Part shown: piece by piece, positions 1 through 64,000 of the stretch
How the letters are laid out: the number at the start of each line of letters is the position of its first letter
How positions within the stretch are numbered: the stretch's first letter is position 1
From: Escherichia phage Mt1B1_P17
Reading direction: 5' to 3' (one strand)
Length of the DNA: 64,000 nt
Sequence record: NC_052662.1
The notes under the pieces: model-generated
Seen by the model: only the letters and a program-made list of their open reading frames with translations
What the model was told of the DNA's origin: nothing
Database searches by the model: none
Translations under genes and position numbers: made by a program

Positions 1-51
1 AACGCGAATTTTCGGGCCGTCAGGTCCACGCAGCGACAATTCCCAAATATC

Positions 52-255
52 ATGCGAATGAGAATAATTATCATTCGTATTCAATGACTTATGCAAGGCT
101 CATGCCAACGTAGCGACAAGGTGGGCCACTTGATTATAAATCACACAAACACTTATTTATCAATAGGTTGGCAACTTCATCATATGACGGAACAATGTCA
201 ACTAATCCCGCTCATGACAAGCAGACTATTATTCATATGAGAATGATTATTATTT
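52..255. repeat. two Fur-box-like imperfect palindromes (ATGCGAATGAGAATAATTATCATTCGT at 52..77; ATGAGAATGATTATTATTT at 237..255) in AT-rich non-coding DNA
   Basis: Read directly; near match to the 7-1-7 Fur-box pattern TGATAATnATTATCA; same motif family recurs at 13293..13407. Confidence 0.4.
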
Positions 256-564
256 AAACGTTTATTAACATAAAAACCAGAATAAATCAAGAATTTTCTG
301 ATTTTATTTACGTTTAAGAGAAGATGCTCAACATATCGCTACGCGATAGTATTCGCCCCCAAAAGTATTGACTTTTATTCTATTATGTGCACACTATGCA
401 ACCTGTCGCTATTCGCTCATGTTGCTACGTGCAATTATTCATCTTGCTAATGATTTCATATTGTAATTATTACAATGATTATTGTTATTGCGCTAATGTT
501 ATGATCTTGGTAATTACATATAATGCTAATAATAAGCCAGCGCAATAAGTGTAAGCGTCATTAC

Positions 565-583
565 GCTTGCAATTATTGCAAGC
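565..583. repeat. perfect palindrome GCTTGCAAT-T-ATTGCAAGC
   Basis: 9-bp arms read directly; adjacent second inverted repeat TAAGCGT/ACGCTTA at 552..568. Confidence 0.5.
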
Positions 584-1200
584 TACGCAGTAACAAGAAA
601 TAACCATCACCGATGGTTATGATTGTTGGGGTGTAGTTGGCTTATTATTAGCTCGCTATGTGTCCGGCATAGCGTGCTAATGATGATCCTGGGAATGATT
701 CGTTTTGTAATGATTTCATTCAGTCACTATTATGGCAATAGTTATTATTTTAATGGTTTCGTTTGTTATTGTTCGTTAGTTGGTTGTTTTGTCGTGTTAT
801 CGTTATCTTGCTTAGTATTCATCATGGTTTGATTGTTTCTTGTTATCAATCATCTTGCTATTATTCCTTTTATTATGATTAGTTTGCTTATTGTTTTAGG
901 TTGTTGGTTAGTTAGTTGTTGCGAACTGTTATCAACATTATAGTTATGCGCTTATATTGCATATATAATCATGTATAGATGATAATGGTTATCATTGCAC
1001 TAGAAAGGAGGTAAAAGGGTGTTTTTGATGGTTTGTTGTTGGTTGTTGATCGATTTTAACCGCTATAAATGGCTCTCTAACAGCCTGTTACCCTGGGAGG
1101 TATGGTTATTCGTTTAATGGTTGATTAGCTCGATACCGCGATTTATTCAATTTTGTTCTGTGTCGGTTTTTCATAGGCGAAAGCTATCAACATTGTTCGG

Positions 1201-1228
1201 GCAAAAAGAAAGGGCGCTTGGTGCGCCC
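1201..1228 (-). terminator. intrinsic terminator hairpin GGGCGC-TTGGT-GCGCCC (copy 1 of 3)
   Basis: Stem-loop with T-rich flanks just downstream of the stop of CDS 1245..1664; identical hairpin at 1776..1794 and 7207..7225. Confidence 0.5.
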
Positions 1229-1244
1229 CTTGTTTTGTTGTCAA

Positions 1245-1664
1245 TTATAACGCTTCATAGATTGAGTAGATCCGGTTTGCCAGGTCATTACGAAAGCGGA
1301 ATTTTTCATCACGTTTGATCATCAGATCCTTAAAACCGCATTCTTTCAGTGCTTCATTAACTTTATGGCGGCAAACGTTCATATTATCCTGCGCGTCACC
1401 AATAAACTTATTGCTGTGATGCATTGCTTTGATCTCTTCCTCTAATACCAGGGCAACTACACGGATCGGATCAAGCTGATATGCGGTAACATCCATGCGG
1501 CATTGTAAACGGCTTTTAACATCGTTTACCGGATATACTGCAACCTCTTCCCCGTCAACGTTCACGATAACCAATTTACCATCGATTTCGAAGCCTTTGG
1601 CGGCGCTACCGTGACAAAAAGCGTTATCGAAGGAGTAAGCTGGATTATTTGATTTAATGTTCAT
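1245..1664 (-). CDS. hypothetical early protein (139 aa)
   Basis: ORF with own TTGACA-N17-TATATT promoter upstream (about 1720..1750). Confidence 0.5.
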   Translation of the reverse strand: MNIKSNNPAYSFDNAFCHGSAAKGFEIDGKLVIVNVDGEEVAVYPVNDVKSRLQCRMDVTAYQLDPIRVVALVLEEEIKAMHHSNKFIGDAQDNMNVCRHKVNEALKECGFKDLMIKRDEKFRFRNDLANRIYSIYEAL

Positions 1665-1775
1665 GTTTTTATCCTTTGTTTCGTTTCGTTGTTTGCTGCC
1701 AGTGAGTTAAATATAATATAACGCCGATCCCCTGTCAATAGGGGATAGCGCATTATTTACATTTCTTTACGTTAA

Positions 1776-1794
1776 AGGGCGCTTGGTGCGCCCT
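1776..1794 (-). terminator. terminator hairpin copy 2 (AGGGCGCTTGGTGCGCCCT)
   Basis: Same hairpin as 1212..1228; lies between stop of 1804..2172 and the promoter of the next gene. Confidence 0.45.
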
Positions 1795-1803
1795 TGTATA
1801 ATC

Positions 1804-2172
1804 TTACTTTGTGCTGTTGTAAACGTTATCGCGTTCAACCATCACGGCAAGGCGGATCAGTTGATCAGTTGTATCGCGTAAACTGTCGGGCCATGTTTTA
1901 CTGTTCCAGTTATCCAGGTTTGACTGTATATAGGTTTCAATGGCTTGATCCATATTATCAAACAAGTTTTCCTCCAGGCTCTCGGCTGTTTCACACTGGA
2001 AAGCATTAGCGACACTATTAATCAATAAGCAAGCCAGTAAATCAGCATTACGCCAATTTTTACGGATAGTTTCATCTGTCAAATAACCAACGAGATTAAC
2101 CTTTGCGCCAGTGGTTGACGTTGCGATCACTTCTTGTGCTTTTTCAAGTGCTTTAATTACTGATTTGCTCAT
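1804..2172 (-). CDS. hypothetical early protein (122 aa)
   Basis: ORF; RBS AGAGGAAAAG; TTGCTT-N17-TATAGT promoter upstream. Confidence 0.5.
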   Translation of the reverse strand: MSKSVIKALEKAQEVIATSTTGAKVNLVGYLTDETIRKNWRNADLLACLLINSVANAFQCETAESLEENLFDNMDQAIETYIQSNLDNWNSKTWPDSLRDTTDQLIRLAVMVERDNVYNSTK

Positions 2173-2250
2173 CTTCTTTTCCTCTTTGTGGGCTTGCTGT
2201 ATTGCTCGCCCTACGCAATAACTATAAGTTAACAGGAGCTAGAAAGCAAG

Positions 2251-2484
2251 TTATTTTTTATAAAATTTTTCTGCTGTGATATTCTTCCCAGTAGGCTTAA
2301 CCACTTGCAAGATCTTATCATGTGCCGAACGTCCAAAAGAGTAAGATCCGTACACGGTAAACCAATAATCCCCGTTCGGTTGAACGGTTACGGCGGCGTA
2401 CGGTGTACCTCTTTCATTATCCCCGATAAAGTGAGAAACATTACCGTTAACATTTGGTTTAGTGCTTTTAATTTGTTCGATCAT
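2251..2484 (-). CDS. hypothetical early protein (77 aa)
   Basis: ORF; RBS AGGAG; promoter/hairpin cassette 2503..2562 upstream. Confidence 0.5.
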   Translation of the reverse strand: MIEQIKSTKPNVNGNVSHFIGDNERGTPYAAVTVQPNGDYWFTVYGSYSFGRSAHDKILQVVKPTGKNITAEKFYKK

Positions 2485-2502
2485 GATATGACTCCTAAAT
2501 CA

Positions 2503-2562
2503 GGCGGGAAACATTCCCGCCCTACGTGATAAATGATAATGTAAGCGTGATCCGGTGTCAAT
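2503..2562 (-). promoter_or_regulatory. early promoter cassette: TTGACA-N17-TATCAT, then TAGGGCGGG and 5' stem-loop GGCGGGAA-ACA-TTCCCGCC
   Basis: Read on minus strand; -35 at 2557..2562, -10 at 2533..2538, hairpin 2503..2521. Confidence 0.6.
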
Positions 2563-2867
2563 AGGTAGGATTGTAAAGATTTGATAGTTTATCTCTTTGA
2601 TGTTTTGTTGTTTGATAGATGTTAGCTATCAATATATAGCGGGGTCGTCCGGTGATTATCTTCCCCTGCTTCCAGGTGCCGCCCGTTCAATAAGTATAAC
2701 AAAAAACAGGACAAAAACAAGCCCTGTTTATTTATCTTAAAACCAGTTGCCAACCGTTTCCAATAGGTCACTGACTACCAGGACAACATTGATCAGCACA
2801 TGTTCAACCATGAAGGGGATAAGCGCCAGCGTTGCTACTACGATCCCCATTGTGATGATTACCTTTC

Positions 2868-3158
2868 TCATTGTTGGCGGTTTACGTAAGCTTTACCGTT
2901 TACGGTCATCGGTATGGCCTCAAGGTCTGGATCTTCCTTAAGGTCGCGTGCAAGCTCACCGCAGCGGATACCCTCGAATCCGTGGTATTCTGTCGTGCCG
3001 TCCTGGAAAGTTTTAGCGGCAAGGCATAGGCGATAATTAACGCCGATCCGGTTCACTGCGTTAATATCGGTTAACGTGATGGATTCTGGCAACTCTTTCG
3101 CCATTACAGGCGCGTTAATACCAACAACCAGGGCAACTACTGCGATCATCTTTTTCAT
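2868..3158 (-). CDS. secreted/periplasmic small protein (N-terminal signal peptide MKKMIAVVALVVGINAPVMA)
   Basis: ORF with hydrophobic signal-like N-terminus; 5' hairpin GGGGCGGTAACGCCCC and RBS upstream. Confidence 0.5.
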   Translation of the reverse strand: MKKMIAVVALVVGINAPVMAKELPESITLTDINAVNRIGVNYRLCLAAKTFQDGTTEYHGFEGIRCGELARDLKEDPDLEAIPMTVNGKAYVNRQQ

Positions 3159-3213
3159 GCTTTCTAGCCTCTTCCTATTGCGTTTAATGGGGCGTTACCG
3201 CCCCGCTTATGGT

Positions 3214-3450
3214 TTATTGATTGATGTTATAATGAAAATTATTTTCTTCAATAGCTTTTAAAATAAAAGCCGTGATCGCTTTCGTGTCTACTTGTTCGAA
3301 CGTATCGGAATAGCACCAATAATGATCATCCCCTACTTTCGGCGGGTAAACCTGGACAAGGAGATCGCCACCTGGTTGATCTATAAGCTCAACATGCAAG
3401 CCGGATGATTCAGCGGTTTTAACGGCGTTTAATACTGTTGCAATACTCAT
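3214..3450 (-). CDS. hypothetical early protein (78 aa)
   Basis: ORF; RBS; 5' hairpin GGGGCGGCAACGCCCC upstream. Confidence 0.45.
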   Translation of the reverse strand: MSIATVLNAVKTAESSGLHVELIDQPGGDLLVQVYPPKVGDDHYWCYSDTFEQVDTKAITAFILKAIEENNFHYNINQ

Positions 3451-3494
3451 AATCTTTCCCTTTCTGATGTGGGGCGTTGCCGCCCCTTTGTTGA

Positions 3495-3794
3495 TTAGAT
3501 CGCTGTTTCCAGTAGTTCGGCTAACGTCTTACCGCCTGATAGTTGGTCTAACGTTTGCTCTTCTGGCAAGAAATTAGCTGATATTAAACCGACTTGATTC
3601 CCTTTGTGCCAATTAGCTTGACGGATGATTCCATCCTTTAAGGATTTTACCGCCATTGTGCAACCGTCGCCAAATGATTCATTTTTATGATCCATCACTT
3701 CGTAAGCGCCCAGTTTGCTGCTGTTAGGCACCATTAACGCGAATACATCACCAACAACCAGTTTTTCTACGGTAACAATAGCGATAGTTTCCAT
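3495..3794 (-). CDS. hypothetical early protein (99 aa)
   Basis: ORF; RBS GAGGAAAG; cassette 3813..3869 upstream. Confidence 0.5.
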   Translation of the reverse strand: METIAIVTVEKLVVGDVFALMVPNSSKLGAYEVMDHKNESFGDGCTMAVKSLKDGIIRQANWHKGNQVGLISANFLPEEQTLDQLSGGKTLAELLETAI

Positions 3795-3812
3795 TTTACT
3801 TTCCTCATTATT

Positions 3813-3869
3813 GGCGGCACCATTGCCGCCCTACGTGGTAAATATTAGCACACTGGCGATCTGTGTCAA
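3813..3869 (-). promoter_or_regulatory. early promoter cassette: TTGACA-N16-TAATAT plus 5' stem-loop GGCGGCAATGGTGCCGCC
   Basis: -35 at 3864..3869, -10 at 3842..3847, hairpin 3813..3830 (minus-strand reading). Confidence 0.6.
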
Positions 3870-3875
3870 TACTTT

Positions 3876-4262
3876 TTATTCAATATAAATCAAATTATCT
3901 TCACCAATGTAAGCCGACACGTTCGGCATAAACTTAGCTGCATTGGTTAGGCGGTTCGCCGTGTTAGTGGTGTATATCTCAGGGCGATCCCAAAAGCCTA
4001 CGCCGTGACCGTTACGGGTAAAATGTAAATCATTCCCGATCTGGTTGGCTGTTGCGCCGTCGCTCATTGCCTCAGAGATAGCGGCAAGATTAGCATTAAT
4101 AAAGGCTGTTACATCCTGGGCGATCCGTTCGTCCGCGCTAGGAGAAAAATCATAATCGTCTAAGTTATCAATAAAATTACCTTCATGATCCCTTGCTGAT
4201 TCAGCAAAAATAAAGGCTTCTTTATAGCCGTTGATGATTTCAATAATGATTTCTGTTTTCAT
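3876..4262 (-). CDS. hypothetical early protein (128 aa)
   Basis: ORF; start overlaps stop of upstream gene. Confidence 0.5.
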   Translation of the reverse strand: MKTEIIIEIINGYKEAFIFAESARDHEGNFIDNLDDYDFSPSADERIAQDVTAFINANLAAISEAMSDGATANQIGNDLHFTRNGHGVGFWDRPEIYTTNTANRLTNAAKFMPNVSAYIGEDNLIYIE

Positions 4263-4483
4263 GCTGTACGCTCGACAATAATAATAGTTTGCGGGATCTC
4301 GTTTTCTACTACTAACAAGGCTTTTTTCTGTGTGATAGATATTTTAACACGTTGTAAAGTAGCGGTAAAATCTTTCATTTCATTATGCGCGGACTTCGTG
4401 CAATGCCAGATCTCAGGCTTACCAACTTGTAAGCCGCGTAAAAATTCCGTTTTGCCTGTTTTGTTCGTGATCATTTGTTTCAC
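4259..4483 (-). CDS. hypothetical early protein (74 aa)
   Basis: ORF in operon-like arrangement. Confidence 0.4.
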   Translation of the reverse strand: MKQMITNKTGKTEFLRGLQVGKPEIWHCTKSAHNEMKDFTATLQRVKISITQKKALLVVENEIPQTIIIVERTA

Positions 4484-4484
4484 C

Positions 4485-4589
4485 TTAACCGATACCGTGG
4501 GAAGATAGGATCATATTAGCCATAGTTGCAACTACTCCAACCGATAACGCTAGGCCAACCACTGCAACCGTGAAAATTTTCTCTAACAT
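4485..4589 (-). CDS. small hydrophobic (membrane) protein, about 35 aa
   Basis: Start moved to internal Met (MLEKIF...) downstream of the 5' hairpin; the track ORF 4485..4688 translates the hairpin. Confidence 0.35.
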   Translation of the reverse strand: MLEKIFTVAVVGLALSVGVVATMANMILSSHGIG

Positions 4590-4672
4590 GATTCTACCCT
4601 CATTAATGGGCGTTGCACCATTGCCCCGCCCTACGTAATACACTTTACTAGATAACAAATTATTGTCAAGCT

Positions 4673-4810
4673 TTATTTTACTTCCCAAACGGAAAATTCG
4701 CTGCCTGTTGGGATCATTTTTTTAATCTTGTTTGCTGCCGCTACCAGGTCAACGGCTTGTACTGTAATAATATAACCAATTGTCGAGGCTGTTGCGTTGA
4801 AAGTTTTCAT
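4673..4810 (-). CDS. small protein, about 45 aa (below track cut-off)
   Basis: ATG at 4810 with RBS AAAGGGCAA and 5' hairpin GGCGGGATTAATCCCGCC upstream. Confidence 0.4.
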   Translation of the reverse strand: MKTFNATASTIGYIITVQAVDLVAAANKIKKMIPTGSEFSVWEVK

Positions 4811-4854
4811 TATATTGCCCTTTAATACAGGCGGGATTAATCCCGCCTTGTTGA

Positions 4855-5025
4855 TTACTCTTCATTGTCGCCGTTATAGTATTCAATGCCGTTTTCATCG
4901 GTTACGGTGATGTTAACGCCACCGATAGCAACACGATCACGGGCAAACGTCATAGCTTCATTTAAATCTTCAGACCAAAAAATATTGTGACCTTTGCGCG
5001 ATACATAAAACATAGTCGGGATCAT
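4855..5025 (-). CDS. hypothetical early protein, about 56 aa
   Basis: Track ORF N-terminus (YHIGRRNGPP) is translated hairpin; start set to internal Met. Confidence 0.4.
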   Translation of the reverse strand: MIPTMFYVSRKGHNIFWSEDLNEAMTFARDRVAIGGVNITVTDENGIEYYNGDNEE

Positions 5026-5110
5026 GATTTGTTTCTCTTCTGTTATGAGCGGTGGACCATTCCGCCGCCCTATGTGGTAAACTTTACTACGTTGTTTGCG
5101 TGCTGTCAAA

Positions 5111-5395
5111 TTATTTTTTAATGTTTTGCCCTACAAAATTGATCACTTCCTTAAGCTGTCTCTCTGTCATGATCGTACCTGGTAACTCTTCTTTAATTTC
5201 TTCCGGTAAATAGATATTACCGCGCCAGGTTAACAAACAACCGTTTTGATCTTCGCAGATAGAATAAGAAAACATCCACTCGCAATCATTTTCAAGCTCC
5301 CAAAAACACAAAAAGTCTTCTTTCCCTAAGTTTTCAACGGTTAAACATAATCCGCGACGTGCTGCATAATTAGTTAGGCTTTTTGTAATTTTCAT
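5111..5395 (-). CDS. hypothetical early protein (94 aa)
   Basis: ORF; RBS; cassette 5418..5472 upstream. Confidence 0.5.
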   Translation of the reverse strand: MKITKSLTNYAARRGLCLTVENLGKEDFLCFWELENDCEWMFSYSICEDQNGCLLTWRGNIYLPEEIKEELPGTIMTERQLKEVINFVGQNIKK

Positions 5396-5417
5396 GATTT
5401 TTCTCTCTTCTTGTGAG

Positions 5418-5472
5418 CGGCACCATTGCCGCCCTACAAGATATATATTATCAGACTAGGCGGACTTGTCAA
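5418..5472 (-). promoter_or_regulatory. early promoter cassette: TTGACA-N16-TAATAT plus 5' stem-loop GCGGCAATGGTGCCGC
   Basis: -35 at 5467..5472, -10 at 5445..5450, hairpin 5418..5433. Confidence 0.6.
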
Positions 5473-5473
5473 A

Positions 5474-5584
5474 CTATTTTTTCTTTTTCTTTGCTTCCAA
5501 CCGTCTAAGGTTACGGCTTGACTTATTGCGCAAGGCGCTTAGATCGTCGTACCCTTTCCATGCTTGCATATCTTTCGGATTCAT
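5474..5584 (-). CDS. small basic protein, about 36 aa (MNPKDMQAWKG...KKKKK)
   Basis: Internal Met with strong RBS AAGGGGGAT; weak call. Confidence 0.3.
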   Translation of the reverse strand: MNPKDMQAWKGYDDLSALRNKSSRNLRRLEAKKKKK

Positions 5585-5594
5585 GTTATCCCCC

Positions 5595-5873
5595 TTAACG
5601 ATTATAAACATTATGGATGGCTTCAAAGGCAAGATGACCATAAGCCGCCAAATCGGGATTGATCCAAGCGTTATCCAACATCGTTTCAAGGACTGTGGAA
5701 TCATCGTATAAAGCATCATAGAAATCTGCACGGATGATCGTTTCAATGTCGTCCGGTGTTAGTTTGTCGTTCAACTTGCACACTGTTTCAACGTCAACAC
5801 CAATTTTCCAATTTTGTAAATTAGTGGTTAACATTGTTTTCATTTCTTCGGTTGTTAATTTAACGATGGTCAT
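5595..5873 (-). CDS. hypothetical early protein (92 aa)
   Basis: ORF; RBS AGAAGAGAG; TTGACA promoter and 5' hairpin GGGGCGACAAGCGCCCC upstream. Confidence 0.5.
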   Translation of the reverse strand: MTIVKLTTEEMKTMLTTNLQNWKIGVDVETVCKLNDKLTPDDIETIIRADFYDALYDDSTVLETMLDNAWINPDLAAYGHLAFEAIHNVYNR

Positions 5874-5953
5874 GATTTTTTCTCTCTTCTGTTAGGCGGG
5901 GCGCTTGTCGCCCCTATGTGATACATCTTATCAGGTTGATTCAGCTTGTCAAA

Positions 5954-6115
5954 CTATTTGTTAGCCGGATTATATGCCAGGACCGCGCCACTTGCTTTCA
6001 CGCTTTCCGCTTCATAGTTGCGCAGATCGTTTTCTGTAAGATTGAGCGCGATCACTTCCTCGATCTCAACGCCAGCGGCAAGGGCGATCTCTTTGATAAT
6101 ATCTGTTGTTTTCAT
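5954..6115 (-). CDS. hypothetical small protein, about 53 aa
   Basis: Internal Met (MKTTDIIKEI) with RBS AAGGTG. Confidence 0.4.
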   Translation of the reverse strand: MKTTDIIKEIALAAGVEIEEVIALNLTENDLRNYEAESVKASGAVLAYNPANK

Positions 6116-6127
6116 GGTGTGCACCTT

Positions 6128-6247
6128 ATAAGATGATTGATAAGATAGTGACAACGAAAGCGATTATACTGATGGCAAATGTCATCTTTTTACCTTCGGA
6201 TACTGCCGGATTCTCTACCGTGTATTCTACTGTGTACTTGCTCATCG
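6128..6247 (-). CDS. small membrane protein, about 39 aa (C-terminal hydrophobic helix)
   Basis: ATG at 6247 with RBS; TTGCAA-N18-TATTTA promoter and 5' hairpin upstream. Confidence 0.4.
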
Positions 6248-6343
6248 TGTAATCCTCTCGTTTGCTTTGGGAACTATTCCCGCCGCCCTATGAATTAAAT
6301 ATACACTATCTCAAAATGATTGCAAGCCTTTTTCTAAATTATT

Positions 6344-6628
6344 TTATGCAGTAAACAAACCATCATTTACAACGGCGGCGATGATCTCCCGTGCCATTGA
6401 TTCAGGGAAAGGGGCGCTATAGTCCTGGCTTGTCTCATCGGTATCGGTGATCCAATGATAAGCTAACGAGTAAAAGCCTTTACTAACTGTTTTCAGTGAG
6501 ATGATGATCACTCGGTCAAGCTTATTGGTGAATGTTGCCGTTAATGTGTTACCCTCCTGCGTCATGTTGGACAAGTAAGCGAGATCATTAATCAGGGAAA
6601 ACATTAGCACGGTGTTAGCTTTACTCAT
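6344..6628 (-). CDS. hypothetical early protein, about 94 aa
   Basis: Start moved to internal Met (MSKANTV) after the hairpin; RBS GAGGATG. Confidence 0.5.
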   Translation of the reverse strand: MSKANTVLMFSLINDLAYLSNMTQEGNTLTATFTNKLDRVIIISLKTVSKGFYSLAYHWITDTDETSQDYSAPFPESMAREIIAAVVNDGLFTA

Positions 6629-6699
6629 GATTGCATCCTCAAAGGGGCGCGGCACCATTGCCGCCCTACACGATAACTATAACACAATGTAAAACAGGA

Positions 6700-6906
6700 T
6701 CAACCTTTATTTTTCCACGGTGTCAGCTTGTTAATCATTGGTGATAAATAGCGTTTACCAACGTAAAACAGTACGCCAACTGATGCAACGGCGGCGACCT
6801 CATGCAAGGAGGAAGGACGCGCGGTGTCATAGTAGGTACCAATAATAGCAATAGCGGCTACTGCGGCAATGTCTGTAATAATTTTTTCTTGTTTTGTTGT
6901 GATCAT
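6700..6906 (-). CDS. small membrane protein (68 aa)
   Basis: Hydrophobic stretches; RBS; 5' hairpin GGCGGGGAATAGTTCCCCACC upstream. Confidence 0.45.
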   Translation of the reverse strand: MITTKQEKIITDIAAVAAIAIIGTYYDTARPSSLHEVAAVASVGVLFYVGKRYLSPMINKLTPWKNKG

Positions 6907-6991
6907 AATATTTACCTTTTTGTATGGTGGGGAACTATTCCCCGCCTGATGTAATACAGTTTAACAGGTCCGGTTATGGTGTCAACCACTT

Positions 6992-7177
6992 TTAAAGATA
7001 TTTTATGCTAATGACGTTTTCAGGTTTTACCTTGTTATGATGTGCATCAACATAGATCAAACCATCGTCAGAAAAGCCCAGGATCACACCCTGCGCGATA
7101 AAACCATACGCATCACGGTAACGCACGGCTATTTTTAATGTTGCGTTATAGGCTGTTTTAAGCTCGCTTAAAGTCAT
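6992..7177 (-). CDS. hypothetical early protein (61 aa)
   Basis: ORF; RBS GAGGATAAACA. Confidence 0.45.
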   Translation of the reverse strand: MTLSELKTAYNATLKIAVRYRDAYGFIAQGVILGFSDDGLIYVDAHHNKVKPENVISIKYL

Positions 7178-7206
7178 CTTTGTTTATCCTCTACATATAA
7201 AAAGAA

Positions 7207-7225
7207 AGGGCGCTTGGTGCGCCCT
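7207..7225 (-). terminator. terminator hairpin copy 3 (AGGGCGCTTGGTGCGCCCT)
   Basis: Identical to 1776..1794; T-tract on minus strand. Confidence 0.45.
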
Positions 7226-7233
7226 TGTTATGT

Positions 7234-7380
7234 TAATCCTCTAAATCCATCCAATTATATTTGTCACTCTTCCCGCGCTTTGTTTTATTGCGCTTGTCGC
7301 CTTTGCGGATCACTTCCTCGTTCCAGGCCTTGCGGATCTTGGAAGATTGAATTTTTTCTGCGCGATTAGATGTATTCATT
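7234..7380 (-). CDS. small basic protein, about 48 aa (K/R-rich)
   Basis: ATG at 7380; RBS GAGGAAAC; TTGACA-N17-TAAATT promoter and 5' hairpin upstream. Confidence 0.4.
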
Positions 7381-7458
7381 TTGTTTCCTCTTCATATGAG
7401 CGGCACCATTGCCGCTATATTGTTAATTTAAACTGTTTTGTAAAATTGTCAAGGTTTA

Positions 7459-7812
7459 TCATTCATAAGAGCAAGCAAGGATCACGCCTGCAATATAAAG
7501 CCAATAATTTTCCCTTTCTCGTTGGATTTTATCATCGCTGCTATTCTCTTTAATGTATCCCCAGGATGTTAACAAACGATCAATTTCCCAATATTCGAAA
7601 GCTATATTAATATCTGATGGCAAGCCTTGTAACCATGATGCAAGTGCTTTAACAATACTATAATTAAAACGTGATTGATTATCAGGGTACCAGTACTCGG
7701 AATTAAAACGGCGCATCAATTCCGCGATCTTCTCTTTTTCGGTTGTAATACCATAATCATTAAAATCGATAGCGGCAAGGATGTACTCTTTAATTGCATT
7801 TTGTGCTTTCAT
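7459..7812 (-). CDS. hypothetical early protein (117 aa)
   Basis: ORF; RBS; cassette 7831..7887 upstream. Confidence 0.5.
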   Translation of the reverse strand: MKAQNAIKEYILAAIDFNDYGITTEKEKIAELMRRFNSEYWYPDNQSRFNYSIVKALASWLQGLPSDINIAFEYWEIDRLLTSWGYIKENSSDDKIQRERENYWLYIAGVILACSYE

Positions 7813-7830
7813 GGTCTTTCTCTCTTTTTA

Positions 7831-7887
7831 GCGGGAACTATTCCCGCCCTACGTGTAACAGTTTACTGAAAATTAAATCCGTGTCAA
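7831..7887 (-). promoter_or_regulatory. early promoter cassette: TTGACA-N16-TAAACT plus 5' stem-loop GCGGGAATAGTTCCCGC
   Basis: -35 at 7882..7887, -10 at 7860..7865, hairpin 7831..7847. Confidence 0.6.
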
Positions 7888-7890
7888 GCT

Positions 7891-8112
7891 TTATTTTGTT
7901 ACTACCATTTGGTACCCTGTTTCAATGTTAGTAAATACTGTTATCCCGTCCTGGCGTTCACTCATTAGCATACAAGGCGCTAACATCCTTTCTACTGCCT
8001 TGCACTCATTGTAAACGGCGGTTATGTCTCCTGCGGCCTTGTCTTCTGTGGTGAATGTATCGTTTATGTAAACTTGACCAGCGACAACGGCGACAATAGC
8101 GAAAGTGATCAT
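7891..8112 (-). CDS. hypothetical protein (73 aa), hydrophobic N-terminus
   Basis: ORF with RBS. Confidence 0.4.
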   Translation of the reverse strand: MITFAIVAVVAGQVYINDTFTTEDKAAGDITAVYNECKAVERMLAPCMLMSERQDGITVFTNIETGYQMVVTK

Positions 8113-8185
8113 GATGTCTTTCTCTTTATGTGTTTCTATTAGTTGATATTACAGCAATTCGCAGATTAGTTTTTAGCAATTCGTG

Positions 8186-8404
8186 CTATTTACTCATAAC
8201 AGTATCGAAAACAAATTTTTCTTTGTTGTCAAAGCTCACGTATCCGATTCGACCACGCAAGCCGCAAGTAGTGCCGTATTCGTAACCGTCAAGACCTTTA
8301 ACCTTCCAATCCACGCCCATTAAAACCGCATTATATTTCTGACCAACTACAAACGCGCCACCAGTTGATTCAATGCAAACAACTTTAATTTTACGGATTG
8401 CCAT
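8186..8404 (-). CDS. hypothetical early protein (72 aa)
   Basis: ORF; 5' hairpin TATAGCGCC-TTACAAT-GGGCGCTATA upstream. Confidence 0.45.
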   Translation of the reverse strand: MAIRKIKVVCIESTGGAFVVGQKYNAVLMGVDWKVKGLDGYEYGTTCGLRGRIGYVSFDNKEKFVFDTVMSK

Positions 8405-8485
8405 TTTCTTTCTCTCTTTCTGGTGATTGGTTTCTCTTCTCTATAGCGCCCATTGTAAGGCGCTATAACGAAAAGTCAACGATTA

Positions 8486-8650
8486 TTTTTTAAGGCTTAA
8501 AGTACCTAACTTGTCAGCATGACGTAGACCAGGGAAGATCCATTTTCCTGATTCATCTTTTACAGGGGCTTTAAACGTAGCGCCCAGGTTGGCGGCGTTA
8601 ACTTTACGGGCAACGTTGCGAGCGGCTTCACGGGTAGCGAAAGTGATCAT
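8486..8650 (-). CDS. small protein, about 54 aa (below track cut-off)
   Basis: ATG at 8650; RBS GAAGAGGAAAAC; TTGCAA-N16-TAAACT promoter and 5' hairpin upstream. Confidence 0.4.
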
Positions 8651-8741
8651 GGTGTTTTCCTCTTCTCTTTGTTAGGCGGTGGACCATTCCGCCGCCTTGA
8701 TGTAATACAGTTTACTTTATTTTTGCAGTATTGCAAGCGTT

Positions 8742-8954
8742 TTATGAAATAATCGTCAAAGTAAAATTGTAATCACCTGATTGGTACAATACTTTATCAC
8801 CGAAAGTTCCAACACGTTTAACATTGCAATATATACCCATAACACTTTTTACATCTTTGATATTCTTCACGCCTGTAATATCTTTATTAAAATGATCGTG
8901 ATCAGAAAATAAAACTTGACTTGCATTTTTTAACAGTGTACGGATATTAGCCAT
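8742..8954 (-). CDS. hypothetical early protein (70 aa)
   Basis: ORF; TTGACA-N16-TAAACT promoter and 5' hairpin upstream. Confidence 0.45.
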   Translation of the reverse strand: MANIRTLLKNASQVLFSDHDHFNKDITGVKNIKDVKSVMGIYCNVKRVGTFGDKVLYQSGDYNFTLTIIS

Positions 8955-9044
8955 CGTGATAATCTCTCTTCTGTTGTGAGCGGCACTATTGCCGCCCTAC
9001 GTAATACAGTTTACTCTTTTTCTTTCCCGTGTCAACAATCTTTT

Positions 9045-9272
9045 TCAGATTAATTCATCCAGGCATAACAGGCGATCAACGTTGAGATCTGTTAGGCTGA
9101 TGGTTGGCACCTGGTAGGATTCGATGTACTCGACGCTTGCATATTCCCCAAAATTAGCAACAGCCCACTTATTCAAGATCTCACATACATCATTAATCTT
9201 TTTGTTTGTTACAACTGCTACAACCTGGGAATAGCCAACGGTGCCGGATACGCGAACAATATTGATAGCCAT
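9045..9272 (-). CDS. hypothetical early protein (75 aa)
   Basis: ORF; promoter/hairpin cassette upstream. Confidence 0.45.
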   Translation of the reverse strand: MAINIVRVSGTVGYSQVVAVVTNKKINDVCEILNKWAVANFGEYASVEYIESYQVPTISLTDLNVDRLLCLDELI

Positions 9273-9363
9273 AATCTTTAATCTCTCTGTTGTGAGCGGG
9301 AAACCATTTCCCGCCTTATGTGATACATCTTACACTAATTTTAAACGTTGTCAACTGTTTTTA

Positions 9364-9603
9364 TTACATTCCAACCATCGCGGCGCGGATCGCTGTAGTG
9401 CTATACTTGAAACCGTCTGGAGTTTTATCTTGTCCAGTTTGTTCCAGGAATAACATCATATCACGGGCAGCATCATTACGATTAGTATTAGCGGCGATAA
9501 ATTCTTTCGCCAACCGATATAATGATTCGTCATTATTAATCCAAAGGCTTACATTCCAGTGAGTTTTATTTTTGTGACCTAAGAACATTTTTGATTTAGC
9601 CAT
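9364..9603 (-). CDS. hypothetical early protein (79 aa)
   Basis: ORF; promoter/hairpin cassette upstream. Confidence 0.45.
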   Translation of the reverse strand: MAKSKMFLGHKNKTHWNVSLWINNDESLYRLAKEFIAANTNRNDAARDMMLFLEQTGQDKTPDGFKYSTTAIRAAMVGM

Positions 9604-9692
9604 GATATTAATCTCTTTTTCAGTGAGGCGGGAAGTATTCCCGCTCTCTATGTAATACAGTTTACTCTTTTTATTCGTGCTGTCAATGCTTT

Positions 9693-10058
9693 TTATAAAT
9701 CTTTTTTACGTTTAACATCACTCGCATGACTGTATACAGTGATCCCATTGTCACGGCAAAAACGGGAAAGATACGCGCCGCGTGAAAACTCTTTACCTTC
9801 CATATTAATAACCTTGCTAAATTCTTCCAGGGCGACGGTATCAAAATGATCACCATAGCCATATTGAAACGGAACGTTAACCACCTCGATCAGTTTACCG
9901 CCGATCTCAACGTCAACCATTAAAGAAAAATATGTGTTACCGTAGGACTGTTGAAACCAGCGACGGGCGCTAATGTGCACCGCTTCAATGCTGGATAATT
10001 CAATTTTAGCCGTGTTAGCCAGGGTAGCATAAGCGGAAACATTGATATTAATAGCCAT
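9693..10058 (-). CDS. hypothetical early protein (121 aa)
   Basis: ORF; TTGACA-N17-CATAAT promoter and 5' hairpin upstream. Confidence 0.5.
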   Translation of the reverse strand: MAININVSAYATLANTAKIELSSIEAVHISARRWFQQSYGNTYFSLMVDVEIGGKLIEVVNVPFQYGYGDHFDTVALEEFSKVINMEGKEFSRGAYLSRFCRDNGITVYSHASDVKRKKDL

Positions 10059-10155
10059 GATGATAATCTCTCTTTTTGGTTAGTGGGAAGTATTCCCGAT
10101 AAAAGTTATTATGCTTATACTATCACTCATTGTCAATAGTATAAGACTAAAACTT

Positions 10156-10335
10156 TTAACGATAATCGTTATAGGCTTTATTGACCTGGCGAATGTAACA
10201 TTCGAAAGCAAGATCAATGTATTCGTATTCACGCACATAATCACCATAGGTCACTACATACATTTTTAAAGTTTCCTCATAAGCCAGGAGGATCGAATCT
10301 AAACCTATAATCTCAGTTTTTGCAATGATAGCCAT
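10156..10335 (-). CDS. small protein, about 59 aa (below track cut-off)
   Basis: ATG at 10335; RBS; TTGACA-N16-TATAGT promoter and hairpin GGCGGCAATGGTGCCGCC upstream. Confidence 0.4.
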   Translation of the reverse strand: MAIIAKTEIIGLDSILLAYEETLKMYVVTYGDYVREYEYIDLAFECYIRQVNKAYNDYR

Positions 10336-10418
10336 GATGTTAACCTTTTATTGTTGGCGGCACCATTGCCGCCCTACGTGATAAACTATACCAGAAGTTT
10401 AAACAGTGTCAACCGTTT

Positions 10419-10781
10419 TTATTCGTAAATTTTACCGCTTTCGGCCCATACCATAACGCGGCGCATACTATCCCAAGTGTTTTGATCCAGGTTTAAGCCG
10501 TGCAACTCTTCGGTACTTCCCAGACCAGGTACCGCTTTGTTGTAAGTCGCATATAAGCGCCCTTGATACTCATACACCAGAGTAAGATCCGTTTGAATCA
10601 TCTTTTTAAGCATAGCATTAAGCATCATATTAGCGGCATGTTGATCACGTTTTAGCGGTAACATATCAATAAGGGCGCGATAAGCTGAAACATGGATATC
10701 AACCGTTTCACGTGGTAAATTTTTCATATCATCGCGGAAAGATACCAGATTAAACATGATAGTATTGATTTGCTTGCTCAT
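10419..10781 (-). CDS. hypothetical early protein (120 aa)
   Basis: ORF; cassette 10803..10863 upstream. Confidence 0.5.
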   Translation of the reverse strand: MSKQINTIMFNLVSFRDDMKNLPRETVDIHVSAYRALIDMLPLKRDQHAANMMLNAMLKKMIQTDLTLVYEYQGRLYATYNKAVPGLGSTEELHGLNLDQNTWDSMRRVMVWAESGKIYE

Positions 10782-10802
10782 TGTGTTACCCTTTTTTGTT
10801 TT

Positions 10803-10863
10803 GGCGGGGAAGTATTCCGCCGCCCTATGTGATACATCTTATCAGATTAAAAAACGTTGTCAA
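10803..10863 (-). promoter_or_regulatory. early promoter cassette: TTGACA-N16-TAAGAT plus 5' stem-loop
   Basis: -35 at 10858..10863, -10 at 10836..10841, hairpin 10803..10824. Confidence 0.6.
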
Positions 10864-10871
10864 GAATATTT

Positions 10872-10967
10872 TTAGAAAATAATAGCCGCTACTACAACCC
10901 AAAATGGAACGGCTAGAATGATAGCGTTAATCGTTCCAACCGTCAAGCTATTTTCTTTATTAATCAT
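10872..10967 (-). CDS. very small membrane protein, about 31 aa
   Basis: ATG at 10967; RBS AAGAGGCTT; TTGACA-N17-TAATAT promoter and hairpin upstream; hydrophobic C-terminal half. Confidence 0.35.
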   Translation of the reverse strand: MINKENSLTVGTINAIILAVPFWVVVAAIIF

Positions 10968-11049
10968 TGTAAGCCTCTTGCATAATTTCACTATGAGCGG
11001 CACCATTGCCGCCCTACGTGGTAAATATTATGCCAGTGGCGGCGATATG

Positions 11050-11616
11050 TCAAAGACTATTTTCAAAGTTTTCTAGTGCTATCCTTTTTTCTTCCTCTGT
11101 CGGCTGATAATCAGGAAAAGCATCAACACACAACAACGGCGGGATCTCTTCGTACTCTTCCTCTTCCGTTGTCTCCTCGTCTTCCTCCTGGGCTATGGCT
11201 GCAATTTTGGCTAATTTTCTTTCGGCTTGAATCAATTTACCATCAAGTACGTTTTTTGCCATGTTGTAAGCGGTCCAGGTGATGCGCTTACTTTCCAGAG
11301 CTTCATCAAGCGCCGCTATCTTGCTGGGGTATTCATCCAGGACACGAAAAGCCGGATCAACTTTGTACAAAGGATTATCTTTCGCGCCGTCGCTCGCATC
11401 TTCTGCACTGGATAAATCAGCGTTACCATTTGCCAGCCAGCCAGGGCGCACATAACGCGCTTTTACGTTGCCGTTACTACGTGCTAATCTGTTACCTATT
11501 TGCTCACCGCTATATCCCGTGGATTCATCGATAAGATGATCGGGAATGATGCGCGGATCATCTGCTTCATGTTTTACCCAAGACTGGATCACATATTCGC
11601 GGCCCATATTAACCAC
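11050..11616 (-). CDS. hypothetical acidic protein (188 aa; E/D-rich C-terminus)
   Basis: ORF; RBS AAAGGTGG; start overlaps stop of upstream gene. Confidence 0.5.
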   Translation of the reverse strand: MVNMGREYVIQSWVKHEADDPRIIPDHLIDESTGYSGEQIGNRLARSNGNVKARYVRPGWLANGNADLSSAEDASDGAKDNPLYKVDPAFRVLDEYPSKIAALDEALESKRITWTAYNMAKNVLDGKLIQAERKLAKIAAIAQEEDEETTEEEEYEEIPPLLCVDAFPDYQPTEEEKRIALENFENSL

Positions 11617-11866
11617 CTTTTTTCAACAATTGGCATACTTTAAAAAGACTTGCTGAATCCTTGCAAGGGTAGAAAGATGTACGATAGTCACGTACGCCAA
11701 CCTTGCGGATCTCGATGTTCTCGCATGTTGTTTGATCAAAGATATTTATTTCATCACGCCCCCTTATATAAACATAGTGGGGATGTATTAACGCATATTT
11801 TGCTAATCTGTAAAAAGCGTTATCTTTGAACGCGATCACGTGACCTTTTAATTTGATGTAAAACAT
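11609..11866 (-). CDS. hypothetical early protein (85 aa)
   Basis: ORF; RBS AAGGTGG; TTGACA-N16-TAATAT promoter and 5' hairpin upstream. Confidence 0.45.
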   Translation of the reverse strand: MFYIKLKGHVIAFKDNAFYRLAKYALIHPHYVYIRGRDEINIFDQTTCENIEIRKVGVRDYRTSFYPCKDSASLFKVCQLLKKGG

Positions 11867-11942
11867 TCTACCACCTTACAAATAGCGGGAACTATTCCCG
11901 CTTTATGTAACATATTAACAAATTATTCGTTAATGTCAAGCC

Positions 11943-12215
11943 TTAAAGCAAAAACGCTACATCTTGCGCTTTTAGTGTAGTATCAACCATTTTCGGGCTT
12001 TTATAATCAACAAAGCGCGCGGTTTTTTCAATAGCGAAACCGAGATAATCTTGCTTGTTGAAATTACATTCTTTCTTAAATGTTTCCCGTGCAATGGCAA
12101 TCGCTGCGTCCAGGGATAAACGCCCGTCAATATTGATATTAGCGAAAGATCCGCCACCGCTCATAGGTTTACCAGTGGTGCCAGCTACGATCATTGTTGC
12201 GCTATATGATGCCAT
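11943..12215 (-). CDS. hypothetical early protein, about 90 aa
   Basis: Track ORF N-terminus (YHIGRRNGPA) is translated hairpin; start set to internal Met MASYSAT. Confidence 0.45.
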   Translation of the reverse strand: MASYSATMIVAGTTGKPMSGGGSFANINIDGRLSLDAAIAIARETFKKECNFNKQDYLGFAIEKTARFVDYKSPKMVDTTLKAQDVAFLL

Positions 12216-12304
12216 GATGATAATCTCTCTGTTGTGAGCGGCTGGACCATTCCGCCGCCCTATGTGATACATCTTATCAGGTTGTTGTTTGTTGTCAATA
12301 CTTT

Positions 12305-12502
12305 TTATTCTATCCCTGCAATTTGATTAACGCGCTTGCATTTTGTAGCGTGCTGGTCTTCTGTAATGACTCCCATTTCTAACAGGGAATCAATGAAAGA
12401 TAAAACCGTTTCATGATCATCCTGGGGATGACTGAACTCAGTAAAACCGTTTACTATTACGTTGATTTGTCCAGCTTTCGCCACAATATGCAATGTTGCC
12501 AT
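12305..12502 (-). CDS. hypothetical early protein (65 aa)
   Basis: ORF; RBS; TTGACG-N17-TAGTAT promoter about 150 nt upstream. Confidence 0.4.
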   Translation of the reverse strand: MATLHIVAKAGQINVIVNGFTEFSHPQDDHETVLSFIDSLLEMGVITEDQHATKCKRVNQIAGIE

Positions 12503-12775
12503 GATCTTAACTCCAGGTGATGAATGATGTTTTTTGTTGGTGGACGGTGGATTATGGAGATCCTCACCTTTGCCCGTCCTGCATTGCGCCCTCCTGTTGT
12601 TTATTGTCGTTGTGCCGCGCCCCCCTCGACAAGATGAATACTACGCTACCAGGTGAGGAACGTCAACCACTTTTTCAATCTTTTTTATTTTCTTTTTGCT
12701 TGCTATGTATAAAGGAAAGGGCTATTATCTTTCTACCGCGCCAACCAGGGCGCACAACAAAGAAAGGGCGACACC

Positions 12776-13042
12776 ATGACAAATACTACATTACACCTTA
12801 TGCACTCATTGGGCTGGCAAGGCGGAACGGTGCACCAGGTAGCAAGCGCAACGGGCTTAAAGGTTGAAACAGTTCTCAACCTGGGCGATCATAAGGTGGA
12901 AGAGATAGATCATTTTGATACGTTCGCAAATGGTTATCTATGGGCTTGCAGTGGCGGCGGGGAAAGCAAGATACCACCAGGGGCGCGGGGCGATATGTAT
13001 TTTTGGTTAGGTGTCCTATCCTGGCAAGAAAACAAAAAATAA
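12776..13042 (+). CDS. hypothetical protein (88 aa), plus strand inside a minus-strand block
   Basis: ORF with weak RBS; GC-rich surroundings; uncertain. Confidence 0.3.
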   Translation: MTNTTLHLMHSLGWQGGTVHQVASATGLKVETVLNLGDHKVEEIDHFDTFANGYLWACSGGGESKIPPGARGDMYFWLGVLSWQENKK

Positions 13043-13044
13043 TC

Positions 13045-13073
13045 TTGACAAGCCCAGGGATCGGGCTTATACT
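13045..13073 (+). promoter_or_regulatory. near-consensus sigma70 promoter TTGACA-N17-TATACT with no downstream ORF
   Basis: -35 at 13045..13050, -10 at 13068..13073; followed by about 200 nt of GC-rich untranslated sequence. Confidence 0.5.
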
Positions 13074-13292
13074 GTTTTACATACAGAAGAGGAAGCGCCA
13101 CCCCACGGCGTAAAGGCGGGGCTAACATACCAGGGGGCACTGGTTGGAAGGTTGATCGCCGGTAGGCTGGGCGCTATATATTTGTAAAGAAATGTAAAGA
13201 TAAAATAATCACTTGCTTTCCTGGCTGGATCTGTTATTCTTATTACATGGCGAGGGGACACGGGAGCGCGAGACAAACACCGCCCCTGCGCG

Positions 13293-13407
13293 TCATTCTC
13301 TAAATGAGAATGATTATCATTTACTTTATTAAATAAGAATCAATCTCATTTATAAACTTAAATGCGAATCATTATCATTTGCATTTCCACATGAGAACTC
13401 TTCTCAT
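13293..13407. promoter_or_regulatory. cluster of four Fur-box-like imperfect palindromes
   Basis: ATGAGAATGATTATCATT (13304..13321), AGAATCAATCTCATT (13335..13350), ATGCGAATCATTATCATTTGCAT (13362..13384), ATGAGAA-CTC-TTCTCAT (13391..13407); read directly. Confidence 0.45.
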
Positions 13408-13427
13408 TCCCACCTGCATAAATTTTT

Positions 13428-13606
13428 GTAAACTTTAAATTTTGGTTTTGTACTTTCATTTTTGTAAAAGCAAAAAAACTTTAAATACTGTGGGCGCGCA
13501 AAATTTTTAAAATTTTCCTTGACTTTTGAGTTTTGTTTTGTATCTAACATTTTAAGATAATTTTCCTAAACTTTAAATTTTGGTTTTCAACTTTCACTTT
13601 TGTAAA
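13428..13606. repeat. two about 40-bp direct repeats (AAACTTTAAATTTTGGTTTTG/CAACTTTCA...TTTTGTAAA) in AT-rich intergenic DNA
   Basis: Copies at 13428..13468 and 13566..13606; extra AAACTTTAAAT-type and TTTGAGAT motifs nearby. Confidence 0.5.
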
Positions 13607-13857
13607 TTCTTAAAAAGTTTAAATAATTTGAGGAATTTTTGAGATAATAGGTAGTGGGAATTTGAGATAACCTTTAATCTTGTTGGTAAACCTTCAGGAA
13701 CCCACCTAGATCAAATCTTAGCAATGCAAACTGAAAAAGATAAGTGTTCGTATAGGACAAAATAATAGGCTCTCTACGGTGCTGTAGGAGCCTTATTTCT
13801 GTGCTACAAAGTGACGCCTTTGTTCTAAAAATGAAAAAAGTTAAAATATCACAAATA

Positions 13858-14391
13858 TCATCTTTGCGGTATTTTGTCTGGGAAAAGTATTTCTATCAGT
13901 TTGTTATGATATTTACCTAAAAGATTCTGTCCTTTCCAGGTGGCAGGGTTTAGCACCCCTGGTTCATACATCCCCATTCCAATTCCGTATACCTTATCGT
14001 AAGGACTTGCTTCAACAAATGTTTTGTATTGATATAGACGTAAATCGGCATACAAGTCTGGATTCTGTACATACTTCAAGCATAAACCTCGCATAACAAT
14101 ACGCTCACGATTCTCTTCCCATATTTTGTTATCGAAACCTGCTACTGCCCTACCCATACGTTTGTAATAAGCTTGTATCTTCTCATCTTCTCGTTTTAAG
14201 CTATGAGTCAGAATAGCTTGTGCGTTGTTGTGATCGTTAAAGAGCAAAGCTTTACGCCACATCATATATTGTTCTACACAGTTAAATGTTTCATTGTAAC
14301 CTGGTTCGGTTTCTGTAAAGGGTGCAATATACCAATTACTAAACACATCTTTATGTGAAAAGAAGAATACATATTCATCAGTTATTCTCAT
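13858..14391 (-). CDS. NADAR / YbiA-like (DUF1768-type) domain protein
   Basis: Motifs FFF...FSNWY, ...MMWRKALLFND, GRAVAGFD, LVEASPYD..YGIG match the NADAR family pattern from memory; not confirmed by search. Confidence 0.55.
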   Translation of the reverse strand: MRITDEYVFFFSHKDVFSNWYIAPFTETEPGYNETFNCVEQYMMWRKALLFNDHNNAQAILTHSLKREDEKIQAYYKRMGRAVAGFDNKIWEENRERIVMRGLCLKYVQNPDLYADLRLYQYKTFVEASPYDKVYGIGMGMYEPGVLNPATWKGQNLLGKYHNKLIEILFPDKIPQR

Positions 14392-14567
14392 TTTTTCATG
14401 CCTCCTAAGACTTCAGCTTGCCCGTCTTGAAAAGCTTTCATCAGAACTATCTTAAGATTGACTTCCAAACGTTCTTCATCCTCTCTATAACAATCCAACA
14501 CTGCTTTAAGTTCATCATAGTGGTTCAGAATAGGTTTAAAGATTTCATGATCTGCTAAACGTGCCAT
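14388..14567 (-). CDS. hypothetical protein, about 59 aa
   Basis: Internal Met with RBS AAAGGAG. Confidence 0.4.
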   Translation of the reverse strand: MARLADHEIFKPILNHYDELKAVLDCYREDEERLEVNLKIVLMKAFQDGQAEVLGGMKK

Positions 14568-14580
14568 AGTTTCTCCTTTG

Positions 14581-14946
14581 TTAGTCCATCCACCAGTAGC
14601 CATAAACTGCGTCTGCGTCGATGAGTTTGTGTTTGTTGTTCCGCATGTAGTCTAAGATAAGTAGACGTTTATTGTATCTGGAGAGATTATGACCCTCTTT
14701 TCCGCCATAGTCAAAATATTTTGCAAGATCTTTGCACTCAAACAAAATTAGTTCGGGAGTTTCTTCACACTGGTCTGTCTGGTACACTTGACGAATGATC
14801 ATGTATACATCATCGTCTTCCGCTAAATGCTCTACTGGTCCACATCCAGCAGGAACAAATTCATAGTCCCATCTGATCAGATGTTTCTCTACTGCTTCAA
14901 AGAAGTCCATTCTTTCGTTGCGCATAATTTGAACGTCAACTAACAT
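14581..14946 (-). CDS. hypothetical protein (121 aa)
   Basis: ORF; RBS CAGGAGGAAAC. Confidence 0.45.
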   Translation of the reverse strand: MLVDVQIMRNERMDFFEAVEKHLIRWDYEFVPAGCGPVEHLAEDDDVYMIIRQVYQTDQCEETPELILFECKDLAKYFDYGGKEGHNLSRYNKRLLILDYMRNNKHKLIDADAVYGYWWMD

Positions 14947-15947
14947 GTTTCCTCCTGTAATATTCCACCATAAAGTTTATAAATGTTTTGTATTGATGCC
15001 AGACAAGATAGCTCCACTGTTTCTGTGTAGCCGTCTGGCATAGCATATTTGCTCACTGCTTCTGTGTCTAACACCTTTTTGCAATACTTTTCTGAATTTT
15101 TGCACTGCTTCACAGTGGGGAACTGCCACACTTGAACTTGTCTCATAGTAAACACATTGCGGCTATTCTGTTCTTTGATACGGCGATCACTACTATTGGC
15201 AATACCAAACTTCAGTGCACAAAGAATACCATCTTCATCATAAATATGATTAATGTAACATTGTTGTTGGTTTTGGCCCCCGCACTGCGGACACCCACTC
15301 CCCTTATGTAGCAAACCATCTGCACGCCCTATCTGTTCCCCGTGCTCCTTACATCCATATTTAAACTTACCCATTGTTGAAGGTTTACCGATCCATCCTA
15401 CCCATATATATCCTCTCCTTTCTACTTCCTTTCTTGTTCTATAGGTGGTCTGATCCTCTGTGTATTTGTAACTTGTAGAACAGCGGCAAGGGAGACACCC
15501 ACGTTTAAGATGACTTCCGGTAGCATAGAATTTACCATCACACACCCCAGCTTCCACATATTCATCATGAGAGCAAACAGGACATTCAACCATCCATACT
15601 ATATCACACCCTTTACGTTCCCCTGTATTGGTGAAAATAGTGCCTTCCTTAAATTTACCTACCTTCATAAAATCTTGTATGTGTTGCTGGTCTGGAATAG
15701 TGATAGCTTTGCTTCTCTTTTTCGAACGTTCCCTGTAGGCGCACTTAGGACAACCTCGACCATCTTTAAAACTGTGAAACGTTGTAGTATTCCATTCATG
15801 ACCATGCTCACAACGATTGATCATCTTCGTATGCACACCTTTATCTTCTCCATACGTGCCGAGAATGGTAATCCCTTTAGCCTCAGCTATCGGCTTACAT
15901 TCTTCCATATATGTTTCAATACTCTTCTTTACTGACATATCTAACAA
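14940..15947 (-). CDS. Cys-rich (multiple CxxC zinc-ribbon-like) protein with C-terminal T5orf172-type domain
   Basis: C-terminal FGIANSSDRRIKEQN...PDGYTET motif shared with CDS 20722..21708; several CxxC pairs in N-terminal half. Confidence 0.5.
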   Translation of the reverse strand: MLDMSVKKSIETYMEECKPIAEAKGITILGTYGEDKGVHTKMINRCEHGHEWNTTTFHSFKDGRGCPKCAYRERSKKRSKAITIPDQQHIQDFMKVGKFKEGTIFTNTGERKGCDIVWMVECPVCSHDEYVEAGVCDGKFYATGSHLKRGCLPCRCSTSYKYTEDQTTYRTRKEVERRGYIWVGWIGKPSTMGKFKYGCKEHGEQIGRADGLLHKGSGCPQCGGQNQQQCYINHIYDEDGILCALKFGIANSSDRRIKEQNSRNVFTMRQVQVWQFPTVKQCKNSEKYCKKVLDTEAVSKYAMPDGYTETVELSCLASIQNIYKLYGGILQEETC

Positions 15948-15967
15948 TTCTCTTCCTATTAAACTGA

Positions 15968-15998
15968 AATCAATATAACAAAACCCGCCGAAGCGGGT
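15968..15998 (-). terminator. intrinsic terminator AAACCCGC-TTCG-GCGGGTTT plus T-tract
   Basis: Perfect 8-bp stem; minus-strand U-tract TTTTGTTATATT. Confidence 0.55.
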
Positions 15999-16016
15999 TT
16001 AGCTATTTGTGCTGTA

Positions 16017-17156
16017 TCAGAATACGCTACCCAGTGTGGTAGATCGCTGCGTTACAGGCTCCAGCACCACTCGCAGAGTGTTTCCTGGTGTAGTGCTCAT
16101 CACCAGGATCTTACCACCTTCAATCAGATCACAAGTTAGACCATCAGCAGTTGCACATAGATCAATATGTGGGTCGCCATCTTCGTCTAGGATAACATAA
16201 CTATTGGTTTCCATTGCTTCCACTTCATCATCTTTCAAGCTTTGTAGATAGATGTTCAAGGAACAAGCACCCGACAAAAACTTAGTAGGGGTAAAGTCGT
16301 GCCAGTTATTGATCCAATTCACCTTCAAGGTTTTGCCATTAGCTACAATAGAAGCCACATTCCATTTAGCATCATTGCCTAAAGAAATACCCATCATTTC
16401 AAGACATTCTTTAAAAGTCATTTTTGGATAGAAATTCAATTCTTCTACAATGCCTTGAATAACATCGAAAGACAACTCTGTGCTAACATCCCATAAACGT
16501 TGGAAGTTATCTACGTGTTTTTTATTTACCAAGTTCTTATCCAAGTAATCTAACATAGTTTCACTAGACAGTTTATCGTAATTGAAACTGTAGTAGATAC
16601 GACTAGGACGGTTTACAAAATATTCCGAGATATAGCCACTATTTTTAGTGAGGATGTAAAGTTTATTCCCACTTCCTGTTCCATCCAACAAGGTCAACAG
16701 TGCTTCCTGATCTTCTTTCTTAGCGTACACTTTATCAAATTCGTCAAATAAAACAACAGCACGATCTGTAATTTTACTCATAAATTCTAAGAAGCCAGCA
16801 TCTGTGTAAGGCTGTGTAACCAAAATGGTTGGAATACCTAAACCTTCTGTGGACATTAGAGACATGCTAATCAGTTTAGCTAACATCGTCTTACCACTGC
16901 CTTTTGTCCCTGTCAGTAACACCCCAGTATTTTTACCTTCTTTACTACGACGAGCAAATGTTTTAATAACATGTGCGGCGCGATCTTTAGTTTCCCCATA
17001 AAGAGTGTTCGGAAGAGAGAAACTTTCACCACGCACTAAAGAGTAGTTACCGTGCGGATCGCAGTTGACAACCCAAACTCCAGCAGGAAGTTTATTAGCT
17101 TCAACACCATATTCCTTATTTACAACAGCCACATCTCCAAAAATAGTGTATTTCAT
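16017..17156 (-). CDS. AAA-type P-loop ATPase
   Basis: Walker A GTKGSGKT and Walker B VVLFDEFDK. Confidence 0.6.
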   Translation of the reverse strand: MKYTIFGDVAVVNKEYGVEANKLPAGVWVVNCDPHGNYSLVRGESFSLPNTLYGETKDRAAHVIKTFARRSKEGKNTGVLLTGTKGSGKTMLAKLISMSLMSTEGLGIPTILVTQPYTDAGFLEFMSKITDRAVVLFDEFDKVYAKKEDQEALLTLLDGTGSGNKLYILTKNSGYISEYFVNRPSRIYYSFNYDKLSSETMLDYLDKNLVNKKHVDNFQRLWDVSTELSFDVIQGIVEELNFYPKMTFKECLEMMGISLGNDAKWNVASIVANGKTLKVNWINNWHDFTPTKFLSGACSLNIYLQSLKDDEVEAMETNSYVILDEDGDPHIDLCATADGLTCDLIEGGKILVMSTTPGNTLRVVLEPVTQRSTTLGSVF

Positions 17157-17512
17157 TAGAACGTTTCTCCTTTTAAAATAATTACTGTAAACTTTGCAGT
17201 TTTTTCACTCTTAATATTCTTGACTAATAAGTATTCTCCTCCAGGGGCATCTTTATATTGTTTAATAGCTACTATTTCATTTTTGCAAGTGGCTATAATC
17301 GAATAAAAAGGACGTTCCGTGTTATCTTCTTTTCCTGTATATGCCTCAACATCTTTACACTCTTCTAGAACACCATTTCCAGGTGTATAGTAAAACTTGT
17401 TGCCTGTGATCACAACATCTTTACCAATATCTGTTTTAACTGCTACAAATTTTTGAGCGTAAGTGGTGAAGCTTACGGTAGCCAGCAATGTGGCTAAGAT
17501 TAATTTTTTCAT
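17156..17512 (-). CDS. secreted protein with signal peptide (MKKLILATLLATVSFTTYAQ)
   Basis: Start set at internal Met with RBS AGGAGGG. Confidence 0.5.
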   Translation of the reverse strand: MKKLILATLLATVSFTTYAQKFVAVKTDIGKDVVITGNKFYYTPGNGVLEECKDVEAYTGKEDNTERPFYSIIATCKNEIVAIKQYKDAPGGEYLLVKNIKSEKTAKFTVIILKGETF

Positions 17513-17523
17513 AAACTTCCCTC

Positions 17524-17688
17524 CTATTCCCACAACATACAAATCGCAGCGACAAACATGTTAGCAACAGCCGCACCAAGAACTATAAACATCGCCAGTT
17601 CAGAACAATATTCACCAACCAGAGGGGATACTATTGCACAGAGTAGTCCCAATGTCAAACACAAGTTGATGATGAAGTTTAAAATCAT
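17524..17688 (-). CDS. small membrane protein, about 54 aa (below track cut-off)
   Basis: ATG at 17688 with RBS AAGGAGAG; hydrophobic throughout. Confidence 0.35.
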   Translation of the reverse strand: MILNFIINLCLTLGLLCAIVSPLVGEYCSELAMFIVLGAAVANMFVAAICMLWE

Positions 17689-17697
17689 ATTCTCTCC

Positions 17698-17862
17698 TTA
17701 CAACCAACCCTTTGCCTGGTAGCCTTTAGAAAATCCATCTTCCCATTCTTCGAATTCCTTTTTGTGTGTCATTGGACAGTATGGATTTACTTTATTAAAC
17801 ATACCAAACTTGAACCCTGCGGTATACCCTTTCTTAAAAGCTATTGATTCTAAAGAGATCAT
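17698..17862 (-). CDS. hypothetical small protein, about 54 aa
   Basis: Internal Met with RBS AGAGGAG. Confidence 0.4.
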   Translation of the reverse strand: MISLESIAFKKGYTAGFKFGMFNKVNPYCPMTHKKEFEEWEDGFSKGYQAKGWL

Positions 17863-17875
17863 ATTCTTTCTCCTC

Positions 17876-18127
17876 TTAGAACTCGACAATGATTTTGTCT
17901 AAGTGTTCTGCTTCAACTTGGGATAATGTTAACACCTGCACCAAACCTCTGTCAATGCCTAATTTGATCACTTGCAAATAATCACCGAAAAGATCAGAGA
18001 TTTCAATCTGGTGTTCAGTAACCACCACGACCTCGTTACCCTTGGTATACTCTCTCCAGATTCGTCCACACTTGTAAATGAAATCTTTCTGGTCTTCACT
18101 GATCATCTTAGGCTTAACGCTTAACAT
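17876..18127 (-). CDS. hypothetical protein (83 aa)
   Basis: ORF in operon; start overlaps upstream stop. Confidence 0.45.
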   Translation of the reverse strand: MLSVKPKMISEDQKDFIYKCGRIWREYTKGNEVVVVTEHQIEISDLFGDYLQVIKLGIDRGLVQVLTLSQVEAEHLDKIIVEF

Positions 18128-18465
18128 TACATACTCCCGTATTCTGGTTCAATATTATGTTTACGACAAATGGTATCCCAACGTTCATTACCAAAACTTC
18201 TTCCATGTAGAGCGTTAAATGCGAAATGCTCTGCCAACCACAATACTACATCATCAGGATCTGTGTCAAGAGGAATTCTAAACTCTCGATCATAACGCAT
18301 ACGCAGAATAAAATCCTTATCATCTTCAAGGAGATACATGTGACTTTTAGCCCGTGATGCCAAATCAAAGAAAGGAGGCTCATCTTTCCAAACGTGACGC
18401 TCAACTTCAACACCATGATCAACTACCAGAGTAGCGATTACCTCTCTCATTTCTTTACTAAACAT
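18127..18465 (-). CDS. hypothetical protein, about 112 aa
   Basis: Start at internal Met with RBS GGAGGT. Confidence 0.45.
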   Translation of the reverse strand: MFSKEMREVIATLVVDHGVEVERHVWKDEPPFFDLASRAKSHMYLLEDDKDFILRMRYDREFRIPLDTDPDDVVLWLAEHFAFNALHGRSFGNERWDTICRKHNIEPEYGSM

Positions 18466-18475
18466 ATTACCTCCA

Positions 18476-18652
18476 TTAACCAATTAGTTCAACCGATTTG
18501 CAAATGTAAATCCAAACTGGAGTGAGCATAAGAGCTATACCGAATACACAATTCCACTTAATTCCCATTTCCTCTATTAGAGACATGATTAAGCCAACAG
18601 CACTAATAATCAGATAGATCCCTAAGAAAGCCATTGTGAAGAATTCAGACAT
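18476..18652 (-). CDS. small membrane protein, about 58 aa
   Basis: Two hydrophobic segments; start at internal Met with RBS. Confidence 0.4.
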   Translation of the reverse strand: MSEFFTMAFLGIYLIISAVGLIMSLIEEMGIKWNCVFGIALMLTPVWIYICKSVELIG

Positions 18653-18654
18653 AT

Positions 18655-19011
18655 TTAGCTCCAAAGATTATCAAAATAACTAGCGAATAAAAGACGGCCC
18701 TCTAATCGTGCCTTCCTTTGATCTTCAGCATACACGATTTCTGGATTACCACTATCAATAAAAGCATTCTCCATCTTTTCTAAAATATTTAACCACTCTC
18801 TTCTACCTGTCTCCTCTTCTTCATCTGTATACGGCGCACTTCTATTTGGATACAAAACACGCATCAGTTTAGTGGGGATCATGACAAACGTGCTATTGTT
18901 TGCCTTCTCACGGAAGGCTTTAATTCCTGCATAGATTACCTTCCCCAAAGCTGCATCCAAATCCATCAGGTCACTTTCTTCTATTTGAATTTCATCGTGT
19001 ACAATTTTCAT
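18655..19011 (-). CDS. hypothetical protein (118 aa)
   Basis: ORF; RBS GGGAGAAGG. Confidence 0.45.
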   Translation of the reverse strand: MKIVHDEIQIEESDLMDLDAALGKVIYAGIKAFREKANNSTFVMIPTKLMRVLYPNRSAPYTDEEEETGRREWLNILEKMENAFIDSGNPEIVYAEDQRKARLEGRLLFASYFDNLWS

Positions 19012-19295
19012 CGTGCCTTCTCCCGATCTGCATCTAATTTCAACAAGAAAGCTGTATACTCTTCCGAACCTTGGTGTAAAAACATGCGATAAGAGCTTAC
19101 CAGTTTCTTGGTCGTTGTATAACGTTCCATTTCCCCAACAACACCTCCACCTAGTGTGTAGAGCACAATACCTTCAACTCCAACATGGGTTACTACTTCA
19201 ACCAAGTCTGTGTTATCCCAATGATAGTTAGGTGACACAATAAGATCGCCAACTGCCAGTTTAATGTTTGCTACTTCATTTTGTGAATAATACAT
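19008..19295 (-). CDS. hypothetical protein, about 95 aa
   Basis: Start at internal Met (MYYSQNEV) with RBS AGAGGAG. Confidence 0.4.
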   Translation of the reverse strand: MYYSQNEVANIKLAVGDLIVSPNYHWDNTDLVEVVTHVGVEGIVLYTLGGGVVGEMERYTTTKKLVSSYRMFLHQGSEEYTAFLLKLDADREKAR

Positions 19296-19332
19296 TTGGT
19301 TCTCCTCTCTTAATTGATGGAAGTAGTATACC

Positions 19333-19824
19333 TTACCACATAATCTCGCGCAACTCTTTTTCTTCTTTGAAATTACGTAAGTTTTCCAGTGCACGATTTA
19401 GGTCTTCTTCCGTCTCTGCTTTCTGGACTTTTTCCATCATTTTCGCAACAATATTTTTCTTAACTTGCAAATCTGGAACAGGCATACGTTTTTCCATTTC
19501 ATAAGCTTCTCGTTTATGACGTTCCTCCATCTCTGCTTTTTCTTTCACCCAATCCGCCTCGTCCATTGCACCTTTGCAGACACAAGTGTAACCTTTAATA
19601 GTATAATCACCATGTTCAATACCAGGTTGAAGAGCTAAAGCTTCATTACCACAATACGCGCACAACGGACGACCTGGCATTTTCAAAGTTTTGGTAGCCT
19701 TAGCGCCACATTGACTATCCCAGCTTGTTTTATAACTGGAACCGTTGTCTCCGTGAGAACGACCAACCAAGAAGTTACGGAAGAAACCCATAGCACGTTC
19801 GTCAATGTAATCAGGGTAAGCCAT
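19333..19824 (-). CDS. hypothetical Cys-containing protein (163 aa; CAYCGN...CVCKG)
   Basis: ORF; RBS AAGGAG. Confidence 0.45.
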   Translation of the reverse strand: MAYPDYIDERAMGFFRNFLVGRSHGDNGSSYKTSWDSQCGAKATKTLKMPGRPLCAYCGNEALALQPGIEHGDYTIKGYTCVCKGAMDEADWVKEKAEMEERHKREAYEMEKRMPVPDLQVKKNIVAKMMEKVQKAETEEDLNRALENLRNFKEEKELREIMW

Positions 19825-19836
19825 TATATTCTCCTT

Positions 19837-20130
19837 TCACATTAAGACACGTTTTGTGTCGATGGGTGCATTATCAAACATGTTAAGAACATTGTCAAGC
19901 AGTTTTACTAATTCATTTGTAATTTGTTCTTTTGAACGGGAGGAAGTGAGCACTTTGCTTTCACCAACGATATGCATAACTTTTATAGGGGCATCTAAAA
20001 TAATGTTGTGTTGACGATCCTCTTCAAAAGAAGCCAACCATTTCTCATTGTTACCGTGCAAGGCTACAATCACACCAAAACCGTTAATTGTTTCAGAAAT
20101 ATTCTTAGTTGCTAAAGTAATGTTCATCAT
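19837..20130 (-). CDS. hypothetical protein (97 aa), first gene of leftward operon
   Basis: ORF; RBS AGAGAGG; promoter immediately upstream. Confidence 0.45.
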   Translation of the reverse strand: MMNITLATKNISETINGFGVIVALHGNNEKWLASFEEDRQHNIILDAPIKVMHIVGESKVLTSSRSKEQITNELVKLLDNVLNMFDNAPIDTKRVLM

Positions 20131-20156
20131 CTACCTCTCTTGTTAATGTTCATACA

Positions 20157-20214
20157 TGATACCTGAAAATAATTTCAGATCAAGTGTTGACATGCTTTTT
20201 AGTCCTGTTAAGAT
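20157..20214. promoter_or_regulatory. back-to-back divergent sigma70-type promoters
   Basis: Leftward: -35 TTGATC (20178..20183) and -10 TATCAT (20157..20162); rightward: TTGACA (20187..20192)-N16-TAAGAT (20209..20214). Confidence 0.5.
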
Positions 20215-20244
20215 CAACTCATACAAAACGAGAGGAGAAAACAA

Positions 20245-20670
20245 ATGCAAAACATGACTTGGACCGAAGCTAAAGAAGCGATGCAGAATGGCAAACGTGT
20301 GAAGCACGAATACTTCTGTAGTGATGAGTGGTTTGAGATGCAATACGGTGTTATTCTGGATGAGCATGGCTACAATATGTCAAACTGGTTCCGAGGGGAA
20401 GCTTGGCAGGAACAGGGTTGGTTTGTAATTGAAAAAGAAGACAGTAAGGAAGAAGGCGTGTTGTCTAATGTAGAACGCGAGATGAGGGAAACAAAGATAC
20501 CTGCTTTGGATTTTGTATACCTGGAAGAACTTGTGGCAGCCTCTTTTGTAGCAGGGAATCTTTGGAAGACGCCTGTTAGCCGACTGGAGAATCAAAATAA
20601 CCCGTCTGCTCGTAATCACAAGCTTTATAAGGGCAAAAACCACAACAAACTAAAGAAAAGGAAGAAATAA
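20245..20670 (+). CDS. hypothetical protein (141 aa; basic C-terminal tail)
   Basis: ORF; RBS AGAGGAG. Confidence 0.5.
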   Translation: MQNMTWTEAKEAMQNGKRVKHEYFCSDEWFEMQYGVILDEHGYNMSNWFRGEAWQEQGWFVIEKEDSKEEGVLSNVEREMRETKIPALDFVYLEELVAASFVAGNLWKTPVSRLENQNNPSARNHKLYKGKNHNKLKKRKK

Positions 20671-20721
20671 TCCATCCTTGTATTAGTGCCATAGAGCGTG
20701 ATTACATCAAGGAGATTTTTA

Positions 20722-21708
20722 ATGATTAATGAAGAACAATTTGTAAAAGTTCCTATGTGGATTCTAAAAATAAGCCAAGTAAACGGGCATAAATTTACAG
20801 ATAGTGCTAAAAACCTTTACTGCTATTTGAGAGGGTTTGATCGTGCATTTCCCTCTTACGCTAAGATAGGCGATGTTTTTGGCATAACACCAAGAGCAGC
20901 AGAAGAAAGGGTTAAGAAATTGCTCGAAATGGGATTAATTATAAAAGATGCACGACCAGGAAGCTCTAACCTTTATCGAGTGCTTGATATTCCAAAAGGA
21001 GAATCATCACTACCTGATCCTTCTGAGAAAGAAGAAGCTATTGTTAAAGCTGTTCAGGAACAGCTTCCCCTTATGGAATGGAAGAACTTTAAAAAATGGT
21101 ACTCACCATCTGGTAATGAATACACCGCTACACTGCCAGCCGTTGAAATCTATAGCTATATAGCTGGATTCAATGAACAAGGGCAAGAATGTTACGCTAC
21201 TCAAAAAACATTAGCTAATATTGGAATGGTTAGTGATCGTCAGGTACGCAATATTATAAATATGTTTGTTGATATGGGAGTTCTTTCTGTAGAGGCACGC
21301 CACGGTCAAACATCACTCTATAAAACCTTACCCTTTACAGAGATGAATGTTAAAAAGCAAAAAAGAGTAAAAGAGATTCCGTACACTGAAAACCAACAAT
21401 CAGATTGGTGTTTTTATATACAAAAATTGGTTTCTCCCTTTTATACCTGCCTGAAAGCAGGGATTACGGTAAACATTGATCGTAGAATCAAAGAGCAAAG
21501 TAAAAACAGCATGTTTAAACATTATCTACTTGACAGTTTTAGTGGAGATTATGCTACTATTTTCTCTTTGGAGAAAGAAGTTAAAAAAGGTTTTAACCGC
21601 TCTTTATGCTTAAAAGAGTGGCTGCCAGATGGTTATACCGAAACATATAATCTAGAAGACTATGAAAGTATAAAAAATTTTGTTAGTGAGAAATTGATTA
21701 AGGAGTAA
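20722..21708 (+). CDS. putative DNA-binding protein: two winged-helix-like repeats plus C-terminal T5orf172-type domain
   Basis: Internal sequence repeat (GFDRAFPSYAKIGDVFGIT... and ECYATQKTLANIGMVSDRQVR...) and C-terminal GITVNIDRRIKEQ...PDGYTET shared with CDS 14940..15947. Confidence 0.5.
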   Translation: MINEEQFVKVPMWILKISQVNGHKFTDSAKNLYCYLRGFDRAFPSYAKIGDVFGITPRAAEERVKKLLEMGLIIKDARPGSSNLYRVLDIPKGESSLPDPSEKEEAIVKAVQEQLPLMEWKNFKKWYSPSGNEYTATLPAVEIYSYIAGFNEQGQECYATQKTLANIGMVSDRQVRNIINMFVDMGVLSVEARHGQTSLYKTLPFTEMNVKKQKRVKEIPYTENQQSDWCFYIQKLVSPFYTCLKAGITVNIDRRIKEQSKNSMFKHYLLDSFSGDYATIFSLEKEVKKGFNRSLCLKEWLPDGYTETYNLEDYESIKNFVSEKLIKE

Positions 21709-21710
21709 AC

Positions 21711-21860
21711 ATGATTATCTACAAAAACAAGTTCACTGGTTGTCTCCGTAAATTTATCGATAAGAAAGGGTATGTTTCTCTTGACAACGGGGTTACATGG
21801 ACAGAGAATGGCACTTCAGAACAACTGATCAAAGCTTTGCCTTACTACGAGGAGGTTTAA
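21711..21860 (+). CDS. small protein, 49 aa (below track cut-off)
   Basis: ATG 3 nt after upstream stop; RBS AAGGAG; ends just before next gene. Confidence 0.3.
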   Translation: MIIYKNKFTGCLRKFIDKKGYVSLDNGVTWTENGTSEQLIKALPYYEEV

Positions 21861-22184
21861 ATGTCAAACAGTTTGTTTAGCGTGTCAATTGCACCACGTG
21901 TCAACATCCGTTGTCAGTTTGTTACTTTACCTGGTGTAACGCATATCACATTAGAATACGATCCTCGCTCACGAGACAACCCAATCACAGGGAAAATTGA
22001 TTGTGCTTATGGAGACTTTGTTATGGATCACCAAACCCTCTTATGCTGTGTGCAACGCTTACAGGCAGGATCTTTATACATCTTTAAGAAAACAGTGTTC
22101 CAAGAGATTGCTCAAGCAGTTGAAAGCGGTATGGAGACTCTTAACGTTATGATTGAAGCAGCCAACCAGAAGGAGGTTTTATGA
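21861..22184 (+). CDS. hypothetical protein (107 aa)
   Basis: ORF; RBS GAGGAGG. Confidence 0.5.
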   Translation: MSNSLFSVSIAPRVNIRCQFVTLPGVTHITLEYDPRSRDNPITGKIDCAYGDFVMDHQTLLCCVQRLQAGSLYIFKKTVFQEIAQAVESGMETLNVMIEAANQKEVL

Positions 22185-22438
22185 CACTTTATCACGTAAC
22201 CACTGAAGGCGATACCGAAGGTCGTACTACGAAAGATTTAGGGTATGTTGAAGCAGATTCCCCTGAACACGCAATTAAGTATTTGCATTCCATCGGTAAA
22301 TATGCGACTTATGAATATACTATCTACAAGGTTGAAGTTAGCCCTATACAAGTGGCAACTCCTATGGCAGAGTTGAAACATCTTAAGGCAAAAGTAAGAC
22401 CTGGTATAGTGTCCGATTACAAAGGGGAAGTAAAGTGA
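22181..22438 (+). CDS. hypothetical protein (85 aa)
   Basis: ORF; RBS AAGGAGG; overlapping start/stop. Confidence 0.5.
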   Translation: MTLYHVTTEGDTEGRTTKDLGYVEADSPEHAIKYLHSIGKYATYEYTIYKVEVSPIQVATPMAELKHLKAKVRPGIVSDYKGEVK

Positions 22439-22647
22439 GTGGATGGATTAAAGTATCTGGTACCGAGGATGTTCCTATCGGAGAATGGCTCGTAATCATG
22501 GCAAACGGCAAGAAGGGATTCTGTGAAGTTAACAAAACACGCAATGGCACGATAGCTGTTATCAATGGTCATTTTTATTTTGACTTGGCACCTGTGATCG
22601 CATACCATGCACTACCAACATATGAAGAGGAGATTAACAATGGCTAA
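22435..22647 (+). CDS. hypothetical protein (70 aa), GTG start
   Basis: ORF; RBS; overlapping start/stop. Confidence 0.45.
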   Translation: MSGWIKVSGTEDVPIGEWLVIMANGKKGFCEVNKTRNGTIAVINGHFYFDLAPVIAYHALPTYEEEINNG

Positions 22648-22963
22648 CAAAGAACCACATGTATATACTGCACTGGTAAAGCACTTGAACAAAGAACGTA
22701 ACAGGATCATTGCAGATTATCGTAAATTTAAACGTAGTAGTCTAAATCGTAAATACATGCCACATGCAGCTTTTGACGCTACACGTGCAGTATTTCGTGC
22801 AAAGATTGCGGAAATGGATAATCTGCTTAAGCTTGCACGATTATCTATTCATGCATCCAAAGTAACAGGAGTCACTCACTTCTTTGACTTCGATACTAAA
22901 GCACTATATGCACCAGAGGCAGGTGAACAATTGATTTATCTACTTACCAAAAATAAGTGTTGA
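22640..22963 (+). CDS. hypothetical protein, about 107 aa
   Basis: Start set at MANKEP with upstream RBS. Confidence 0.45.
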   Translation: MANKEPHVYTALVKHLNKERNRIIADYRKFKRSSLNRKYMPHAAFDATRAVFRAKIAEMDNLLKLARLSIHASKVTGVTHFFDFDTKALYAPEAGEQLIYLLTKNKC

Positions 22964-23132
22964 CTTTTTTCAAAAAATATGCTACCCTAACCCCGAAGGG
23001 TCGAGCGATAGCGAGTATAGATTATGTAATAGATTAATCTCTATCGTTAGATGTTCGAAGAACAGAGATTTAAGTACTTGTTCTTATCGGTAGATGATCG
23101 TAAGATCAAGAACAATAATAGGAGAGTGTGTT

Positions 23133-23330
23133 ATGTTAGTCAGTGAAATACTACCTGACTCTAATGGTAATCAGATCACTGTTGATTGGTTTCCTGGTAC
23201 TGGTACACTAGATCTAACTGCTGAATGGTCTGGTGATATTTATGGAGAAGGTGTATTATCATTGTCTACAGAACAAATGATCATCCTTCGTGACTTCTTA
23301 ATTAGTTTAGATCTAGGAGAAAACAAATGA
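23133..23330 (+). CDS. hypothetical protein, about 65 aa
   Basis: Internal Met with RBS AGGAGAG. Confidence 0.4.
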   Translation: MLVSEILPDSNGNQITVDWFPGTGTLDLTAEWSGDIYGEGVLSLSTEQMIILRDFLISLDLGENK

Positions 23331-23596
23331 GTAAAACTTCTGTTGAGTTTATCGAGAAATCCCCTGTTCCAAAGTTATACCGTTTATCTGAAATTGAACC
23401 TATGTCTGTTTTCTACTACTACGATTCAGAAGTAAGTGAACAAGAACGGGACTACTACTTAGCTACAGATACAGGTGCAGTGTGCTTAACAGGTTCTCGT
23501 GCAGGAGAATACATTGTGACTAGTCGTTTTAATGAAGCAGATTACTGTTGGGCTAAGGTTGAAACTAAGATTGTCATCAACATCACTAATCATTAA
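23327..23596 (+). CDS. hypothetical protein (89 aa)
   Basis: ORF; RBS AGGAGAAAA. Confidence 0.45.
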   Translation: MSKTSVEFIEKSPVPKLYRLSEIEPMSVFYYYDSEVSEQERDYYLATDTGAVCLTGSRAGEYIVTSRFNEADYCWAKVETKIVINITNH

Positions 23597-23606
23597 GACT
23601 AATCTG

Positions 23607-23648
23607 ACAAAGAGTTACTTGACATGTGCAAAGCTCTTTGTGTAGAAT
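23607..23648 (+). promoter_or_regulatory. promoter TTGACA-N18-TAGAAT bracketed by inverted repeat ACAAAGAG/CTCTTTGT
   Basis: -35 at 23619..23624, -10 at 23643..23648; 8-bp inverted repeat arms at 23607..23614 and 23634..23641. Confidence 0.45.
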
Positions 23649-23678
23649 AAAGATTCACTTACTAAGGAGATTTTATAA

Positions 23679-23876
23679 ATGGCTACAAAGAAACAGAAAA
23701 TGAAATGTCTTACTCTTACTGAACTGGGTCAAGCTTCCAACTGCGTTACTGTTGGTAAGATTTATTCTACAGTTCTTGATAAAGACAACAACAGTTTTAC
23801 TTTCAAAGATGATAACGGAAACCCTCAAGTTGGAATCTACCCTTCCTGTGCTTTTGGTACTTGGGAAAAAGTGTAA
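23679..23876 (+). CDS. hypothetical protein (65 aa)
   Basis: ORF; RBS AAGGAG. Confidence 0.45.
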   Translation: MATKKQKMKCLTLTELGQASNCVTVGKIYSTVLDKDNNSFTFKDDNGNPQVGIYPSCAFGTWEKV

Positions 23877-23919
23877 CTAATTAGAGGGTATACTTGTAAA
23901 CAAGATTAAGGAGGCATTT

Positions 23920-24093
23920 ATGGGAGATAAACAAAGTAACATCCGTTACGCGCTTTATGGAAGAATGGGTGCAGATTGTGAATGGATGCTTCTGTCGCAA
24001 CGTATACCCTCTTACAAAGAGGCTCTTGAAAAAAGAGACTATTATAAACAAACATGGCGTTTTGTCATTTGTAAACACTATTTGGAGGCGTGA
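23920..24093 (+). CDS. small protein, 57 aa (below track cut-off)
   Basis: ATG with RBS AAGGAGG; stop overlaps next start. Confidence 0.3.
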   Translation: MGDKQSNIRYALYGRMGADCEWMLLSQRIPSYKEALEKRDYYKQTWRFVICKHYLEA

Positions 24094-24401
24094 TGAGTAC
24101 ATTATCATTAGCAGTTACGGTGCACCAGTATTACGAAGAAGCTGTAAAAGATTCAGAAAACCCATCTACATTGGTGTTTGAAGATCGGACTGGTCTTAAA
24201 TGGGTAGAATCTGGGGATGAACTCTACTTTTGGTATCCACAAGGTTGCACAAGTAATTCTAATTTGTATAGTTATGAACTGGAGTATCGTGCGCCTGTAG
24301 ACGAAGATGACAATTACATCATGTATTATGTTAATAATGGTTGCGGTGAAACGTTTAATGTAGTATTCTCTAAAGCCTTGAAGTCCGACGAGGAGATGTA
24401 A
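24093..24401 (+). CDS. hypothetical protein, tandem paralogue A
   Basis: Shares TLSLAV...Y...VKD...EDD.FIM..VN.G.GE...VVF with CDS 24401..24706. Confidence 0.45.
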   Translation: MSTLSLAVTVHQYYEEAVKDSENPSTLVFEDRTGLKWVESGDELYFWYPQGCTSNSNLYSYELEYRAPVDEDDNYIMYYVNNGCGETFNVVFSKALKSDEEM

Positions 24402-24706
24402 TGCGGCACAATACGACTTTAAGTTTGGCAGTTGCAGCCCACATGCTGTACAATGATTCTGTGAAGGATGAGTTGTCGCCTGTGAGTTTAGCTTTCTATC
24501 TGATAGACAGGGATTGGATGTTCTCTGGTGAGGATGAAATCTACTACGTAAATTCACGCGGTTTTATTGAAAGTTTTGAACTTGAACATCACGCACCAAC
24601 AGCAGAAGATGATCGTTTTATTATGTTCTGTGTAAATGATGGTTACGGAGAGGTGTATGACGTAGTATTCTTCAAAAACCGACAGAAGACTGAAGAGGAA
24701 TTCTAA
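24401..24706 (+). CDS. hypothetical protein, tandem paralogue B
   Basis: Paralogue of 24093..24401; overlapping start/stop. Confidence 0.45.
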   Translation: MRHNTTLSLAVAAHMLYNDSVKDELSPVSLAFYLIDRDWMFSGEDEIYYVNSRGFIESFELEHHAPTAEDDRFIMFCVNDGYGEVYDVVFFKNRQKTEEEF

Positions 24707-25070
24707 ATGAAAAGGCTACTTTGTATCCTGATGTTGATGATTGCCACCAATGCTACAGCCGCCCGTGATGGTTTCAAGATTGGGGGTGGAAGGTAGCCAA
24801 TTCTTCACTTGGTATGGTGGTGAAGCTGTCTACCAGGTGGATGATAAAAAGTATAACTGCAAGTTTGATCGTATAGATCGTGGAGTGGATAATTGGGGTG
24901 ACGCTTACAAAGCCACAGGTTTCTATTGCACAAAAGATTTATATATTACAGTCAAAGAACCACAAGACAATAGAAAGGTGTTGTTCATTGTGGTAAACCC
25001 TGCTAAATTTGAAGAACGTAAAGCTTACTATGCAGATATGTTCATTGAATACAAAAAGGAGGAAAAATGA
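24707..25070 (+). pseudogene. secreted protein gene split by a frameshift at a G5 run (24782..24786)
   Basis: Signal-peptide ORF 24707..24796 (MKRLLCILMLMIATNATA..., RBS GAAGAGGA) is joined to ORF 24741..25070 by removing one G of GGGGG. Confidence 0.4.
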
Positions 25071-25429
25071 GAGAAACAATCGTAGATGTTGTTATTAATG
25101 GTCAACGTTATGTGCCTGTTGTAGAGAAAGCTGAACCAGATGCTTTAGATGTTGTTTTTGAAGACGATGATCTTGGCACTGTTACTGTGCGTGAATATTT
25201 CAGACGACTGCTCTCTACACTTTGGGAAGAAGAAGATAGTTTCAGTGGAAAACGCCCTTTCGGTAACTCTTGCTGGCAGTTCGATTTGATTATTGGTTTG
25301 ATCGATGCTGGGTACCTGGAAGGTAAAGTTTATCGTGACGAAGATGGTGGTATAGAAGATACCGACTATGATCGGGAAGAAGCAGATAAACTCATCCAGG
25401 GTCTGATCGCACGTATGTGTTTAGGTTAA
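25067..25429 (+). CDS. hypothetical acidic protein (120 aa)
   Basis: ORF; RBS AAGGAGGAAAA. Confidence 0.5.
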   Translation: MRETIVDVVINGQRYVPVVEKAEPDALDVVFEDDDLGTVTVREYFRRLLSTLWEEEDSFSGKRPFGNSCWQFDLIIGLIDAGYLEGKVYRDEDGGIEDTDYDREEADKLIQGLIARMCLG

Positions 25430-25430
25430 T

Positions 25431-25799
25431 ATGAAGGTATTAAACTTTTACCATTTAGGCAAAACAATCCCAGAAGGTGCTGTTTATATTGGTAGAGCAA
25501 TGCCACACATGGAATTAAAAGCCTCTAAGTTTGCAAACCCTTTTAAGTTAAAAGATGATGAACCACGAGGATCAACTATACAAAGGTATAAAGAGTGGTT
25601 GTGGGAGCAAATTCGTTGTGGTAAGATCACTCTTGAAGATTTATTAGAGTTAGAAGGGAAAGATTTAGTTTGCTTCTGCTCCCCTCAACCTTGTCATGGA
25701 GATGTATTGGTAGCAGCCGTGACTTGGGCTAGAAAAGAGTGGGACAAAAGGCATCCTACTTATGTAGACAATTATTGGATTTGGGAGGAGAATTTTTGA
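25431..25799 (+). CDS. conserved-looking hypothetical protein (122 aa; YIGR...NPF...CFCSPQPCHGDVL motif)
   Basis: Motif pattern typical of a widespread phage protein family of unknown function; from memory only. Confidence 0.45.
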   Translation: MKVLNFYHLGKTIPEGAVYIGRAMPHMELKASKFANPFKLKDDEPRGSTIQRYKEWLWEQIRCGKITLEDLLELEGKDLVCFCSPQPCHGDVLVAAVTWARKEWDKRHPTYVDNYWIWEENF

Positions 25800-26155
25800 A
25801 AAATATTATTGATGTAGATGTGTTTGGTATCACAGCACTACAAGACAAACAAGCAACATTATACTACCATAAAAAAGAGGATAAGGCTTACATCTACATC
25901 TACCTAGGAGCAGAAAAATTTGGTGTTGGAGATATGGCTCTAAATGTAGAAGGGGATCTTCCTTTAGAACAAAAGTTGAAAGTTTTTCGTTTCACAAGAG
26001 ATGTTAAACTAGACGGCGTTATCGCAATCCTACAAGAAGACCATTATTATATGGTAACTTTCGTTACTCCTGCTTTCTCTGGTCTTAATGGAGAAGAAGC
26101 TCTTAACGATGTTATTATCTTAAAGATTGGTAATGCTTTAAACGATGTAAACTAA
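25796..26155 (+). CDS. hypothetical protein, about 119 aa (TTG start)
   Basis: RBS GGAGGAG before TTG; ORF continues to 26155. Confidence 0.4.
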   Translation: MKNIIDVDVFGITALQDKQATLYYHKKEDKAYIYIYLGAEKFGVGDMALNVEGDLPLEQKLKVFRFTRDVKLDGVIAILQEDHYYMVTFVTPAFSGLNGEEALNDVIILKIGNALNDVN

Positions 26156-26169
26156 AGGAGGGAGTGTGT

Positions 26170-26679
26170 ATGTTCTTTGATGCAAATTCTCTTTTTGTAT
26201 CTACAGCAGGGCAGTCTGCTGTTAATGCAGAATTTGAGGAAAGAGAAGAATGGATTGATAATCACAACTATGATCCAAGTAATCTAAACTGGTGCAGTTT
26301 GGATGTTGGTAATCTTAGTAGAGATAATGCACTTAGAGCATACTACTCTGTATATACTGTTGACAATCTTTATCAATACTACGTGTTTCGTAGTCTTATT
26401 GTTAATCTTAATTTAGCTGGACGTTTAAAGAACAATAAGGCATTCACATTGGGACATTATATTCCCTTCCGTAAAGGTGGTGTGCATTTTCCATGTAATT
26501 GGATCATTCAAACACGAAAAGAAAACAGTTTAGCAGGAGACACCATGCCAAGATTTAAAGATAAGTGGACATGGGAAAAACAAATGGGGTACATTAATGC
26601 ACATTTGCCACCTAATCTAAAAGAACCTTATGCCAGCAGAGCTAAGGAAATGATGAGGATTGTCAAGAGTTTTTATTAA
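26170..26679 (+). CDS. hypothetical protein, possible HNH-like nuclease (GHYIPFRKGG...N)
   Basis: Partial HNH-like His/Asn motif; RBS AAGGAGGG; weak assignment. Confidence 0.35.
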   Translation: MFFDANSLFVSTAGQSAVNAEFEEREEWIDNHNYDPSNLNWCSLDVGNLSRDNALRAYYSVYTVDNLYQYYVFRSLIVNLNLAGRLKNNKAFTLGHYIPFRKGGVHFPCNWIIQTRKENSLAGDTMPRFKDKWTWEKQMGYINAHLPPNLKEPYASRAKEMMRIVKSFY

Positions 26680-26693
26680 GAGAGGAGAAATAC

Positions 26694-28286
26694 GTGTCTA
26701 CACAATTGAGTTTTACACCTACCGAGGAACAATACGCTATTGAAAGCGGGTATAAAGAAAATCGTTTCGTTACAATTCAAGCTAAATCTGGATCAGGTAA
26801 AACGTCAACACTGTATATGTTGGCTAATGGCACAAATGATAGTATTCTATATTTGGCGTTTAACAAAAGTATGGCAGAGGAAGCTCGACGTAAAATGCCG
26901 CCTAACGTTATGTGCCGAACGCTACATTCAATCTGTTACCAGCGTCTTCCACAAAACCTTCGACACAAATTGTCTCGTCCAGAAGGTCAATATGTTAACG
27001 TAGCTGGAACTGGTAGTGAGATTGCCAAAAAATTCAAGATTCAGAATTTGATTGATAAGAATGGTAAAGTGCTACTGACTCGTGCAATGATCGGGTTAAT
27101 GGTAAAACAAACTTTAGCTAAATATGAGTTTTCTGACGATGAACATATCGGACATAAACATTTTCCTAAAGTGCACATGTCAGATCTAAAACGTAAAAAC
27201 ATCAACGAACAAAAACTTATTAACGAAGTTGTTAAATATGCGAAGCAACTTTGGCGTGAGCGTATTGATCCTAAATCAGAAACCATTATGACTCATGACA
27301 CCTATGTGAAACTCTTTGAATTGAGCAAAGAAGATTTAGGATACGATATTATTTTTGGAGATGAATTCCAGGATGTTAACCCTGCATTCCTGTCTATCCT
27401 TCGTAATGCTAAATCGGCTAAACGTATTGTTGTTGTGGGTGATGAATTTCAGAGTATTTATCAGTTCCGTGGAAGCCAGAACATGATGAAGCAAACGGCT
27501 ACATATGGGGTTGAGTTGCCTCTGACAGCTTGTTTTCGCTTTGGTCCTAAAGTTGCGGACATTGCTAATGCGATCCTTTCTGATCGTTCACCTCTGAAGC
27601 ATCCGCTGGTAGGCAAAGGTTATGATACTGTCACTGGAAGTTTTCATTCTGATGTGGTAGATTATAGTAAACCTTACACCATTATTTTCCGTAAGAATTT
27701 GACTCTGTTGCTCGAAGCTATGGACCGAATCGCTAACGGAGAAGAGATTATTATTAACGTAGATACCAAAGATTTCATTTCTATGGTTGATAGTGTTAAT
27801 GCTTTACGTAGAGGCGATTTGGACAAAGTTAAGCATGAGACAGTTCTCCCTTACACTTCTTGGGAAGAATTTGTAGAGTGTGCAGAATCAGATCCTGATG
27901 CAAAACGACTTTTAAACATTGTTGTTTCTGGTAAAGCTAACAATATTGCATACACTTTACGTATGCACCGTAACTCTCCAACAGCTAAAGTTACTTTAAC
28001 TACAGCCCACAAATCAAAAGGTTTGGAATGGGATCAGGTTATTGTTGCAAATGACTTTCCTTCTAATTATGATAAGAAGGGTGAGTGGGTAGGTCTTGAA
28101 GAATCAGAACGAAACCTTCTGTATGTTGCACATACACGTTGTATTAAATGTCTACAATGGAACCGGACTGTTCAAGAGATTCTAGACATGCATCGTTTAG
28201 GTAAGAGCACGGCTCCTGTATCCGAAGAAGATAAGCTTATAGCTGCCCTTGCTCGTAAGATTAATCAAATCAGAGAGGATCGTTAA
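26694..28286 (+). CDS. UvrD/PcrA-like superfamily 1 DNA helicase
   Basis: Walker A AKSGSGKTS, motif II GDEFQDVNP, UvrD-like C-terminal TTAHKSKGLEWD; GTG start with RBS AGAGGAG. Confidence 0.7.
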   Translation: MSTQLSFTPTEEQYAIESGYKENRFVTIQAKSGSGKTSTLYMLANGTNDSILYLAFNKSMAEEARRKMPPNVMCRTLHSICYQRLPQNLRHKLSRPEGQYVNVAGTGSEIAKKFKIQNLIDKNGKVLLTRAMIGLMVKQTLAKYEFSDDEHIGHKHFPKVHMSDLKRKNINEQKLINEVVKYAKQLWRERIDPKSETIMTHDTYVKLFELSKEDLGYDIIFGDEFQDVNPAFLSILRNAKSAKRIVVVGDEFQSIYQFRGSQNMMKQTATYGVELPLTACFRFGPKVADIANAILSDRSPLKHPLVGKGYDTVTGSFHSDVVDYSKPYTIIFRKNLTLLLEAMDRIANGEEIIINVDTKDFISMVDSVNALRRGDLDKVKHETVLPYTSWEEFVECAESDPDAKRLLNIVVSGKANNIAYTLRMHRNSPTAKVTLTTAHKSKGLEWDQVIVANDFPSNYDKKGEWVGLEESERNLLYVAHTRCIKCLQWNRTVQEILDMHRLGKSTAPVSEEDKLIAALARKINQIREDR

Positions 28287-28538
28287 ATGGCGGGGTATCA
28301 CATAACAGACATTAAGAAACAACCTTATGGCAGCATAGAAAAGATTAAAGAGGAAGTAGAAGAACTTTTTGATGCTGTTGAACAGGATTGCAAAATAATG
28401 CAACTTGTTGAATTATCAGATATTATAGGTGCTGTTGAGGGAGTTTTAGAACAACAGTTCCCAGATATGACTTTACAAGATTTAATCATTATGTCCAGCA
28501 TTACTAAACGCGCTTTCCGCACAGGAGGGAGATCATGA
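28287..28538 (+). CDS. small acidic helical protein, possible MazG-like NTP pyrophosphatase
   Basis: EEVEELFDAVEQD...ELSDIIGAVEG pattern resembles MazG/HisE-type metal-binding helices; tentative. Confidence 0.35.
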   Translation: MAGYHITDIKKQPYGSIEKIKEEVEELFDAVEQDCKIMQLVELSDIIGAVEGVLEQQFPDMTLQDLIIMSSITKRAFRTGGRS

Positions 28539-29089
28539 ACGTAGCTGTTATTGCTCAAGCTATTGATTACTATGGGCGATTTGCGGAGATGTTGGAAGTC
28601 CCTTATCTTGTAGATGCGGATATCCTTGCATATACATTACCAGAAGGTAAAGAGGATCGCCCCTTGGGGCATCCTAATGGTAAGTTCTACGTAGCCAGTG
28701 CAGAGCAGTCTTTCCTCCAGATGGAGAAAGACGGGTTTGAATTTTCAACAGATCATCCTTATATGGCTCTAACACCTTGCTACCGAACAGAAGAAGAGTT
28801 AGATGATGTTCATTTTAACATTTTCTTGAAGTTGGAAATTATTGAGTTTTATCCAGGAGCATCCATCAAAGAATATGCCGAAACTATGCGCTATTTCTTT
28901 TGGACGTATTACAAAGTTCAAACTCAAATCATAGAGACAGATATTGGTCTTGACGTGGAAGATATGTATGGGTTAGAATTAGGTTCGTTTGGGATGAGAA
29001 CTTCTCCACAAGGTCATCCGTATTTATACGCCACTGGTATCGCAGAGCCTAGGGCATCTATTGCAATAAAACGAGGAGGGTTATTATGA
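28535..29089 (+). CDS. hypothetical protein (184 aa)
   Basis: ORF; RBS GGAGGGAG; overlapping start/stop. Confidence 0.5.
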   Translation: MNVAVIAQAIDYYGRFAEMLEVPYLVDADILAYTLPEGKEDRPLGHPNGKFYVASAEQSFLQMEKDGFEFSTDHPYMALTPCYRTEEELDDVHFNIFLKLEIIEFYPGASIKEYAETMRYFFWTYYKVQTQIIETDIGLDVEDMYGLELGSFGMRTSPQGHPYLYATGIAEPRASIAIKRGGLL

Positions 29090-30432
29090 ATGTATATACA
29101 CATAAGCAAGATTTGGTAACAGCGGCAAACAATCGGGGCTTGTTCGATAGGCTTTGCAAAGCTATTGAAATTGCATATGGTTGGACTAAAGAGACAGATC
29201 CTAAACTTACAGGACAATATGCTCTTTTACACGGTTGCACAAATTTTCCATACATCTGTCACACAGTCGGGACCAATGAATTTTCTGGAGAGCCGACAGT
29301 AGGAGATAATGAGCTACGTTTTACAGGAGATGCAATGCTAGATTTAATTCTTAAGAAAGCTAAAATGCTAAAAATTGAAGATGTTTACACAGACACTAGT
29401 AACCTTTCTGAAGAAGAAATTGGAGAAATGATTACTACTTTCAATAATACAACAGGGAAGAGTTTTTGGACTAAAAGCGATGCTTCCCGTCTTAAACGAG
29501 TAGACCCTGCTATTCCAGAAGACGGTAAGAAGTATCGAAAAGTTATCTTTTACGATAAAATGGCAGGTCTGGATGCTCTACATCTTGAGTGTGGAAGCCT
29601 TGTGCCTCCGGCTGTCAGAGAACATGAATTTGCAGTTGAGGTTGAAGCGCAGGAGTTTAAAGATATGTTTTATACTAAGCATGTAAGAAAAGTGGAAGAT
29701 GTGGAACAACAAAAAGAGACTTTTGAACCAGAAGACACAGAGCCTACCTATATTCCTAATACAGGTATTCAACCTTGTGAAGACTTTGTTCAAGTCCGTT
29801 ACAAAAATGGTGTTTTAGAAGTATGTAAAGCCAACCACTTCGAATGGGAGAAATACGATAGTGAATGGCAGATTGAAGAATATTTTGTTCTCCCAAGAAC
29901 AGCAAAATACCAAGCACACATCGGAGGTAGACGCCCTTGTGATGGTCCTGTTAATGTTCTTTTTCGAAATGGGGACCAAGGAAAAGGTTTGGCAGAGACA
30001 TTTTATTGGAGCCACTCTGGAGATGGATCAGATATTGTAGGTTATATTAAACTTAACCCATCTCCACGTTACCGCAAACGTCGTCAGAAGCCGCCAGTAG
30101 GTAAGAAGAGTGTCGTTCGTGTCCTCTACACTACACAACAGACCTACACATTTAAAAATGTGGTAGACGTGCAAGTAACCGAGGAGCGAGTTTATATCCA
30201 ATATGACCGTGAAGTTACAGAGGGTATCAAAGAATCGGTTACTACCGAAATTGAAAATAAGCTTGTTATGGCAATCATTGTGGAAGAAAGTAAAGTAGAG
30301 AACGGTAAAGCCTACACTGTTCGTGATAGCTTCTTGCGTAATATTGATGGAACTTGGGATTATAATGGACACGATGGGACCGCTGTAAAGAACGGTAAGA
30401 TCATGGGAAGACAATTCCTCTCCAAACGATAA
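29086..30432 (+). CDS. hypothetical protein (448 aa)
   Basis: ORF; RBS GAGGAGGG; followed by terminator. Confidence 0.5.
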   Translation: MNVYTHKQDLVTAANNRGLFDRLCKAIEIAYGWTKETDPKLTGQYALLHGCTNFPYICHTVGTNEFSGEPTVGDNELRFTGDAMLDLILKKAKMLKIEDVYTDTSNLSEEEIGEMITTFNNTTGKSFWTKSDASRLKRVDPAIPEDGKKYRKVIFYDKMAGLDALHLECGSLVPPAVREHEFAVEVEAQEFKDMFYTKHVRKVEDVEQQKETFEPEDTEPTYIPNTGIQPCEDFVQVRYKNGVLEVCKANHFEWEKYDSEWQIEEYFVLPRTAKYQAHIGGRRPCDGPVNVLFRNGDQGKGLAETFYWSHSGDGSDIVGYIKLNPSPRYRKRRQKPPVGKKSVVRVLYTTQQTYTFKNVVDVQVTEERVYIQYDREVTEGIKESVTTEIENKLVMAIIVEESKVENGKAYTVRDSFLRNIDGTWDYNGHDGTAVKNGKIMGRQFLSKR

Positions 30433-30437
30433 AACTT

Positions 30438-30461
30438 AAAGGCGCACTTTGCGCCTTTTTT
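30438..30461 (+). terminator. intrinsic terminator AAAGGCGC-ACTTT-GCGCCTTT plus T6
   Basis: Perfect stem followed by TTTTTT. Confidence 0.6.
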
Positions 30462-30532
30462 GATTTTCCTCAAAGCTTTTTTCGGTTGGAAGAGGTAGAA
30501 TAATAGTTCTACTCACAAAATAAGGATTAATA

Positions 30533-32347
30533 ATGAAAGATTTGTACCAAGATGTTTTTTCTTTTTTAGATCGCACTTCAGAAACATACACTAGAGAGAA
30601 TGCAAACAAACCTTCCCACCTCGTTAACACGCATAGGGATCTCTTGGCGGGGATTTTAAGCAAACATATGGCAATGACACAGATACTGCCAAAAAACTTG
30701 TCAGAGTGGCATACAGAAGGTTTTGGACATATTCACGACTTGGATTATCTACTCTCTCCTCTTACAAACTGTTGTCTTGTTAATTATCAAGATATGTTAG
30801 AGAATGGTTTTAAGATCGGAGCCGCACAGATAGAAAAACCAAAATCTATTGGGGTAGCTACCACAGTGCTAACTCAAATTATCCAAGCTGTTGCCTCCAG
30901 TCAGTATGGAGGTCAGACGTGTGCGCACATTGATAAAGGTCTTAGTCCTTATGTTGAAGCTAGTTTCCTTAAAAACATGGAGATAACCAAACGTCGCTAC
31001 GGTTGTTATGCAAGGAAAGAAGCCCTAGAAATGACCGAACAAGATGTATACGATGCTATGCAAACTCTCTTGTATCAGGTTAATACTTTAATGAGTGTTA
31101 ATGGACAATCTCCTTTTATTACAATCAGTATGGGTCTGGATACCTCTGTTTTTGGCAGAATGATTACAGCTAACTATCTTAAAGTGCATAGTAACGGTCT
31201 AGGCAAAGATCATGTAACGCCTGTATTCCCTAAAGTTATTTTCTTTTTACAAGAAGGTGTTAACATGAAACCTAGTGATCCTAACTATGACCTTAAGCAA
31301 CAAGCTTTGGCATGTTGTGCTGATCGTATTTATCCAGATTTTATTTCTGTTCCTTTGAACAAAGAAGTTACGGGATCAGCAGATGGTACTGTTACGAGTA
31401 TGGGTTGTCGTTCCTTTTTGTCGTACTATGCCACCGAACAAGGAGAAAAATACGATGGACGATTCAACCTTGGAGTAGTTTCTATCAACTTACCTCTGAT
31501 CGCTGCGGAAGCGAGAAGTAAAGGAGAATCTTTCACCGATCTTCTTAATAAACATATGGAGATAGCCTACGATGCTCACATGCTACGTGTAAACCGTATC
31601 AGACATACCAAAGCATCTGAAAACCCTATTCTTTTCATGGAAGGGGCTTTAGCGCGTTTAAATGCCAATGATGAAATTGGTGTTTTGTTTGAAGGTGGTT
31701 ATGCTTCTATTAGTATTGGTTATGTAGGTCTTGCCGAAGCTTTGGAAATCCTTTATCCAGAAGAAAAAGATAAAAAGGAATTTGGTAAAAGCATTCTGCA
31801 ACATATGAAAGATGTGTGTGCTGTGTTTAAAGAACGATCTAAGCTGGCGTTTAGTCTCTATGGAACTCCAGCAGAATCTTTGTGCTATAAGTTTGCAACA
31901 GCTTTAAATGAAAAATACCCAGGTTTGGTAGAAAGAGACTATCTTACTAACTCTTTTCATCAACCTGTATGGTTGGTAACAAATCCTTTTGAAAAATGGG
32001 ATTATGAAGCAGGTTTTGCACAGATTAGTAATGGTGGTAACATAAGTTATGTCGAAACACCAAACTTAAAGAATAACTTAGAAGCTTTGGAGACTTTAGT
32101 AGACTACGCTTATGAACATATTCACTATTTTGGTATTAATCAGCCCGTGGATCAATGCTTTAAGTGTGGTTTTCATGGAGAATTTAAGGCAACGGCTAAA
32201 GGGTTTGAGTGTCCTGATTGTGGCAACCATGAAGAAGAAACTATTTCTGTAGTTAGACGTGTATCAGGGTATCTTTCTGCCCCTAATTCACGGCCTTACA
32301 ACAAAGGTAAAATGCAGGAAGTTTTGCAAAGGGAGAAACATCTTTGA
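30533..32347 (+). CDS. nrdD: anaerobic ribonucleoside-triphosphate reductase (class III RNR)
   Basis: C-terminal zinc ribbon CFKCG...CPDCG followed by glycyl-radical motif RRVSGYL; size about 600 aa. Confidence 0.85.
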   Translation: MKDLYQDVFSFLDRTSETYTRENANKPSHLVNTHRDLLAGILSKHMAMTQILPKNLSEWHTEGFGHIHDLDYLLSPLTNCCLVNYQDMLENGFKIGAAQIEKPKSIGVATTVLTQIIQAVASSQYGGQTCAHIDKGLSPYVEASFLKNMEITKRRYGCYARKEALEMTEQDVYDAMQTLLYQVNTLMSVNGQSPFITISMGLDTSVFGRMITANYLKVHSNGLGKDHVTPVFPKVIFFLQEGVNMKPSDPNYDLKQQALACCADRIYPDFISVPLNKEVTGSADGTVTSMGCRSFLSYYATEQGEKYDGRFNLGVVSINLPLIAAEARSKGESFTDLLNKHMEIAYDAHMLRVNRIRHTKASENPILFMEGALARLNANDEIGVLFEGGYASISIGYVGLAEALEILYPEEKDKKEFGKSILQHMKDVCAVFKERSKLAFSLYGTPAESLCYKFATALNEKYPGLVERDYLTNSFHQPVWLVTNPFEKWDYEAGFAQISNGGNISYVETPNLKNNLEALETLVDYAYEHIHYFGINQPVDQCFKCGFHGEFKATAKGFECPDCGNHEEETISVVRRVSGYLSAPNSRPYNKGKMQEVLQREKHL

Positions 32348-32814
32348 ATTTTGCAGGATATGAACCTGTAGATCTTATTAATGGTGAGGGAGTTAGGTGC
32401 TCCCTCTGGGTTAGTGGTTGTAGCCACGGTTGTCGTGGCTGTTTTAACCAAAAAGCCTGGTCTTATTCTTATGGGAAACCGTTCACTCACGAAAATGTAG
32501 AGCAAGTTTTAAAAGATTTGTCAAGACCGTTTGTAAAAGGTTTAACAATTTTAGGAGGAGAGCCATTAGATCCGCAGAATATTTACAATGTTAAAAACCT
32601 TATAGAAAAGGTTAGAGACGTTTATGGGTCAAGCAAAGATATAATGGTGTATACAGGATATACTTTTGAGGAAGTGCCTTTGTATATTAAAAATCTTGTT
32701 GACATTATTGTAGACGGAAAGTATGAAATAAACAATCCAACTACAAAACCTTTCAGAGGGTCAGATAATCAAAGATTATGGACCAAAACGGCAAGTGGTT
32801 GGCAATCAGATTAA
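32344..32814 (+). CDS. nrdG: anaerobic RNR activating enzyme (radical SAM)
   Basis: CSHGCRGC radical-SAM cluster motif near N-terminus; 156 aa; TTG start overlapping nrdD stop. Confidence 0.8.
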   Translation: MNFAGYEPVDLINGEGVRCSLWVSGCSHGCRGCFNQKAWSYSYGKPFTHENVEQVLKDLSRPFVKGLTILGGEPLDPQNIYNVKNLIEKVRDVYGSSKDIMVYTGYTFEEVPLYIKNLVDIIVDGKYEINNPTTKPFRGSDNQRLWTKTASGWQSD

Positions 32815-32827
32815 CTTAGGAGGTTTT

Positions 32828-33019
32828 ATGGTTACATATTTTGCTGTAGGAGATAGAGTAGGGACGGCAGGAGAACTTTTGAAGAACAGTGATCGGGACG
32901 TTAAGGACATTCTTGCAACCCTTGTGGATATTTTACAAAGAAAAGAGTTGCTTTCTGATCGAGATGTTGCTAAATTACTTGATATCGGAGGAGATGAACT
33001 TCAAAGACTTCCATTTTAA
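32828..33019 (+). CDS. hypothetical small protein, about 63 aa
   Basis: Internal Met with RBS AGGAGG. Confidence 0.4.
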   Translation: MVTYFAVGDRVGTAGELLKNSDRDVKDILATLVDILQRKELLSDRDVAKLLDIGGDELQRLPF

Positions 33020-33034
33020 GTGAGGAGATAAGTA

Positions 33035-33640
33035 ATGCAACATAGTGTAGTAGTCAACATGCCGAATAGTGGGGATAAATCTTTTGGTGTCCCTGCTAAA
33101 AAAGTGTGGAAAGCCCATTTTCATCTTACTTTATCTAACGTTAGTTCTGAAGAGTTGATGAAAGCAGCTAAGATTATTGGTGCCAAATGCACAACAATTG
33201 ATTTACATCGGGATACAAAGTCTCAACGTGATCGTATGTTAACAAAGTATCAAAGCGATCTCGACACTACTTTAATGTTGCAGTGTGTAGAAAAACTTGA
33301 GAATGCAGGTTTCAATGTTGTTCGTTACAAACTGGAACGAATGTTTAAACATGTTGCCTGTGTTCTTTTCATGGATCTAAGTAAAGAAAATTACGGAGAA
33401 GTTCACATTAAGACTTCAGCAAGTGATCCCGAAGTAGAAACAAACTTCTTCCGTATTTCTTCTAATGCTGAAGAAATTGATTACCGATTTTATAATGCTC
33501 GCTTATATTCCGCAGAAGATAAGTTGCGTTTCAATGAAGCGTATGATATGCTCTTGAACAGTGGGATACAGATAAAAGGCTACCACATAGAACAAGTGGT
33601 AGTGGACAGTAATCTTAACTTAGACGCATGGTGGGCTTAA
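33035..33640 (+). CDS. hypothetical protein (201 aa)
   Basis: ORF; RBS GAGGAG. Confidence 0.5.
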   Translation: MQHSVVVNMPNSGDKSFGVPAKKVWKAHFHLTLSNVSSEELMKAAKIIGAKCTTIDLHRDTKSQRDRMLTKYQSDLDTTLMLQCVEKLENAGFNVVRYKLERMFKHVACVLFMDLSKENYGEVHIKTSASDPEVETNFFRISSNAEEIDYRFYNARLYSAEDKLRFNEAYDMLLNSGIQIKGYHIEQVVVDSNLNLDAWWA

Positions 33641-33641
33641 T

Positions 33642-34298
33642 ATGACTATTAAACATATCTCTTTTGATGTATGGAACACACTGATCACAGCAAACTCCAA
33701 TTACGCAGACATGCGAGCCTGGACTATCGCAAAATATGGAGATATTACGGAAGTGGAAGCAAGAGCAGCTTATAAAAAGATCAAAAAGGAACTGGATAAT
33801 GCAGCACTTCAAGGCAAAGCCGAGTGTGCAGCATACGCCTGGGAAAGACTTGGTTCTGAACTTGGGATAACGCCTTGGAAGTCTGCAAAGCTTCGTTTCG
33901 AGTGTGAACAGTGGTTCCTTAAGTTTCCACCACACGTAGCCGTGGATCTGCCGATGTACTTGCTGTATCTTTCAGGGCGTTATGATTTGAGTATTAAGAG
34001 CAATACCAACTTCATATCAGGGGATATCCTGCGTCGTGCTTGTAAGTTTGATAGTTGGAATTGTTTTGAGTTCACCCATTTCTCGGATGAAGCTTTACTT
34101 TGTAAACCAGATCCGCGATTCTTTGCTCGCACGCTCACGTATTCTCCGATCCCTCTGTTAGGGCACGAAGTGTTGCACGTAGGCGATAGTGAAGAATATG
34201 ATGGAAAATGTGTTGACTTAGGATTTAACTTCTGTCATATTAAGAACCCTAACGACTTACTAGAGAAACTTAAAAGAGGAGAAATTGTAAATGCGTAA
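33642..34298 (+). CDS. HAD-superfamily hydrolase/phosphatase-like protein
   Basis: HAD motifs I FDVWNTL, II IKSNTN, III KPDPRFF, IV VGDSEEYD in correct order. Confidence 0.55.
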   Translation: MTIKHISFDVWNTLITANSNYADMRAWTIAKYGDITEVEARAAYKKIKKELDNAALQGKAECAAYAWERLGSELGITPWKSAKLRFECEQWFLKFPPHVAVDLPMYLLYLSGRYDLSIKSNTNFISGDILRRACKFDSWNCFEFTHFSDEALLCKPDPRFFARTLTYSPIPLLGHEVLHVGDSEEYDGKCVDLGFNFCHIKNPNDLLEKLKRGEIVNA

Positions 34299-35118
34299 TC
34301 AAACTCAAATTTTTGCAAATAAATTTGATGACCTGGAAACTGCTACTTTTGATATCCAAGATTATTCAAAATTAAAATTTGGTAGTAACCAAGCTGCGCG
34401 TCGTATGGGTAAAGAATTAGCACTTCAGTTTTTTGCTCAAGTGGCAATGAAACATATTGGGGAACAATTTGTTATCATTCCTTCTCCTTATAACCATGTG
34501 CATAATGCTGCAACAATGATGACAGATCATTTTATTAATTATTTTAATATGTTGCAATCACAATATGATCAAGGTCGTTCAGCAGAACTGGACATTATTC
34601 ATCGTAAAGTTAGCTATATCAACGATTATGGTTTCTTGGATAAAGCTAGTCGTAAGAAACTTATTGATGGGGATACATTCTACTGCAACAAAGAATTCTG
34701 GGGTGATAAGAAGCTTGTATTCATTGATGATGTAAATATCACTGGAACGCATGAAGACAAACTGATTGAGATCCTTGATGAAAATCAAGTTAAAAATGAT
34801 GTTTACTTCTTGTATTTTGCAAAATACGAAGGTAATCAAGCAGATACCGAAGCTAAACTGAATTTTAACTACATTAATACACCAGAAGCGTTTGTTAAAA
34901 TGATTAATGAAGAACGTGATGCACAGTGTCTTGTTCGTCCTATTAAGTATCTTATGGGCCAAAATCATGAAGACTTCAAAATCATTCTTAGCCAATTGCC
35001 ACATTACTATGTAGAGCAACTTTTCTTTGGATGTTTGGGAGAAGGTTACAACCGAATTTCAAAGTATGCTGAAAACTTTGAATTCTTGGATCGTTACACA
35101 AAACAACACATTCTGTAA
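34291..35118 (+). CDS. phosphoribosyltransferase (type I PRTase) domain protein
   Basis: PRPP-binding motif KLVFIDDVNITGTHED. Confidence 0.5.
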   Translation: MRNQTQIFANKFDDLETATFDIQDYSKLKFGSNQAARRMGKELALQFFAQVAMKHIGEQFVIIPSPYNHVHNAATMMTDHFINYFNMLQSQYDQGRSAELDIIHRKVSYINDYGFLDKASRKKLIDGDTFYCNKEFWGDKKLVFIDDVNITGTHEDKLIEILDENQVKNDVYFLYFAKYEGNQADTEAKLNFNYINTPEAFVKMINEERDAQCLVRPIKYLMGQNHEDFKIILSQLPHYYVEQLFFGCLGEGYNRISKYAENFEFLDRYTKQHIL

Positions 35119-35132
35119 TAAGGAGCTAAAAA

Positions 35133-35606
35133 ATGCTTAAAATGAAAAGAGGTAATCTTATTGATGCCGCTAAAGCAGGTGAAGTAACTGTTATTGCTCA
35201 TTGTTGCAACTGTATGTGTAATATGGGGGCAGGTATTGCCCCACAAATCAAACAAGCATTTCCTTACGCATATGCAGCAGACTTAGACACAATGGCTGGT
35301 GATCAAAGTAAACTAGGTTGTTTTAGTTTAGGGGTGCCAGACGAACAATCAGACCCTTTGGTATATAATCTATACGGGCAATACCGTTACGGATACAATG
35401 CTAAAGGTCGTCAGTTGGACTATGATGCACTTTACGATGCACTAATAGCTATGGCTAACGATTTGCTTCTCCGTGACCAAAAATGTAAGATCGGCTTACC
35501 TATGATTGGCGCTGGATATGCTGGAGGTAATTGGGCTATCATCCAAGTGATGATTGAAGAAACTTTAGTAAAAACAGGTCACGATGTGACTATTTATAAA
35601 CTTTAA
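35133..35606 (+). CDS. macro domain (ADP-ribose-binding/hydrolase-like) protein
   Basis: N-terminal VIAHCCN...GAGIA and C-terminal GLPMIGAGYAGG resemble macro-domain glycine-rich motifs. Confidence 0.55.
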   Translation: MLKMKRGNLIDAAKAGEVTVIAHCCNCMCNMGAGIAPQIKQAFPYAYAADLDTMAGDQSKLGCFSLGVPDEQSDPLVYNLYGQYRYGYNAKGRQLDYDALYDALIAMANDLLLRDQKCKIGLPMIGAGYAGGNWAIIQVMIEETLVKTGHDVTIYKL

Positions 35607-35618
35607 GAGGAGATTAGT

Positions 35619-35840
35619 ATGGGTGTTTTTGCAGGTATTGTTGCAGTGGTAAGCTTTTTTGTTATTGCTTTTATGCTTAGTTTGATTCCAGCTTGGTTAC
35701 TGTTGCTGGCTTACAACTATGTTGCTGAAGTTATGGGTCATGCAGATATCACTGTCCCAGTAACCTTCTGGACCGTGGTTTGTGTTTCGTTTATTCTGGC
35801 TGTATTACGAGGAATCTTTTCCTCTCATTCAACAAAATAA
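35619..35840 (+). CDS. small membrane protein (two hydrophobic helices)
   Basis: ORF; RBS AGAGGAG. Confidence 0.45.
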   Translation: MGVFAGIVAVVSFFVIAFMLSLIPAWLLLLAYNYVAEVMGHADITVPVTFWTVVCVSFILAVLRGIFSSHSTK

Positions 35841-35843
35841 GTG

Positions 35844-35902
35844 TTGACATAGTTCTTAAAAAGAGTAAGATATATCACATGAAGCGGGGAATAGTTCCCC
35901 GC
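35844..35902 (+). promoter_or_regulatory. early-type promoter cassette on plus strand: TTGACA-N16-TAAGAT plus 5' stem-loop GCGGGGAATAGTTCCCCGC
   Basis: -35 at 35844..35849, -10 at 35866..35871, hairpin 35884..35902; same architecture as the minus-strand early cassettes. Confidence 0.6.
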
Positions 35903-35919
35903 AAAGAGAGGAGAAAAGA

Positions 35920-36894
35920 ATGCAACTTGGTTTCCCAATTATTGATGTAGTTGTTTTAGTTGGTATTTTAGCATTGTCTATTGGTATTGATTTCTTTGGT
36001 CACAAAGAAAATAAAGAAATTTCATTCAAATCCGCAGTTGGTTGGTCGATCTTTTGGATTGGTGTATCATTAGCTTATTATGGTTTTGTATACTTCCAAC
36101 ATGGTGCCGATTTTGCTAACTTGTTTTTAAGTGGATATGTGTTGGAAAAATCTTTGTCGGTAGATAACTTAGTAGTATTTGTAGCAGTATTCGCAAGTTT
36201 TGGTATTAAAAGCACACACTTGCAGCACAAGATTCTACTTTGGGGTATTGCAGGTGCGATTGTCTTCCGAGGTGTGTTTGTAGCAGTAGGCACTTACTTG
36301 TTAAGTTTGGGCTGGTATGTTAATATCTTCTTCGGTGCGGTCATCCTTTTCTGTGCAGCTAAAATGGTATTTGCTGGAGATAATGACGCAGAAGTTGATT
36401 ACTCTAAACACTGGGCTACCCGTATTGTTCGTAAACTGTTCCCTGTATCTAATAAAATGGATGGGGAGAAGTTCTTCACAATCGAAAATGGTGTTCGTGT
36501 AGCAACTCCAGCTTTGGTTTGCGTATTCGTGATGGAAATGGTTGATGTAATCTTTGCAGTAGATTCTGTTCCGGCAGTGATCGCAGTAACACAAGAACCT
36601 CTGCTTGTATTCTCTTCGATGTTATGTGCAATCTTAGGTCTACGTGCTCTGTTCTTTGTTCTTAGTGTTGCACTGAAGTATCTGGTTCACTTGGAGAAAG
36701 CAGTTATTGTGGTTCTGGTGTTTGTAGGTGTTAAACTGATGTATCACCCGTTTGCAGAAACGTTACATGAAAAAATGAGCTTCCTGCCAGCGCACATTGA
36801 TCCAACTATTAGTATGTATATTGTCCTGGGCACATTAGCTCTTGGTGTTATTGCAAGCTTTATCTTCCCTGAAAAAGAAGAAGCTACTGTTTAA
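35920..36894 (+). CDS. terC: TerC-family integral membrane protein
   Basis: Multiple hydrophobic helices and the TerC-type motif LEKSLSVDNLVVF. Confidence 0.6.
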   Translation: MQLGFPIIDVVVLVGILALSIGIDFFGHKENKEISFKSAVGWSIFWIGVSLAYYGFVYFQHGADFANLFLSGYVLEKSLSVDNLVVFVAVFASFGIKSTHLQHKILLWGIAGAIVFRGVFVAVGTYLLSLGWYVNIFFGAVILFCAAKMVFAGDNDAEVDYSKHWATRIVRKLFPVSNKMDGEKFFTIENGVRVATPALVCVFVMEMVDVIFAVDSVPAVIAVTQEPLLVFSSMLCAILGLRALFFVLSVALKYLVHLEKAVIVVLVFVGVKLMYHPFAETLHEKMSFLPAHIDPTISMYIVLGTLALGVIASFIFPEKEEATV

Positions 36895-36900
36895 TAAATG

Positions 36901-36925
36901 AGCCTCCTTCGGGAGGCTATTTTAT
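36901..36925 (+). terminator. intrinsic terminator AGCCTCC-TTCG-GGAGGCT plus T-rich tail
   Basis: Perfect 7-bp stem followed by ATTTTAT. Confidence 0.55.
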
Positions 36926-36936
36926 AGGAGAGACTT

Positions 36937-37287
36937 ATGAGTAATTTTGATGAAATTCAAGAACTTGTTTGGGATTTATCTGGTGATGTGGATTACATTT
37001 CAGATTATCTTTCAAAAGTTTACCCTGGGGTAAGCGTTATGATTGTGACCAAAGATCCAATTAATTTGCCTCCTAATGTTGTAGCTTGTTGTGGAAGTGG
37101 TTCAGGAGAAGTAGAGCCTGTATCTCGTTGGGAATTAACTAAAGCTGTTTCAAAACGAAGCGGTGAAGTTTTGAATATTGATATTGAGCAAATATGGACT
37201 TCTCCAGCAGCCAAATGGAATGATCCAAATGGTTGGGATTTGTTCTTCTGGGATAATGAGACTGATGATGAGGTGTTTTTAAAATGA
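36937..37287 (+). CDS. hypothetical acidic protein (116 aa)
   Basis: ORF; RBS AGGAGAG. Confidence 0.5.
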   Translation: MSNFDEIQELVWDLSGDVDYISDYLSKVYPGVSVMIVTKDPINLPPNVVACCGSGSGEVEPVSRWELTKAVSKRSGEVLNIDIEQIWTSPAAKWNDPNGWDLFFWDNETDDEVFLK

Positions 37288-37529
37288 AATACTTGTTGGT
37301 TGTGTTTGAAAATATCTGTTTTGCAATAGGGTTGTTTGTTGTAATTTTTGTATTGACAAGCGTAATCAACGGCAGTAAAGTGAGTTTATACCGAGATGGA
37401 GAGCAACTTTATTGCTTCTCTGGAGATTTCAAACACAGATGTATTAATAGCCAAAACGAGGAAAGCAAATATGAAAAAACTAGCCCTGATTTTAATTGGT
37501 TGTATCTTTTTAACAGCTTGCGAGGATGA
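37284..37529 (+). CDS. possible small membrane protein (81 aa; N-terminal hydrophobic helix)
   Basis: ATGA overlap with upstream stop; 3' end overlaps the lipoprotein gene by 59 nt, so uncertain. Confidence 0.3.
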   Translation: MKYLLVVFENICFAIGLFVVIFVLTSVINGSKVSLYRDGEQLYCFSGDFKHRCINSQNEESKYEKTSPDFNWLYLFNSLRG

Positions 37530-37908
37530 AACAAATCCTGCACAATACCAACAACCTCCTCAACAATACGCTCAACAAGGATCTGACGGAGATACAACTA
37601 TTATCAACAATGGTGGCGGTTCTAGTAGTAGCGGTGTTGGTGAGTTTGCTACAGGTATGTTGTTAGGGCATATGATGAGTGGCGGTAGTAATCGTAGCAG
37701 TGGGGATTATAACGATAACAGAACGATTATTAATAAGCATTATAATACACCTAAACCGAAAACTAATTTTTATGGTAAGCCTAAACAAGAGATAAAAACT
37801 TATGAAAAGCCGAGACAAACTTTTAAAACAAATAGTAGCTATACAACTCGTAAATCTTACAATAGCCCTTTAAGTAAAAAGAGTTCATCTCGTAGCAAGC
37901 GACGTTAA
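37471..37908 (+). CDS. lipoprotein (lipobox LTAC), Q/G/S/N-rich low-complexity body
   Basis: MKKLALILIGCIFLTAC signal and lipobox; RBS AGGAAAG; track ORF starts further upstream at 37396. Confidence 0.5.
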   Translation: MKKLALILIGCIFLTACEDETNPAQYQQPPQQYAQQGSDGDTTIINNGGGSSSSGVGEFATGMLLGHMMSGGSNRSSGDYNDNRTIINKHYNTPKPKTNFYGKPKQEIKTYEKPRQTFKTNSSYTTRKSYNSPLSKKSSSRSKRR

Positions 37909-37922
37909 TAAGGAGAAAAACA

Positions 37923-38516
37923 ATGACAATTTCTATTCGTACTTCCATTACAGGTGTTAAAAGTTTGCCTAATGCTTTGCAAATCACACGTGCTTTGAGG
38001 GATACGTTCTCTGCTGTGGATGAGCATAAGATGCTCGATAATCTCTCAAATTGGCCCTATTTCCATTATTTTAAAAATGAAGACGACGAGTTTATAGACG
38101 CTGTTTCTTACGGTTATGATTTCGGTAAGGAGGTTTCCCCTGAAGAATTTGTAGCTACGGTGTTCCCAAACGGTTTGCCTACTCGCAGTAAACGTAAAAA
38201 AGGACCAAAAAACAAGAAACGTGCTACTAATAAAGCTACCATTTTCTTTACTGATGGCACACAATATACGATTAAAGATTTTGAAGAGGTATCTTATACA
38301 GCAGGTGGGAGTCTTTCTTTCTACACCATCAAAAAACAAAACTATACGTTCAGCCATGTTTCTAACATGATTGAAATGTTAGTAGAAGATATTGAAAGCG
38401 TGGCTGTGTTAGGTATGCATAAAAGCTTTTTAATTACAAATATTTCAGATTTCAGTGCAAGTTTATCTGGCCCTGATTTTGAAGCCACGACCACGCATTT
38501 CGCTTTTAAGGTGTAA
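37923..38516 (+). CDS. hypothetical protein (197 aa)
   Basis: ORF; RBS AAGGAGAAAAA. Confidence 0.5.
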   Translation: MTISIRTSITGVKSLPNALQITRALRDTFSAVDEHKMLDNLSNWPYFHYFKNEDDEFIDAVSYGYDFGKEVSPEEFVATVFPNGLPTRSKRKKGPKNKKRATNKATIFFTDGTQYTIKDFEEVSYTAGGSLSFYTIKKQNYTFSHVSNMIEMLVEDIESVAVLGMHKSFLITNISDFSASLSGPDFEATTTHFAFKV

Positions 38517-38519
38517 GTT

Positions 38520-39110
38520 ATGCATACCGAGAGAGACTTGCAACTCTTGTGGTGGGAAGTGATGCAGGAAATAAAAGAAGATTTTCCTGTTTACTACAAC
38601 ATGTTACGTGAAGCAGGATATAAAGCTTGTGTTAGAAACAAAGTGAATAACTCTTTCGGTTGGTGCAACTACCGAGATAAAATTGTTGTTGTAAATTGGC
38701 ACTTGCATAAGAACTCCACAAGAGATATGATCGTGGATACAATGAAGCACGAAATTGCTCATGCTATTGATGGTTGTATGGGTAAGTTTAGTAGACACGG
38801 TGCTCATTGGCAAAAACTGGCAGCAGAGTTAGGGGCTAATCCTAAAGCCACTTCCAAAGAGCCGTTGAACCACGAATATAAATATGTTCTTGTTCTGGTA
38901 GATAGGTTTGCGACAAGATGTGTTAGAGGTTATAATCGTAAACCTAATCGCATGTACCCAGGTAAGCAACCTAATATGTGGTTGAAATCAGATAAAGAAG
39001 GGACCGAAGGAAAATTATGGTTGTATAAATGGGACGATTGGGTTAAAGTAGCTAAAGAGTACGGTGTTTCACCATATATAAGAGATGCAGAAGAGGAGAA
39101 TGAAGAATGA
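38520..39110 (+). CDS. putative zinc metallopeptidase (HExxH; SprT-like)
   Basis: MKHEIAHAIDG motif with downstream His. Confidence 0.45.
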   Translation: MHTERDLQLLWWEVMQEIKEDFPVYYNMLREAGYKACVRNKVNNSFGWCNYRDKIVVVNWHLHKNSTRDMIVDTMKHEIAHAIDGCMGKFSRHGAHWQKLAAELGANPKATSKEPLNHEYKYVLVLVDRFATRCVRGYNRKPNRMYPGKQPNMWLKSDKEGTEGKLWLYKWDDWVKVAKEYGVSPYIRDAEEENEE

Positions 39111-40219
39111 CAAGTCCATTTTTAAAAGCAGCTACTGGCGGTCAGAAGAAGCCTGAAATGAGCGTATTTGCTGCAACAACAGATGCAAGTAAATCTGTAT
39201 TCGCTCCAAGCGTGTTAGATGCCAGTCCTGTTTATGCACCAGCGGCACCGCAAGAAGTTCCAGTTTTGCCTTCTATGACCCGACAAGAGATCGAAGAGAT
39301 TGGGGCAGAGGCAGGAACAACCTTGCGTTCCTTGAATGCCGAGGTGTTAAAACATCAACGTAGTAATCAAGGCGATCAGATGAGTGAACGACTCACAGCT
39401 TTGATTAAACAGGCAAAACAACTTGATCCAAACTCTATTAAACAAAGCAAAGGTATTACTAAACTCATTAAAAAAGTTATGGGTATGAAAGAAGACCTGT
39501 TCGGGGAGTTTGATAATGTTAATAACCGTATTGAAGAGTTGGTAAAGAACCTTCAAATGGATATTCGCAAAGAAGAAGATTCCTTGGTATATCTTGAAAA
39601 GCTACATCAAGCTATTGGACAATATGCTGCAAGTTTGAACCGAGATATGCAGCTTCTAACAGCAACCTATGAAAAAGAAGAACAAGCTTTGGCTGCTCTT
39701 CCAGAAGATGCAGTAGAACAGCGACAAGTGATCCGAGATACTTTGGATCTCTTGGAGATTCGTATTGCAGATTTAAAAGCATTGCGCCTACTGTGTGTCC
39801 AAATGGGACCGCGTGTACAAGGTATGCAAAAAGTTTCTGCAAGCTTAATGCGATCTGCGCGTAACATAGTAAATAATGTTATTCCTGCTTACTCTGCTAA
39901 CTTCTCAATGTATATCGAGAGCTTACGTCAAATGAAAGCAGCAGAGACGCAGAATAACGTTCTTGATGAATTTAACCTGGCAATTAAACTGGGTAGCGAT
40001 CTTGCCACACAGAATCAGATCGAAGCAGCAGCACTGGCTAACCGTCAAGTGTTGGATATTGAAACTCTGCGTCACGATCAGGAAAACTTGGTTAAGATGT
40101 TGGAAGAAACTAACCGCATCAATACGGAAGCCCGTGCTGCTCGTGTTGATTATATTAATGAAGTTCAATCTCTGGAAGACGGGATGGTAGCTGCTGTGAA
40201 ACGAGGGCTTGGTAAATGA
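39107..40219 (+). CDS. long alpha-helical/coiled-coil protein; possibly TelA-like (unverified)
   Basis: 370 aa, helical heptad-like composition; TelA suggested only by size and Ter-gene context. Confidence 0.4.
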   Translation: MTSPFLKAATGGQKKPEMSVFAATTDASKSVFAPSVLDASPVYAPAAPQEVPVLPSMTRQEIEEIGAEAGTTLRSLNAEVLKHQRSNQGDQMSERLTALIKQAKQLDPNSIKQSKGITKLIKKVMGMKEDLFGEFDNVNNRIEELVKNLQMDIRKEEDSLVYLEKLHQAIGQYAASLNRDMQLLTATYEKEEQALAALPEDAVEQRQVIRDTLDLLEIRIADLKALRLLCVQMGPRVQGMQKVSASLMRSARNIVNNVIPAYSANFSMYIESLRQMKAAETQNNVLDEFNLAIKLGSDLATQNQIEAAALANRQVLDIETLRHDQENLVKMLEETNRINTEARAARVDYINEVQSLEDGMVAAVKRGLGK

Positions 40220-40416
40220 GAATCCGTATCTATATAATTGATGAGGACATTGGTGTCCGTTATGATGACGAAAAACGATTCGCGCCGATGGGAGGTATAT
40301 ATCCCCCAAGTGTTCTAGCAGTTTGTCGTGATTGTTATATTTATGAAGGTTGTCGTAACTTCCGTAAATTCGAACTCCTTGCAGATATTGACTTCAATGA
40401 GGAGGAGGAGGAGTAA
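40216..40416 (+). CDS. hypothetical small protein (66 aa)
   Basis: ATGA overlap with upstream gene. Confidence 0.4.
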   Translation: MRIRIYIIDEDIGVRYDDEKRFAPMGGIYPPSVLAVCRDCYIYEGCRNFRKFELLADIDFNEEEEE

Positions 40417-40590
40417 TGAAAATACTACGAGTGAATATTGAAACTGCTTGGTGTGGATGCAATGAGGTTGTGGATATCGAAATTGAAGATGATATGTCTC
40501 AAGAGGATATAGAAGATCTTGCACACGAAACCTTTCAGGATTATTGTAATTACGGGTTCCATATTTTAGAGGAGGAAGAAGATGTATAAT
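40417..40590 (+). CDS. small acidic protein, 57 aa (below track cut-off)
   Basis: ATG directly after upstream stop; RBS GGAGGAGG. Confidence 0.3.
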
Positions 40591-40980
40591 CCAACAGGTA
40601 TTCTTTTAAAACTTACAGTAACAGACCCTACTCTTTTCACTAAGTTAGCAAGTGGTGAAGTTTATGAAGTAATGAAAGATGGTGACGGTTGGTGTTATCT
40701 TTGTGGCTACTTCCTCTGTGATGCAGAAGAGTTAGAGTCCATTGTAACTAAAGGTTTTTATGAAGAACCAGGGTTCCGTGTGGAAACTACGCAGAAACCT
40801 GATACCATTACGCTGACTCGACAGGAACTGATCACAATCATTGAAGATGCTTTTATTGATGGCTGGAATACACAAGATAATGACTGGGGTGGACCCGAAG
40901 CTTTTCTGGAACATCATAAAGCTTATGGAGAATTTTGTGAAACCACTGTAGCTCTTGATAATCTGAAGGAGGGTTTGTAA
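40582..40980 (+). CDS. hypothetical protein (132 aa)
   Basis: ORF; RBS GAGGAGGAAG. Confidence 0.45.
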   Translation: MYNPTGILLKLTVTDPTLFTKLASGEVYEVMKDGDGWCYLCGYFLCDAEELESIVTKGFYEEPGFRVETTQKPDTITLTRQELITIIEDAFIDGWNTQDNDWGGPEAFLEHHKAYGEFCETTVALDNLKEGL

Positions 40981-41543
40981 TGGGTTGTTTTAGCTTTTTG
41001 TGCAAAGAATCGGGCAAAGCTGCCCTTTCTACTTCTTTCGACGGATCACCTTGCTACCTCTTTCTTTTGAAGGACGGTGTTGTTATTGAAGAGATGTATG
41101 GCAACTATGATAGTTATGGTTGTGTTTTCTCTGGAAAGGAGGATGAAAATGGTGTTCGTGAACGATTTGAATGGGCTATGGATTGGAGTAAGGTTTGTGA
41201 TTTGATGCATTCCTCAAATCCAAGGGACGGTATCGCTATGGTGCTGGAAGAGTACTTTACAGGTGAAATCCCTACAGAACAATCTGACGGAGATCCTAAC
41301 CAAGGTTGGGGTGATGGTGAAGAAGATCCAGATTGTTTTTTCAGCACAGAAAAGAATAAGTTTAAACGTGTTGACAACCCTTATCACAAAGTGCATAATA
41401 CTCTCATTGAAACAAAAGATGACAAGATGGAAATTGAAGAAGATGATCCTCTTGTAACACTTCCTATAAGTGAGTTACAAAAGATCACTAAGGAAGCTTA
41501 CGATTTGGGCTTCAAAATTGGTAGAGGAGGTATGCGTGTTTAG
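40980..41543 (+). CDS. hypothetical acidic protein (187 aa)
   Basis: ORF; RBS GGAGGG. Confidence 0.45.
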   Translation: MGCFSFLCKESGKAALSTSFDGSPCYLFLLKDGVVIEEMYGNYDSYGCVFSGKEDENGVRERFEWAMDWSKVCDLMHSSNPRDGIAMVLEEYFTGEIPTEQSDGDPNQGWGDGEEDPDCFFSTEKNKFKRVDNPYHKVHNTLIETKDDKMEIEEDDPLVTLPISELQKITKEAYDLGFKIGRGGMRV

Positions 41544-41814
41544 ATTCAATATTCAAGAAGAAAAAAGTCAGGATTTACCTATTGCTTTCGAAGATCTTGA
41601 CGTAGGGGCCACATTCATGTATTATGATGCCTATGAAGACGCAGGGTTGGATACCTACCGTAACTTGGTGTTCATTAAAAATTCCACAAACAGTGCGATT
41701 TGTATTAATGGATCACTAGCACAACGAGGCTATACTCATTGCATCCCACCAGATACAAATATGGTGGAAGTAGATTTAGAAGTTACCAATATTACACTTA
41801 AGAAGGAGAAATAA
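41536..41814 (+). CDS. small partner protein, paralogue 1 (GTG start)
   Basis: VFRFNIQEE...EDLDVGATFMYYDAYEDAGLD aligns with CDS 42836..43105; RBS GAGGAGG. Confidence 0.4.
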   Translation: MFRFNIQEEKSQDLPIAFEDLDVGATFMYYDAYEDAGLDTYRNLVFIKNSTNSAICINGSLAQRGYTHCIPPDTNMVEVDLEVTNITLKKEK

Positions 41815-41815
41815 T

Positions 41816-42610
41816 ATGTCCGAGAAAATCAGCCTGAAAAAACGTCAAGAAAACCTTGCTTTCTCTCTGAAAAAGAATAAGAACCTGAATGAAGGTAAGA
41901 TTGTTCTTCGTGTAGCATGTGCTCTAGATATTTCTGGTAGTATGCATGGTCTATATTCTAGTGGGGTAGTGAGTGATTTTGTAGGTAAACTGCTTCCTTT
42001 TGGTATGCTGTTCGACGATAATCAACAAATTGATATGTGGGCCTTCAATACGAGTTCCCAAGAGCTTACTCCAGCAACAGCAGACGTTTACGATGACTAT
42101 GTTGGTAAATGTATGCGTAATGTTCGTATCGGAGGTGGAACAAATTACGCCCCTGTAATGGCAGATATCTACGATGAGTATTTTGGCACTGTTACCAAAT
42201 ATATTACCACTAAACAAGTGGTACAAGAGGAGGCTCCAAAGAAAGGCTTCTTTAATCGTCTGCTTGGTAAAACTGAAACAGTGTCTGTAGAGCGTGAAAA
42301 AGTTGTAGCTGTATCTGAACCAGGTGCTGACGTTACCCCTGGTGTTGTATTCTTCCAGACGGATGGTGAGAATGGTGATCCTAGTGCTGTTCGTCGTCTT
42401 ATTGAAGAGAATAAGAATAAACCTATTTATTGGTTCATGGTTGGCGTTGGTAATGAGAAGTTTGGGTTCCTGAAAGAACTGGCAAATGCTTATGATAATG
42501 TTGGTTTTATTGGCATTAAAGATTTAGACTTGACAGATTCAGAGCTTTATGACAAACTCTTATCTGAAGAGTTCGGAGAGTGGGTTGTTAAAGTAGGTGC
42601 TAAAAAATGA
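41816..42610 (+). CDS. vWA-domain protein (TerY-like) with TerD-like N-terminal leader
   Basis: MIDAS motif ALDISGSM; N-terminal SEKISLKK repeats the TerD N-terminus of CDS 43121..43723. Confidence 0.55.
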   Translation: MSEKISLKKRQENLAFSLKKNKNLNEGKIVLRVACALDISGSMHGLYSSGVVSDFVGKLLPFGMLFDDNQQIDMWAFNTSSQELTPATADVYDDYVGKCMRNVRIGGGTNYAPVMADIYDEYFGTVTKYITTKQVVQEEAPKKGFFNRLLGKTETVSVEREKVVAVSEPGADVTPGVVFFQTDGENGDPSAVRRLIEENKNKPIYWFMVGVGNEKFGFLKELANAYDNVGFIGIKDLDLTDSELYDKLLSEEFGEWVVKVGAKK

Positions 42611-42855
42611 TCGACGAGCTTGCCTCTCAAGTCATAGAAAATTATTGGCGCGAGAGAGAAGCTTTCATTATGCGCAGTCTCAAAGAGTATTTCATTGGGA
42701 CTGTGCGAATGGAAGATATTGTAAGTAGAGTGGAGATTCATGTATGGCCCGATTATGAAGAATGGGTTGACAAAGAAAATGAAAATGCTATAATTCTTCG
42801 TATATACAAACCGGAGATAACATTAGGAGGAAGAAGTGTTAAACTTCGAAATTGA
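42607..42855 (+). CDS. hypothetical protein (82 aa)
   Basis: ORF with overlapping start/stop. Confidence 0.4.
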   Translation: MIDELASQVIENYWREREAFIMRSLKEYFIGTVRMEDIVSRVEIHVWPDYEEWVDKENENAIILRIYKPEITLGGRSVKLRN

Positions 42856-43105
42856 TGAGCAAAAAGTAAATAAACGATGCCTTACCATTAAAGATTTGGA
42901 TGTAGGAGATACTTTCGTCTATGAAAATGCATTTGACGAAAATGGTTTAGACCTTAGTGAAATCATTGTTTATTTAAAAGTAGATGATGGGGAAAATGAT
43001 TATTCTGCTGTAGAACTAAACCATCATGCACAATTAGTATCAATCCAAAACACATCTAAGCTTTTGGAAGTAGAATTGACTGTAACTGGTATTACACTTA
43101 AATAA
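42836..43105 (+). CDS. small partner protein, paralogue 2 (GTG start)
   Basis: VLNFEIDEQ...KDLDVGDTFVYENAFDENGLD; paralogue of 41536..41814. Confidence 0.4.
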   Translation: MLNFEIDEQKVNKRCLTIKDLDVGDTFVYENAFDENGLDLSEIIVYLKVDDGENDYSAVELNHHAQLVSIQNTSKLLEVELTVTGITLK

Positions 43106-43120
43106 TAGAGGAGACAAAAG

Positions 43121-43723
43121 ATGACTGATAAAATTTCCCTGAAAAAAGGCTCTAGCGAAAAAATTTCCCTGAAGAAAGTTGCTCCGGCTCTGAAAGAACT
43201 GCGCCTGGAATTCTCTTGGAAATCTGATTCTAAACTGGATCTGGATGTAAGTGCACTGGTTTGTCGTCACAATGCCGCTGGTAATCCTGAAATGCTGTCT
43301 GCACGTCATCTGGTTTGCTATGCTAACAAGTTTGATCCTGAACGTTCTACCTTCGCTGGTGACGATGTTCGTGATGGAACTGGCAGCATGGAGCAGATTG
43401 ATATTACTCTGGCTAAAATCTCTCCTGATGCACAAGAGATTGCCTTTGTTCTGACCATTGATGATGATACAGGTCTGAAACGTTTTGGTCATGCTTCTGA
43501 AGGTATGCTTAAAATCTTCGACTCCGAGCGCAATGTGGAAATTCTGGATTTTGACTTCCTGGCTCCTGAAGTAGCTGGCAACACAATCTGCCACGTGGCT
43601 TCCTTGGTTCGTGAAGATGGGGAATGGAAGCTGAAAGCATATGGTGTAGGTAAAGCTGGTCTGGATATTTGTGATGTGGTGATGGCCTTCGGTGGTAAAA
43701 AAGAATGGTATGAATGTCCATAA
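43121..43723 (+). CDS. terD: TerD-family protein
   Basis: N-terminal KISLKKGSSEKISLKK repeat, LDLDVSAL, acidic D-rich loops and GEWKLKAYG, matching the TerD pattern from memory. Confidence 0.75.
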   Translation: MTDKISLKKGSSEKISLKKVAPALKELRLEFSWKSDSKLDLDVSALVCRHNAAGNPEMLSARHLVCYANKFDPERSTFAGDDVRDGTGSMEQIDITLAKISPDAQEIAFVLTIDDDTGLKRFGHASEGMLKIFDSERNVEILDFDFLAPEVAGNTICHVASLVREDGEWKLKAYGVGKAGLDICDVVMAFGGKKEWYECP

Positions 43724-43741
43724 TAATTAACAAATGATTTT

Positions 43742-43766
43742 GAGGGGGAGAAATCCCCCTCTTGCA
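43742..43766 (+). terminator. terminator hairpin GAGGGGG-AGAAAT-CCCCCTC
   Basis: Perfect 7-bp GC stem after the terD stop; weak T-tract. Confidence 0.5.
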
Positions 43767-43822
43767 ATAAAGCCTCTATCGTGTTATACTAGAAATTCGT
43801 TAACTTAAAAAGGAGGCAAAAT

Positions 43823-44344
43823 TTGCTGATAAAAAACTTTGTAACAGTTGCGTTACTATCCTTAACTGCTTTTACATTTACACCTGTTGTGGCGAAAGCC
43901 GAAGCTGCAAACGTAAAAACCGCTAAAGTAGTTCACAAATGTACAAAGCAATATAATGATAAAATTCTATTAGCTTGTGCAATTTACGCAGAAGGTCGTG
44001 GTCTGGGTAAAAAAGGAATGAATGCCGTTGGGAATGTGGTAATCAACAGAAGAAATGATACCTACTTCCCTAACACAGTCAGAGGAGTCTTGTTCCAGAA
44101 AGGACAATTCTCATATGCGAAAACTTTTAACGTAACAGAGAAAGATAAGTGGCAGGAAGCAAAAGCAATAGCGGAGCGTTTACTTTATTTAGAGAAACAT
44201 TTTCCTGAATTGCGGTCTGTTTTAGATGTTACTAAAGGTGCTCTATACTTCAAGAAACGGAATATAAGGACACACTGGGAACGTGATATGCGTCTTGTTT
44301 ATCGAGATAAAGTGCATGGTTTCTATCTACCAAAGGGGAGTTAA
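43823..44344 (+). CDS. secreted cell-wall hydrolase, SleB-like domain
   Basis: Signal peptide; motifs AIYAEGRG, GMNAVGNVVINR, FPNTVRGVLFQKGQFS; TTG start with RBS AAGGAGG. Confidence 0.55.
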   Translation: MLIKNFVTVALLSLTAFTFTPVVAKAEAANVKTAKVVHKCTKQYNDKILLACAIYAEGRGLGKKGMNAVGNVVINRRNDTYFPNTVRGVLFQKGQFSYAKTFNVTEKDKWQEAKAIAERLLYLEKHFPELRSVLDVTKGALYFKKRNIRTHWERDMRLVYRDKVHGFYLPKGS

Positions 44345-44345
44345 A

Positions 44346-44630
44346 ATGCAAGAAGATAATACTGTTGTTGTAGCAAGTTACCTGGTTGTCGGTCTTACCG
44401 AAGAAGACGTATACTACACCCGTAAGCATTTGGAAGCATACGCTACTTTGTTTATGGAAGATGAAAAGGATGTAGATAAATATAGCATTGATATGATCAA
44501 CGACAGTATTTATCCTTGTATGGTTCTTAAAGTAGATGCTGTGTTGTGGGAGCGTTTTGCAAGGACTCATGATGCTGTAGAATGCTCCGCAGTAATGTCT
44601 CAAAACAACATTTTAGGGGAGATTCATTGA
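44346..44630 (+). CDS. hypothetical protein, about 94 aa
   Basis: Internal Met MQEDNT with RBS GGGGAG. Confidence 0.45.
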   Translation: MQEDNTVVVASYLVVGLTEEDVYYTRKHLEAYATLFMEDEKDVDKYSIDMINDSIYPCMVLKVDAVLWERFARTHDAVECSAVMSQNNILGEIH

Positions 44631-44860
44631 TGGGAGAAGTCATTGAAGTCAATTTTCGCACTAAACAGAAAGTGCAAAAATATGTCGTTATTAAAAACAT
44701 TTGCGTTGTCTGCTTCAATACAGTAATATACGACTCACGACGCGGAGAAAACGAAAATGAACCTTACATTGAAATTTCTAAGAACAAAGGTCAATGTATT
44801 TGTAAGAACTGTGCAGTAGCTATTAAGGAGGTTGTAAATGAAAACGCTTGGGACCAATGA
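44630..44860 (+). CDS. small Cys-pair protein (CVVCFN...CKNC), possible zinc ribbon
   Basis: Internal Met MGEVIEV; start shares one base with upstream stop. Confidence 0.4.
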   Translation: MGEVIEVNFRTKQKVQKYVVIKNICVVCFNTVIYDSRRGENENEPYIEISKNKGQCICKNCAVAIKEVVNENAWDQ

Positions 44861-45029
44861 AACTGGCGAAATCTCTCTTCAAGAAGTGACAAACGACAAG
44901 CTGATTAAACTACGGGATGTAGCTCGTGACCATCTCCAAGAATCTTTTAAAGAATATATGGAAGCACGAGATCGTGTGATCCAGATTCAACAAGAAATGA
45001 TTAAACGTGGGATTGTAGCTGACAGTTAA
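44838..45029 (+). CDS. hypothetical small protein (63 aa)
   Basis: ORF; RBS AAGGAGG. Confidence 0.4.
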   Translation: MKTLGTNETGEISLQEVTNDKLIKLRDVARDHLQESFKEYMEARDRVIQIQQEMIKRGIVADS

Positions 45030-45045
45030 TATAACGGAGGGGAGA

Positions 45046-45609
45046 ATGATTTATTATATTACTCCCTATCTGACAGGAAATATCGGCAAGGCTATCAATA
45101 AAGCCATTGCCGTTCTTCCAGATGATAGTTGGGTGTGTTTAAGAGATACCGATACAATGTTCCTCCTACCTGATCAACCATCTATGCTTGAAGAGCTTGT
45201 TATGTCAAACCCGCCTTTTGATGTAATAGGTGCAACTTGTAACAGGTTAGGCAGTGGTTATCAGCTTTTCTCTAACCAAATTAACGATGATCCAGATATT
45301 CTAAACCATATAGAATATGCTAAGATTGCAAGAGAATATCATAAAGTGAGTGTTGAAGAAGTTCCTTTCGGAACACCTCTGGCAGGTTTCTTCTTGCTTT
45401 TTAGAAAATCATTGTGGAATGAAATTCCTTTCGAAGAAAAATCTATCCAATTCGACTTAATTTTCTCTCGCACTTTACATGAAAAAGGAAAGAGGTTAGG
45501 ATTGATGCGGGGAATGTATCTGTTTCACATTTACAGATTAGGTCAAATAAATCCTCAACGGTCTATACATCATTTATTACACTGTCATGATCACAGTAAA
45601 ACTATTTAG
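45046..45609 (+). CDS. possible GT-A-like glycosyltransferase
   Basis: LPDDSWVCLRDTDTMF resembles a DxD nucleotide-sugar motif; tentative. Confidence 0.35.
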   Translation: MIYYITPYLTGNIGKAINKAIAVLPDDSWVCLRDTDTMFLLPDQPSMLEELVMSNPPFDVIGATCNRLGSGYQLFSNQINDDPDILNHIEYAKIAREYHKVSVEEVPFGTPLAGFFLLFRKSLWNEIPFEEKSIQFDLIFSRTLHEKGKRLGLMRGMYLFHIYRLGQINPQRSIHHLLHCHDHSKTI

Positions 45610-45617
45610 GAGAGAAA

Positions 45618-46301
45618 ATGGAAAATATTAAAATTGGAGTGGGTGTTATCACTGTAGGTGTCCGTCCACTTAAAGACTACCTTGTAACAGATCCACGTGC
45701 AGATTTTCGAGTATTCAACGATCCAGATCGTAAAGGTGTAGCTTATGCCAGGAATGAACTTATGCACCAGTTTTATGAAGAAGGTTATGATTATTGGTTT
45801 ATTTTTGACGACGATTGCTACCCAGTCATGGAGGGATGGGAAACATACTTTGTAGATCAAGCTGTCTCTGGAGGATGGGATTTCTTTGGTATGCCGGAGT
45901 ATTTCAAAGATAAAGTTGTTGGAAGCAAAGGAGAAGTTATTCTCTGGGAACTTGCAATGTGTCAATTTGCAATGTATTCTCGTGCCGTTGTTGAGAAGAT
46001 GGGTTATTTCCGTCCTTACACTCACGGCTATGGTTTTGAAGATGCTGAATGGGGACACCGTTTGCAAGCTGCTGGTTTGAATCATGGTATTCAGGCAACA
46101 CCTTGTCCACTTCGTATCATGGCTTATATCCACCCAGACGATGTTTTTGGAAACAACCCTATGCCTTTTGCTAATCTGACAAAAGAAGAGAAAGAAGCTG
46201 CTATCGGGATTAACTGGGAAGAATATAAAGCATCTTTAGAGGATATTAAAAATGGGAAAATCCGAATTTCCTATGAGGAGGCACTGGCACATGTCAAATA
46301 A
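45618..46301 (+). CDS. GT-A-fold glycosyltransferase-like protein
   Basis: DYWFIFDDDCYP (DxD) and GYGFEDAEWGHRL motifs. Confidence 0.45.
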   Translation: MENIKIGVGVITVGVRPLKDYLVTDPRADFRVFNDPDRKGVAYARNELMHQFYEEGYDYWFIFDDDCYPVMEGWETYFVDQAVSGGWDFFGMPEYFKDKVVGSKGEVILWELAMCQFAMYSRAVVEKMGYFRPYTHGYGFEDAEWGHRLQAAGLNHGIQATPCPLRIMAYIHPDDVFGNNPMPFANLTKEEKEAAIGINWEEYKASLEDIKNGKIRISYEEALAHVK

Positions 46302-47238
46302 AAAATGGTCTAAACTAAAAATTGATGCAAAACCTCATAGCGGTTGTGACTATCATCGTATTGTTATGCCATTTAACAACAATAATTTTCAACCTAAGAA
46401 AGATATTGTTGTGTTTAACCGTATCCACTCTAAAGGTGCAGAATACGTTTTATCTTTGAAACGTCAAGGTGTTAAGGTTGTTGTAGATTTAGATGATTTT
46501 TACCAACTTAATCCAGAGCATTATTTAGCAAGTCTATACGAGTCAAACACTCATGCTATTGTAGCTATGGTTAAGCTTGCTGATGTGGTTATTGTGACTA
46601 CAGAATATTTGGCATATAAGATCCGTCACTTAAATAGAAATGTCGTTGTGATCCGAAATGCACTTCCTTTTGATAGCGGACAATTCACTTTGTCAAATGA
46701 TCGTTCATCCGGTACCCCTGTTGTATGGGCTGGCGGTGCTAGTCACGAACCAGATTTACGACTAGTCTCTAATACTTTCGATGATGAACTTCTTACTATT
46801 GCGGGATATGAAGCATCACAAAGCATCACGGGACAAGAGTGGATTAAGATTCGCAGAAATTTACCAAATGCCAAATATAAAGCTGCTGTAAAAGATTTAG
46901 ATAATTACATGAGTGTTTACGAAAGTCATGCTATTGCTATAGCTCCTTTGGTAGACAATGATTTTAATAATTGTAAAAGTAATCTCAAAATCCTGGAAGC
47001 TGGAGCAAAAGGTATTCCGATTGTTTGTTCTAAGGTATTACCTTATTTTAACCCTGTAGATGCTCGCGCTGTTGCTTACGCAGAGAATAAAGCAGAATGG
47101 CATTACGAAATTGTTAAGCTTCTTCGCAATCCAAACTATCGGGAAGATCGTGGCTTGTTCTTGGCTGAACATGTTCGAACACATTATAATCTGGCAGATG
47201 CAAACGAGTTGCGACGCCAGGTTATTGAAAGTTTGTAG
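46291..47238 (+). CDS. GT-B-fold glycosyltransferase-like protein, paralogue 1
   Basis: C-terminal NCKSNLKILEAGAKGIPIVCS resembles the GT-B donor-binding helix; paralogue of 47246..48190. Confidence 0.5.
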   Translation: MSNKKWSKLKIDAKPHSGCDYHRIVMPFNNNNFQPKKDIVVFNRIHSKGAEYVLSLKRQGVKVVVDLDDFYQLNPEHYLASLYESNTHAIVAMVKLADVVIVTTEYLAYKIRHLNRNVVVIRNALPFDSGQFTLSNDRSSGTPVVWAGGASHEPDLRLVSNTFDDELLTIAGYEASQSITGQEWIKIRRNLPNAKYKAAVKDLDNYMSVYESHAIAIAPLVDNDFNNCKSNLKILEAGAKGIPIVCSKVLPYFNPVDARAVAYAENKAEWHYEIVKLLRNPNYREDRGLFLAEHVRTHYNLADANELRRQVIESL

Positions 47239-47245
47239 GTGAAGT

Positions 47246-48190
47246 ATGGGACAAATAATTCTTGACAATCGTAACGGAATCAATTATAGTGTCTGCGATT
47301 TCCATAGGGTAGTGCTGCCTTACTCAAGGCAGTTCTCTTCACAACCTAAATACAACGTTTTCGTTTTTAACGGAGTGCCAACAAAAGGTAAAGAGGGCTT
47401 TTTAGCCCTTAAAAACCTAGGCTTTAAAATGGTTATGGATTTGGATGACTCTTTAGTTATTCCAAAAGGACACATGTTAGAAGGTATTTTTGAATCAGGT
47501 ATTCGTGAACATTTAAAATGGTTTTTAGAGCACAGTGATCTTGTTACAACTACGACACCTGCCTTGCAAGTTGAACTTTCACAATACAATGATAATGTGC
47601 ACATAATCCCTAATGGACTTCCTTATGATGAAGGTCAATTTGTGTTGACCCGTGATCGCTACTCCAAAACTCCATTAGTCTGGGCTGGAAGTGAAACACA
47701 TAAACAAGATTTGGCTATCTTGCCCGATTTTGGTAAAGATCTTACAATATGTGGTTTTCGTAGGGATTCTGAAGTTTTAAGTAGTCGTGAATGGTCTGTA
47801 ATCAGAGAAAATGTAGCACCAACTTGTGTTTATGAAGGTGTAAGACCATATGCCAACTACATGGAATCTTACGATGGTCATCAAATCAGTCTTGCGCCAT
47901 TGATTGATAACGTGTTTAATAATGCAAAAAGCAATCTTAAAATTCTTGAGGCAGGTGCTAAGGGTTTACCTTTGATCTGTTCTCCTCGTGAGAATTATCA
48001 TACACAAGAGTTTAAAGATTTGTTATTCTTTGCTGAAACACCTTCCGAGTGGAAAGATATTACGGAATACTTATTAAGTGCTCCCGATGTTTGCATGGAG
48101 AAAGGATTAGCATTAGCTAAGTATGTCAGGACTCATTATCACATTGATGTGTTGAATGAGCGTCGTAGACTTTTATTTGAGGAGCTATAA
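47246..48190 (+). CDS. GT-B-fold glycosyltransferase-like protein, paralogue 2
   Basis: NAKSNLKILEAGAKGLPLICS; collinear similarity with 46291..47238. Confidence 0.5.
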   Translation: MGQIILDNRNGINYSVCDFHRVVLPYSRQFSSQPKYNVFVFNGVPTKGKEGFLALKNLGFKMVMDLDDSLVIPKGHMLEGIFESGIREHLKWFLEHSDLVTTTTPALQVELSQYNDNVHIIPNGLPYDEGQFVLTRDRYSKTPLVWAGSETHKQDLAILPDFGKDLTICGFRRDSEVLSSREWSVIRENVAPTCVYEGVRPYANYMESYDGHQISLAPLIDNVFNNAKSNLKILEAGAKGLPLICSPRENYHTQEFKDLLFFAETPSEWKDITEYLLSAPDVCMEKGLALAKYVRTHYHIDVLNERRRLLFEEL

Positions 48191-48468
48191 TGATTAACAC
48201 TTTTGATTTTGAATACACCACTCGTAACGGGAAAGCCTTAGTTGTGGAGGTGGATTACTATTATGAAGAGCCTAACCCGCTTTCTCGTGAAAGTGATTGG
48301 GATTACCACGGAGGGCTTTTAATTGACGGTATTCGTTTTTATGAAGGCTCTACAGAAGTTTTTGAAAAAGATTTAAATGTAACTGTAGCAGAAATTGCTT
48401 TCCAATTTAGAAAGCATATGGAAGAACTAGAAGCAGAATATATGATGGAGACTAACGAACCATTTTAA
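48190..48468 (+). CDS. hypothetical acidic protein (92 aa)
   Basis: ORF; overlapping start/stop. Confidence 0.45.
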   Translation: MINTFDFEYTTRNGKALVVEVDYYYEEPNPLSRESDWDYHGGLLIDGIRFYEGSTEVFEKDLNVTVAEIAFQFRKHMEELEAEYMMETNEPF

Positions 48469-48480
48469 CAGGAGAACAAA

Positions 48481-50259
48481 GTGTCGCACATTATAACTAA
48501 ATATGGATTTGATGTTGATCTTAGCAAGGAAGGGCATACAGGTTGTCCGCGCTGCATGAAAAATGGCAAGGATCGCTCTCGTAATAACCTGATGGTTTAT
48601 GGATTAGATTCTAATGGAGAGCATAAAGGTGCTAAGTGCTTTGCGTGTGAATACACTATTCCTAGCGTAGAATGGTTACGAGAAAATGGTGAAGTTTTAG
48701 AAGAAGAGGAGGAGATTGTGGGTTCGGAATTTAATAAACAGATTCATCGTAAAATTGTTCAAGAAACATCAACCAACCCACGTGGTTATCGAGGCATTAA
48801 AGAAAAAGTTTCATCTTTCTATGGTGTTCGTTATGAATACCGTCAGGAAGGGGATCAGATGGTAGTAGAAAGTTGTTTATATCCGACTACTATCGGTAAA
48901 GAATTGGTTGGTTTTAAGCGTCGTATTCATCCTAAAGATTTCAGTAAACCTATTGGTCAAGTAGGTAAAGATGTAGATCTTTTTGGACAAATTCGTTTTG
49001 CAGACCGTTCTCATACTGTGGTAATTACAGGTGGTGAACACGATGCTCTGGCAGCTTATCAAATGCTATCTGAAAACTTGGACAACAAGTATGAACTTCC
49101 AGCAGTAGTTAGTGGCACAACTGGTGAAACCAGTATGTATAAACAAGTTCAGGCACAATATCCTTTCTTTGAAAAATTTAAGAAGATTATTGTTTGCATG
49201 GATAATGATAAAGCAGGTAATGAGGCATTTGAAAATATTGTTAAGGTGCTGCCTCGTAACAAAGTCTACCGTATGCAGATGGATCTTAAGGATGCCAATC
49301 AGTATCTGGAAGAAGGTCGTGCAAAAGATTTCGTAAAAGCTTTTTGGAGTGCTCGTCTATACACCCCAGCAGGTGTTTATGCTTCTAATGTCTTGTATGA
49401 AGCTGCATTAGAATGCTTGGAATCCAAGATGATTACCTTGCCTCCTTTTATGCGTGTAGCTGCAAACATGCTGGGTGGTGGTTTAGTAGAGGAAGAGATT
49501 ACAGTCATCCTGGCAAAGACCAGTATCGGTAAAACTTTGATGGTGAACGAGATCACCAAACATATTATTGTTGCGCACCCAGAACATACCCTAGGTATCC
49601 TGTCCTTGGAAGCAACTTATAAGAAATATTCTCGTAACCTGTTGTCCTCGTTCCTGCATATTCCTCTACACAGGAAAACACCGGAAGAGAAATTTCAAAT
49701 CTTGGAAGAGAATAAAGAAAAAATCCTAGATTTTTACGAAAGAGAAGATGGATCACCACGTTTTTATGTATGTGATGATCGTGGAGCAGATGTGGAGTCT
49801 ATCAAAGAAAAAGTTTTGGAGATGATCATCTATTTTGGAGTAACAATTCTTGTTATCGACCCTTATTCTGATTTGCTTTCTGGTATGGATGTTCAAGCCC
49901 AAGAAGAGTTAGCAACATGGTTGAAGCGCATTATGAAAGAGTATGCTATAACTATTATCGTCATCTCACACGTTAAGAAATCGGCTAATGGTGGCAATGA
50001 ACACTTAACAGAGGACGATGCAATGGGTAGTAGTTTCTTGGCTAAAGGTGCTGGTATTACCTTGGCTTTGGAACGAGATAAAGCCGCTGAAGACCCTGTA
50101 GAACGCAATACGACTCATTGCTTTATCCTAAAAAACCGTGAGTTCTCGGAAACTGGTCCGGCAGGGCAGTTTTACTATGACATTAGAACTGCAACTCTGC
50201 ATGACAAAGAGCAGTATTTCAACAATCCTGCTAATTTGCCTACGGATAGCAACTATTAA
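48481..50259 (+). CDS. bifunctional DNA primase-helicase (T7 gp4-like)
   Basis: N-terminal zinc ribbon CPRC...CFAC, TOPRIM-like acidic motifs (GGEHD, CMDNDKAG), P-loop AKTSIGKT; GTG start. Confidence 0.8.
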   Translation: MSHIITKYGFDVDLSKEGHTGCPRCMKNGKDRSRNNLMVYGLDSNGEHKGAKCFACEYTIPSVEWLRENGEVLEEEEEIVGSEFNKQIHRKIVQETSTNPRGYRGIKEKVSSFYGVRYEYRQEGDQMVVESCLYPTTIGKELVGFKRRIHPKDFSKPIGQVGKDVDLFGQIRFADRSHTVVITGGEHDALAAYQMLSENLDNKYELPAVVSGTTGETSMYKQVQAQYPFFEKFKKIIVCMDNDKAGNEAFENIVKVLPRNKVYRMQMDLKDANQYLEEGRAKDFVKAFWSARLYTPAGVYASNVLYEAALECLESKMITLPPFMRVAANMLGGGLVEEEITVILAKTSIGKTLMVNEITKHIIVAHPEHTLGILSLEATYKKYSRNLLSSFLHIPLHRKTPEEKFQILEENKEKILDFYEREDGSPRFYVCDDRGADVESIKEKVLEMIIYFGVTILVIDPYSDLLSGMDVQAQEELATWLKRIMKEYAITIIVISHVKKSANGGNEHLTEDDAMGSSFLAKGAGITLALERDKAAEDPVERNTTHCFILKNREFSETGPAGQFYYDIRTATLHDKEQYFNNPANLPTDSNY

Positions 50260-50277
50260 GGGCTTCGGCCCTTTTAT
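50260..50277 (+). terminator. intrinsic terminator GGGC-TTCG-GCCC plus TTTTATT
   Basis: Hairpin immediately after primase-helicase stop. Confidence 0.6.
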
Positions 50278-50289
50278 TAAAAATACCTG

Positions 50290-50318
50290 TTGACAACTTT
50301 ACGGCAGAGACTTATACT
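50290..50318 (+). promoter_or_regulatory. consensus sigma70 promoter TTGACA-N17-TATACT
   Basis: -35 at 50290..50295, -10 at 50313..50318; drives CDS 50352..50783. Confidence 0.6.
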
Positions 50319-50351
50319 TGTCTCATCAACCAAACAAGAGGAGAAGTAAAA

Positions 50352-50783
50352 ATGCGTATGACAATCGATCTGAATGCAAAAGTTAAAGCTGCTGGTGCTC
50401 TGGGTGCTGGTGTTATTAAACACAAACAAGCGTTGGCATTTGCCATCCCACATATGATTGTTGAGGATCATCCTGAAGAGTTTGCTGTAAAAGTTGTTGA
50501 GAACAATGTTTCTGTTATTGAACATATCCCAACTGGACGTTCTTACCGTGTTGTTTCTTCTAAAGGTTTCCGTTTCGATGTAAGCCCTTCTTTCACAAAA
50601 GGTGCTGGTCGTAGTAAAGTGGGTATTCTTTCTTACAAATATTATATCGATAAAGTTGCAGATGGTGTTGCATTCTGTCGTGTAAGTGAAGGTAAAGTAG
50701 ATATCATCTTTAAAAATACTAAAAACATGGTTATTTCTGATGATGGTAAAGTTGACCTCACTATTGAGTTCGCTAACAACTAA
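50352..50783 (+). CDS. hypothetical protein (143 aa) behind a strong promoter
   Basis: ORF; RBS GAGGAGAAG. Confidence 0.5.
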   Translation: MRMTIDLNAKVKAAGALGAGVIKHKQALAFAIPHMIVEDHPEEFAVKVVENNVSVIEHIPTGRSYRVVSSKGFRFDVSPSFTKGAGRSKVGILSYKYYIDKVADGVAFCRVSEGKVDIIFKNTKNMVISDDGKVDLTIEFANN

Positions 50784-50792
50784 GGAGGACTA

Positions 50793-51587
50793 TTGAGCAA
50801 GTTGAACACACTTGATCAATATTACACTAACCCCGCTTATGCGGGGTTCTTATGTGATAAGATCAAAGAAATTTTTGGAGAGGAAGCTAACTACGTAGAA
50901 CCATCTGCGGGAGAAGGAGCTTTCTCTTCTTGTTTTAAAAACATAACTTCTTTTGATATTGACCCTAAGTTTGAAGATTGTATTGAGGCAGATTTTTTAG
51001 CTCAATCTGTTGAGTCTGTTGGTAGTGTAACTGCTTTTGTCGGTAATCCTCCATTTGGAAAAAATGCTAGTCTTGCCATTAAATTCTTTAACCATTGTGC
51101 TGAAATGCTGGATAACGAAGGTGGTATTTGTTTTATCTTGCCTCGCACATTTCAAAAAATCTTTTTTGCACACAAGCTAAATCCCCATATGCATCTTCTT
51201 TACGAAGAAGAATGTCCAAAAGGATCTTTTATTCTTCATGGAGAACCTTGGGATGTTCCTTGTGTATTCCAGGTATGGATTAAACGCAACGAGAAGCGTT
51301 CTCCCGTTGTTTTAGGAGAGAATCGACTATTCGTATTAGGTAACAGTAAAGACTACGATATAGCCGTTAGGAGAGCGGGAGCAAGTGCAGGTAAAGTGTT
51401 ATCAGAAGAAGATTCTTTATCTGAAGCATCTACCTATTTTTTAAAAGCCTTGACTTCTGATCTTAAAACGCGTATCATTGAGGCTTACCCGTTACTTAAA
51501 GCTGAAGCTAGTAAAACTGCGGGAGTAAGAAGTTTAAGTTTAAAAGAACTTCAGTGGGTTCTGGAGAACATTAGAAAGGAGGAATAG
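50793..51587 (+). CDS. DNA methyltransferase (N6-adenine/N4-cytosine type)
   Basis: SAM-binding motif EPSAGEGAF and catalytic motif GNPPFG; TTG start with RBS AAGGAGGA. Confidence 0.6.
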   Translation: MSKLNTLDQYYTNPAYAGFLCDKIKEIFGEEANYVEPSAGEGAFSSCFKNITSFDIDPKFEDCIEADFLAQSVESVGSVTAFVGNPPFGKNASLAIKFFNHCAEMLDNEGGICFILPRTFQKIFFAHKLNPHMHLLYEEECPKGSFILHGEPWDVPCVFQVWIKRNEKRSPVVLGENRLFVLGNSKDYDIAVRRAGASAGKVLSEEDSLSEASTYFLKALTSDLKTRIIEAYPLLKAEASKTAGVRSLSLKELQWVLENIRKEE

Positions 51588-54184
51588 TGAGTAAGTTTAC
51601 ATGGGATATTGAAGCAAACGGATTGTTGAATAATGACACTATTGATTATTTAGCTAGTCCTTATCGTCTCAAAGACACATTTCAAATGCACTGTATTGTC
51701 TTAGAGAACCATGAAACAGGAGAAATAGTAGCTTTCCACGATGGCCCTAAATACATCTTTGATGGGCGTCCTTATGAAGAGTCAGATGGTAAATACACAT
51801 ATGTTCTTAAAGAGTATGTGGCGCAAGATTACACACATTTTCAACTAAAAGATTTCCCAGATTTTATTAATCATGAAGGTTATTTTAAAGACAAGCCTGA
51901 ATATCTGGTTGAAATGGCTGTGGCTCACAACGGTATCAACTACGACTGGTTGGCTACAAAACTGTTTTATGGATTAGATTACAGTGTTAAATATAATACG
52001 TGGGGCAAAAATAAGGTAAAACTTATTGACTCCTTGATTTTGAGTAAAGTGTTAAACCCAGATCGAAAGATTGAGGGCAAATCAGGACATAGCTTGGCAG
52101 CACTTTCTCGAAAAGCAGGTGGTGATGTAAAAATAGATTTCCGTAAAGAGATTCCAGAAGAAGATCGATTTAAGACTTTTGCTGCGGATATGCTTTATTA
52201 CTGTATCTATGACAACAAAGCCAATACGAGCGTATATAATTACCTTATGGAAGAATGGGGTGATTATGATAAATGGGAAGGTCCATTTGAACTTGAACAA
52301 CGTGTAGCAGACATTATTACACGCCAGGAACACCGTGGGTTTGCTTTTAACATGAAACAAGCAGAAGAGAACCTTGCTTTTTTGGATGCAGAAATGGAGC
52401 GTCTTCGTTTACTCGTTGAGCCTATTTTGCCACCTAAACCAGCAACAAAAGGTTATCTTAAGGCTTTTATTCCACCTAAGTTGCAAATTAAAAAGAACTT
52501 AGAGCCAACTAACCATATGATCAATTTTGCTAAGAAACATGATGGTCATTTGGAAGAGAGGGATGGCGATTGGTGGTTAGTTATGTTGGGGAAAGAGTGG
52601 AAACTGCCAGTTGCAGCAGATGAGCCTCTATGTGATCCTAACATTCCTGCAACATTGAACGATACAACCCATATTAAAAACTGGCTTGTAGGATTAGGTT
52701 GGGTACCGTCTGAATATAAAGATAAAGACTTGACTCTTAAATCTGGCACCAAGATTAAAAAGAGCGAGGAAGAACTTCAGAAAGGTATTCGAGCTTACGT
52801 TGAGCAAACCCTATCTTCTAATTTTTGTCAGGATCGTTGTGATCATCTGGAGTGCACACCGGAAACCCTGGAAAGGAAGATTCAAGAGCGTATAGCAAAA
52901 GGTAAAGGTCGCGGTCTTAAAGTATTGACTAACCCGTGTTTTACCAAAGGTCAGGAAAAAGAAATTTGTCCTAACCTGCAAGCTTTGGGTGAGAAGTTTC
53001 CTTATGCTACACAGATTGTAGAATACTTAACGTATAAGCATCGTAGGAACTCTATTTTAGGTGGCGGTGCTGATTGGGAAGAAGATGAAGAAGATCAAGA
53101 ATACGATAAAGGTTTCTTAGCCGCAGTAAGGGCGGATGGGCGTATTCCTACCCCAGCCGCTACATGTGATGCTGCAACCTCTCGTATGAAGCATAGATCT
53201 GTAGCTAATATTCCTCGTGTCACATCTTTGTTTGGATGGGAGATGCGTAACTTGTTTGGTGTAGAGGTTCCTAAATACTTCCAGATCGGCTACGATTTCG
53301 ACTCTTTGGAAGCAAAAATTGAATCACACTACTGTTGGCGGTACGAGCCGGAGCCACACGAATATTGTAACGCTCTGTTGTTAGAGAAACCTAATGATGT
53401 TCACACAATGATGGCAAAACGTATCACTGAAACTATTGGACGTAAATTTGAACGTAGTCCTGCTAAATCTGTTAAGTATGGTATTACCTATGGTGCACAA
53501 GCCGACAAGGTTGCTAAAACAATTGGTAGCGATAAGTTTACAGGTCAATTGGTGTTTGATGCTTTCTGGGAAGCTGCATTCCCATTGGCGCGTCTTAAAG
53601 AACGTTTAAACGATTTCTGGGTTAAGACTGGTAAACAATATGTTTTGGGTATTGACGGTCGTAAGGTTCCTACTCGTTCTGCTCACGCGATTCTTAACTC
53701 TCTATTCCAAAGCGGCGGGGTTATCTGTGCTAAACGTGCAATGGTTATTTATGACGACATGATCGAAGAAGAAGGGCTAAGTGTTGACTTCTTTAAAGAT
53801 GACTGGAAGAATAAAGACTTCGTGCAACAAATGATCGCATATCACGATGAAGCCCAGCTTGAAGTTTCTCGTAACCTTGTAGAATTTAAATGGTTTTCAC
53901 CTGAATCATTAGGTTGGAAGAAAGTAGACGATCCTGAAGAACAAAAGAAAATTGATAAAGAATGCCTTGCTAAAGTTGAAGAATGGAAGCATAATAAGGA
54001 AAAAGAGACGGGACAAATTTGGGCTAACATTCATGAATCTCCCAAAGGTGGATGGTTTACAGCCTATAGTCGGGCAGGTGAACTCGCTGCTTTAGCTGTT
54101 ACTAAGGCTGGAGAATTTTACAATCTTAATGTTCAGCTTACTGCCGGATATGATGTGGGTAACTCCTGGGCATCCTGTCATTGA
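51587..54184 (+). CDS. family A DNA polymerase, T7 gp5-like, with 3'-5' exonuclease domain
   Basis: Exo I motif WDIEANGLL, DGRKVPTRSAHAILNSLFQSGG and C-terminal ...WASCH recalling T7 DNA polymerase; GTG start. Confidence 0.85.
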   Translation: MSKFTWDIEANGLLNNDTIDYLASPYRLKDTFQMHCIVLENHETGEIVAFHDGPKYIFDGRPYEESDGKYTYVLKEYVAQDYTHFQLKDFPDFINHEGYFKDKPEYLVEMAVAHNGINYDWLATKLFYGLDYSVKYNTWGKNKVKLIDSLILSKVLNPDRKIEGKSGHSLAALSRKAGGDVKIDFRKEIPEEDRFKTFAADMLYYCIYDNKANTSVYNYLMEEWGDYDKWEGPFELEQRVADIITRQEHRGFAFNMKQAEENLAFLDAEMERLRLLVEPILPPKPATKGYLKAFIPPKLQIKKNLEPTNHMINFAKKHDGHLEERDGDWWLVMLGKEWKLPVAADEPLCDPNIPATLNDTTHIKNWLVGLGWVPSEYKDKDLTLKSGTKIKKSEEELQKGIRAYVEQTLSSNFCQDRCDHLECTPETLERKIQERIAKGKGRGLKVLTNPCFTKGQEKEICPNLQALGEKFPYATQIVEYLTYKHRRNSILGGGADWEEDEEDQEYDKGFLAAVRADGRIPTPAATCDAATSRMKHRSVANIPRVTSLFGWEMRNLFGVEVPKYFQIGYDFDSLEAKIESHYCWRYEPEPHEYCNALLLEKPNDVHTMMAKRITETIGRKFERSPAKSVKYGITYGAQADKVAKTIGSDKFTGQLVFDAFWEAAFPLARLKERLNDFWVKTGKQYVLGIDGRKVPTRSAHAILNSLFQSGGVICAKRAMVIYDDMIEEEGLSVDFFKDDWKNKDFVQQMIAYHDEAQLEVSRNLVEFKWFSPESLGWKKVDDPEEQKKIDKECLAKVEEWKHNKEKETGQIWANIHESPKGGWFTAYSRAGELAALAVTKAGEFYNLNVQLTAGYDVGNSWASCH

Positions 54185-54202
54185 TCTAACGTATTGTTTT
54201 AT

Positions 54203-54223
54203 AAGGGGCTTCTGCCCCTTTAT
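54203..54223 (+). terminator. intrinsic terminator AGGGGC-TTCT-GCCCCT
   Basis: Hairpin directly after DNA polymerase stop. Confidence 0.55.
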
Positions 54224-54233
54224 AGGAGAAGAT

Positions 54234-54425
54234 ATGAGTTACGATTTAGATTATTTTGGTATGCCTTACCTACCAGATGAATTTGAAGGCGAAGAAGAAC
54301 GTGAATGGGACGATGGGGATATCCGTTGTTGGTCTTGTGGTAAAGATATGTCTTATGAACAACATATGCACAATGATGGTTTCTGCATACATTGTTATAA
54401 TGAAATTGATTTGGAGGAAGATTAA
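54234..54425 (+). CDS. small acidic Cys-containing protein, about 63 aa
   Basis: Internal Met with RBS AGGAGAAG. Confidence 0.4.
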   Translation: MSYDLDYFGMPYLPDEFEGEEEREWDDGDIRCWSCGKDMSYEQHMHNDGFCIHCYNEIDLEED

Positions 54426-54602
54426 TGGGAAATGGTATCATGATTTGCTATAAAATTGTGCGTATTGTCGGAGACGAAGTTACCACTCGGTATTTTATGA
54501 TAGAGTCTCAAGCCGATGAGGTTTATAATGACTGGCTTGAAAAAGGTGGATACGATTTTGTATCTAAAGAAACTTTCCGTTTAGAAGTATAAGGAGAAAA
54601 CA

Positions 54603-54821
54603 ATGCGTAAATTAGTGAGCTTTAATGTTTCAATTCTTGTTGATGAACAAAATGAAGATGTTATTAAAGGTCTTGCAAATAAGATTGCAGGTGGAATGAC
54701 GGAAGCTGAAGTGTGGGAAGAATGTGCTCGACTTTATGAGGAAGGTGTTATTGAGGTCTTGGGGGATGAGATTAATATGGACGATGTTGTAAAAGTAACT
54801 GTGGAGCGTATCAATGACTAA
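54603..54821 (+). CDS. hypothetical acidic protein (72 aa)
   Basis: ORF; RBS AAGGAGAAAA. Confidence 0.4.
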   Translation: MRKLVSFNVSILVDEQNEDVIKGLANKIAGGMTEAEVWEECARLYEEGVIEVLGDEINMDDVVKVTVERIND

Positions 54822-55407
54822 ATCAAAACAAATCAATATTGCCAAAGAAATTCTTACCGTATTAAAGATCGCTGATCCTAATTCTGTCTTGGCTGGCGGT
54901 GCTGTTCGTGATTGGCGTATTCTTGATATTGCTGGACGTGATCTGGATTTCTATACATCCCTTCCTGCACATCGGACTGAAGAACAAATACAAGGATTAA
55001 TTGCATCTGCTTTAATGGGAACCAATATTCGTAAACTAGGAAACAAAGAGGCTTCTGACAATTATGAAGGTGTTACTGGTCTTAAACACGTTTTTGAGTT
55101 TGAACGTGATGGTCAGCTTTGCAACCTTATGATTATGGAACCAAGCGTAATGACAACCTTTCTAAATGAGTTCGATCTGTCCATCTGCCAGGCTGCATTT
55201 GATGGGAAGGACTGTTATTATTCTAAAGATTTTGAAACAACCTTGGAAACAGGGATCTGCTTCTTGCACAAAGATGTTAGAGAAGATGCCAAACATGTTA
55301 TTAAAATTGCTACACGTTTTCCATATCTTCGTTTTGTGAAAGAGGTTAAGGTTCCACGTCCACCTCAAGTAGATACCAGATTGGAAGAAGATGATATTCC
55401 TTGGTAA
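54814..55407 (+). CDS. minimal nucleotidyltransferase (Pol-beta superfamily; CCA-adding/poly(A)-polymerase-like head)
   Basis: GGAVRD followed by DLD motif (LAGGAVRDWRILDIAGRDLDFYT). Confidence 0.45.
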   Translation: MTKSKQINIAKEILTVLKIADPNSVLAGGAVRDWRILDIAGRDLDFYTSLPAHRTEEQIQGLIASALMGTNIRKLGNKEASDNYEGVTGLKHVFEFERDGQLCNLMIMEPSVMTTFLNEFDLSICQAAFDGKDCYYSKDFETTLETGICFLHKDVREDAKHVIKIATRFPYLRFVKEVKVPRPPQVDTRLEEDDIPW

Positions 55408-55452
55408 TTAAAGCTTGACAATATTAAACATTTTATGATAGGATAGCATTCA

Positions 55453-55845
55453 ATGACTGAACGTTCTAAGATAGCTGTTGAAACTGTTTATGGAAACTAT
55501 ACCAGTTTGACACTAGTTGAGAAAAATGTTGTAGGTCTTGACAACTCTTTTTATTTTCAAATTTTGGTTATTCAAGGTGGAAACAAGAAGCTAACTGCTC
55601 GTGTTGAAACCTCTGAAATAATTGAAACCACTGTTACAAACAAAGAATTCATTTCACTGCAAGATACAATCCGAAACGTTATAGACGAAGAAGGCAAAGC
55701 TGCCACAATTAAACTCGGAGGTTTCCCAGTGCAAATAGTTCATTTTCCTAATGGTGAAATTGGAGTTGGAATAGGTAAAGGTAAATACCTGTTAGAGCAA
55801 GATGATATGGAAAGACTCCGCTCTTTCTGTGCAAAATTAATGTAA
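55453..55845 (+). CDS. hypothetical protein (130 aa)
   Basis: ORF with RBS. Confidence 0.45.
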   Translation: MTERSKIAVETVYGNYTSLTLVEKNVVGLDNSFYFQILVIQGGNKKLTARVETSEIIETTVTNKEFISLQDTIRNVIDEEGKAATIKLGGFPVQIVHFPNGEIGVGIGKGKYLLEQDDMERLRSFCAKLM

Positions 55846-55861
55846 TGTAGAGGAGATAATA

Positions 55862-56794
55862 ATGTCCGTAATTAATACTGAAACTGATCGTAAAGGCAAA
55901 ACCGTAACTTATGCAACTGGTATCGTAGACTACGTTAAACTGGATAAATTCGCTGAACCTAAAACTTTTCATTGGGAAGGAAAAACGATTGTTTCAACTC
56001 ACCGAGCTTCTCTTGTTCTGAAAGAGAAAGGTGCTAAACCAGATGAGAAAGGTGTTTGGATTTCTCTTGGTGACATTGAACTGAAAGAAGGTTATGAAAA
56101 CCTGCAAGTCAAAGAAGGTGATAATTGGATCACTATTGAAAAAGGTGTAGAAGTAAGTATTGATATTGATCGCGTTGATAATAAAGGCGGTAAAACTTAC
56201 TACAATACTAAAAAATCTCGTATTACAGTATTGTCTACCGATGGTGTTCAGAAGTCTAACAAATCTTCTGGCAATAAAGGTTCCAACGATGCTGCTCCTA
56301 AGCAGTCCTATAAAAAACGTGATACCGTAGGCCTGGAAACTGGTCACGCAGTAAATGGTGCACTGGAACTGATTCGTAATGGTGTTAAAGGCGATGCTTT
56401 CGATATCGCTGGGGTTGTTCAATCTGCAACTGTCACACTGAAATCGGAAATTGCTGAATCTCGTGGCGTTGATATTAATGATTATGATCTTGGGGCGTCT
56501 GTTGGTCACGCTATCCTCAATGCTTGTAAAGACCATACCATTAAGACTGTATCTGTAGAAGATTTGATTGACTCTGCTCGTAAAGTTCTAGCTTTGTCTG
56601 ATAAAGTTGCTGCTGCCATTCGTGGTTCCGTAGAACAACCTAAGAAAGAAGAGAAGAAAGAAGTTAAAAAGCCTGAACCACAACCAGAACCAACTCCAAG
56701 TAATCAAGAAGAACCTCCAATGGACTTCGATGATGATATTCCATTTGCCCCTATTGGACTGCAATATGGTCGAAACTTCCTGCATTGCTTCTAA
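55862..56794 (+). CDS. single-stranded DNA-binding protein with E. coli SSB-like acidic tail motif
   Basis: Gly/Ser-rich linker then ...EEPPMDFDDDIPF, followed by 15 further codons before the stop. Confidence 0.5.
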   Translation: MSVINTETDRKGKTVTYATGIVDYVKLDKFAEPKTFHWEGKTIVSTHRASLVLKEKGAKPDEKGVWISLGDIELKEGYENLQVKEGDNWITIEKGVEVSIDIDRVDNKGGKTYYNTKKSRITVLSTDGVQKSNKSSGNKGSNDAAPKQSYKKRDTVGLETGHAVNGALELIRNGVKGDAFDIAGVVQSATVTLKSEIAESRGVDINDYDLGASVGHAILNACKDHTIKTVSVEDLIDSARKVLALSDKVAAAIRGSVEQPKKEEKKEVKKPEPQPEPTPSNQEEPPMDFDDDIPFAPIGLQYGRNFLHCF

Positions 56795-57260
56795 GGTTTG
56801 TTTCAAGTGCGGGGTGTTAAAGCCCCTCACTGAATTTTACAAACATAAAGCTATGGCTGACGGTCACGTCAATAAATGCAAAGAATGTAATAAGAAAGAT
56901 GTTAAACAGAATCGTAAAGATAAATCTGAATATTACAAAGAGTATGATAAAAACAGAGATCAGACCCCAGAGCGCAAAGCTTTAAAAGAGGCTTACGCAA
57001 AAGGGAAAGGTAAAGATAAGGCTAATGAAGCTAAGAAACGTTACATCGAAAAGAATCCGAAAAAACGTTCTGCTCATATAGCTGTAGGTAACGCACTACG
57101 AGATGGAAAGTTAATAAAACAACCTTGCCAAGTGTGTGGGTCTGTTGATGTTCATGCTCATCATTGTGATTATGATAAACCGTTAGATGTTCTATGGCTG
57201 TGTCCTCTGCACCATGAAGCTTGGCATCAAGAACATGGGGAAGGGTTGAACGCTGAATAA
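56766..57260 (+). CDS. HNH homing-endonuclease-like protein
   Basis: N-terminal Cys cluster CFKCG...CKEC and C-terminal HNH motif VHAHHCDYDKPLDVLWLCPLHH; start uncertain (56730 or 56766), overlaps the SSB 3' end. Confidence 0.6.
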   Translation: MVETSCIASKVCFKCGVLKPLTEFYKHKAMADGHVNKCKECNKKDVKQNRKDKSEYYKEYDKNRDQTPERKALKEAYAKGKGKDKANEAKKRYIEKNPKKRSAHIAVGNALRDGKLIKQPCQVCGSVDVHAHHCDYDKPLDVLWLCPLHHEAWHQEHGEGLNAE

Positions 57261-57265
57261 AAGAA

Positions 57266-57290
57266 AGGAGCCAAATGGCTCCTTTTCTTA
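57266..57290. terminator. bidirectional terminator AGGAGCC-AAAT-GGCTCCT between convergent genes
   Basis: Perfect 7-bp stem with T-rich runs on both strands. Confidence 0.6.
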
Positions 57291-59960
57291 TTTATAACCC
57301 GAAGGAATATTGTTATAATCAGAAAGTTTTGTGCAATACCTGAATAGGTAACTATTAGCTACTCCACCTAATGTATTTGTTAATGTTGTTCCTGTTCCTG
57401 TAAGATTTGTGCATCCACTAAAGAAAGAAGATAATGCTCCACGTTTACCACAAACAGTTAACCCTGGGTTGTCATTAAAGATTTTATTAAAATCTGTAAG
57501 TGCTAAACAACCTTGGAATGTAGCTGTTAAAGAGGTCACTTTCGTTGGAATATTATCAAACATTCCTGCTGGAACTTCTGCAAGAGAGGTGCAATCTTTA
57601 AAGGTGTAAGAATATCTTGTAACTTTTGATAGATTCTTAAATAAATCTGAAGGAATAGATGTTAAAGATGTACAACCTTCAAACGTGCTTGACATTGTTG
57701 TCATTGAAGGAAATAAAGTATCACTGAATAATCCTTCAGGGATAGCTGTCAAACTTGTGCAGCCAGAGAAGATACCACTTATAGATGTTCCGGTGTAAGA
57801 TGTGTTACTAAAACAATCAGAAGTTATTCGTCTTAAGTTAGCACAACCTTTTAAGAATTGTGAGGCTGGACTTGTAGAATAACCAATTCTGTTGCCGCCC
57901 CATAATTCTAAAAGATCTGGATTTGCTTCCATAGACACATCAACACTATTCACTACTGAAGCACTTGCAAATTCAATAGCCAGTCTATATTCTCCTGCTG
58001 GATAACTATCCACTGTAGAGAAAGCTTTATTTCTAAATATTACTTTATTTGAAGGTATTACAACGTCATCCACCTTAACTACAAAGTTAGCTGGTGTGAC
58101 AGTACCCGATAAAATTGGGAACGTAATTGCCCCATCTGCCGAGTGGTTGAAATATCCGTTTAGAACCGTTAAACTACTACTCGGAGATGGAGCTAACTCC
58201 TTTCCCGCAACAGCATTCACCGTTAAATAAGAACTATCGGAAGCGGTAACAACACCTTGATACGTAGCTGTGCAACCAATCCTACAACCACCATCACCAA
58301 CACCAGTTATTACACCAGTTGTAGGATCTACTGTAGCAACACTAGGATCTGTAGTTGTATATTCAACAACCATGCCAGGTAAGCTTGCTGCCCCTGTTGG
58401 CGTTATTTCTGCTACCATTGTTTGTGTTGTTCCTACATCCATCGCAGATAAGCTAGGAGTGTAAACGCTCAATGTTGAAGCATATCCTCCAGAGGTATCT
58501 GATAAAGTTGTTCCTTCAGCGTTTAAGGCTGTCATACCTGCATCAAAACCACCTTCTGCATGGAAAGTCATTAAACCAGTAGATGATATTGTCATGTTTG
58601 CAGGGGCAGAAGAAGTGTATTTAATATTGAAAAGTTTACCTCCTTCTGGGCTAACAGAATGTGTCAACTGTTTAGTTCCACCTACAATACAAATTCCTAA
58701 AGAATCTGTAGTTAAGCCAGTTGCCAGAATATCACCCGTAATCACGGAGCTTGCTATTGGTGTGAATTTATTATAGTTTAGACCACTATTGAACAGATAA
58801 GAGGCTTTCCCATCTTTCCAAATACCGGAATAATACATATCTCCATTATAAACGAAAAAGGTTCCTTGATAACCTAATTGGTTAGTAATATCCATATTCA
58901 GCGTATGAACGCTTGTGAGCTTGTTTATATCCCAGGAACCCACTCCTTCAGGTTTAACTGGTTTTCCCACTTGGAGTGGATCTCCGCTCGCAGAATCATA
59001 CCCCAAACCTAAGTTTGCAGTATAGTTCTTACCAATAGCCCACAAGGAATTATTGATCCCAACGAAAAAAGAGTGGCGGCTTGGTGGAAATTTCCATGTT
59101 GAGAAACCTGCTGCAAAGGTATCCAGTTTAGTGTAGGTTGTTTCTGTATTAGACCTGACATATAAGTAGTTTACCGTGCCCGTACCACCGGAGGTATCTC
59201 CTACAACTATTGTCTGGGAAACTGTATTGATGTAATCTTTGACATACACTGTTTCAGTAGTGGATATCGTGGCATTGACAAAAGCGGTTGTTGTGTTATT
59301 ATTACCTGCTAAACCTTTACTGGCTCCACAAACACGCAAGGTTCCCACATTGTTGACATAAGAGCATTGGTTGTAACCTGCATCAAAAGCAATTGCTGCA
59401 CTTGTTATCTGACGAGGAGTAGAAACCTCGTTAGTAGTACTTGCACCTAAACTACCTACTGTGTTTTGACCTGATCCATAAAGAACACCACTATTCATTA
59501 ACCAGAGAGTGTTGTTATATCCTCCCTTAACCTCTTTAAGATTGGCTAAAGAGATAGTCCCTGTTATTACAGATGGAAAGCTGGTCCAAGTAGTTACACA
59601 TGCGTCCGTACCACCTGCTGCTATAGATCCTACCAATCCTGCTGTCAATCCTGAATATTGCCATCCCCCACTGTTAGTTTTAATAACAAAACAACGATCT
59701 GCGGTAAACACATCCGCTACTACAGTAGAAGCTAAGTGGAAATTATTGAATCGTGCACTACGAGTTCCATCTGCAATCTCACCAAAAAGGTTTGCGCCTT
59801 GAGTAAACAATCTACCATCATTAAGCAAAATTGCTAAACTGCTGTTAGAATTACCAGCATTATCTGGGTAATCTAAAGTGATTACTTTTTTAACAATACC
59901 TGCTGGCAGAGGAACGACACCAGTGCTGGTCATAATAGTAAATATTGGAATTGGAAACAT
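57288..59960 (-). CDS. tail fibre / receptor-binding protein with C-terminal leucine-rich-repeat-like (BspA-type) module
   Basis: 890 aa, G/T/S/N-rich; C-terminal repeats of F.GCTSLT.IP..LF about every 25 aa; RBS GGAGGG. Confidence 0.55.
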   Translation of the reverse strand: MFPIPIFTIMTSTGVVPLPAGIVKKVITLDYPDNAGNSNSSLAILLNDGRLFTQGANLFGEIADGTRSARFNNFHLASTVVADVFTADRCFVIKTNSGGWQYSGLTAGLVGSIAAGGTDACVTTWTSFPSVITGTISLANLKEVKGGYNNTLWLMNSGVLYGSGQNTVGSLGASTTNEVSTPRQITSAAIAFDAGYNQCSYVNNVGTLRVCGASKGLAGNNNTTTAFVNATISTTETVYVKDYINTVSQTIVVGDTSGGTGTVNYLYVRSNTETTYTKLDTFAAGFSTWKFPPSRHSFFVGINNSLWAIGKNYTANLGLGYDSASGDPLQVGKPVKPEGVGSWDINKLTSVHTLNMDITNQLGYQGTFFVYNGDMYYSGIWKDGKASYLFNSGLNYNKFTPIASSVITGDILATGLTTDSLGICIVGGTKQLTHSVSPEGGKLFNIKYTSSAPANMTISSTGLMTFHAEGGFDAGMTALNAEGTTLSDTSGGYASTLSVYTPSLSAMDVGTTQTMVAEITPTGAASLPGMVVEYTTTDPSVATVDPTTGVITGVGDGGCRIGCTATYQGVVTASDSSYLTVNAVAGKELAPSPSSSLTVLNGYFNHSADGAITFPILSGTVTPANFVVKVDDVVIPSNKVIFRNKAFSTVDSYPAGEYRLAIEFASASVVNSVDVSMEANPDLLELWGGNRIGYSTSPASQFLKGCANLRRITSDCFSNTSYTGTSISGIFSGCTSLTAIPEGLFSDTLFPSMTTMSSTFEGCTSLTSIPSDLFKNLSKVTRYSYTFKDCTSLAEVPAGMFDNIPTKVTSLTATFQGCLALTDFNKIFNDNPGLTVCGKRGALSSFFSGCTNLTGTGTTLTNTLGGVANSYLFRYCTKLSDYNNIPSGYK

Positions 59961-59970
59961 TTAAACCCTC

Positions 59971-59998
59971 CATAAAAAGAAAGCCCCTTTCGGGGCTT
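59971..59998 (-). terminator. intrinsic terminator AAGCCCC-GAAA-GGGGCTT plus T-tract
   Basis: Hairpin downstream of collagen-like fibre gene stop on the minus strand. Confidence 0.6.
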
Positions 59999-60001
59999 CT
60001 G

Positions 60002-62026
60002 TTATCGTGTTACAACAACCATGTCCACGATATCACCCACACCAGGATACGTTAATTGCAAAATTGTTACTGCGTTAGCAGTAGTTGCTATTTCTGTATC
60101 ATTTAGTGCTCCATAAGACGCATCTAGTGTAACCGTGTGTCCCGTTGTATCTTGAATCAAATAAATCATTGCTGAAAACGCTTTAGGTTTTGTAGAGCCA
60201 GTGACACCAGGCCATGCTCCAACTGTCAGAGCGTCAGTTACTGTAACAACATACATATTGGAAGTTCCAGAAGGAGTCCAAGATGCTCCAGAGTTGGCAG
60301 TAGTTGTTTCAAGTTCCATGAAACCTGCTGTAACTTTAGTTGGTGTTATAGCTTCCGTAGGATCTGATCCTGATATTTCGATCCAGTTTCCATCAGAACG
60401 ACCATACGTCAAGCCGTCTTGAGGGGCTTCTGGTATACTAGGAAGAGTTCCTATAAGCGTCCACGTAGAAGAATCTGTTTTCTTAAACACTGCTCCAGTG
60501 GTAGTATTGAAGGCGTAATCATTGATAACACCGTCTCCTGCGACTGGATTAGTTGTTGCTACAAACCACTGTGCGCCGTCCTTACCGTTGGTCCCATCAG
60601 TACCGTTGGTTCCGTTTGTTCCAGGATCACCCTTATCTCCTTTATCCCCTTTTTCACCTTTGTCGCCTTTAATACTTCCCATGTCAACAAAAGATGCGGA
60701 ATTGGTGTCTTGATCGTAGGTATAGATGTAAAGATTACTAGTGTCTTCAGTTAAGTAAGCATCACCATAGTTATTGTAAACAGGGAGAGCTTCACTGTTC
60801 GGAACATGACCTTTAGCTGTAATTGATGTTCCTCCAAGACTGCCAACATTCATCCATTCCGTAGCATCTTGGACCCAAACATACAAATCATTATTAATTT
60901 TATATGCATCACCTACTTCTCCAGTCGGAGGAAGTTCAGCTTCGCTGTTCAGAACCCCGATAATCTCTAAGCCTGATCCTGTTGCACCAACTGGTCCTTG
61001 TGGACCTAATTCACCTTGTGGACCTTGCTCTCCTTGATCACCCTTGTCTCCTTTTGGACCTTTAAGCGAGGCAATGAAATCTACTTCTGTCCCTTCATTA
61101 CCAGCATCCAGCCAACTTTGATATGCAGATTTCCCTTCATCTCCATCTGTTCCATCTAGACCGTCTTTACCTGCCTCACCTTGTGGACCTTGAGGACCAA
61201 CAATATTACCCATGTTGACCCAAGCTGTCCCATTGGAGACATAAAGATTACCATTGATAGAATAAGCTTGGCTTACGTTTTCAGAGTTAGGTTGTGGTAA
61301 GTTACTTGTAGAAGGCAAATCCCCACGATAATCAAAACCGTTGGCGTTAACACCAGGTGCTCCCTGTGGCCCTGTAGGACCAACATCGCCTTTATCACCT
61401 TTTATAGAGGTAAGAAAATCATAAACAGATCCTGTATTACCATCTGCCAACCATACCTCGTAAGCTGATTTACCTTCTGGCCCAAGAGAAGAAATAAGTT
61501 TCCAAACAGAACCATCCCAAGCGTAGATTACATCACCTACGATATAACCATCCCCTGCAACGTTACCTGTAGATGGTAGTTCACTAGTGCTTGCTAATGA
61601 TCCTTTAATATTAAGTTGAGCACCAGTGTCCCCTTTCAAAGAAGCAAGCCATTGTGCTTCTGTTCCAACAAAACCATTATCAAGTGCGATCTGATAAGCC
61701 GATTTACCAGCTTCAGGTATTGTTTCCGACAGATCATCAATCTGTTGCTGCATTGCCGTAAACTTGGCATTGATAATTGCTATATCATCGGCGGTCCCAA
61801 CACTTTGCCATGCAAGGGAAGAAATACCACCTGTGGTGGCTGGCGTAGAGTTTGCTGGAACTACTTTAGGAAAAGTTCCTTTCCATTGGTAATAATTCCC
61901 TTCTGCTGCTAACAGCAAAACTTCACGGGAATTACGTAATGTAAAACCTGCCTCAAAGCTGCGACGTTTTCGATAAGTAGCTTCTACCAGATCGGCTATC
62001 GCACTATTAGGTCTTGTTAAATTCAT
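60002..62026 (-). CDS. collagen-like tail fibre protein
   Basis: Multiple Gly-X-Y tracts (GPQGPQGEAGKDGLDGTDG, KGPKGDKGDQGEQGPQGELGPQGPVG, KGDKGEKGDKGDKGDPG); RBS AGGAGAG. Confidence 0.6.
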   Translation of the reverse strand: MNLTRPNSAIADLVEATYRKRRSFEAGFTLRNSREVLLLAAEGNYYQWKGTFPKVVPANSTPATTGGISSLAWQSVGTADDIAIINAKFTAMQQQIDDLSETIPEAGKSAYQIALDNGFVGTEAQWLASLKGDTGAQLNIKGSLASTSELPSTGNVAGDGYIVGDVIYAWDGSVWKLISSLGPEGKSAYEVWLADGNTGSVYDFLTSIKGDKGDVGPTGPQGAPGVNANGFDYRGDLPSTSNLPQPNSENVSQAYSINGNLYVSNGTAWVNMGNIVGPQGPQGEAGKDGLDGTDGDEGKSAYQSWLDAGNEGTEVDFIASLKGPKGDKGDQGEQGPQGELGPQGPVGATGSGLEIIGVLNSEAELPPTGEVGDAYKINNDLYVWVQDATEWMNVGSLGGTSITAKGHVPNSEALPVYNNYGDAYLTEDTSNLYIYTYDQDTNSASFVDMGSIKGDKGEKGDKGDKGDPGTNGTNGTDGTNGKDGAQWFVATTNPVAGDGVINDYAFNTTTGAVFKKTDSSTWTLIGTLPSIPEAPQDGLTYGRSDGNWIEISGSDPTEAITPTKVTAGFMELETTTANSGASWTPSGTSNMYVVTVTDALTVGAWPGVTGSTKPKAFSAMIYLIQDTTGHTVTLDASYGALNDTEIATTANAVTILQLTYPGVGDIVDMVVVTR

Positions 62027-62054
62027 TTATCTCTCCTATCATTAGACCATTCTA

Positions 62055-62082
62055 TTGGAAGAAGAGGGGGAAATCCCCCTCT
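62055..62082 (-). terminator. terminator hairpin AGAGGGGG-AAAT-CCCCCTCT
   Basis: Perfect 8-bp stem downstream of tailspike gene stop. Confidence 0.55.
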
Positions 62083-62088
62083 ATTCCA

Positions 62089-64000
62089 TTAGGTTGTTGG
62101 CACATCTACTACTGGCGTTGGGCGAATAACCGCAGTATTACCTACAGAAACATTACTGGAATCATTAGGTATGGTTTTAATTCTAACTCCAGCACTTGTA
62201 GGCGTTACAATTGGATCTGCAATGTCTATTTTAACTGGGTTAGTCCACGTATCATTATCTTGATAAGGTGCACGAGTAATAACTGTGTCCAAATCTGCTC
62301 CACCTACGCCAGCACCAGGAATACGGATACGTGTCCCTGCTGACAGAGGGTAATGATACAACCAAGAAGCATTTGTTGCTGTCCCGTTAGGAGTCAAGTT
62401 CTGTGTCAGGAAGGTATCTCCTGCCTGTGTAGCTCGAATACCGAAAGCTGGGATATCTGGAATATATGCCCCACTTGTTGTTACAAGGAAGAACGTATTA
62501 TCCGCCTTGACTATCATATCACCTTTGTCAAACTCTTTCCCTGTTGGGAAATGCATTCCATCAATGTTTCGACTAGGATTAGGCTCTAAGTAATAAACTT
62601 TGCCAGTTGTTCCTACAATAGCTCCAATACCACCTGCGATATTGGTATACATATTAGCTTCAACATTACAGTTGACACGATGAATATCCGAGTAACGGCA
62701 ACGGCTCCACTGTGGACGACCAGTAACCATCGTCTTGCCATCTGGGTAACAGTTTACGTTAACCATTTCAAGAACAGATTTTTCTCTACGGAAGAATCCA
62801 TCATAAAATGTCCCTGGACCAGATTCAGGTTGACCAACACAATCGAAGATATTACAGGTGATGTTAGACATTGAAAGCCAAGAAGCTATACCGAACAACT
62901 GCAATGCAGCGCAACGAATATTTTCAAAGCTAACTCTGTTTTCATAACCTGGCCCAGCGGAAACTCCTGCAAAAACACGCCCAGTTTTGGTGTGAATATT
63001 ACGAACAGAATAGTTAAAGCATGGGTTTGAAGGTCTACCCTGTGCCGGAACTACCGGATTACCCTCTTCGTCCAGAACTGCGTTAGTTCCCCACTCCAAA
63101 TAAATCATACGGATATTACTTGCAAGTGTGCTACCGTCTGTTTTAGGCTCTCCGTAAACACCGTCAATCGTAAAATCTTTACTTCCATACATTACAACTG
63201 CGCCAGTTGCCAAACCTGTCCCAACAGATACGGTTTGATCTGGATCGCCATGAATGTTTTCGATAGAGATATTACGACCAACTTCTACGTGGACAATCTG
63301 ACGACAACGTTTTGCAAAAACGTTACGAATTGTAATATTCTTGCAATATTGATCATCAGGGATTCCGTAACCATATGGTCCTTTACCAGCTACACCGATA
63401 CCGATACCCCAGTTGGACAGAGGAATAGGAGCGTTAGTCCCATCGATATTAGACAGGTAAATATTCTCAATCACACAACCATCGTCATAATGTTTATTGA
63501 TGACGTTCAGTTCTATTGCATCACCTTGCATGTCCATGAAGGTAAGGTTACGGAAGACACCACGTGTTACTGGTTCCCCTGTTCCTTGTTGAAGGATGCC
63601 ATACAACCCGTTTTTAAAAGTACAGTTATCAATTTCAAAAGTACCTGATATTGGGTTGCCTTGGAATACCAAGCTACCAACTTGACCTGGGCGAGGAGCA
63701 CCGTCCCACAAACAATCGAACATGCGCACAGCACCACCCCAATACATAACACGAGAGTTACGGAAAGTTGTGCCTTCTACTGTAGCATTCTGCACACGAT
63801 AGTCGCGTTGACCACGGAACACACCACCACGCAAAGTGATATCTTGAATATCAAAAGAGCTTGTCGTGAAAGTCATATCGCAACCGTAAGCATCGAGAAT
63901 CTTACTTTTCGAAGCTTTTGCTGCTAACAGTGCCGCCTGGAAAGCTGCTTCTGGTGTGGTATAGGTAGTTTTATTGTTAGCAAATTCTGACAAGTAGACA
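62089..64000 (-). CDS. tailspike-like protein with right-handed beta-helix (pectate-lyase-like) features; 5' end beyond window
   Basis: Reading frame is open to the window edge; repeated N..G/IxNxx motifs typical of beta-helix depolymerases. Confidence 0.5.
   Translation of the reverse strand, partial: VYLSEFANNKTTYTTPEAAFQAALLAAKASKSKILDAYGCDMTFTTSSFDIQDITLRGGVFRGQRDYRVQNATVEGTTFRNSRVMYWGGAVRMFDCLWDGAPRPGQVGSLVFQGNPISGTFEIDNCTFKNGLYGILQQGTGEPVTRGVFRNLTFMDMQGDAIELNVINKHYDDGCVIENIYLSNIDGTNAPIPLSNWGIGIGVAGKGPYGYGIPDDQYCKNITIRNVFAKRCRQIVHVEVGRNISIENIHGDPDQTVSVGTGLATGAVVMYGSKDFTIDGVYGEPKTDGSTLASNIRMIYLEWGTNAVLDEEGNPVVPAQGRPSNPCFNYSVRNIHTKTGRVFAGVSAGPGYENRVSFENIRCAALQLFGIASWLSMSNITCNIFDCVGQPESGPGTFYDGFFRREKSVLEMVNVNCYPDGKTMVTGRPQWSRCRYSDIHRVNCNVEANMYTNIAGGIGAIVGTTGKVYYLEPNPSRNIDGMHFPTGKEFDKGDMIVKADNTFFLVTTSGAYIPDIPAFGIRATQAGDTFLTQNLTPNGTATNASWLYHYPLSAGTRIRIPGAGVGGADLDTVITRAPYQDNDTWTNPVKIDIADPIVTPTSAGVRIKTIPNDSSNVSVGNTAVIRPTPVVDVPTT

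Follow-up and report, generated by a model that had tools for sequence, protein, structure and literature searches.

The genome end and the early gene block

The DNA analysed here (the window: 64,000 nucleotides of Escherichia phage Mt1B1_P17, NC_052662.1) comprises 64 kb at the end of the genome of a phAPEC8-like myovirus (Phapecoctavirus), and the genomes of that genus (phAPEC8/ESCO13-like virulent myoviruses of about 150 kb) are 97–99 % identical to it. Considering that window positions 1–332 match both copies of an exact 329-bp repeat present at the two ends of the Schickermooser record (given as 328 bp by Korf et al., PMC6563267), and that several other independent records stop at the same base as window position 1 and carry the second copy of this direct terminal repeat (DTR) inside, we conclude that position 1 is a physical end of the genome.

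Two long, AT-rich non-coding regions (window 1–1240 and 13043–13857; together 2,055 bp, GC 0.34–0.36) flank a block of small early genes on each side (Table 1). A TTGACA-like sigma-70 promoter was seen at seven of the ten early gene starts inspected, in six of these seven together with a conserved leader hairpin, and we therefore expect that the early block is transcribed by host RNA polymerase. Transcription of the block runs towards the physical genome end, as in bacteriophage T5.

The second non-coding region has, from left to right after the small ORF that borders it, a putative promoter (P1), a GC-rich transcript, a second putative promoter with its leader hairpin (P2), an array of four palindromes, AT-rich direct repeats, a pair of GAGATAA motifs and a terminator-like hairpin. 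The P1 hexamers are preserved in alia, SalP219 and CR8, with a spacer of varying sequence. The candidate RNA predicted to start from P1 is almost unchanged across Stephanstirmvirinae, Seunavirus and Certrevirus; at the gathering and E-value thresholds it had no match in Rfam, and the Rfam and tRNA scans returned nothing else of relevance. P2 (hexamers spanning 13213–13240) reads rightward into the array, has the same layout of promoter and leader hairpin as the early-gene promoters and is kept in alia, SalP219, CR8 and phiWec189, i.e. across two subfamilies, and is probably an active promoter. About 45 nt separate the inferred P2 start from the beginning of the array, whose boxes lie some 45–160 bp downstream of P2. 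At the place equivalent to the AT-rich repeats the relatives carry other, family-specific direct repeats, and T5 carries its DRD repeats. The hairpin that ends the region was read by eye and was not flagged by an automated scan.

Table 1. Features of the genome end, the early block and the flanking non-coding regions (window coordinates; box scores in bits, E. coli Fur matrix unless indicated)
Feature	Position	Strand	Basis, score or remark
Direct terminal repeat (DTR)	1..332	none	Match to both end copies in the Schickermooser record
Fur-like box A1: main site 57–75, AATGAGAATAATTATCATT, with overlapping 6-bp-shifted site 63–81	56..81		In DTR; 28.1 and 17.1 bits
Fur-like box A2, TATGAGAATGATTATTATT	235..255		In DTR; 23.6 bits (24.7 bits, phage matrix)
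Fur-like box A3, GATGATAATGGTTATCATT	977..997		Non-coding, between DTR and last early gene; 21.1 bits
Small early gene block between the two box clusters	1245..12502	-	ORFs and ESCO13/phAPEC8 annotation
Small ORF left of P1	12776..13042	+	
Putative promoter P1, TTGACA-17-TATACT, rightward	13045..13073	+	11 of 12 consensus positions matched
GC-rich conserved P1 transcript, candidate non-coding RNA (about 100 nt)	13080..13185	+	Near-invariance across phages
Putative promoter P2 (TTGCTT-16-TGtTATTCT, extended -10) with leader hairpin	13213..13291	+	Read from sequence
Extra half-site TCATTCTC, then Fur-like box B1, AATGAGAATGATTATCATT (13303–13321)	13293..13322		27.8 bits
Fur-like box B2, AATAAGAATCAATCTCATT	13331..13351		29 bp from B1; 20.4 bits
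Fur-like box B3, AATGCGAATCATTATCATT, with overlapping 6-bp-shifted site 13367–13385	13360..13385		25.3 and 17.7 bits
Fur-like box B4, CATGAGAACTCTTCTCATT	13389..13409		29 bp from B3; weakest of the four; 13.4 bits
AT-rich direct repeats: two 72-nt copies 138 bp apart and three 33-nt copies	13421..13630	none	Repeat search
Two copies of TTTGAGATAA (GAGATAA motifs at 13638 and 13661)	13638..13670	+	Repeat search
Terminator-like hairpin AGGCTCTCTACGGTGCTGTAGGAGCCT, T-rich tails on both strands	13767..13793	none	Read from sequence; ends the non-coding region

Seven palindromes and their match to Fur boxes

Seven palindromes of 19–21 bp with the consensus AAATGAGAATnATTCTCATTT lie in the two non-coding regions. 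The sequence-only reading had described four adjacent imperfect palindromes resembling the box of the ferric uptake regulator Fur, together with two further copies at 52–77 and 237–255, and all of these were recovered. The two sequences that it quoted, ATGAGAATGATTATCATT and ATGCGAATCATTATCATTTGCAT, are present at 13304–13321 and 13362–13384; the four palindromes are in-register copies, which a repeat search resolved into 21-bp cores at a start-to-start spacing of exactly 29 bp (13302–13322, 13331–13351, 13360–13380 and 13389–13409). Rescanning found a seventh site, A3, which had been missed, and we add that the two upstream copies (boxes 56–76 and 235–255) sit within the DTR, 56 and 75 bp from its two boundaries. 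The four-box array is outside the DTR, 13.3 kb from the DTR end of the genome (about 9 % of 150 kb).

Several of the boxes have further structure. In addition to the overlapping 6-bp-shifted sites of A1 and B3, a weaker one (13309–13327, 11.6 bits) overlaps B1, and T5 has such sites at 9662, 9697 and 9703. The half-site and full-site layout of B1 is also found in chee24, and the equivalent of B4 in tuntematon reaches 17.5 bits. Box A3 is identical in phAPEC8 and Schickermooser and thus invariant among three Phapecoctavirus genomes, whose sequences differ in the flanks. As to A3, we considered and rejected a role as the classical operator of a 32-aa ORF (1019–1117; TATAAT at 964–969): the -10 element, the Shine–Dalgarno sequence and the ORF itself, which has a stop codon in Schickermooser, are not conserved, whereas the box is.

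Palindromes may arise by chance in non-coding DNA as AT-rich as these regions are, and the numbers rule this out. With up to three mismatches the consensus TGAGAATnATTCTCA has 13 matches, against 5.5 ± 2.0 in shuffled sequence (none of 100 shuffles reached 13); with up to two mismatches there are six, all of them reported sites. An E. coli-derived Fur matrix finds six sites of at least 20 bits in the 64-kb window, where about 0.04–0.06 are expected, and when the 2,055 bp of non-coding DNA were simulated with a Markov model, just 6 of 2000 runs contained even one such site (about 0.003 expected). The comparison with composition-matched sequence that the sequence-only reading had put forward as a check has come out decisively in favour of the motif. 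Moreover, a scan of the closest complete relative (150,742 bp) with a matrix built from six window sites placed the motif in these two clusters and nowhere else; by the E. coli matrix the next best match in that genome has 17.6 bits. The boxes are, in addition, conserved across phage families in which the spacers between them diverge. The palindromes are far beyond chance.

The Fur matrix was derived from K-12 Fur-regulated promoters (12 regions used, best 11 sites kept), and an unseeded palindromic expectation-maximization search of the same 12 regions recovered de novo AATGATAATnATTATCATT, which is the known single-dimer Fur model (cf. PMC2189734). Scored with this matrix, the sites at 57, 13303, 13361, 236, 978, 13332 and 13390 run in that order from 28.1 down to 13.4 bits, while real E. 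coli sites scored leave-one-out have 12.8–24.2 bits (mean 18.8). The best phage site, A1, scores above every one of the 11 E. coli training sites. Eight phages contributed 32 distinct sites to a phage motif, whose correlation with that of E. coli is r = 0.96; the information profiles correlate at r = 0.90 and have the weak positions in common. This comparison is partly circular, since the phage sites were picked with the Fur matrix.

The reverse scan is not circular. A matrix made from phage sites alone was run over 50.5 kb of E. coli K-12 DNA around classical Fur targets, of which 11 defined promoter regions make up 5 %. All 13 matches that reached 6 bits were in Fur-regulated promoters, 12 within the 11 defined regions and the 13th upstream of fecA; they include ryhB (22.0 bits) and fecI (20.2 bits), and also fhuE, fhuA, cirA, entC and exbB. 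The sole difference between the two motifs is at half-site position -4, where the phage sites favour G (64 % G) and the E. coli sites T, and this is a low-information position of the Fur motif.

The E. coli Fur box is a 19-bp operator with a 7-1-7 core, TGATAATnATTATCA (M9 model; Chen et al., 2007, PMC2189734), and Fur clusters are built of sites offset by 6 bp (Chen et al., 2007). The phage boxes share the 19-bp palindrome, the weak positions and the 6-bp shifts, and they score within or above the range of the fhuA, ryhB, fecI, cirA and entC sites; by these matrix scores they match Fur boxes at the level of established sites. They differ from E. coli sites, besides the G at -4, in lying away from conserved -35/-10 elements, in being arrayed up to four at 29-bp phasing and in being located in the genome of a virulent phage, near the terminus within and beside the repeat and at the border of the early region. 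The 29-bp spacing sets neighbouring sites on different faces of the helix, an arrangement not known from promoters of the Fur regulon. Fur boxes are a known kind of site, and phased, consensus-grade arrays of them at the terminal repeat and early border of a virulent phage appear to be a new context.

The array in other phages and in the T5 injection stop signal

A sensitive blastn search with 13230–13480 matched 385 phage records. At the equivalent non-coding region, two to five boxes of 20–28 bits are present in tuntematon, alia (Justusliebigvirus), phiWec189 (an rV5-like Vequintavirus), SalP219 (Seunavirus) and CR8 (Certrevirus). Across these relatives the box sequences vary with the palindrome intact, and most retain the 29-bp phasing, which was seen in tuntematon, SalP219, CR8, phiWec189 and phiR2-01. 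The phiWec189 record also has a 148-bp terminal overlap that begins within a box; it may be an assembly artefact and was left out of the analysis.

The same boxes occur in T5-like siphoviruses, within the left terminal repeat, which the blastn search also matched. In T5 they span 9552–9716 of NC_005859, inside the annotated injection stop signal (iss, 9140–10149), a connection that the sequence-only reading did not make. Davison (bioRxiv 10.1101/866236) described Repeat Region 3 of T5 as consisting of direct repeats C and palindromes E–J, and calculated a shear point for first-step transfer, at 9618 in AY587007. In AY587007 coordinates, palindrome G is a box at 9577–9595 (27.8 bits) and palindrome I a box at 9612–9630 (22.9 bits), the two being within direct repeats C3 and C4. 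The calculated shear point falls inside the second of these boxes, and the 7.9 % nick lies 30 bp past it. Around B3 the nucleotide sequence itself is shared, window 13357–13387 and T5 9652–9682 being 97 % identical over 31 bp. Since no site of at least 14 bits was found in T5 between 11.5 and 111.4 kb, the array is confined to the T5 terminal repeat, about 500 bp from the end of which it lies.

The surroundings are alike in part. Both phages have the order array, direct repeats, GAGATAA twice (in T5 as TTGAGATAA and TTTGAGATAG at about 10119–10148, just inside the end of the left terminal repeat), and in both the array is some 8–9 % of the genome from an end, bordering early genes that are transcribed towards that end. 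In contrast, the T5 iss has DnaA boxes in an IRD'-spacer-IRC' element, and the non-coding regions of the Mt1B1_P17 window have neither. T5 has the pre-early proteins A1 and A2, which it needs for transfer to resume, and a terminal repeat of about 10 kb, whereas for this phage no A1 or A2 homologues were found, the DTR has 329 bp and further boxes sit inside that short DTR. DNA transfer takes place in two steps in T5, and for this phage no two-step transfer is reported in the literature searched.

In the T5 literature that we searched, the iss elements are treated as repeats and palindromes of unknown role or as possible nuclease cleavage sites, and Fur is not mentioned; searches combining Fur with phAPEC8 or with first-step transfer gave nothing relevant. 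We did not find the identity of iss palindromes G and I with Fur-like boxes described in the searchable literature.

A proposed role of host Fur at the early-region boundary, and a possible one in DNA entry

The sequence-only reading had proposed a dimeric regulator, either host Fur or a phage protein, and had considered iron-responsive control. At the level of sequence this proposal is supported by the Fur-motif match, and the evidence on the binder points to the host protein. All 17 proteins of the T5 terminal repeat, A1, A2 and dmp among them, were run by tblastn against the window and a whole related genome; nothing fell below E = 0.04, with a sensitivity that is limited for small proteins. 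A comparison of T5 1–111.4 kb with all stop-to-stop ORFs of 60 aa or more in the related genome gave as common proteins NrdA/B/D, PhoH, one endonuclease, and Sir2-like, phosphatase and SleB-like proteins; no DNA-binding protein common to T5-like and phAPEC8-like phages was found by this tblastn-level comparison, which would miss distant small proteins. A tblastn search with E. coli Fur found no phage homologue. Finally, the ten ORFs flanking the array gave, in PHROGs and Pfam, no helix–turn–helix, Fur-family or other DNA-binding domain; apart from families of unknown function, the only matches were to NADAR, a CapR-like endonuclease and an AAA ATPase. Considering that the element is common to Enterobacterales phage families that have no detectable DNA-binding protein in common, we argue that the binder is probably a conserved host protein, and the box sequence suggests that this protein is Fur. 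Host Fur is likewise favoured over a phage protein because T5-like phages share the array and no phage Fur homologue was detected.

The boxes may nevertheless serve as operators or assembly sites for a protein other than Fur, either a dimeric one encoded by the phage or one of the host, whose specificity happens to be like that of Fur. The phage consensus has G rather than T at -4 (AATGAGAAT) and is more uniform than natural Fur sites, most early proteins have no known function, and distant homologues of small proteins escape tblastn. However, the phage matrix picks out Fur-regulated promoters only in the K-12 DNA scanned, the deviating position is exactly the one at which the Fur motif carries little information, the proteins that T5-like and phAPEC8-like phages share amount essentially to nucleotide-metabolism enzymes and one endonuclease, and the neighbouring ORFs have no candidate domain. 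On balance we regard such a protein as an unlikely, if still serious, candidate.

Iron-responsive operator control found no support. No conserved promoter was found whose -35 or -10 hexamer overlaps any of the boxes, so that classical Fur repression of the early genes is unsupported, and we infer instead, as to boundary function from the geometry alone, that the boxes are a boundary element bound by host Fur. We suggest that the palindromes are very high-affinity sites for Fur and that metal-loaded Fur dimers would occupy them once this DNA reaches the cytoplasm. At A1 and B3, with their overlapping 6-bp-shifted sites, two dimers could bind. On the four 29-bp-phased sites (13302–13409) Fur could form a near-continuous coat of about 110 bp, with the three sites near the genome end also loaded, and the Fur–DNA complexes would thereby mark the borders of the early block (about 13 kb) that would enter first. 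Considering that the same module forms T5 palindromes G and I, at the calculated boundary of first-step transfer, it may be ancient and portable, a cis element for the recruitment of a host factor. Taken as a whole, host Fur occupancy together with a boundary role seems to us somewhat better than an even bet (a probability of roughly 0.55); for any specific downstream function of the boxes our confidence is lower.

Two such functions may be envisaged for the Fur-loaded boundary. The complex might act as a roadblock to rightward transcription from P1 and P2, which would run into the array, or it might form a barrier that separates the AT-rich repeats, or the DNA ends, from the early promoters. 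The latter has a possible parallel in E. coli ftnA, at which distal Fur sites block H-NS nucleation in an antirepressor mechanism (Nandal et al., 2010, as summarized in the review PMC3788343). According to that summary the ftnA array, like the phage boxes, has several sites off the promoter hexamers and beside AT-rich DNA, with a proposed role as a barrier; the phage sites are much nearer to consensus than those described there, and regularly phased, and H-NS would enter the phage case by analogy only. A consideration against the boundary reading is that it would be strange for a purely structural task to fall to a regulator that depends on iron status. T5, moreover, plates on fur mutants, and Fur therefore cannot be essential for T5.

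Alternatively, the boxes could be a decoy: seven sites on each of hundreds of replicated genomes might titrate Fur, derepress iron uptake and so feed the phage ribonucleotide reductases. The sites score above the natural sites tested, and NrdA/B and NrdD homologues are present in this phage as well as in T5. The Fur titration assay is based on the fact that the regulon is derepressed by no more than Fur boxes carried on a multicopy plasmid. On the other hand, titration would account neither for the 29-bp phasing of the boxes nor for their strict positioning at the genome end and the edge of the early block, and additional FhuA would harm T5 progeny. T5 moreover destroys host DNA within minutes of infection, so that host genes are not inducible there. 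We consider the decoy quite improbable.

The sequence-only reading had also allowed for an origin, a proposal with little to sustain it. Replication might start in the region, or terminase might recognize it, with the boxes as accessory sites for a host factor, like IHF at lambda cos, given that two promoters fire into AT-rich DNA with direct repeats, that two boxes lie so close to the two DTR boundaries and that the T5 array is near the end of its terminal repeat. Against this, the five matches to the DnaA box (TTWTNCACA) in the window include none in the non-coding regions and are fewer than expected by chance, the cumulative GC skew has its minimum and turn at about 20 kb, away from the array, no initiator gene was found among the neighbouring ORFs, and 13 kb separate the DTR from the four-box cluster. 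In T5 the origins are near the genome centre (10.1101/866236). A role in initiation or packaging thus appears very unlikely, more so than titration.

The T5 comparison raises the further possibility that the array is itself a T5-type injection stop or second-step-transfer element. In such a case about 13.3 kb (about 9 %) with the early genes would enter, transfer would pause and the rest would follow, and the protein on the boxes, whether Fur or another, would act in trans to bring about the pause. Such a function is compatible with binding by Fur. The coincidence of the boxes with palindromes G and I in repeats C3 and C4, the position of shear point and nick, the distance of the array from a physical end, the direction of the intervening small early genes and the common order of elements all speak for it. 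The missing homologues of A1, A2 and other T5 terminal-repeat proteins, the lack of the DnaA boxes and the IRD'-spacer-IRC' element, the short terminal repeat and the silence of the searched literature on two-step transfer in these myoviruses speak against it, as does the difficulty that a cytoplasmic protein on DNA that has already entered has no obvious means to halt DNA still outside. We see a stop element of this type as a minority possibility, about on a par with a non-Fur binder. The more specific proposal, in which host Fur would be the missing trans-acting factor of the T5-type iss, loading on the emerging array and arresting or timing transfer, and phAPEC8-like and rV5-like myoviruses would likewise inject in two steps, we hold to be slightly less probable again.

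For about 60 years the injection stop signal of T5 has stood as a cis element without an explanation, and recognizing its central palindromes as consensus-grade Fur boxes provides a concrete host candidate that is cheaply testable. At least three further groups of large virulent phages carry the same module, at the genome terminus and at the edge of the early region. If Fur does occupy the array, strictly lytic phages would, unusually, be recruiting the host iron regulator, with a bearing on therapeutic phages of the rV5, phAPEC8 and T5 types in iron-limited tissue as opposed to the iron-replete gut. If Fur proved to be the iss factor in all these phages, DNA entry in two steps under the control of a host iron sensor would be a widespread trait of the large virulent phages of enterobacteria; if Fur binds and has no role in DNA entry, the array would still be a conserved host-factor boundary element in well-used phage families. 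The iss problem and the early events in rV5- and phAPEC8-type infections become a matter of simple Fur experiments.

A last observation concerns restriction sites, which are scarce in the DNA that would enter first: the first 13.3 kb and the rest of the sequence have, respectively, 0 and 33 sites for EcoRI, 1 and 58 for EcoRV, and 0 and 8 for EcoKI. The depletion of 6-bp palindromes overall is similar in the two parts (0.79 in the first 13.3 kb and 0.88 in the rest), and as a pointer to a T5-type stop the scarcity, taken from counts uncorrected for multiple testing, is weak and suggestive only. The first-step DNA of T5 is also without EcoRI sites.

Predicted rightward promoters left of the Fur-like boxes

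Two predicted promoters, P1 and P2, point rightward on the left side of the Fur array, the group of four Fur-like boxes near 13.3 kb, and further distinct elements lie to the right of it (see table). The sequence downstream of P1 is GC-rich, about 100 nt long and near-invariant in Stephanstirmvirinae, Seunavirus and Certrevirus; no Rfam family matches it, and RNAalifold returned 24 pairs with only one compensatory change. We regard this P1-driven sequence as a candidate conserved phage element that could act either as a non-coding RNA or at the DNA level. P2 is oriented into the array, with no ORF downstream of it; it is kept in alia, SalP219, CR8 and phiWec189, and its predicted leader hairpin contains the conserved GAGACAAACACCG.

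Features around the Fur-like boxes and next to the direct terminal repeat (DTR), in window coordinates
Feature	Position	Strand	Basis
AT-rich non-coding stretch, 0.9 kb, GC 0.34, between DTR and last early gene	330-1240		
P1, predicted strong sigma-70 promoter (TTGACA-17-TATACT) and driven sequence	13045-13185	+	predicted from sequence
P2, predicted extended -10 promoter and leader hairpin	13213-13291	+	sequence
AT-rich direct repeats, 138-bp period	13421-13630		
Two TTTGAGATAA motifs, after the AT-rich direct repeats	13638-13670		
Genes for NADAR-domain protein, CapR-homology/HNH-like endonuclease and AAA ATPase	13858-17156	-	

Likenesses to T5 and the genes to the right

Directly left of the array, GGCGAG and a hairpin lead into the octamer CCCTGCGC at 13284-13291. 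In T5 (AY587007 9661-9668) the same octamer, annotated there as the 7.9% single-strand nick site, follows GGCGAG and palindrome J directly right of the T5 array, palindromes G and I of the injection stop signal; the octamer is not conserved among Vequintavirinae. Like the window with its two TTTGAGATAA motifs, T5 carries a GAGATAA pair just within the end of its left terminal repeat (~10119-10148), and motifs similar to TTTGAGATAA are present in SalP219, CR8 and alia. Among the genes that follow, the NADAR-domain protein is labelled GTP cyclohydrolase II in some records, and the endonuclease ORF has 335 aa and a TTG start (486 aa in the ESCO13 version).

The early genes and the genome end

Within the block of small minus-strand early genes (1245-12502), a TTGACA-like predicted promoter was found at seven of the ten gene starts inspected (e.g. 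upstream of 10781, 10335 and 2484), and in six of these seven cases a conserved 5' leader hairpin (GTAGGGCGGCAATGGTGCCGCC) comes next. The three matches to TGATACATCTTATCA lie at 5919, 10830 and 12265, and in two of the predicted promoters inspected (12265 and 10830) this sequence is the reverse complement of a -10/leader segment.

Restriction sites are unevenly distributed between window 1-13300 and the rest of the related genome, the closest relative: the first 13.3 kb holds no EcoRI, one EcoRV and no EcoKI site, versus 33, 58 and 8, respectively, in the other 137 kb. GATC is denser in the first 13.3 kb (7.4 per kb versus 4.3 per kb elsewhere). BamHI, PstI and SalI sites are absent across the whole of that genome.

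The stretch next to the DTR is dense in short repeats (e.g. ATTATTGC and TGCTAATGAT) and contains no conserved ORF; a 32-aa ORF with a strong Shine-Dalgarno sequence lies at 1019-1117, yet it is interrupted in Schickermooser.

Database records and box-related termini

The closest record over window 1-1300 (99% identity), MG065650.1, is titled 'UNVERIFIED: Campylobacter phage B15', yet is a Phapecoctavirus; several more 'Campylobacter phage' records match as rV5-like, and these labels are probably host mislabels. The phiWec189 record (LC739538.1) has a 148-bp terminal overlap, starting exactly at one Fur-like box and ending within another. This overlap could be a DTR of short length, or the repeated boxes could have produced it as an artefact of assembly. 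The dmp gene of T5 (NC_005859) contains, at 231-249, a Fur-like site of moderate strength (ACTGATAATCATTATCATC, 16.6 bits); its distance of 231 bp from the left end is similar to that of the window box at 236-254, a match that may be coincidence.

Follow-up and report, generated by a model that had tools for sequence, protein, structure and literature searches.

Direct repeats in an AT-rich early region of Escherichia phage Mt1B1_P17 as the outer copies of an old, putative three-repeat protein-docking site

Replication origins of the iteron type, such as lambda ori, P1 oriR and the origin of pSC101, carry several direct repeats at one locus, adjoining the most AT-rich and most easily melted DNA. 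The sequence of these repeats changes by lineage, their number and arrangement are kept, and transcription is aimed at the site. The classical iteron spacing is 18–22 bp. Longer repeats are found in crr, a cis replication element of satellite phage P4, in which two 120-bp direct repeats contain short sites for the alpha primase-helicase. A transcription-primed design is represented by the T7 primary origin (promoters 1.1A/1.1B and an AT-rich block) and by T4 oriF/oriG (a promoter and an unwinding element). Repeat Region 3 of T5-like phages, a presumed injection stop signal, comprises Fur-box-like palindromes, paired DnaA boxes in inverted repeats and sets of direct repeats, among them nine GTGCGAATCCGACA repeats, and lies inside a 10-kb terminal repeat; the T5 origin maps near the genome centre and not in this repeat region (10.1101/866236). 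In the rV5, phAPEC8 and phi92 groups of phages, which have a broad host range and are widely used in therapy cocktails, neither an origin nor another cis-acting control site has been mapped, and the locus presented here is a concrete candidate. The study of rV5 could not define an origin (PMC3606486), no mapped origin was found in the literature for this phage group, and a literature search on origins, iterons, PhageTerm data and transcriptomics in the group gave no description of the locus.

The window analysed here is a stretch of 64,000 nucleotides from Escherichia phage Mt1B1_P17 (NC_052662.1). It is phAPEC8-like, and its region 13000–14000 is 97–98% identical to WPEC1, phAPEC8, ASO2A and many other genomes of Phapecoctavirus (Stephanstirmvirinae, genomes of about 150 kb); the records of the best-annotated relatives carry no annotation across the repeats. 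The locus shares with the iteron origins the direct repeats beside the most AT-rich DNA, their restriction to one place, the lineage-dependent sequence at constant number and arrangement, and transcription that is presumably directed at the site. It differs from them in its spacing, about 70 bp against about 20 bp, and in the lack of an adjacent or overlapping initiator gene and of DnaA or IHF sites. As in the T7 and T4 origins, tandem promoters are located upstream of an AT-rich block, and relatives of the phage carry a podovirus-type primase/helicase (PMC3606486). However, the phage locus has promoters of the host sigma-70 type, from which two conserved, putatively structured RNAs would be transcribed first, and an array of Fur-like palindromes is placed between them and the AT-rich block. 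Long repeat units that each carry short conserved motifs are a property in common with P4 crr, but there is no sequence similarity between the two and the phage locus has no second ori-like site. Repeat Region 3 of T5, too, is large, conserved and untranslated, is surrounded by small early genes and lies about 8–9% from the left end, with the same Fur-box-like palindromes and with direct repeats, whereas the phage has a 328-bp direct terminal repeat (DTR), no DnaA boxes and different repeats. The repeats may be an iteron-like cis site, and the surrounding module may be the more unusual part.

The first-pass annotation had described two 40-bp direct repeats in this place, and the pair proved to be real, with only its start placed 2 nt off. 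The 39-mer AAACTTTAAATTTTGGTTTTGTACTTTCATTTTTGTAAA at 13430–13468 recurs at 13568–13606 with 3 mismatches, as against 0 matches in 100 dinucleotide-preserving shuffles and 0 expected by chance. The similarity extends to units of 72 nt, of which unit 1 (13421–13492) contains motif A, motif B and a second motif A, and unit 2 (13559–13630), offset by 138 bp downstream, is 83% identical to it. A degenerate middle copy (13510–13542) matches the opening 33 nt of unit 1 at 76% identity, giving spacings of 90 + 48 (repeat family D3). It overlaps a plus-strand sigma-70-like site, TTGACT-16-TATCTA, which was read directly from the sequence and is not conserved in phiWec188. Each unit has the layout AAACTTTAAAT, then ACTTTCAyTTTTG, then AAAsTTTAAATA. 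Motif A, AAACTTTAAAT, occupies 13430–13440 in unit 1 and 13568–13578 in unit 2; its second occurrence in unit 1 has the form AAACTTTAAATA (13476–13487) and the corresponding place in unit 2 holds the variant AAAGTTTAAATA (13614–13625), while motif B, ACTTTCATTTTTG, lies inside unit 1. The further repeats noticed around the pair were also confirmed. AAACTTTAAAT is exact at 13430, 13476 and 13568 and has a one-mismatch form, AAAGTTTAAAT, at 13614, and the five remaining one-mismatch matches are dispersed over the 64 kb in a number expected by chance. On the plus strand at 13638–13671, TTTGAGATAA is present twice, with starts at 13638 and 13661 (23 bp apart), and no further exact copy exists in the 64 kb. 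The pair looks like extended -10 elements (TGaGATAAT / TGaGATAAC), and the same 9-mer appears 2–3 times after the repeats in phiWec188, KpS8 and 4MG. The four AAAsTTTAAAT cores are confined to the repeat locus within the window, and motifs A and B occur elsewhere in the 64 kb at chance level only.

The description of the surroundings as AT-rich and gene-free was correct in kind, but the extent of about 450 bp was too small, as the gap without conserved ORFs runs from about 13043 to 13857 and contains conserved promoters, RNA-like elements and palindromes. The AT content of the repeat block reaches 78.5% over 200 bp, compared with a window mean of 60.7% (sd 4%), which makes it the most AT-rich 200 bp in the 64 kb. 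Of all 100-bp segments in the window, the richest in AT (82%) starts at 13531 and the duplex of lowest stability at 13549; the AT-richest segments of both lengths and this duplex all fall within 13429–13650. The AT-rich spacer between the units (13493–13558), with the A/T palindrome AAATTTTTAAAATTTT at 13501–13516 (inverted repeat I5), is a candidate DNA-unwinding element.

Comparison with related phage genomes, which had been proposed as a check, shows that the repeats are conserved and that more distant relatives have syntenic three-repeat sites with a span of 139–143 bp. The units are near-invariant in five phAPEC8-type genomes, phAPEC8, ASO2A, anhysbys and tuntematon among them. The phiWec188/IMG-VR lineage has about 75% identity across the region and keeps the repeat spacing at 138/139 bp; both of its copies carry the identical change of AAACTTTAAATTTTG to AAACTTTAGAATTTG, and the 3' core retains the copy-specific C or G. 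Three direct repeats with a sequence unlike that of the window are present at the syntenic site in Justusliebig-, Seuna-, Mydo-, Avuna-, Certre- and Vequintavirus. In Justusliebigvirus (muut, KKP_3264, BME3 and IMG-VR contigs) the three units are spaced by 75+67 bp and have only the cores ACTTTTCATTTT and AAAAACTTTAAATAA in common with the repeats of the window. The three syntenic units of Vequintavirinae are unrelated in sequence, with the consensus ...GAAAAATTTTTTC...AATACGwTyT...GAAAAnnCGATCGAGAACC, and are spaced by 67+75 bp in PVP-SE1 and in Av-05, 67+76 bp in 4MG, 67+74 bp in KpS8 and 63+78 bp in CR9 and phiTE. A plasmid search matched only the genome of an rV5-like phage deposited as a plasmid, in which the spacing is 74+65 bp. 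An automated self-diagonal scan of 33 loci, for which phiTE and Ro1 were below the threshold, gave a distance of 138–143 bp between copies 1 and 3, with the exception of FBKp34 (186 bp). Since the syntenic three-unit arrays have the same span, the two 40-bp repeats of the window are the outer copies of an ancient triple site, putatively one at which a protein docks, and eight or more genera of large E. coli-type phages have this site in the same position. The turnover of sequence together with a fixed number, position and span points to a cis site bound by a co-evolving protein. The spacings of 75+67 and 67+75 bp also raised the possibility that the block of Stephanstirmvirinae is that of Vequintavirinae in inverted form. 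This was not upheld, because local alignment scores in either orientation were not clearly above those of shuffles; block inversion, or homology between the blocks of the two subfamilies, is thus only suggestive.

The repeats belong to a module that forms an unannotated plus-strand island of about 800 bp inside minus-strand early genes, between two bidirectional terminators. Its order rightward is an 88-aa ORF, a terminator hairpin with promoter P1, RNA1, the TTTGTAAAGAAATGTAAAGA element, promoter P2, RNA2, four palindromes, the repeats, the two TTTGAGATAA motifs and a hairpin at 13767–13793. The ORF (12776–13042, plus strand), the sole plus-strand gene in the minus-strand block, lies directly upstream of P1, contains the HTH-like motif GGTVHQVASATGL and belongs to phrog_19316, whose function is unknown. 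It has homologues in Av-05, phiTE and FBKp34, and an unrelated small ORF takes its place in PVP-SE1, KpS8 and 4MG. As a binder of the repeats it was rejected, because Av-05 and phiTE have the ORF but the other repeat type. P1 (TTGACA-17-TATACT, 13045–13073, plus strand) has a spacer that doubles as a bidirectional terminator hairpin (13050–13068), and P2 (TTGCTT-16-TATTCT) is located at 13213–13240 on the same strand. Across 12 genomes of 8 lineages, both promoters retain their -35 and -10 hexamers and the distance between them, and the spacer sequence varies. Both point toward the repeats from 180–380 bp upstream of the AT-rich block, with a hairpin between. The plus-strand sites directly beside the repeats in the window (TTGTAA-17-TGTACT and TTGACT-16-TATCTA) are weak or not conserved; in PVP-SE1 and KpS8 a further good promoter, TTGACA/TTGACT-17-TGaGAAAAT/TGaGATACT, stands directly upstream of the repeats. 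The GC-rich hairpin at 13767–13793, with T-runs on both strands and annotated as a terminator in phAPEC8 and ASO2A, terminates a minus-strand NADAR-domain gene (13858–14391) and closes the plus-strand module.

RNA1, a conserved GC-rich element at 13080–13185 on the plus strand, is probably an unannotated structured RNA. It matches 230 phage records at 70–99% identity, including PVP-SE1, CR8/CR9, phiTE, 4MG, KpS8, Mydo, Ro1 and Av-05, and its only match in bacterial genomes is one short MAG contig. Coding is ruled out by 1-nt indels between genera. Most positions in its stems are invariant in 12 aligned genomes, and one pair covaries (AU:6 / GC:6). Folding of the single sequence gave no significant result for the two strands (z -1.2 and -1.6). 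A search of Rfam with the whole window gave nothing at the gathering threshold, leaving RNA1 without a family, and a search with 12000–14500 returned only a chance-level snoRNA match. The doubled TGTAAAGA element, which is invariant, P2 and RNA2 follow at 13183–13325 on the plus strand. RNA2, the second conserved element (about 13247–13325, plus strand), ends in a hairpin that doubles as the first Fur-like palindrome. Among 12 genomes there is no variation in TTTGTAAAG and GTAAAGA, and the closing stem AUGGCG/CGUCAU is replaced by AUAGCG/CGCUAU in CR9 and phiTE. These two conserved and presumably non-coding RNAs with their own promoters appear not to have been reported before.

Four Fur-box-like palindromes, AATGAGAATnATTCTCATT, are arranged at 13303–13408 with a spacing of 29 bp, and in phiWec188 seven copies stand in phase. 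The palindrome has 6 matches in the window against 0.12 expected. The segment 13306–13324 agrees with the Fur consensus GATAATGATAATCATTATC at 16 of 19 positions, and the 7-1-7 motif TGATAATnATTATCA is matched at 13 of its 14 specified positions at 13305–13319 and likewise at 59; with up to 2 mismatches, six sites of this motif are present in the window against 0.87 expected. Two Fur-like sites lie inside the terminal repeat (59–73 and 238–252), and such palindromes are also found in the non-coding Repeat Region 3 of the T5-like left terminal repeat, as well as in Klebsiella phage Muenster, again within its terminal repeat. The palindromes beside the repeats, and not the 40-bp repeats themselves, thus have the sequence of Fur boxes and are putative Fur sites. 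Phased arrays of this kind in virulent phages appear to be unreported. A BLAST search of the Fur boxes against E. coli genomes gave 4 weak matches, and no iron gene was evident beside the two that were inspected.

The position of the repeats in the genome bears on the earlier suggestion that they could be a packaging site. The records of WPEC1 and WPEC2 begin exactly at window position 1, those of Schickermooser, BI-EHEC, WPEC4 and WPEC6 end exactly there, and each of the six contains the terminal sequence twice. The first 328 bp of Schickermooser are the reverse complement of window 1–328 (96.6%), and its other end matches the same stretch. Because the record ends coincide and the terminal sequence is duplicated, the window starts at the physical left end of the genome, with the DTR at 1–328. 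The Justusliebigvirus phage BME3 has a PhageTerm-defined DTR of 342 bp (PMC12210895), and colinearity of its record with the window starts at roughly this point. The repeats therefore lie 13.4 kb from the left end, at a depth of about 9% of the genome, and are not a packaging or terminus (pac/cos) site, as the genome end is 13 kb away.

The combined features of the locus, that is, the repeats and their restriction to one place, the AT-richness, the geometry kept across genera, the lack of a coding function, the conserved promoters upstream and the 13 kb that separate the repeats from the genome end, are fitted best by a putative iteron-type early replication origin activated by transcription, a reading which is put forward tentatively and which may well be wrong. 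It is here that the first-pass suggestion of iteron-like repeats in AT-rich DNA, typical of origins, was partly upheld: the repeats are conserved, locus-confined and matched by three repeats in relatives, whereas neither an initiator nor DnaA or IHF sites were found to accompany them. At least three direct repeats at a single locus, as in iteron origins, are represented by the two 72-nt units and the degenerate third, and the candidate AT-rich unwinding element adjoins them. Altered sequence at fixed number and spacing is also what co-evolution with a cognate binding protein predicts. On the other side, the site spacing of about 70 bp is far longer than the iteron norm and counts against an origin. 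No cognate initiator gene was identified among the neighbours, where the HTH-like ORF does not co-vary with the repeat type, and an initiator may be encoded elsewhere; at 13040–13860 there is no match to the DnaA-box (TTWTNCACA) or IHF (WATCAANNNNTTR) consensus. Also against an origin are the weak or non-conserved plus-strand promoters beside the repeats in the window, the position of the cumulative GC-skew minimum near 20 kb, and the fact that the origin of T5 is not in the partly similar repeat region of that phage.

Under the origin reading, host RNA polymerase would start, once the DNA has entered, at P1 and P2 and at the less strong plus-strand promoters nearby, and run toward the AT-rich block. 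The sites (AAAsTTTAAATA and ACTTTCAyTTTTG) would be occupied over about 140 bp by an early DNA-binding protein of the phage, and the bound protein could bend or wrap the DNA and open the spacer of about 80% AT at 13493–13558. The phage primase-helicase might then be loaded at the opened spacer, with the incoming transcript as a possible activator or primer, a role modelled on lambda ori, the T7 primary origin and T4 oriF/oriG. Protein binding, melting and the start of replication are what we infer for the locus. Once known, an origin and its binding protein would aid phage engineering by indicating safe deletion sites and providing replicons.

A fixed number and spacing of sites would suit any cooperative DNA-binding complex, and the repeats could instead be an operator or architectural array that binds a phage or host regulator of the plus-strand island, or of the early-to-middle switch, and has no role in replication. 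This is rather unlikely. In its favour, the repeats are situated within a compact plus-strand transcription unit bounded by the two terminators and equipped with conserved promoters, the doubled TGTAAAGA, Fur-like operators and the extended -10-like TTTGAGATAA; moreover, the segment upstream (5') of P2 and the 3' part of unit 2 are similar (72%, repeat family D5). However, no regulator was found, with the adjacent HTH-like ORF failing to track the repeat type, a spacing of about 70 bp and the extreme AT-richness are atypical for operators, and no protein-coding gene is obviously controlled from the locus. Promoter readings were considered as well. The earlier proposal that the repeats are promoters for a non-sigma70 polymerase was abandoned, because a phage-specific class of this kind is argued against by the restriction of the motifs to one locus in the 64 kb. 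For rV5, sigma-70-type promoters across the genome and a lack of homologues of the T4 late-transcription proteins are reported (PMC3606486). It is also doubtful that the units are tandem weak sigma-70 promoters of the minus strand, built as an A/T-rich UP-like TATTTAAAGTTTTT, TTTACA, 18 nt and CAAAAT and firing leftward, with transcripts that would pass through the Fur boxes and be antisense to both conserved RNAs. The arrangement TTTACA-18-CAAAAT is found in both units (13606–13577 and 13468–13439; 9/12 matches), phiWec188/IMG-VR keeps TTTACA and CAAATT in both copies with the 18-nt spacer changed, and the direction agrees with that of the surrounding early genes. Nevertheless, the putative promoters have a poor -10 and an 18-nt spacer, the repeats of Justusliebigvirus and Vequintavirinae, in the same place and with the same geometry, have no equivalent hexamer pair, promoter-like sites are only about two-fold enriched in the AT-rich region (14 vs 6.6), and the conserved parts are motifs A and B and not the hexamers.

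A DNA-entry or host-factor site similar to T5 Repeat Region 3, which would pause or anchor the incoming DNA or recruit host proteins such as Fur to the DNA that enters first, is improbable. It is favoured by the Fur-like palindromes and direct repeats that T5-like Repeat Region 3 also contains (10.1101/866236), by the palindromes in the phage's own 328-bp DTR and in the Muenster terminal repeat, and by the location of the module 13.0–13.8 kb from the left end of a genome of roughly 150 kb, with only small leftward genes between, which may be compared with the 7.9% of the T5 first-step transfer. The module is, however, without the DnaA boxes that are the proposed stop signal (10.1101/866236), the interval to the end contains small ORFs and no large gene like T5 A1, and the 40-bp repeats have no counterpart in T5. 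In addition, phiTE, PVP-SE1 and rV5 with the same module are reported to be circularly permuted (PMC3475682; PMC3606486), and therefore no fixed distance between module and end exists there. Least probable, and by our estimate very much so, is a function at the RNA level, in which transcription of the array from a plus-strand promoter upstream would yield a non-coding RNA made of repeats that serves, for instance, as a decoy or as an antitoxin mimic in the manner of the phiTE pseudo-ToxI. The layout of promoter, three direct repeats and terminator in PVP-SE1 and KpS8 would suit such a function, and the relative phiTE does use a repetitive RNA against ToxIN (PMC3475682). Yet the pseudo-ToxI of phiTE is at 106.7 kb and its module at roughly 39.5 kb, the units of 67–75 nt are 63–83% mutually identical as compared with the near-identical 36-nt ToxI repeats, and there is neither a consistent hairpin common to the units nor an Rfam match.

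A wider reading, more speculative than the origin and unlikely, treats the island of about 800 bp as one undescribed control locus of the rV5, phAPEC8 and phi92 groups that would tie the onset of phage DNA replication, or DNA entry, to the iron status of the host. It would comprise the two sigma-70 promoters, the two structured RNAs, the phased Fur sites and three iterons (span of about 141 bp), together with the partial kinship to the T5 injection stop. If this were true, Fur would occupy the sites directly or be titrated as genome copies rise, and the locus could link host iron physiology with phage development.

An origin at the gene-orientation switch near 20 kb was considered and rejected, as there is no non-coding gap and there are no repeats at that place. 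The minimum of the cumulative GC skew coincides with this strand switch and not with the repeats, and the skew follows gene orientation. The genes flanking the repeats are small and, apart from the 88-aa ORF, all on the minus strand, those between the left end and the module being all leftward; among the neighbours are the NADAR gene, genes for an endonuclease of the HNH type and for an AAA ATPase with no assigned role, and unassigned ORFs.

The segment at 13045-13325 of the plus strand, within the unannotated island of about 800 bp that we refer to as the module, contains two conserved sigma-70 promoters, each followed by a conserved GC-rich non-coding element. The first promoter, P1 (TTGACA-17-TATACT), drives the element RNA1, and the second, P2 (TTGCTT-16-TATTCT), drives RNA2. 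RNA1 has 230 matching phage records, which come from the Vequintavirinae as well as the Stephanstirmvirinae and are 70-99% identical to it. The element belongs to no Rfam family and, among bacterial genomes, was found only in one MAG contig. RNA1 and RNA2 are probably unannotated structured phage RNAs. Directly upstream of P2, at 13183-13200, lies the doubled element TTTGTAAAGAAATGTAAAGA, which consists of two copies of TGTAAAGA with a spacing of 10 bp. Across 12 genomes of eight lineages, the doubled element shows practically no variation and, therefore, may be an activator site or a UP-like element. A weaker copy of TTTGTAAAGAAATGTAAAGA, 72% identical, is located within the 3' part of the second 72-nt direct repeat unit, at 13599-13627.

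The repeats are adjoined by four Fur-box-like palindromes at 13303-13408, arranged with a spacing of 29 bp, and further palindromes of this kind were located at 59-73, 238-252 and 980-994. Two of them fall within the 328-bp direct terminal repeat (1-328), which places the physical end of the genome at the start of the window. The same 328-bp repeat is found at both ends of the record of phage Schickermooser, and several other records begin or terminate exactly at this point. The same palindromes are carried by many Vequintavirinae, by the terminal repeat of the Klebsiella jumbo phage Muenster and by the left terminal repeat of T5-like phages, where they occur in Repeat Region 3. This region of T5 is a presumed injection stop signal. 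In the section consulted, the preprint on T5 (10.1101/866236) puts the emphasis on DnaA boxes and leaves the resemblance to Fur sites unmentioned. Such arrays of Fur-like palindromes might serve the phage as a means of titrating host Fur or of sensing it. A second long stretch, at 330-1100, directly follows the terminal repeat on its inner side and contains only short and unconvincing ORFs; it is AT-rich and of odd, low-complexity composition, with abundant runs of ATTATT, TGATT and GTTGTT.

On its left side, the module is preceded by an 88-aa ORF (12776-13042, plus strand; phrog_19316) with the HTH-like motif GGTVHQVASATGL, which is the sole plus-strand gene of the minus-strand early block. 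The ORF is conserved in Av-05, phiTE and FBKp34, and an unrelated ORF of about 60 aa takes its place in PVP-SE1, KpS8 and 4MG. To the right of the module, a minus-strand gene at 13858-14391 encodes a NADAR-domain protein (Pfam, E=1e-35). Several records matching this region bear the annotation 'GTP cyclohydrolase II', which may refer to the same gene. An HNH-type endonuclease gene (14940-15947, minus strand) has syntenic counterparts in muut, PVP-SE1 and FBKp34, and in several lineages such a gene is situated within 1-2 kb of the right-hand side of the module, a proximity that may reflect functional linkage or simply common descent.

The same module, with RNA2-like elements, Fur-like boxes and three repeats spaced 74 and 65 bp apart, is present in CP057073.1 (pRHB39-C03_2, 137.5 kb), listed in PLSDB as a 'plasmid' and classed as a non-mobilizable E. 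coli plasmid. Judged from its size and content, this record looks like an rV5-like phage genome. The records of Campylobacter phages B15, A150 and C3 and of Acinetobacter phage vB_AbaM_ABPW7 are 97-99% identical in the matched regions to E. coli phages of Phapecoctavirus or Justusliebigvirus, and their host labels are probably wrong or due to contamination.

Follow-up and report, generated by a model that had tools for sequence, protein, structure and literature searches.

The open reading frame (ORF) at positions 13858..14391 of the DNA analysed here, a stretch of 64,000 nucleotides from Escherichia phage Mt1B1_P17 (NC_052662.1; the window), raises the question of whether the phage encodes an enzyme that removes ADP-ribose from nucleic acids and, if so, against which host defence such an enzyme would act. 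An earlier note on this DNA had proposed a NADAR/YbiA-like protein that reverses DarT-type modifications, and had named a family search, structure prediction and inspection of the catalytic residues as ways of checking the proposal. A 5-kb piece around the gene had 97.7% identity with Escherichia phage BI-EHEC, compared with about 92-93% for phAPEC8, and the window was therefore assigned to a phAPEC8-like Phapecoctavirus (Stephanstirmvirinae).

The span 13858..14391 proved to be exactly that of the ORF with its stop codon counted in, so that the ORF exists as claimed; its strand, unstated in the earlier note, is the minus one, and it encodes 177 amino acids plus the stop. The coding sequence was characterised by ORF listing, Pfam (PF08719), an AF2 model, Foldseek, a residue map and dN/dS. 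The NADAR motifs FFFSHKDVFSNWY, MMWRKALLFND, GRAVAGFD and YGIG were all present in the translated ORF; the only slip in the motif list as quoted was LVEASPYD, which actually reads FVEASPYD. Direct reading of the sequence identified a Shine-Dalgarno element, AGGAGG, at 14401..14406 on the minus strand, 9 nt upstream of the ATG, which constitutes a strong ribosome-binding site. The ATG itself (14389-14391) overlaps the TGA (14388-14390) of an upstream 71-aa ORF in the form ATGA, suggesting from the sequence that translation of the two genes is coupled within an operon. On the same strand, 66 nt past the stop codon, a hairpin of the intrinsic-terminator type (GGCUCCUAC...GUAGAGAGCC) with a U-rich tract after it (UAUUAUUUUG) occupies 13758..13792, and RNA folding of 13740-13860(-) gave -27.3 kcal/mol (z=-3.7), with none of 200 shuffles equally stable. 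The phAPEC8 record carries an annotated terminator at the equivalent place, and the hairpin closes the minus-strand operon that holds the NADAR gene. A scan for consensus promoters and terminators returned sites no more numerous than expected by chance and missed this terminator because its stem carries a bulge. Comparison with phAPEC8 and SF1-1 gave a dN/dS of about 0.06 at a dS of 0.4-0.5, and the NADAR gene is therefore under strong purifying selection.

The protein matched the Pfam family NADAR (PF08719, DUF1768) with 123.5 bits (E=1.3e-35) against a gathering cut-off of 35.1 bits, covering profile positions 3-154 of 163, and matched phrog_1017 in PHROG (E=5e-50). Its best solved relative by sequence was PDB 8BAU, the P. 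nicotianae NADAR (PnNADAR) with ADP-ribose (E=7e-15). An AF2 model computed from 58 homologues reached a pLDDT of 96.2 and a pTM of 0.90, and Foldseek returned only 8BAU (TM 0.79, E 6e-10) and E. coli YbiA (2B3W; TM 0.69-0.73) as significant PDB matches; the predicted fold has the YbiA-like alpha-helical core with small flanking beta-sheets. Schuller et al. (2023) listed as ADP-ribose-contacting or catalytic residues of PnNADAR E43, K50, K75, R79, Y84, D86, W89, R93, E125, D130 and W133, which in the computed alignment correspond to E40, K47, K77, R81, F86, N88, W91, R95, E127, D132 and Y135, respectively, in the Mt1B1_P17 protein. Eight of these 11 residues (E40, K47, K77, R81, W91, R95, E127 and D132) are identical in the two proteins, and the remaining three are conservative replacements that are each also found in other members (F86 for Y, N88 for D and Y135 for W). 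Among the 58 aligned homologues E40, K47, W91, E127 and D132 were invariant, while position 86 (F or Y), position 88 (N, D, E or Q) and position 135 (W or Y) show normal family variation; N88 stands in for a residue touching the adenosine ribose that is acidic in PnNADAR (D) and in Bas61 (E). The ORF thus encodes a genuine NADAR protein, as the earlier note had proposed: a family hit far above the cut-off was obtained, the predicted structure is that of a NADAR, and the active-site residues are intact.

Four NADAR families are recognised, namely general NADAR, YbiA-type, T4-like phage NADAR and DarG1 (PMC12945103), and sequence scores place the Mt1B1_P17 protein with the general NADAR family. 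In a PDB search with the family profile, PnNADAR scored 126 bits and YbiA 63 bits, and the solved G. lovleyi DarG1 structures were not reached at E<=0.01, while phmmer gave 58.3 bits to 8BAU versus 13.6 bits (E=0.38) to E. coli YbiA. This assignment agrees with the published placement of AdfN(Bas60), which Johannesman et al. (2025) put among the non-YbiA, non-DarG1 bacterial NADARs (PMC11825919). PnNADAR resembles the phage protein in its Glu at the E125 position as well as in the shared ADP-ribose contacts, but it is eukaryotic, only 28% identical, and has different N-terminal and internal extensions.

The other families were considered in turn and rejected. E. coli YbiA shares the fold and the Glu at the E125-equivalent position, but the phage protein is closer to PnNADAR by both phmmer and profile score, and it is without riboflavin or LexA-operon neighbours. 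DarG1 (the BC4488 subfamily) belongs to the same superfamily and shares the proposed chemistry, the reversal of DarT1 guanine N2-ADP-ribosylation, but differs in having a beta1-beta2-alpha1 N-terminal DNA-binding extension (the NADAR core of the Mt1B1_P17 protein starts at residue 5), an Asp instead of Glu at the key catalytic position, and an operon with DarT1, of which there is no adjacent copy here; as noted above, the profile also misses DarG1. T4 gp30.3, or AdfN(T4), is likewise a phage-encoded orphan NADAR, which removes guanine-linked ADP-ribose and counters DarTG1, but His replaces E127 in the T4 type, whose members require a T-even infection context to work, and the two proteins fall in different groups (phrog_1017 versus phrog_652, hhalign probability 16%). 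The DS-32 NADAR anti-phage protein (NF053876) was discarded at 14.3 bits against a cut-off of 240.

Upstream of the NADAR gene, co-oriented genes of the same transcription unit span 14388..17156 on the minus strand. By Pfam and PHROG these comprise an AAA ATPase (16017..17156), a CapR/treble-clef-domain protein called 'endonuclease' in relatives (14940..15947), a small ORF matching phrog_24465 (14581..14946) and, directly upstream of NADAR, the 71-aa ORF, which matches phrog_22330 (14388..14603); NADAR is the last gene of this operon and belongs to a block of small genes without known function. The protein encoded by 14940..15947(-) contains two CapR homology domain stretches and a treble-clef zinc-finger-like region, and its gene is conserved upstream of NADAR in Phapecoctavirus and Justusliebigvirus alike. 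No ADP-ribosyltransferase domain was detected in the upstream genes 14388..17156 in Pfam and PHROG scans, and none is annotated in the equivalent 50-kb region of SF1-1, making the gene an orphan, that is, a phage-encoded NADAR without a cognate ADP-ribosyltransferase alongside. Riboflavin genes were likewise absent nearby, both in a Pfam scan of the window and in the equivalent region of SF1-1.

On its 3' side the NADAR gene is followed by an ORF-poor stretch of about 1.3 kb (12503..13857), which has 97.1% identity to phAPEC8 across 1282 nt and is thus more conserved than the NADAR coding sequence itself (about 92%, dS 0.40). No tRNA was detected in the whole window, and Rfam gave no match in 12300-14000. 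The phAPEC8 gene G377_gp009 (113 aa, TTG start, Pro/Leu/Ser-rich) corresponds to 12934..13276(-), where the reading frame is split by a frameshift and, judged from the sequence, is probably not a gene. On the opposite strand, an 88-aa ORF at 12776..13042(+) points towards the NADAR gene; with a full-length match to phrog_19316 (E 2e-59), it is the more credible gene candidate. Nested inverted repeats with Fur-box-like sequences were seen at 13301..13381: 13306..13324 differs from GATAATGATAATCATTATC at 3 positions (0.03 such matches would be expected by chance per window), a similar sequence recurs near 13363..13381, and 200-nt windows over 13200-13499 had fold z-scores of -2.8 to -4.2 on both strands. 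These repeats could be a site of iron regulation or of host-factor binding; alternatively, they could terminate transcription in both directions between the convergent genes.

Orthologues of the gene were traced in related phages. Bas60-62 are phi92-like relatives of phAPEC8 and are now classed as Justusliebigvirus, a sister genus within the Stephanstirmvirinae. Across its full length the Mt1B1_P17 NADAR shares 59% of its residues (E 5e-69) with the NADAR of Bas61 (bas61_0107, QXV78236.1), so that 41% differ; the Bas61 and Bas62 (bas62_0106) proteins are 99% identical to each other, and these two served as stand-ins for the Bas60 sequence in all comparisons with AdfN(Bas60). All three compared proteins belong to phrog_1017. 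The genes preceding NADAR are also shared between Mt1B1_P17 and Bas61 (AAA ATPase, 64% identity; CapR protein, 59%), so that in both genera NADAR stands at the operon end after an AAA ATPase and a CapR gene, with the same active-site residues in the encoded protein. From the full-length identity together with the conserved gene order, the Mt1B1_P17 NADAR is therefore a syntenic orthologue of the Bas60-62 NADAR. A loop before K77 that is 7 residues longer, Tyr135 and an insertion after F25 are clade traits common to the Justusliebigvirus NADARs and the Mt1B1_P17 protein, which they separate from bacterial NADARs. The two genera differ in that the CapR gene and NADAR are separated in Phapecoctavirus by two small ORFs absent from Bas61, that the insertion after F25 comprises 10 residues in Mt1B1_P17 compared to 17 in Bas61, and that Bas61 has Y and E in place of F86 and N88.

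The searches gathered 801 homologues; 717 phage records had a homologue at E<=1e-5, and 126 phage records an intact orthologue (E<=1e-40). The 717 records were mostly from large virulent myoviruses, with Staphylococcus, Listeria, Enterococcus, Bacillus and enterobacteria as the predominant hosts. The phAPEC8 orthologue is G377_gp010, annotated as 'hypothetical protein', and elsewhere in public records (for example, PQ571307.1 82069..82611, KX664695.3 and OM386656.1) the orthologue is variously labelled 'GTP cyclohydrolase II', 'hypothetical protein' or 'YbiA-like N-glycosidase'. The first of these labels was rejected, since NADAR is the sole domain found by Pfam and no GTP cyclohydrolase II domain is present; the label most likely arose by annotation transfer via RibA-NADAR fusion proteins. 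In vB_EcoM_EP57 (OR544956.1, 130.7 kb), the match to the NADAR is confined to its C-terminal 42% (15974..16195, 97% identity), which points to a copy that has been truncated or disrupted, comparable to the inactive adfN allele of RB69.

For proteins of this kind, function has been described experimentally. Johannesman et al. (2025) reported that phage NADARs (AdfN) strip ADP-ribose from phage DNA and thereby defeat DarTG1; uninfected E. coli was protected by AdfN(Bas60) from DarT1 toxicity, and RB69, T5 and Bas25 plated again on DarTG1 hosts, while DarTG2 was unaffected (PMC11825919). As presented there, the effects of AdfN(Bas60) came from ectopic expression and not from deletion in the native phage, and DarT1 neutralisation combined with phage rescue is described for AdfN(Bas60), AdfN(Bas32) and AdfN(T4) only (PMC11825919). 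The characterised AdfN proteins depend on their catalytic residues. In-vitro hydrolysis of guanine-linked ADP-ribose by a NADAR is no guarantee of activity against DarT1 in cells, YbiA and T4 gp30.3 both having failed to protect cells from DarT1 (Cihlova 2024). A literature search for a link between Phapecoctavirus and DarTG returned only a passing list entry about Atd1.

Taken with the orthology to AdfN(Bas60), we estimate a probability of about 75% that the Mt1B1_P17 NADAR serves as an orphan guanine-ADP-ribose DNA ADP-ribosylglycohydrolase of the AdfN(Bas60) type against host DarTG1. The anti-defence role suggested in the earlier note gains support from this orthology, but its target is narrowed from DarT-type toxins in general to DarT1 and guanine N2-ADP-ribose. 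By analogy with the published proteins, the stand-alone NADAR would be made by the phage from the end of the minus-strand operon, presumably as an early gene product. Host DarT1 would ADP-ribosylate guanines of the phage DNA at N2 and thereby block replication. The NADAR would then bind the ADP-ribose, with K47, K77, R81, W91 and R95 holding the pyrophosphate and F86 stacking on the adenine, and the N-glycosidic bond between ribose and guanine would be cut, E127 and E40 lying at the distal ribose. Unmodified DNA would thus be restored and replication could proceed, the protein acting as a phage-borne orphan type IV antitoxin. The natural target could also be broader and include cytidine-linked or RNA-linked ADP-ribose.

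The same biochemical breadth gives rise to an alternative, in which the protein is an active ADP-ribosylglycohydrolase whose natural target is some other nucleic-acid ADP-ribosylation (cytidine-ADP-ribose, RNA guanine-ADP-ribose, or the product of a non-DarT toxin such as a pierisin/ScARP-like, YarT-like or undiscovered defence) and for which DarT1 reversal is a side activity. General NADAR and YbiA-type members have been reported to remove cytidine-linked ADP-ribose from DNA and RNA in addition to the guanine-linked form, and all NADAR families removed ADP-ribose from RNA guanine in vitro (PMC12945103); the Mt1B1_P17 protein scores with the general family (126 bits for PnNADAR, 63 for YbiA, no DarG1). 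NADARs, moreover, act on the modification whatever toxin made it, further ADP-ribosylating defences are expected by the authors who reported this, and the clade-specific loop insertion adjoins the pyrophosphate-binding K77 and R81. Set against this, cytidine-linked ADP-ribose was left in place by E. coli NADAR, DarG1 and T4 NADAR, and CmdA is listed as the enzyme that reverses the CmdT modification (PMC12945103); among E. coli anti-phage systems, none is known that ADP-ribosylates cytidine or RNA and is reversed by NADARs, and DarTG1 is the only defence reported to be countered by the Bas60 orthologue (PMC11825919). We regard this alternative as unlikely, although it deserves more weight than the following two.

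That the protein might instead be a housekeeping YbiA N-glycosidase, which destroys riboflavin intermediates (5-amino-6-ribosylamino-uracil derivatives) or a similar metabolite and has no defence role, is suggested by the labels 'GTP cyclohydrolase II' and 'YbiA-like N-glycosidase' that several records give the orthologue, by the Glu (E127) at the position used by de Souza and Aravind to define the YbiA subfamily, and by a Ter-type PRTase cluster in the phage genome, whose product may be a ribosylated metabolite. The NCBIfam model TIGR02464 ('riboflavin biosynthesis intermediates N-glycosidase', 'ribofla_fusion') was also passed, with 111.5 bits against a cut-off of 73.7; calibration, however, gave 109.8 bits for the Bas61 protein, 117.5 for PnNADAR and 169.9 for the true E. 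coli YbiA, so that this match is non-discriminating because the first two pass as well and YbiA scores far higher, and naming the protein a riboflavin N-glycosidase on the strength of this model was rejected. The low phmmer score to YbiA, the lack of riboflavin genes nearby and the placing of the Bas60 protein among non-YbiA bacterial NADARs by Johannesman et al. (PMC11825919) likewise speak against a metabolic function, which we consider highly improbable. Equally improbable is a non-catalytic inhibitor that binds ADP-ribose or protein and blocks an NAD+-consuming defence, after the model of a phage protein reported to inhibit Retron-Eco1. The ADP-ribose-binding pocket is fully conserved, but E40 and E127, the residues proposed to act in catalysis, vary in none of the 58 aligned homologues, which favours catalysis; characterised AdfN proteins need their catalytic residues, and the solved relatives that were found are 8BAU and 2B3W only.

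The earlier note had further suggested that the NADAR and a macro-domain protein at 35133..35606 together provide two independent ADP-ribose-processing activities. The macrodomain ORF (157 aa, plus strand) is real: although the Pfam Macro score was marginal (22.3 bits versus a cut-off of 22), the protein matched phrog_335 (E=8e-54), which also contains T4 Tk.4/AdfM (34% identity, E=7e-21 by BLASTP), and its PDB relatives were macrodomains, namely SCO6735 (5E3B, E=2.5e-12), TARG1 and 5M31, the DarG macrodomain. The protein, SCO6735 and Tk.4 all have a Gln where DarG and TARG1 have their catalytic Lys. The ORF is about 21 kb from the NADAR gene, at a separate locus with no physical linkage, within a Ter-type cluster of ComF-like PRTase, TerC and TerD-like genes; by Pfam it is flanked by a ComF-like PRTase_3 protein (34291..35118) and a TerC membrane protein (35920..36894). 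T4 Tk.4 was named AdfM in a 2025 preprint and is needed against DarTG2, and DarG2, TARG1 and SCO6735 have been listed as reversers of thymidine-linked DNA ADP-ribosylation (PMC12945103). By analogy, the macrodomain protein may be a companion enzyme that removes thymidine-linked ADP-ribose and counters DarTG2; a role in a Ter-type ribosylated-metabolite pathway is possible instead. Two independent activities in one phage are plausible on this basis, and since T4 combines a NADAR with the Tk.4/AdfM macrodomain, the idea has a direct precedent. A bolder joint reading, which we consider unlikely, is that the general NADAR and an SCO6735/AdfM-type macrodomain constitute a T4-independent DNA de-ADP-ribosylating pair covering guanine and thymidine; in its extreme version, the clade-specific loop beside the pyrophosphate-binding residues would retune the NADAR to a modification other than that of DarT1, such as the cytidine- or RNA-linked ADP-ribose of an undescribed enterobacterial defence.

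The AdfN principle is already known, having been published in 2023-2025, and no new mechanism is opened by the present analysis; what is new, as judged from the sequence comparisons, is a further candidate member of the AdfN(Bas60) type, found in Phapecoctavirus and orthologous to a published protein of the sister genus. The joint occurrence of a NADAR and a macrodomain eraser suggests that this combination is a recurrent solution in unrelated large myoviruses. The assignment of the NADAR can be used for annotation, for host-range prediction and for correction of the widespread mis-annotation of its orthologues. Phapecoctaviruses are common coliphages of broad host range, and an AdfN(Bas60)-type assignment predicts that they would be resistant to DarTG1.
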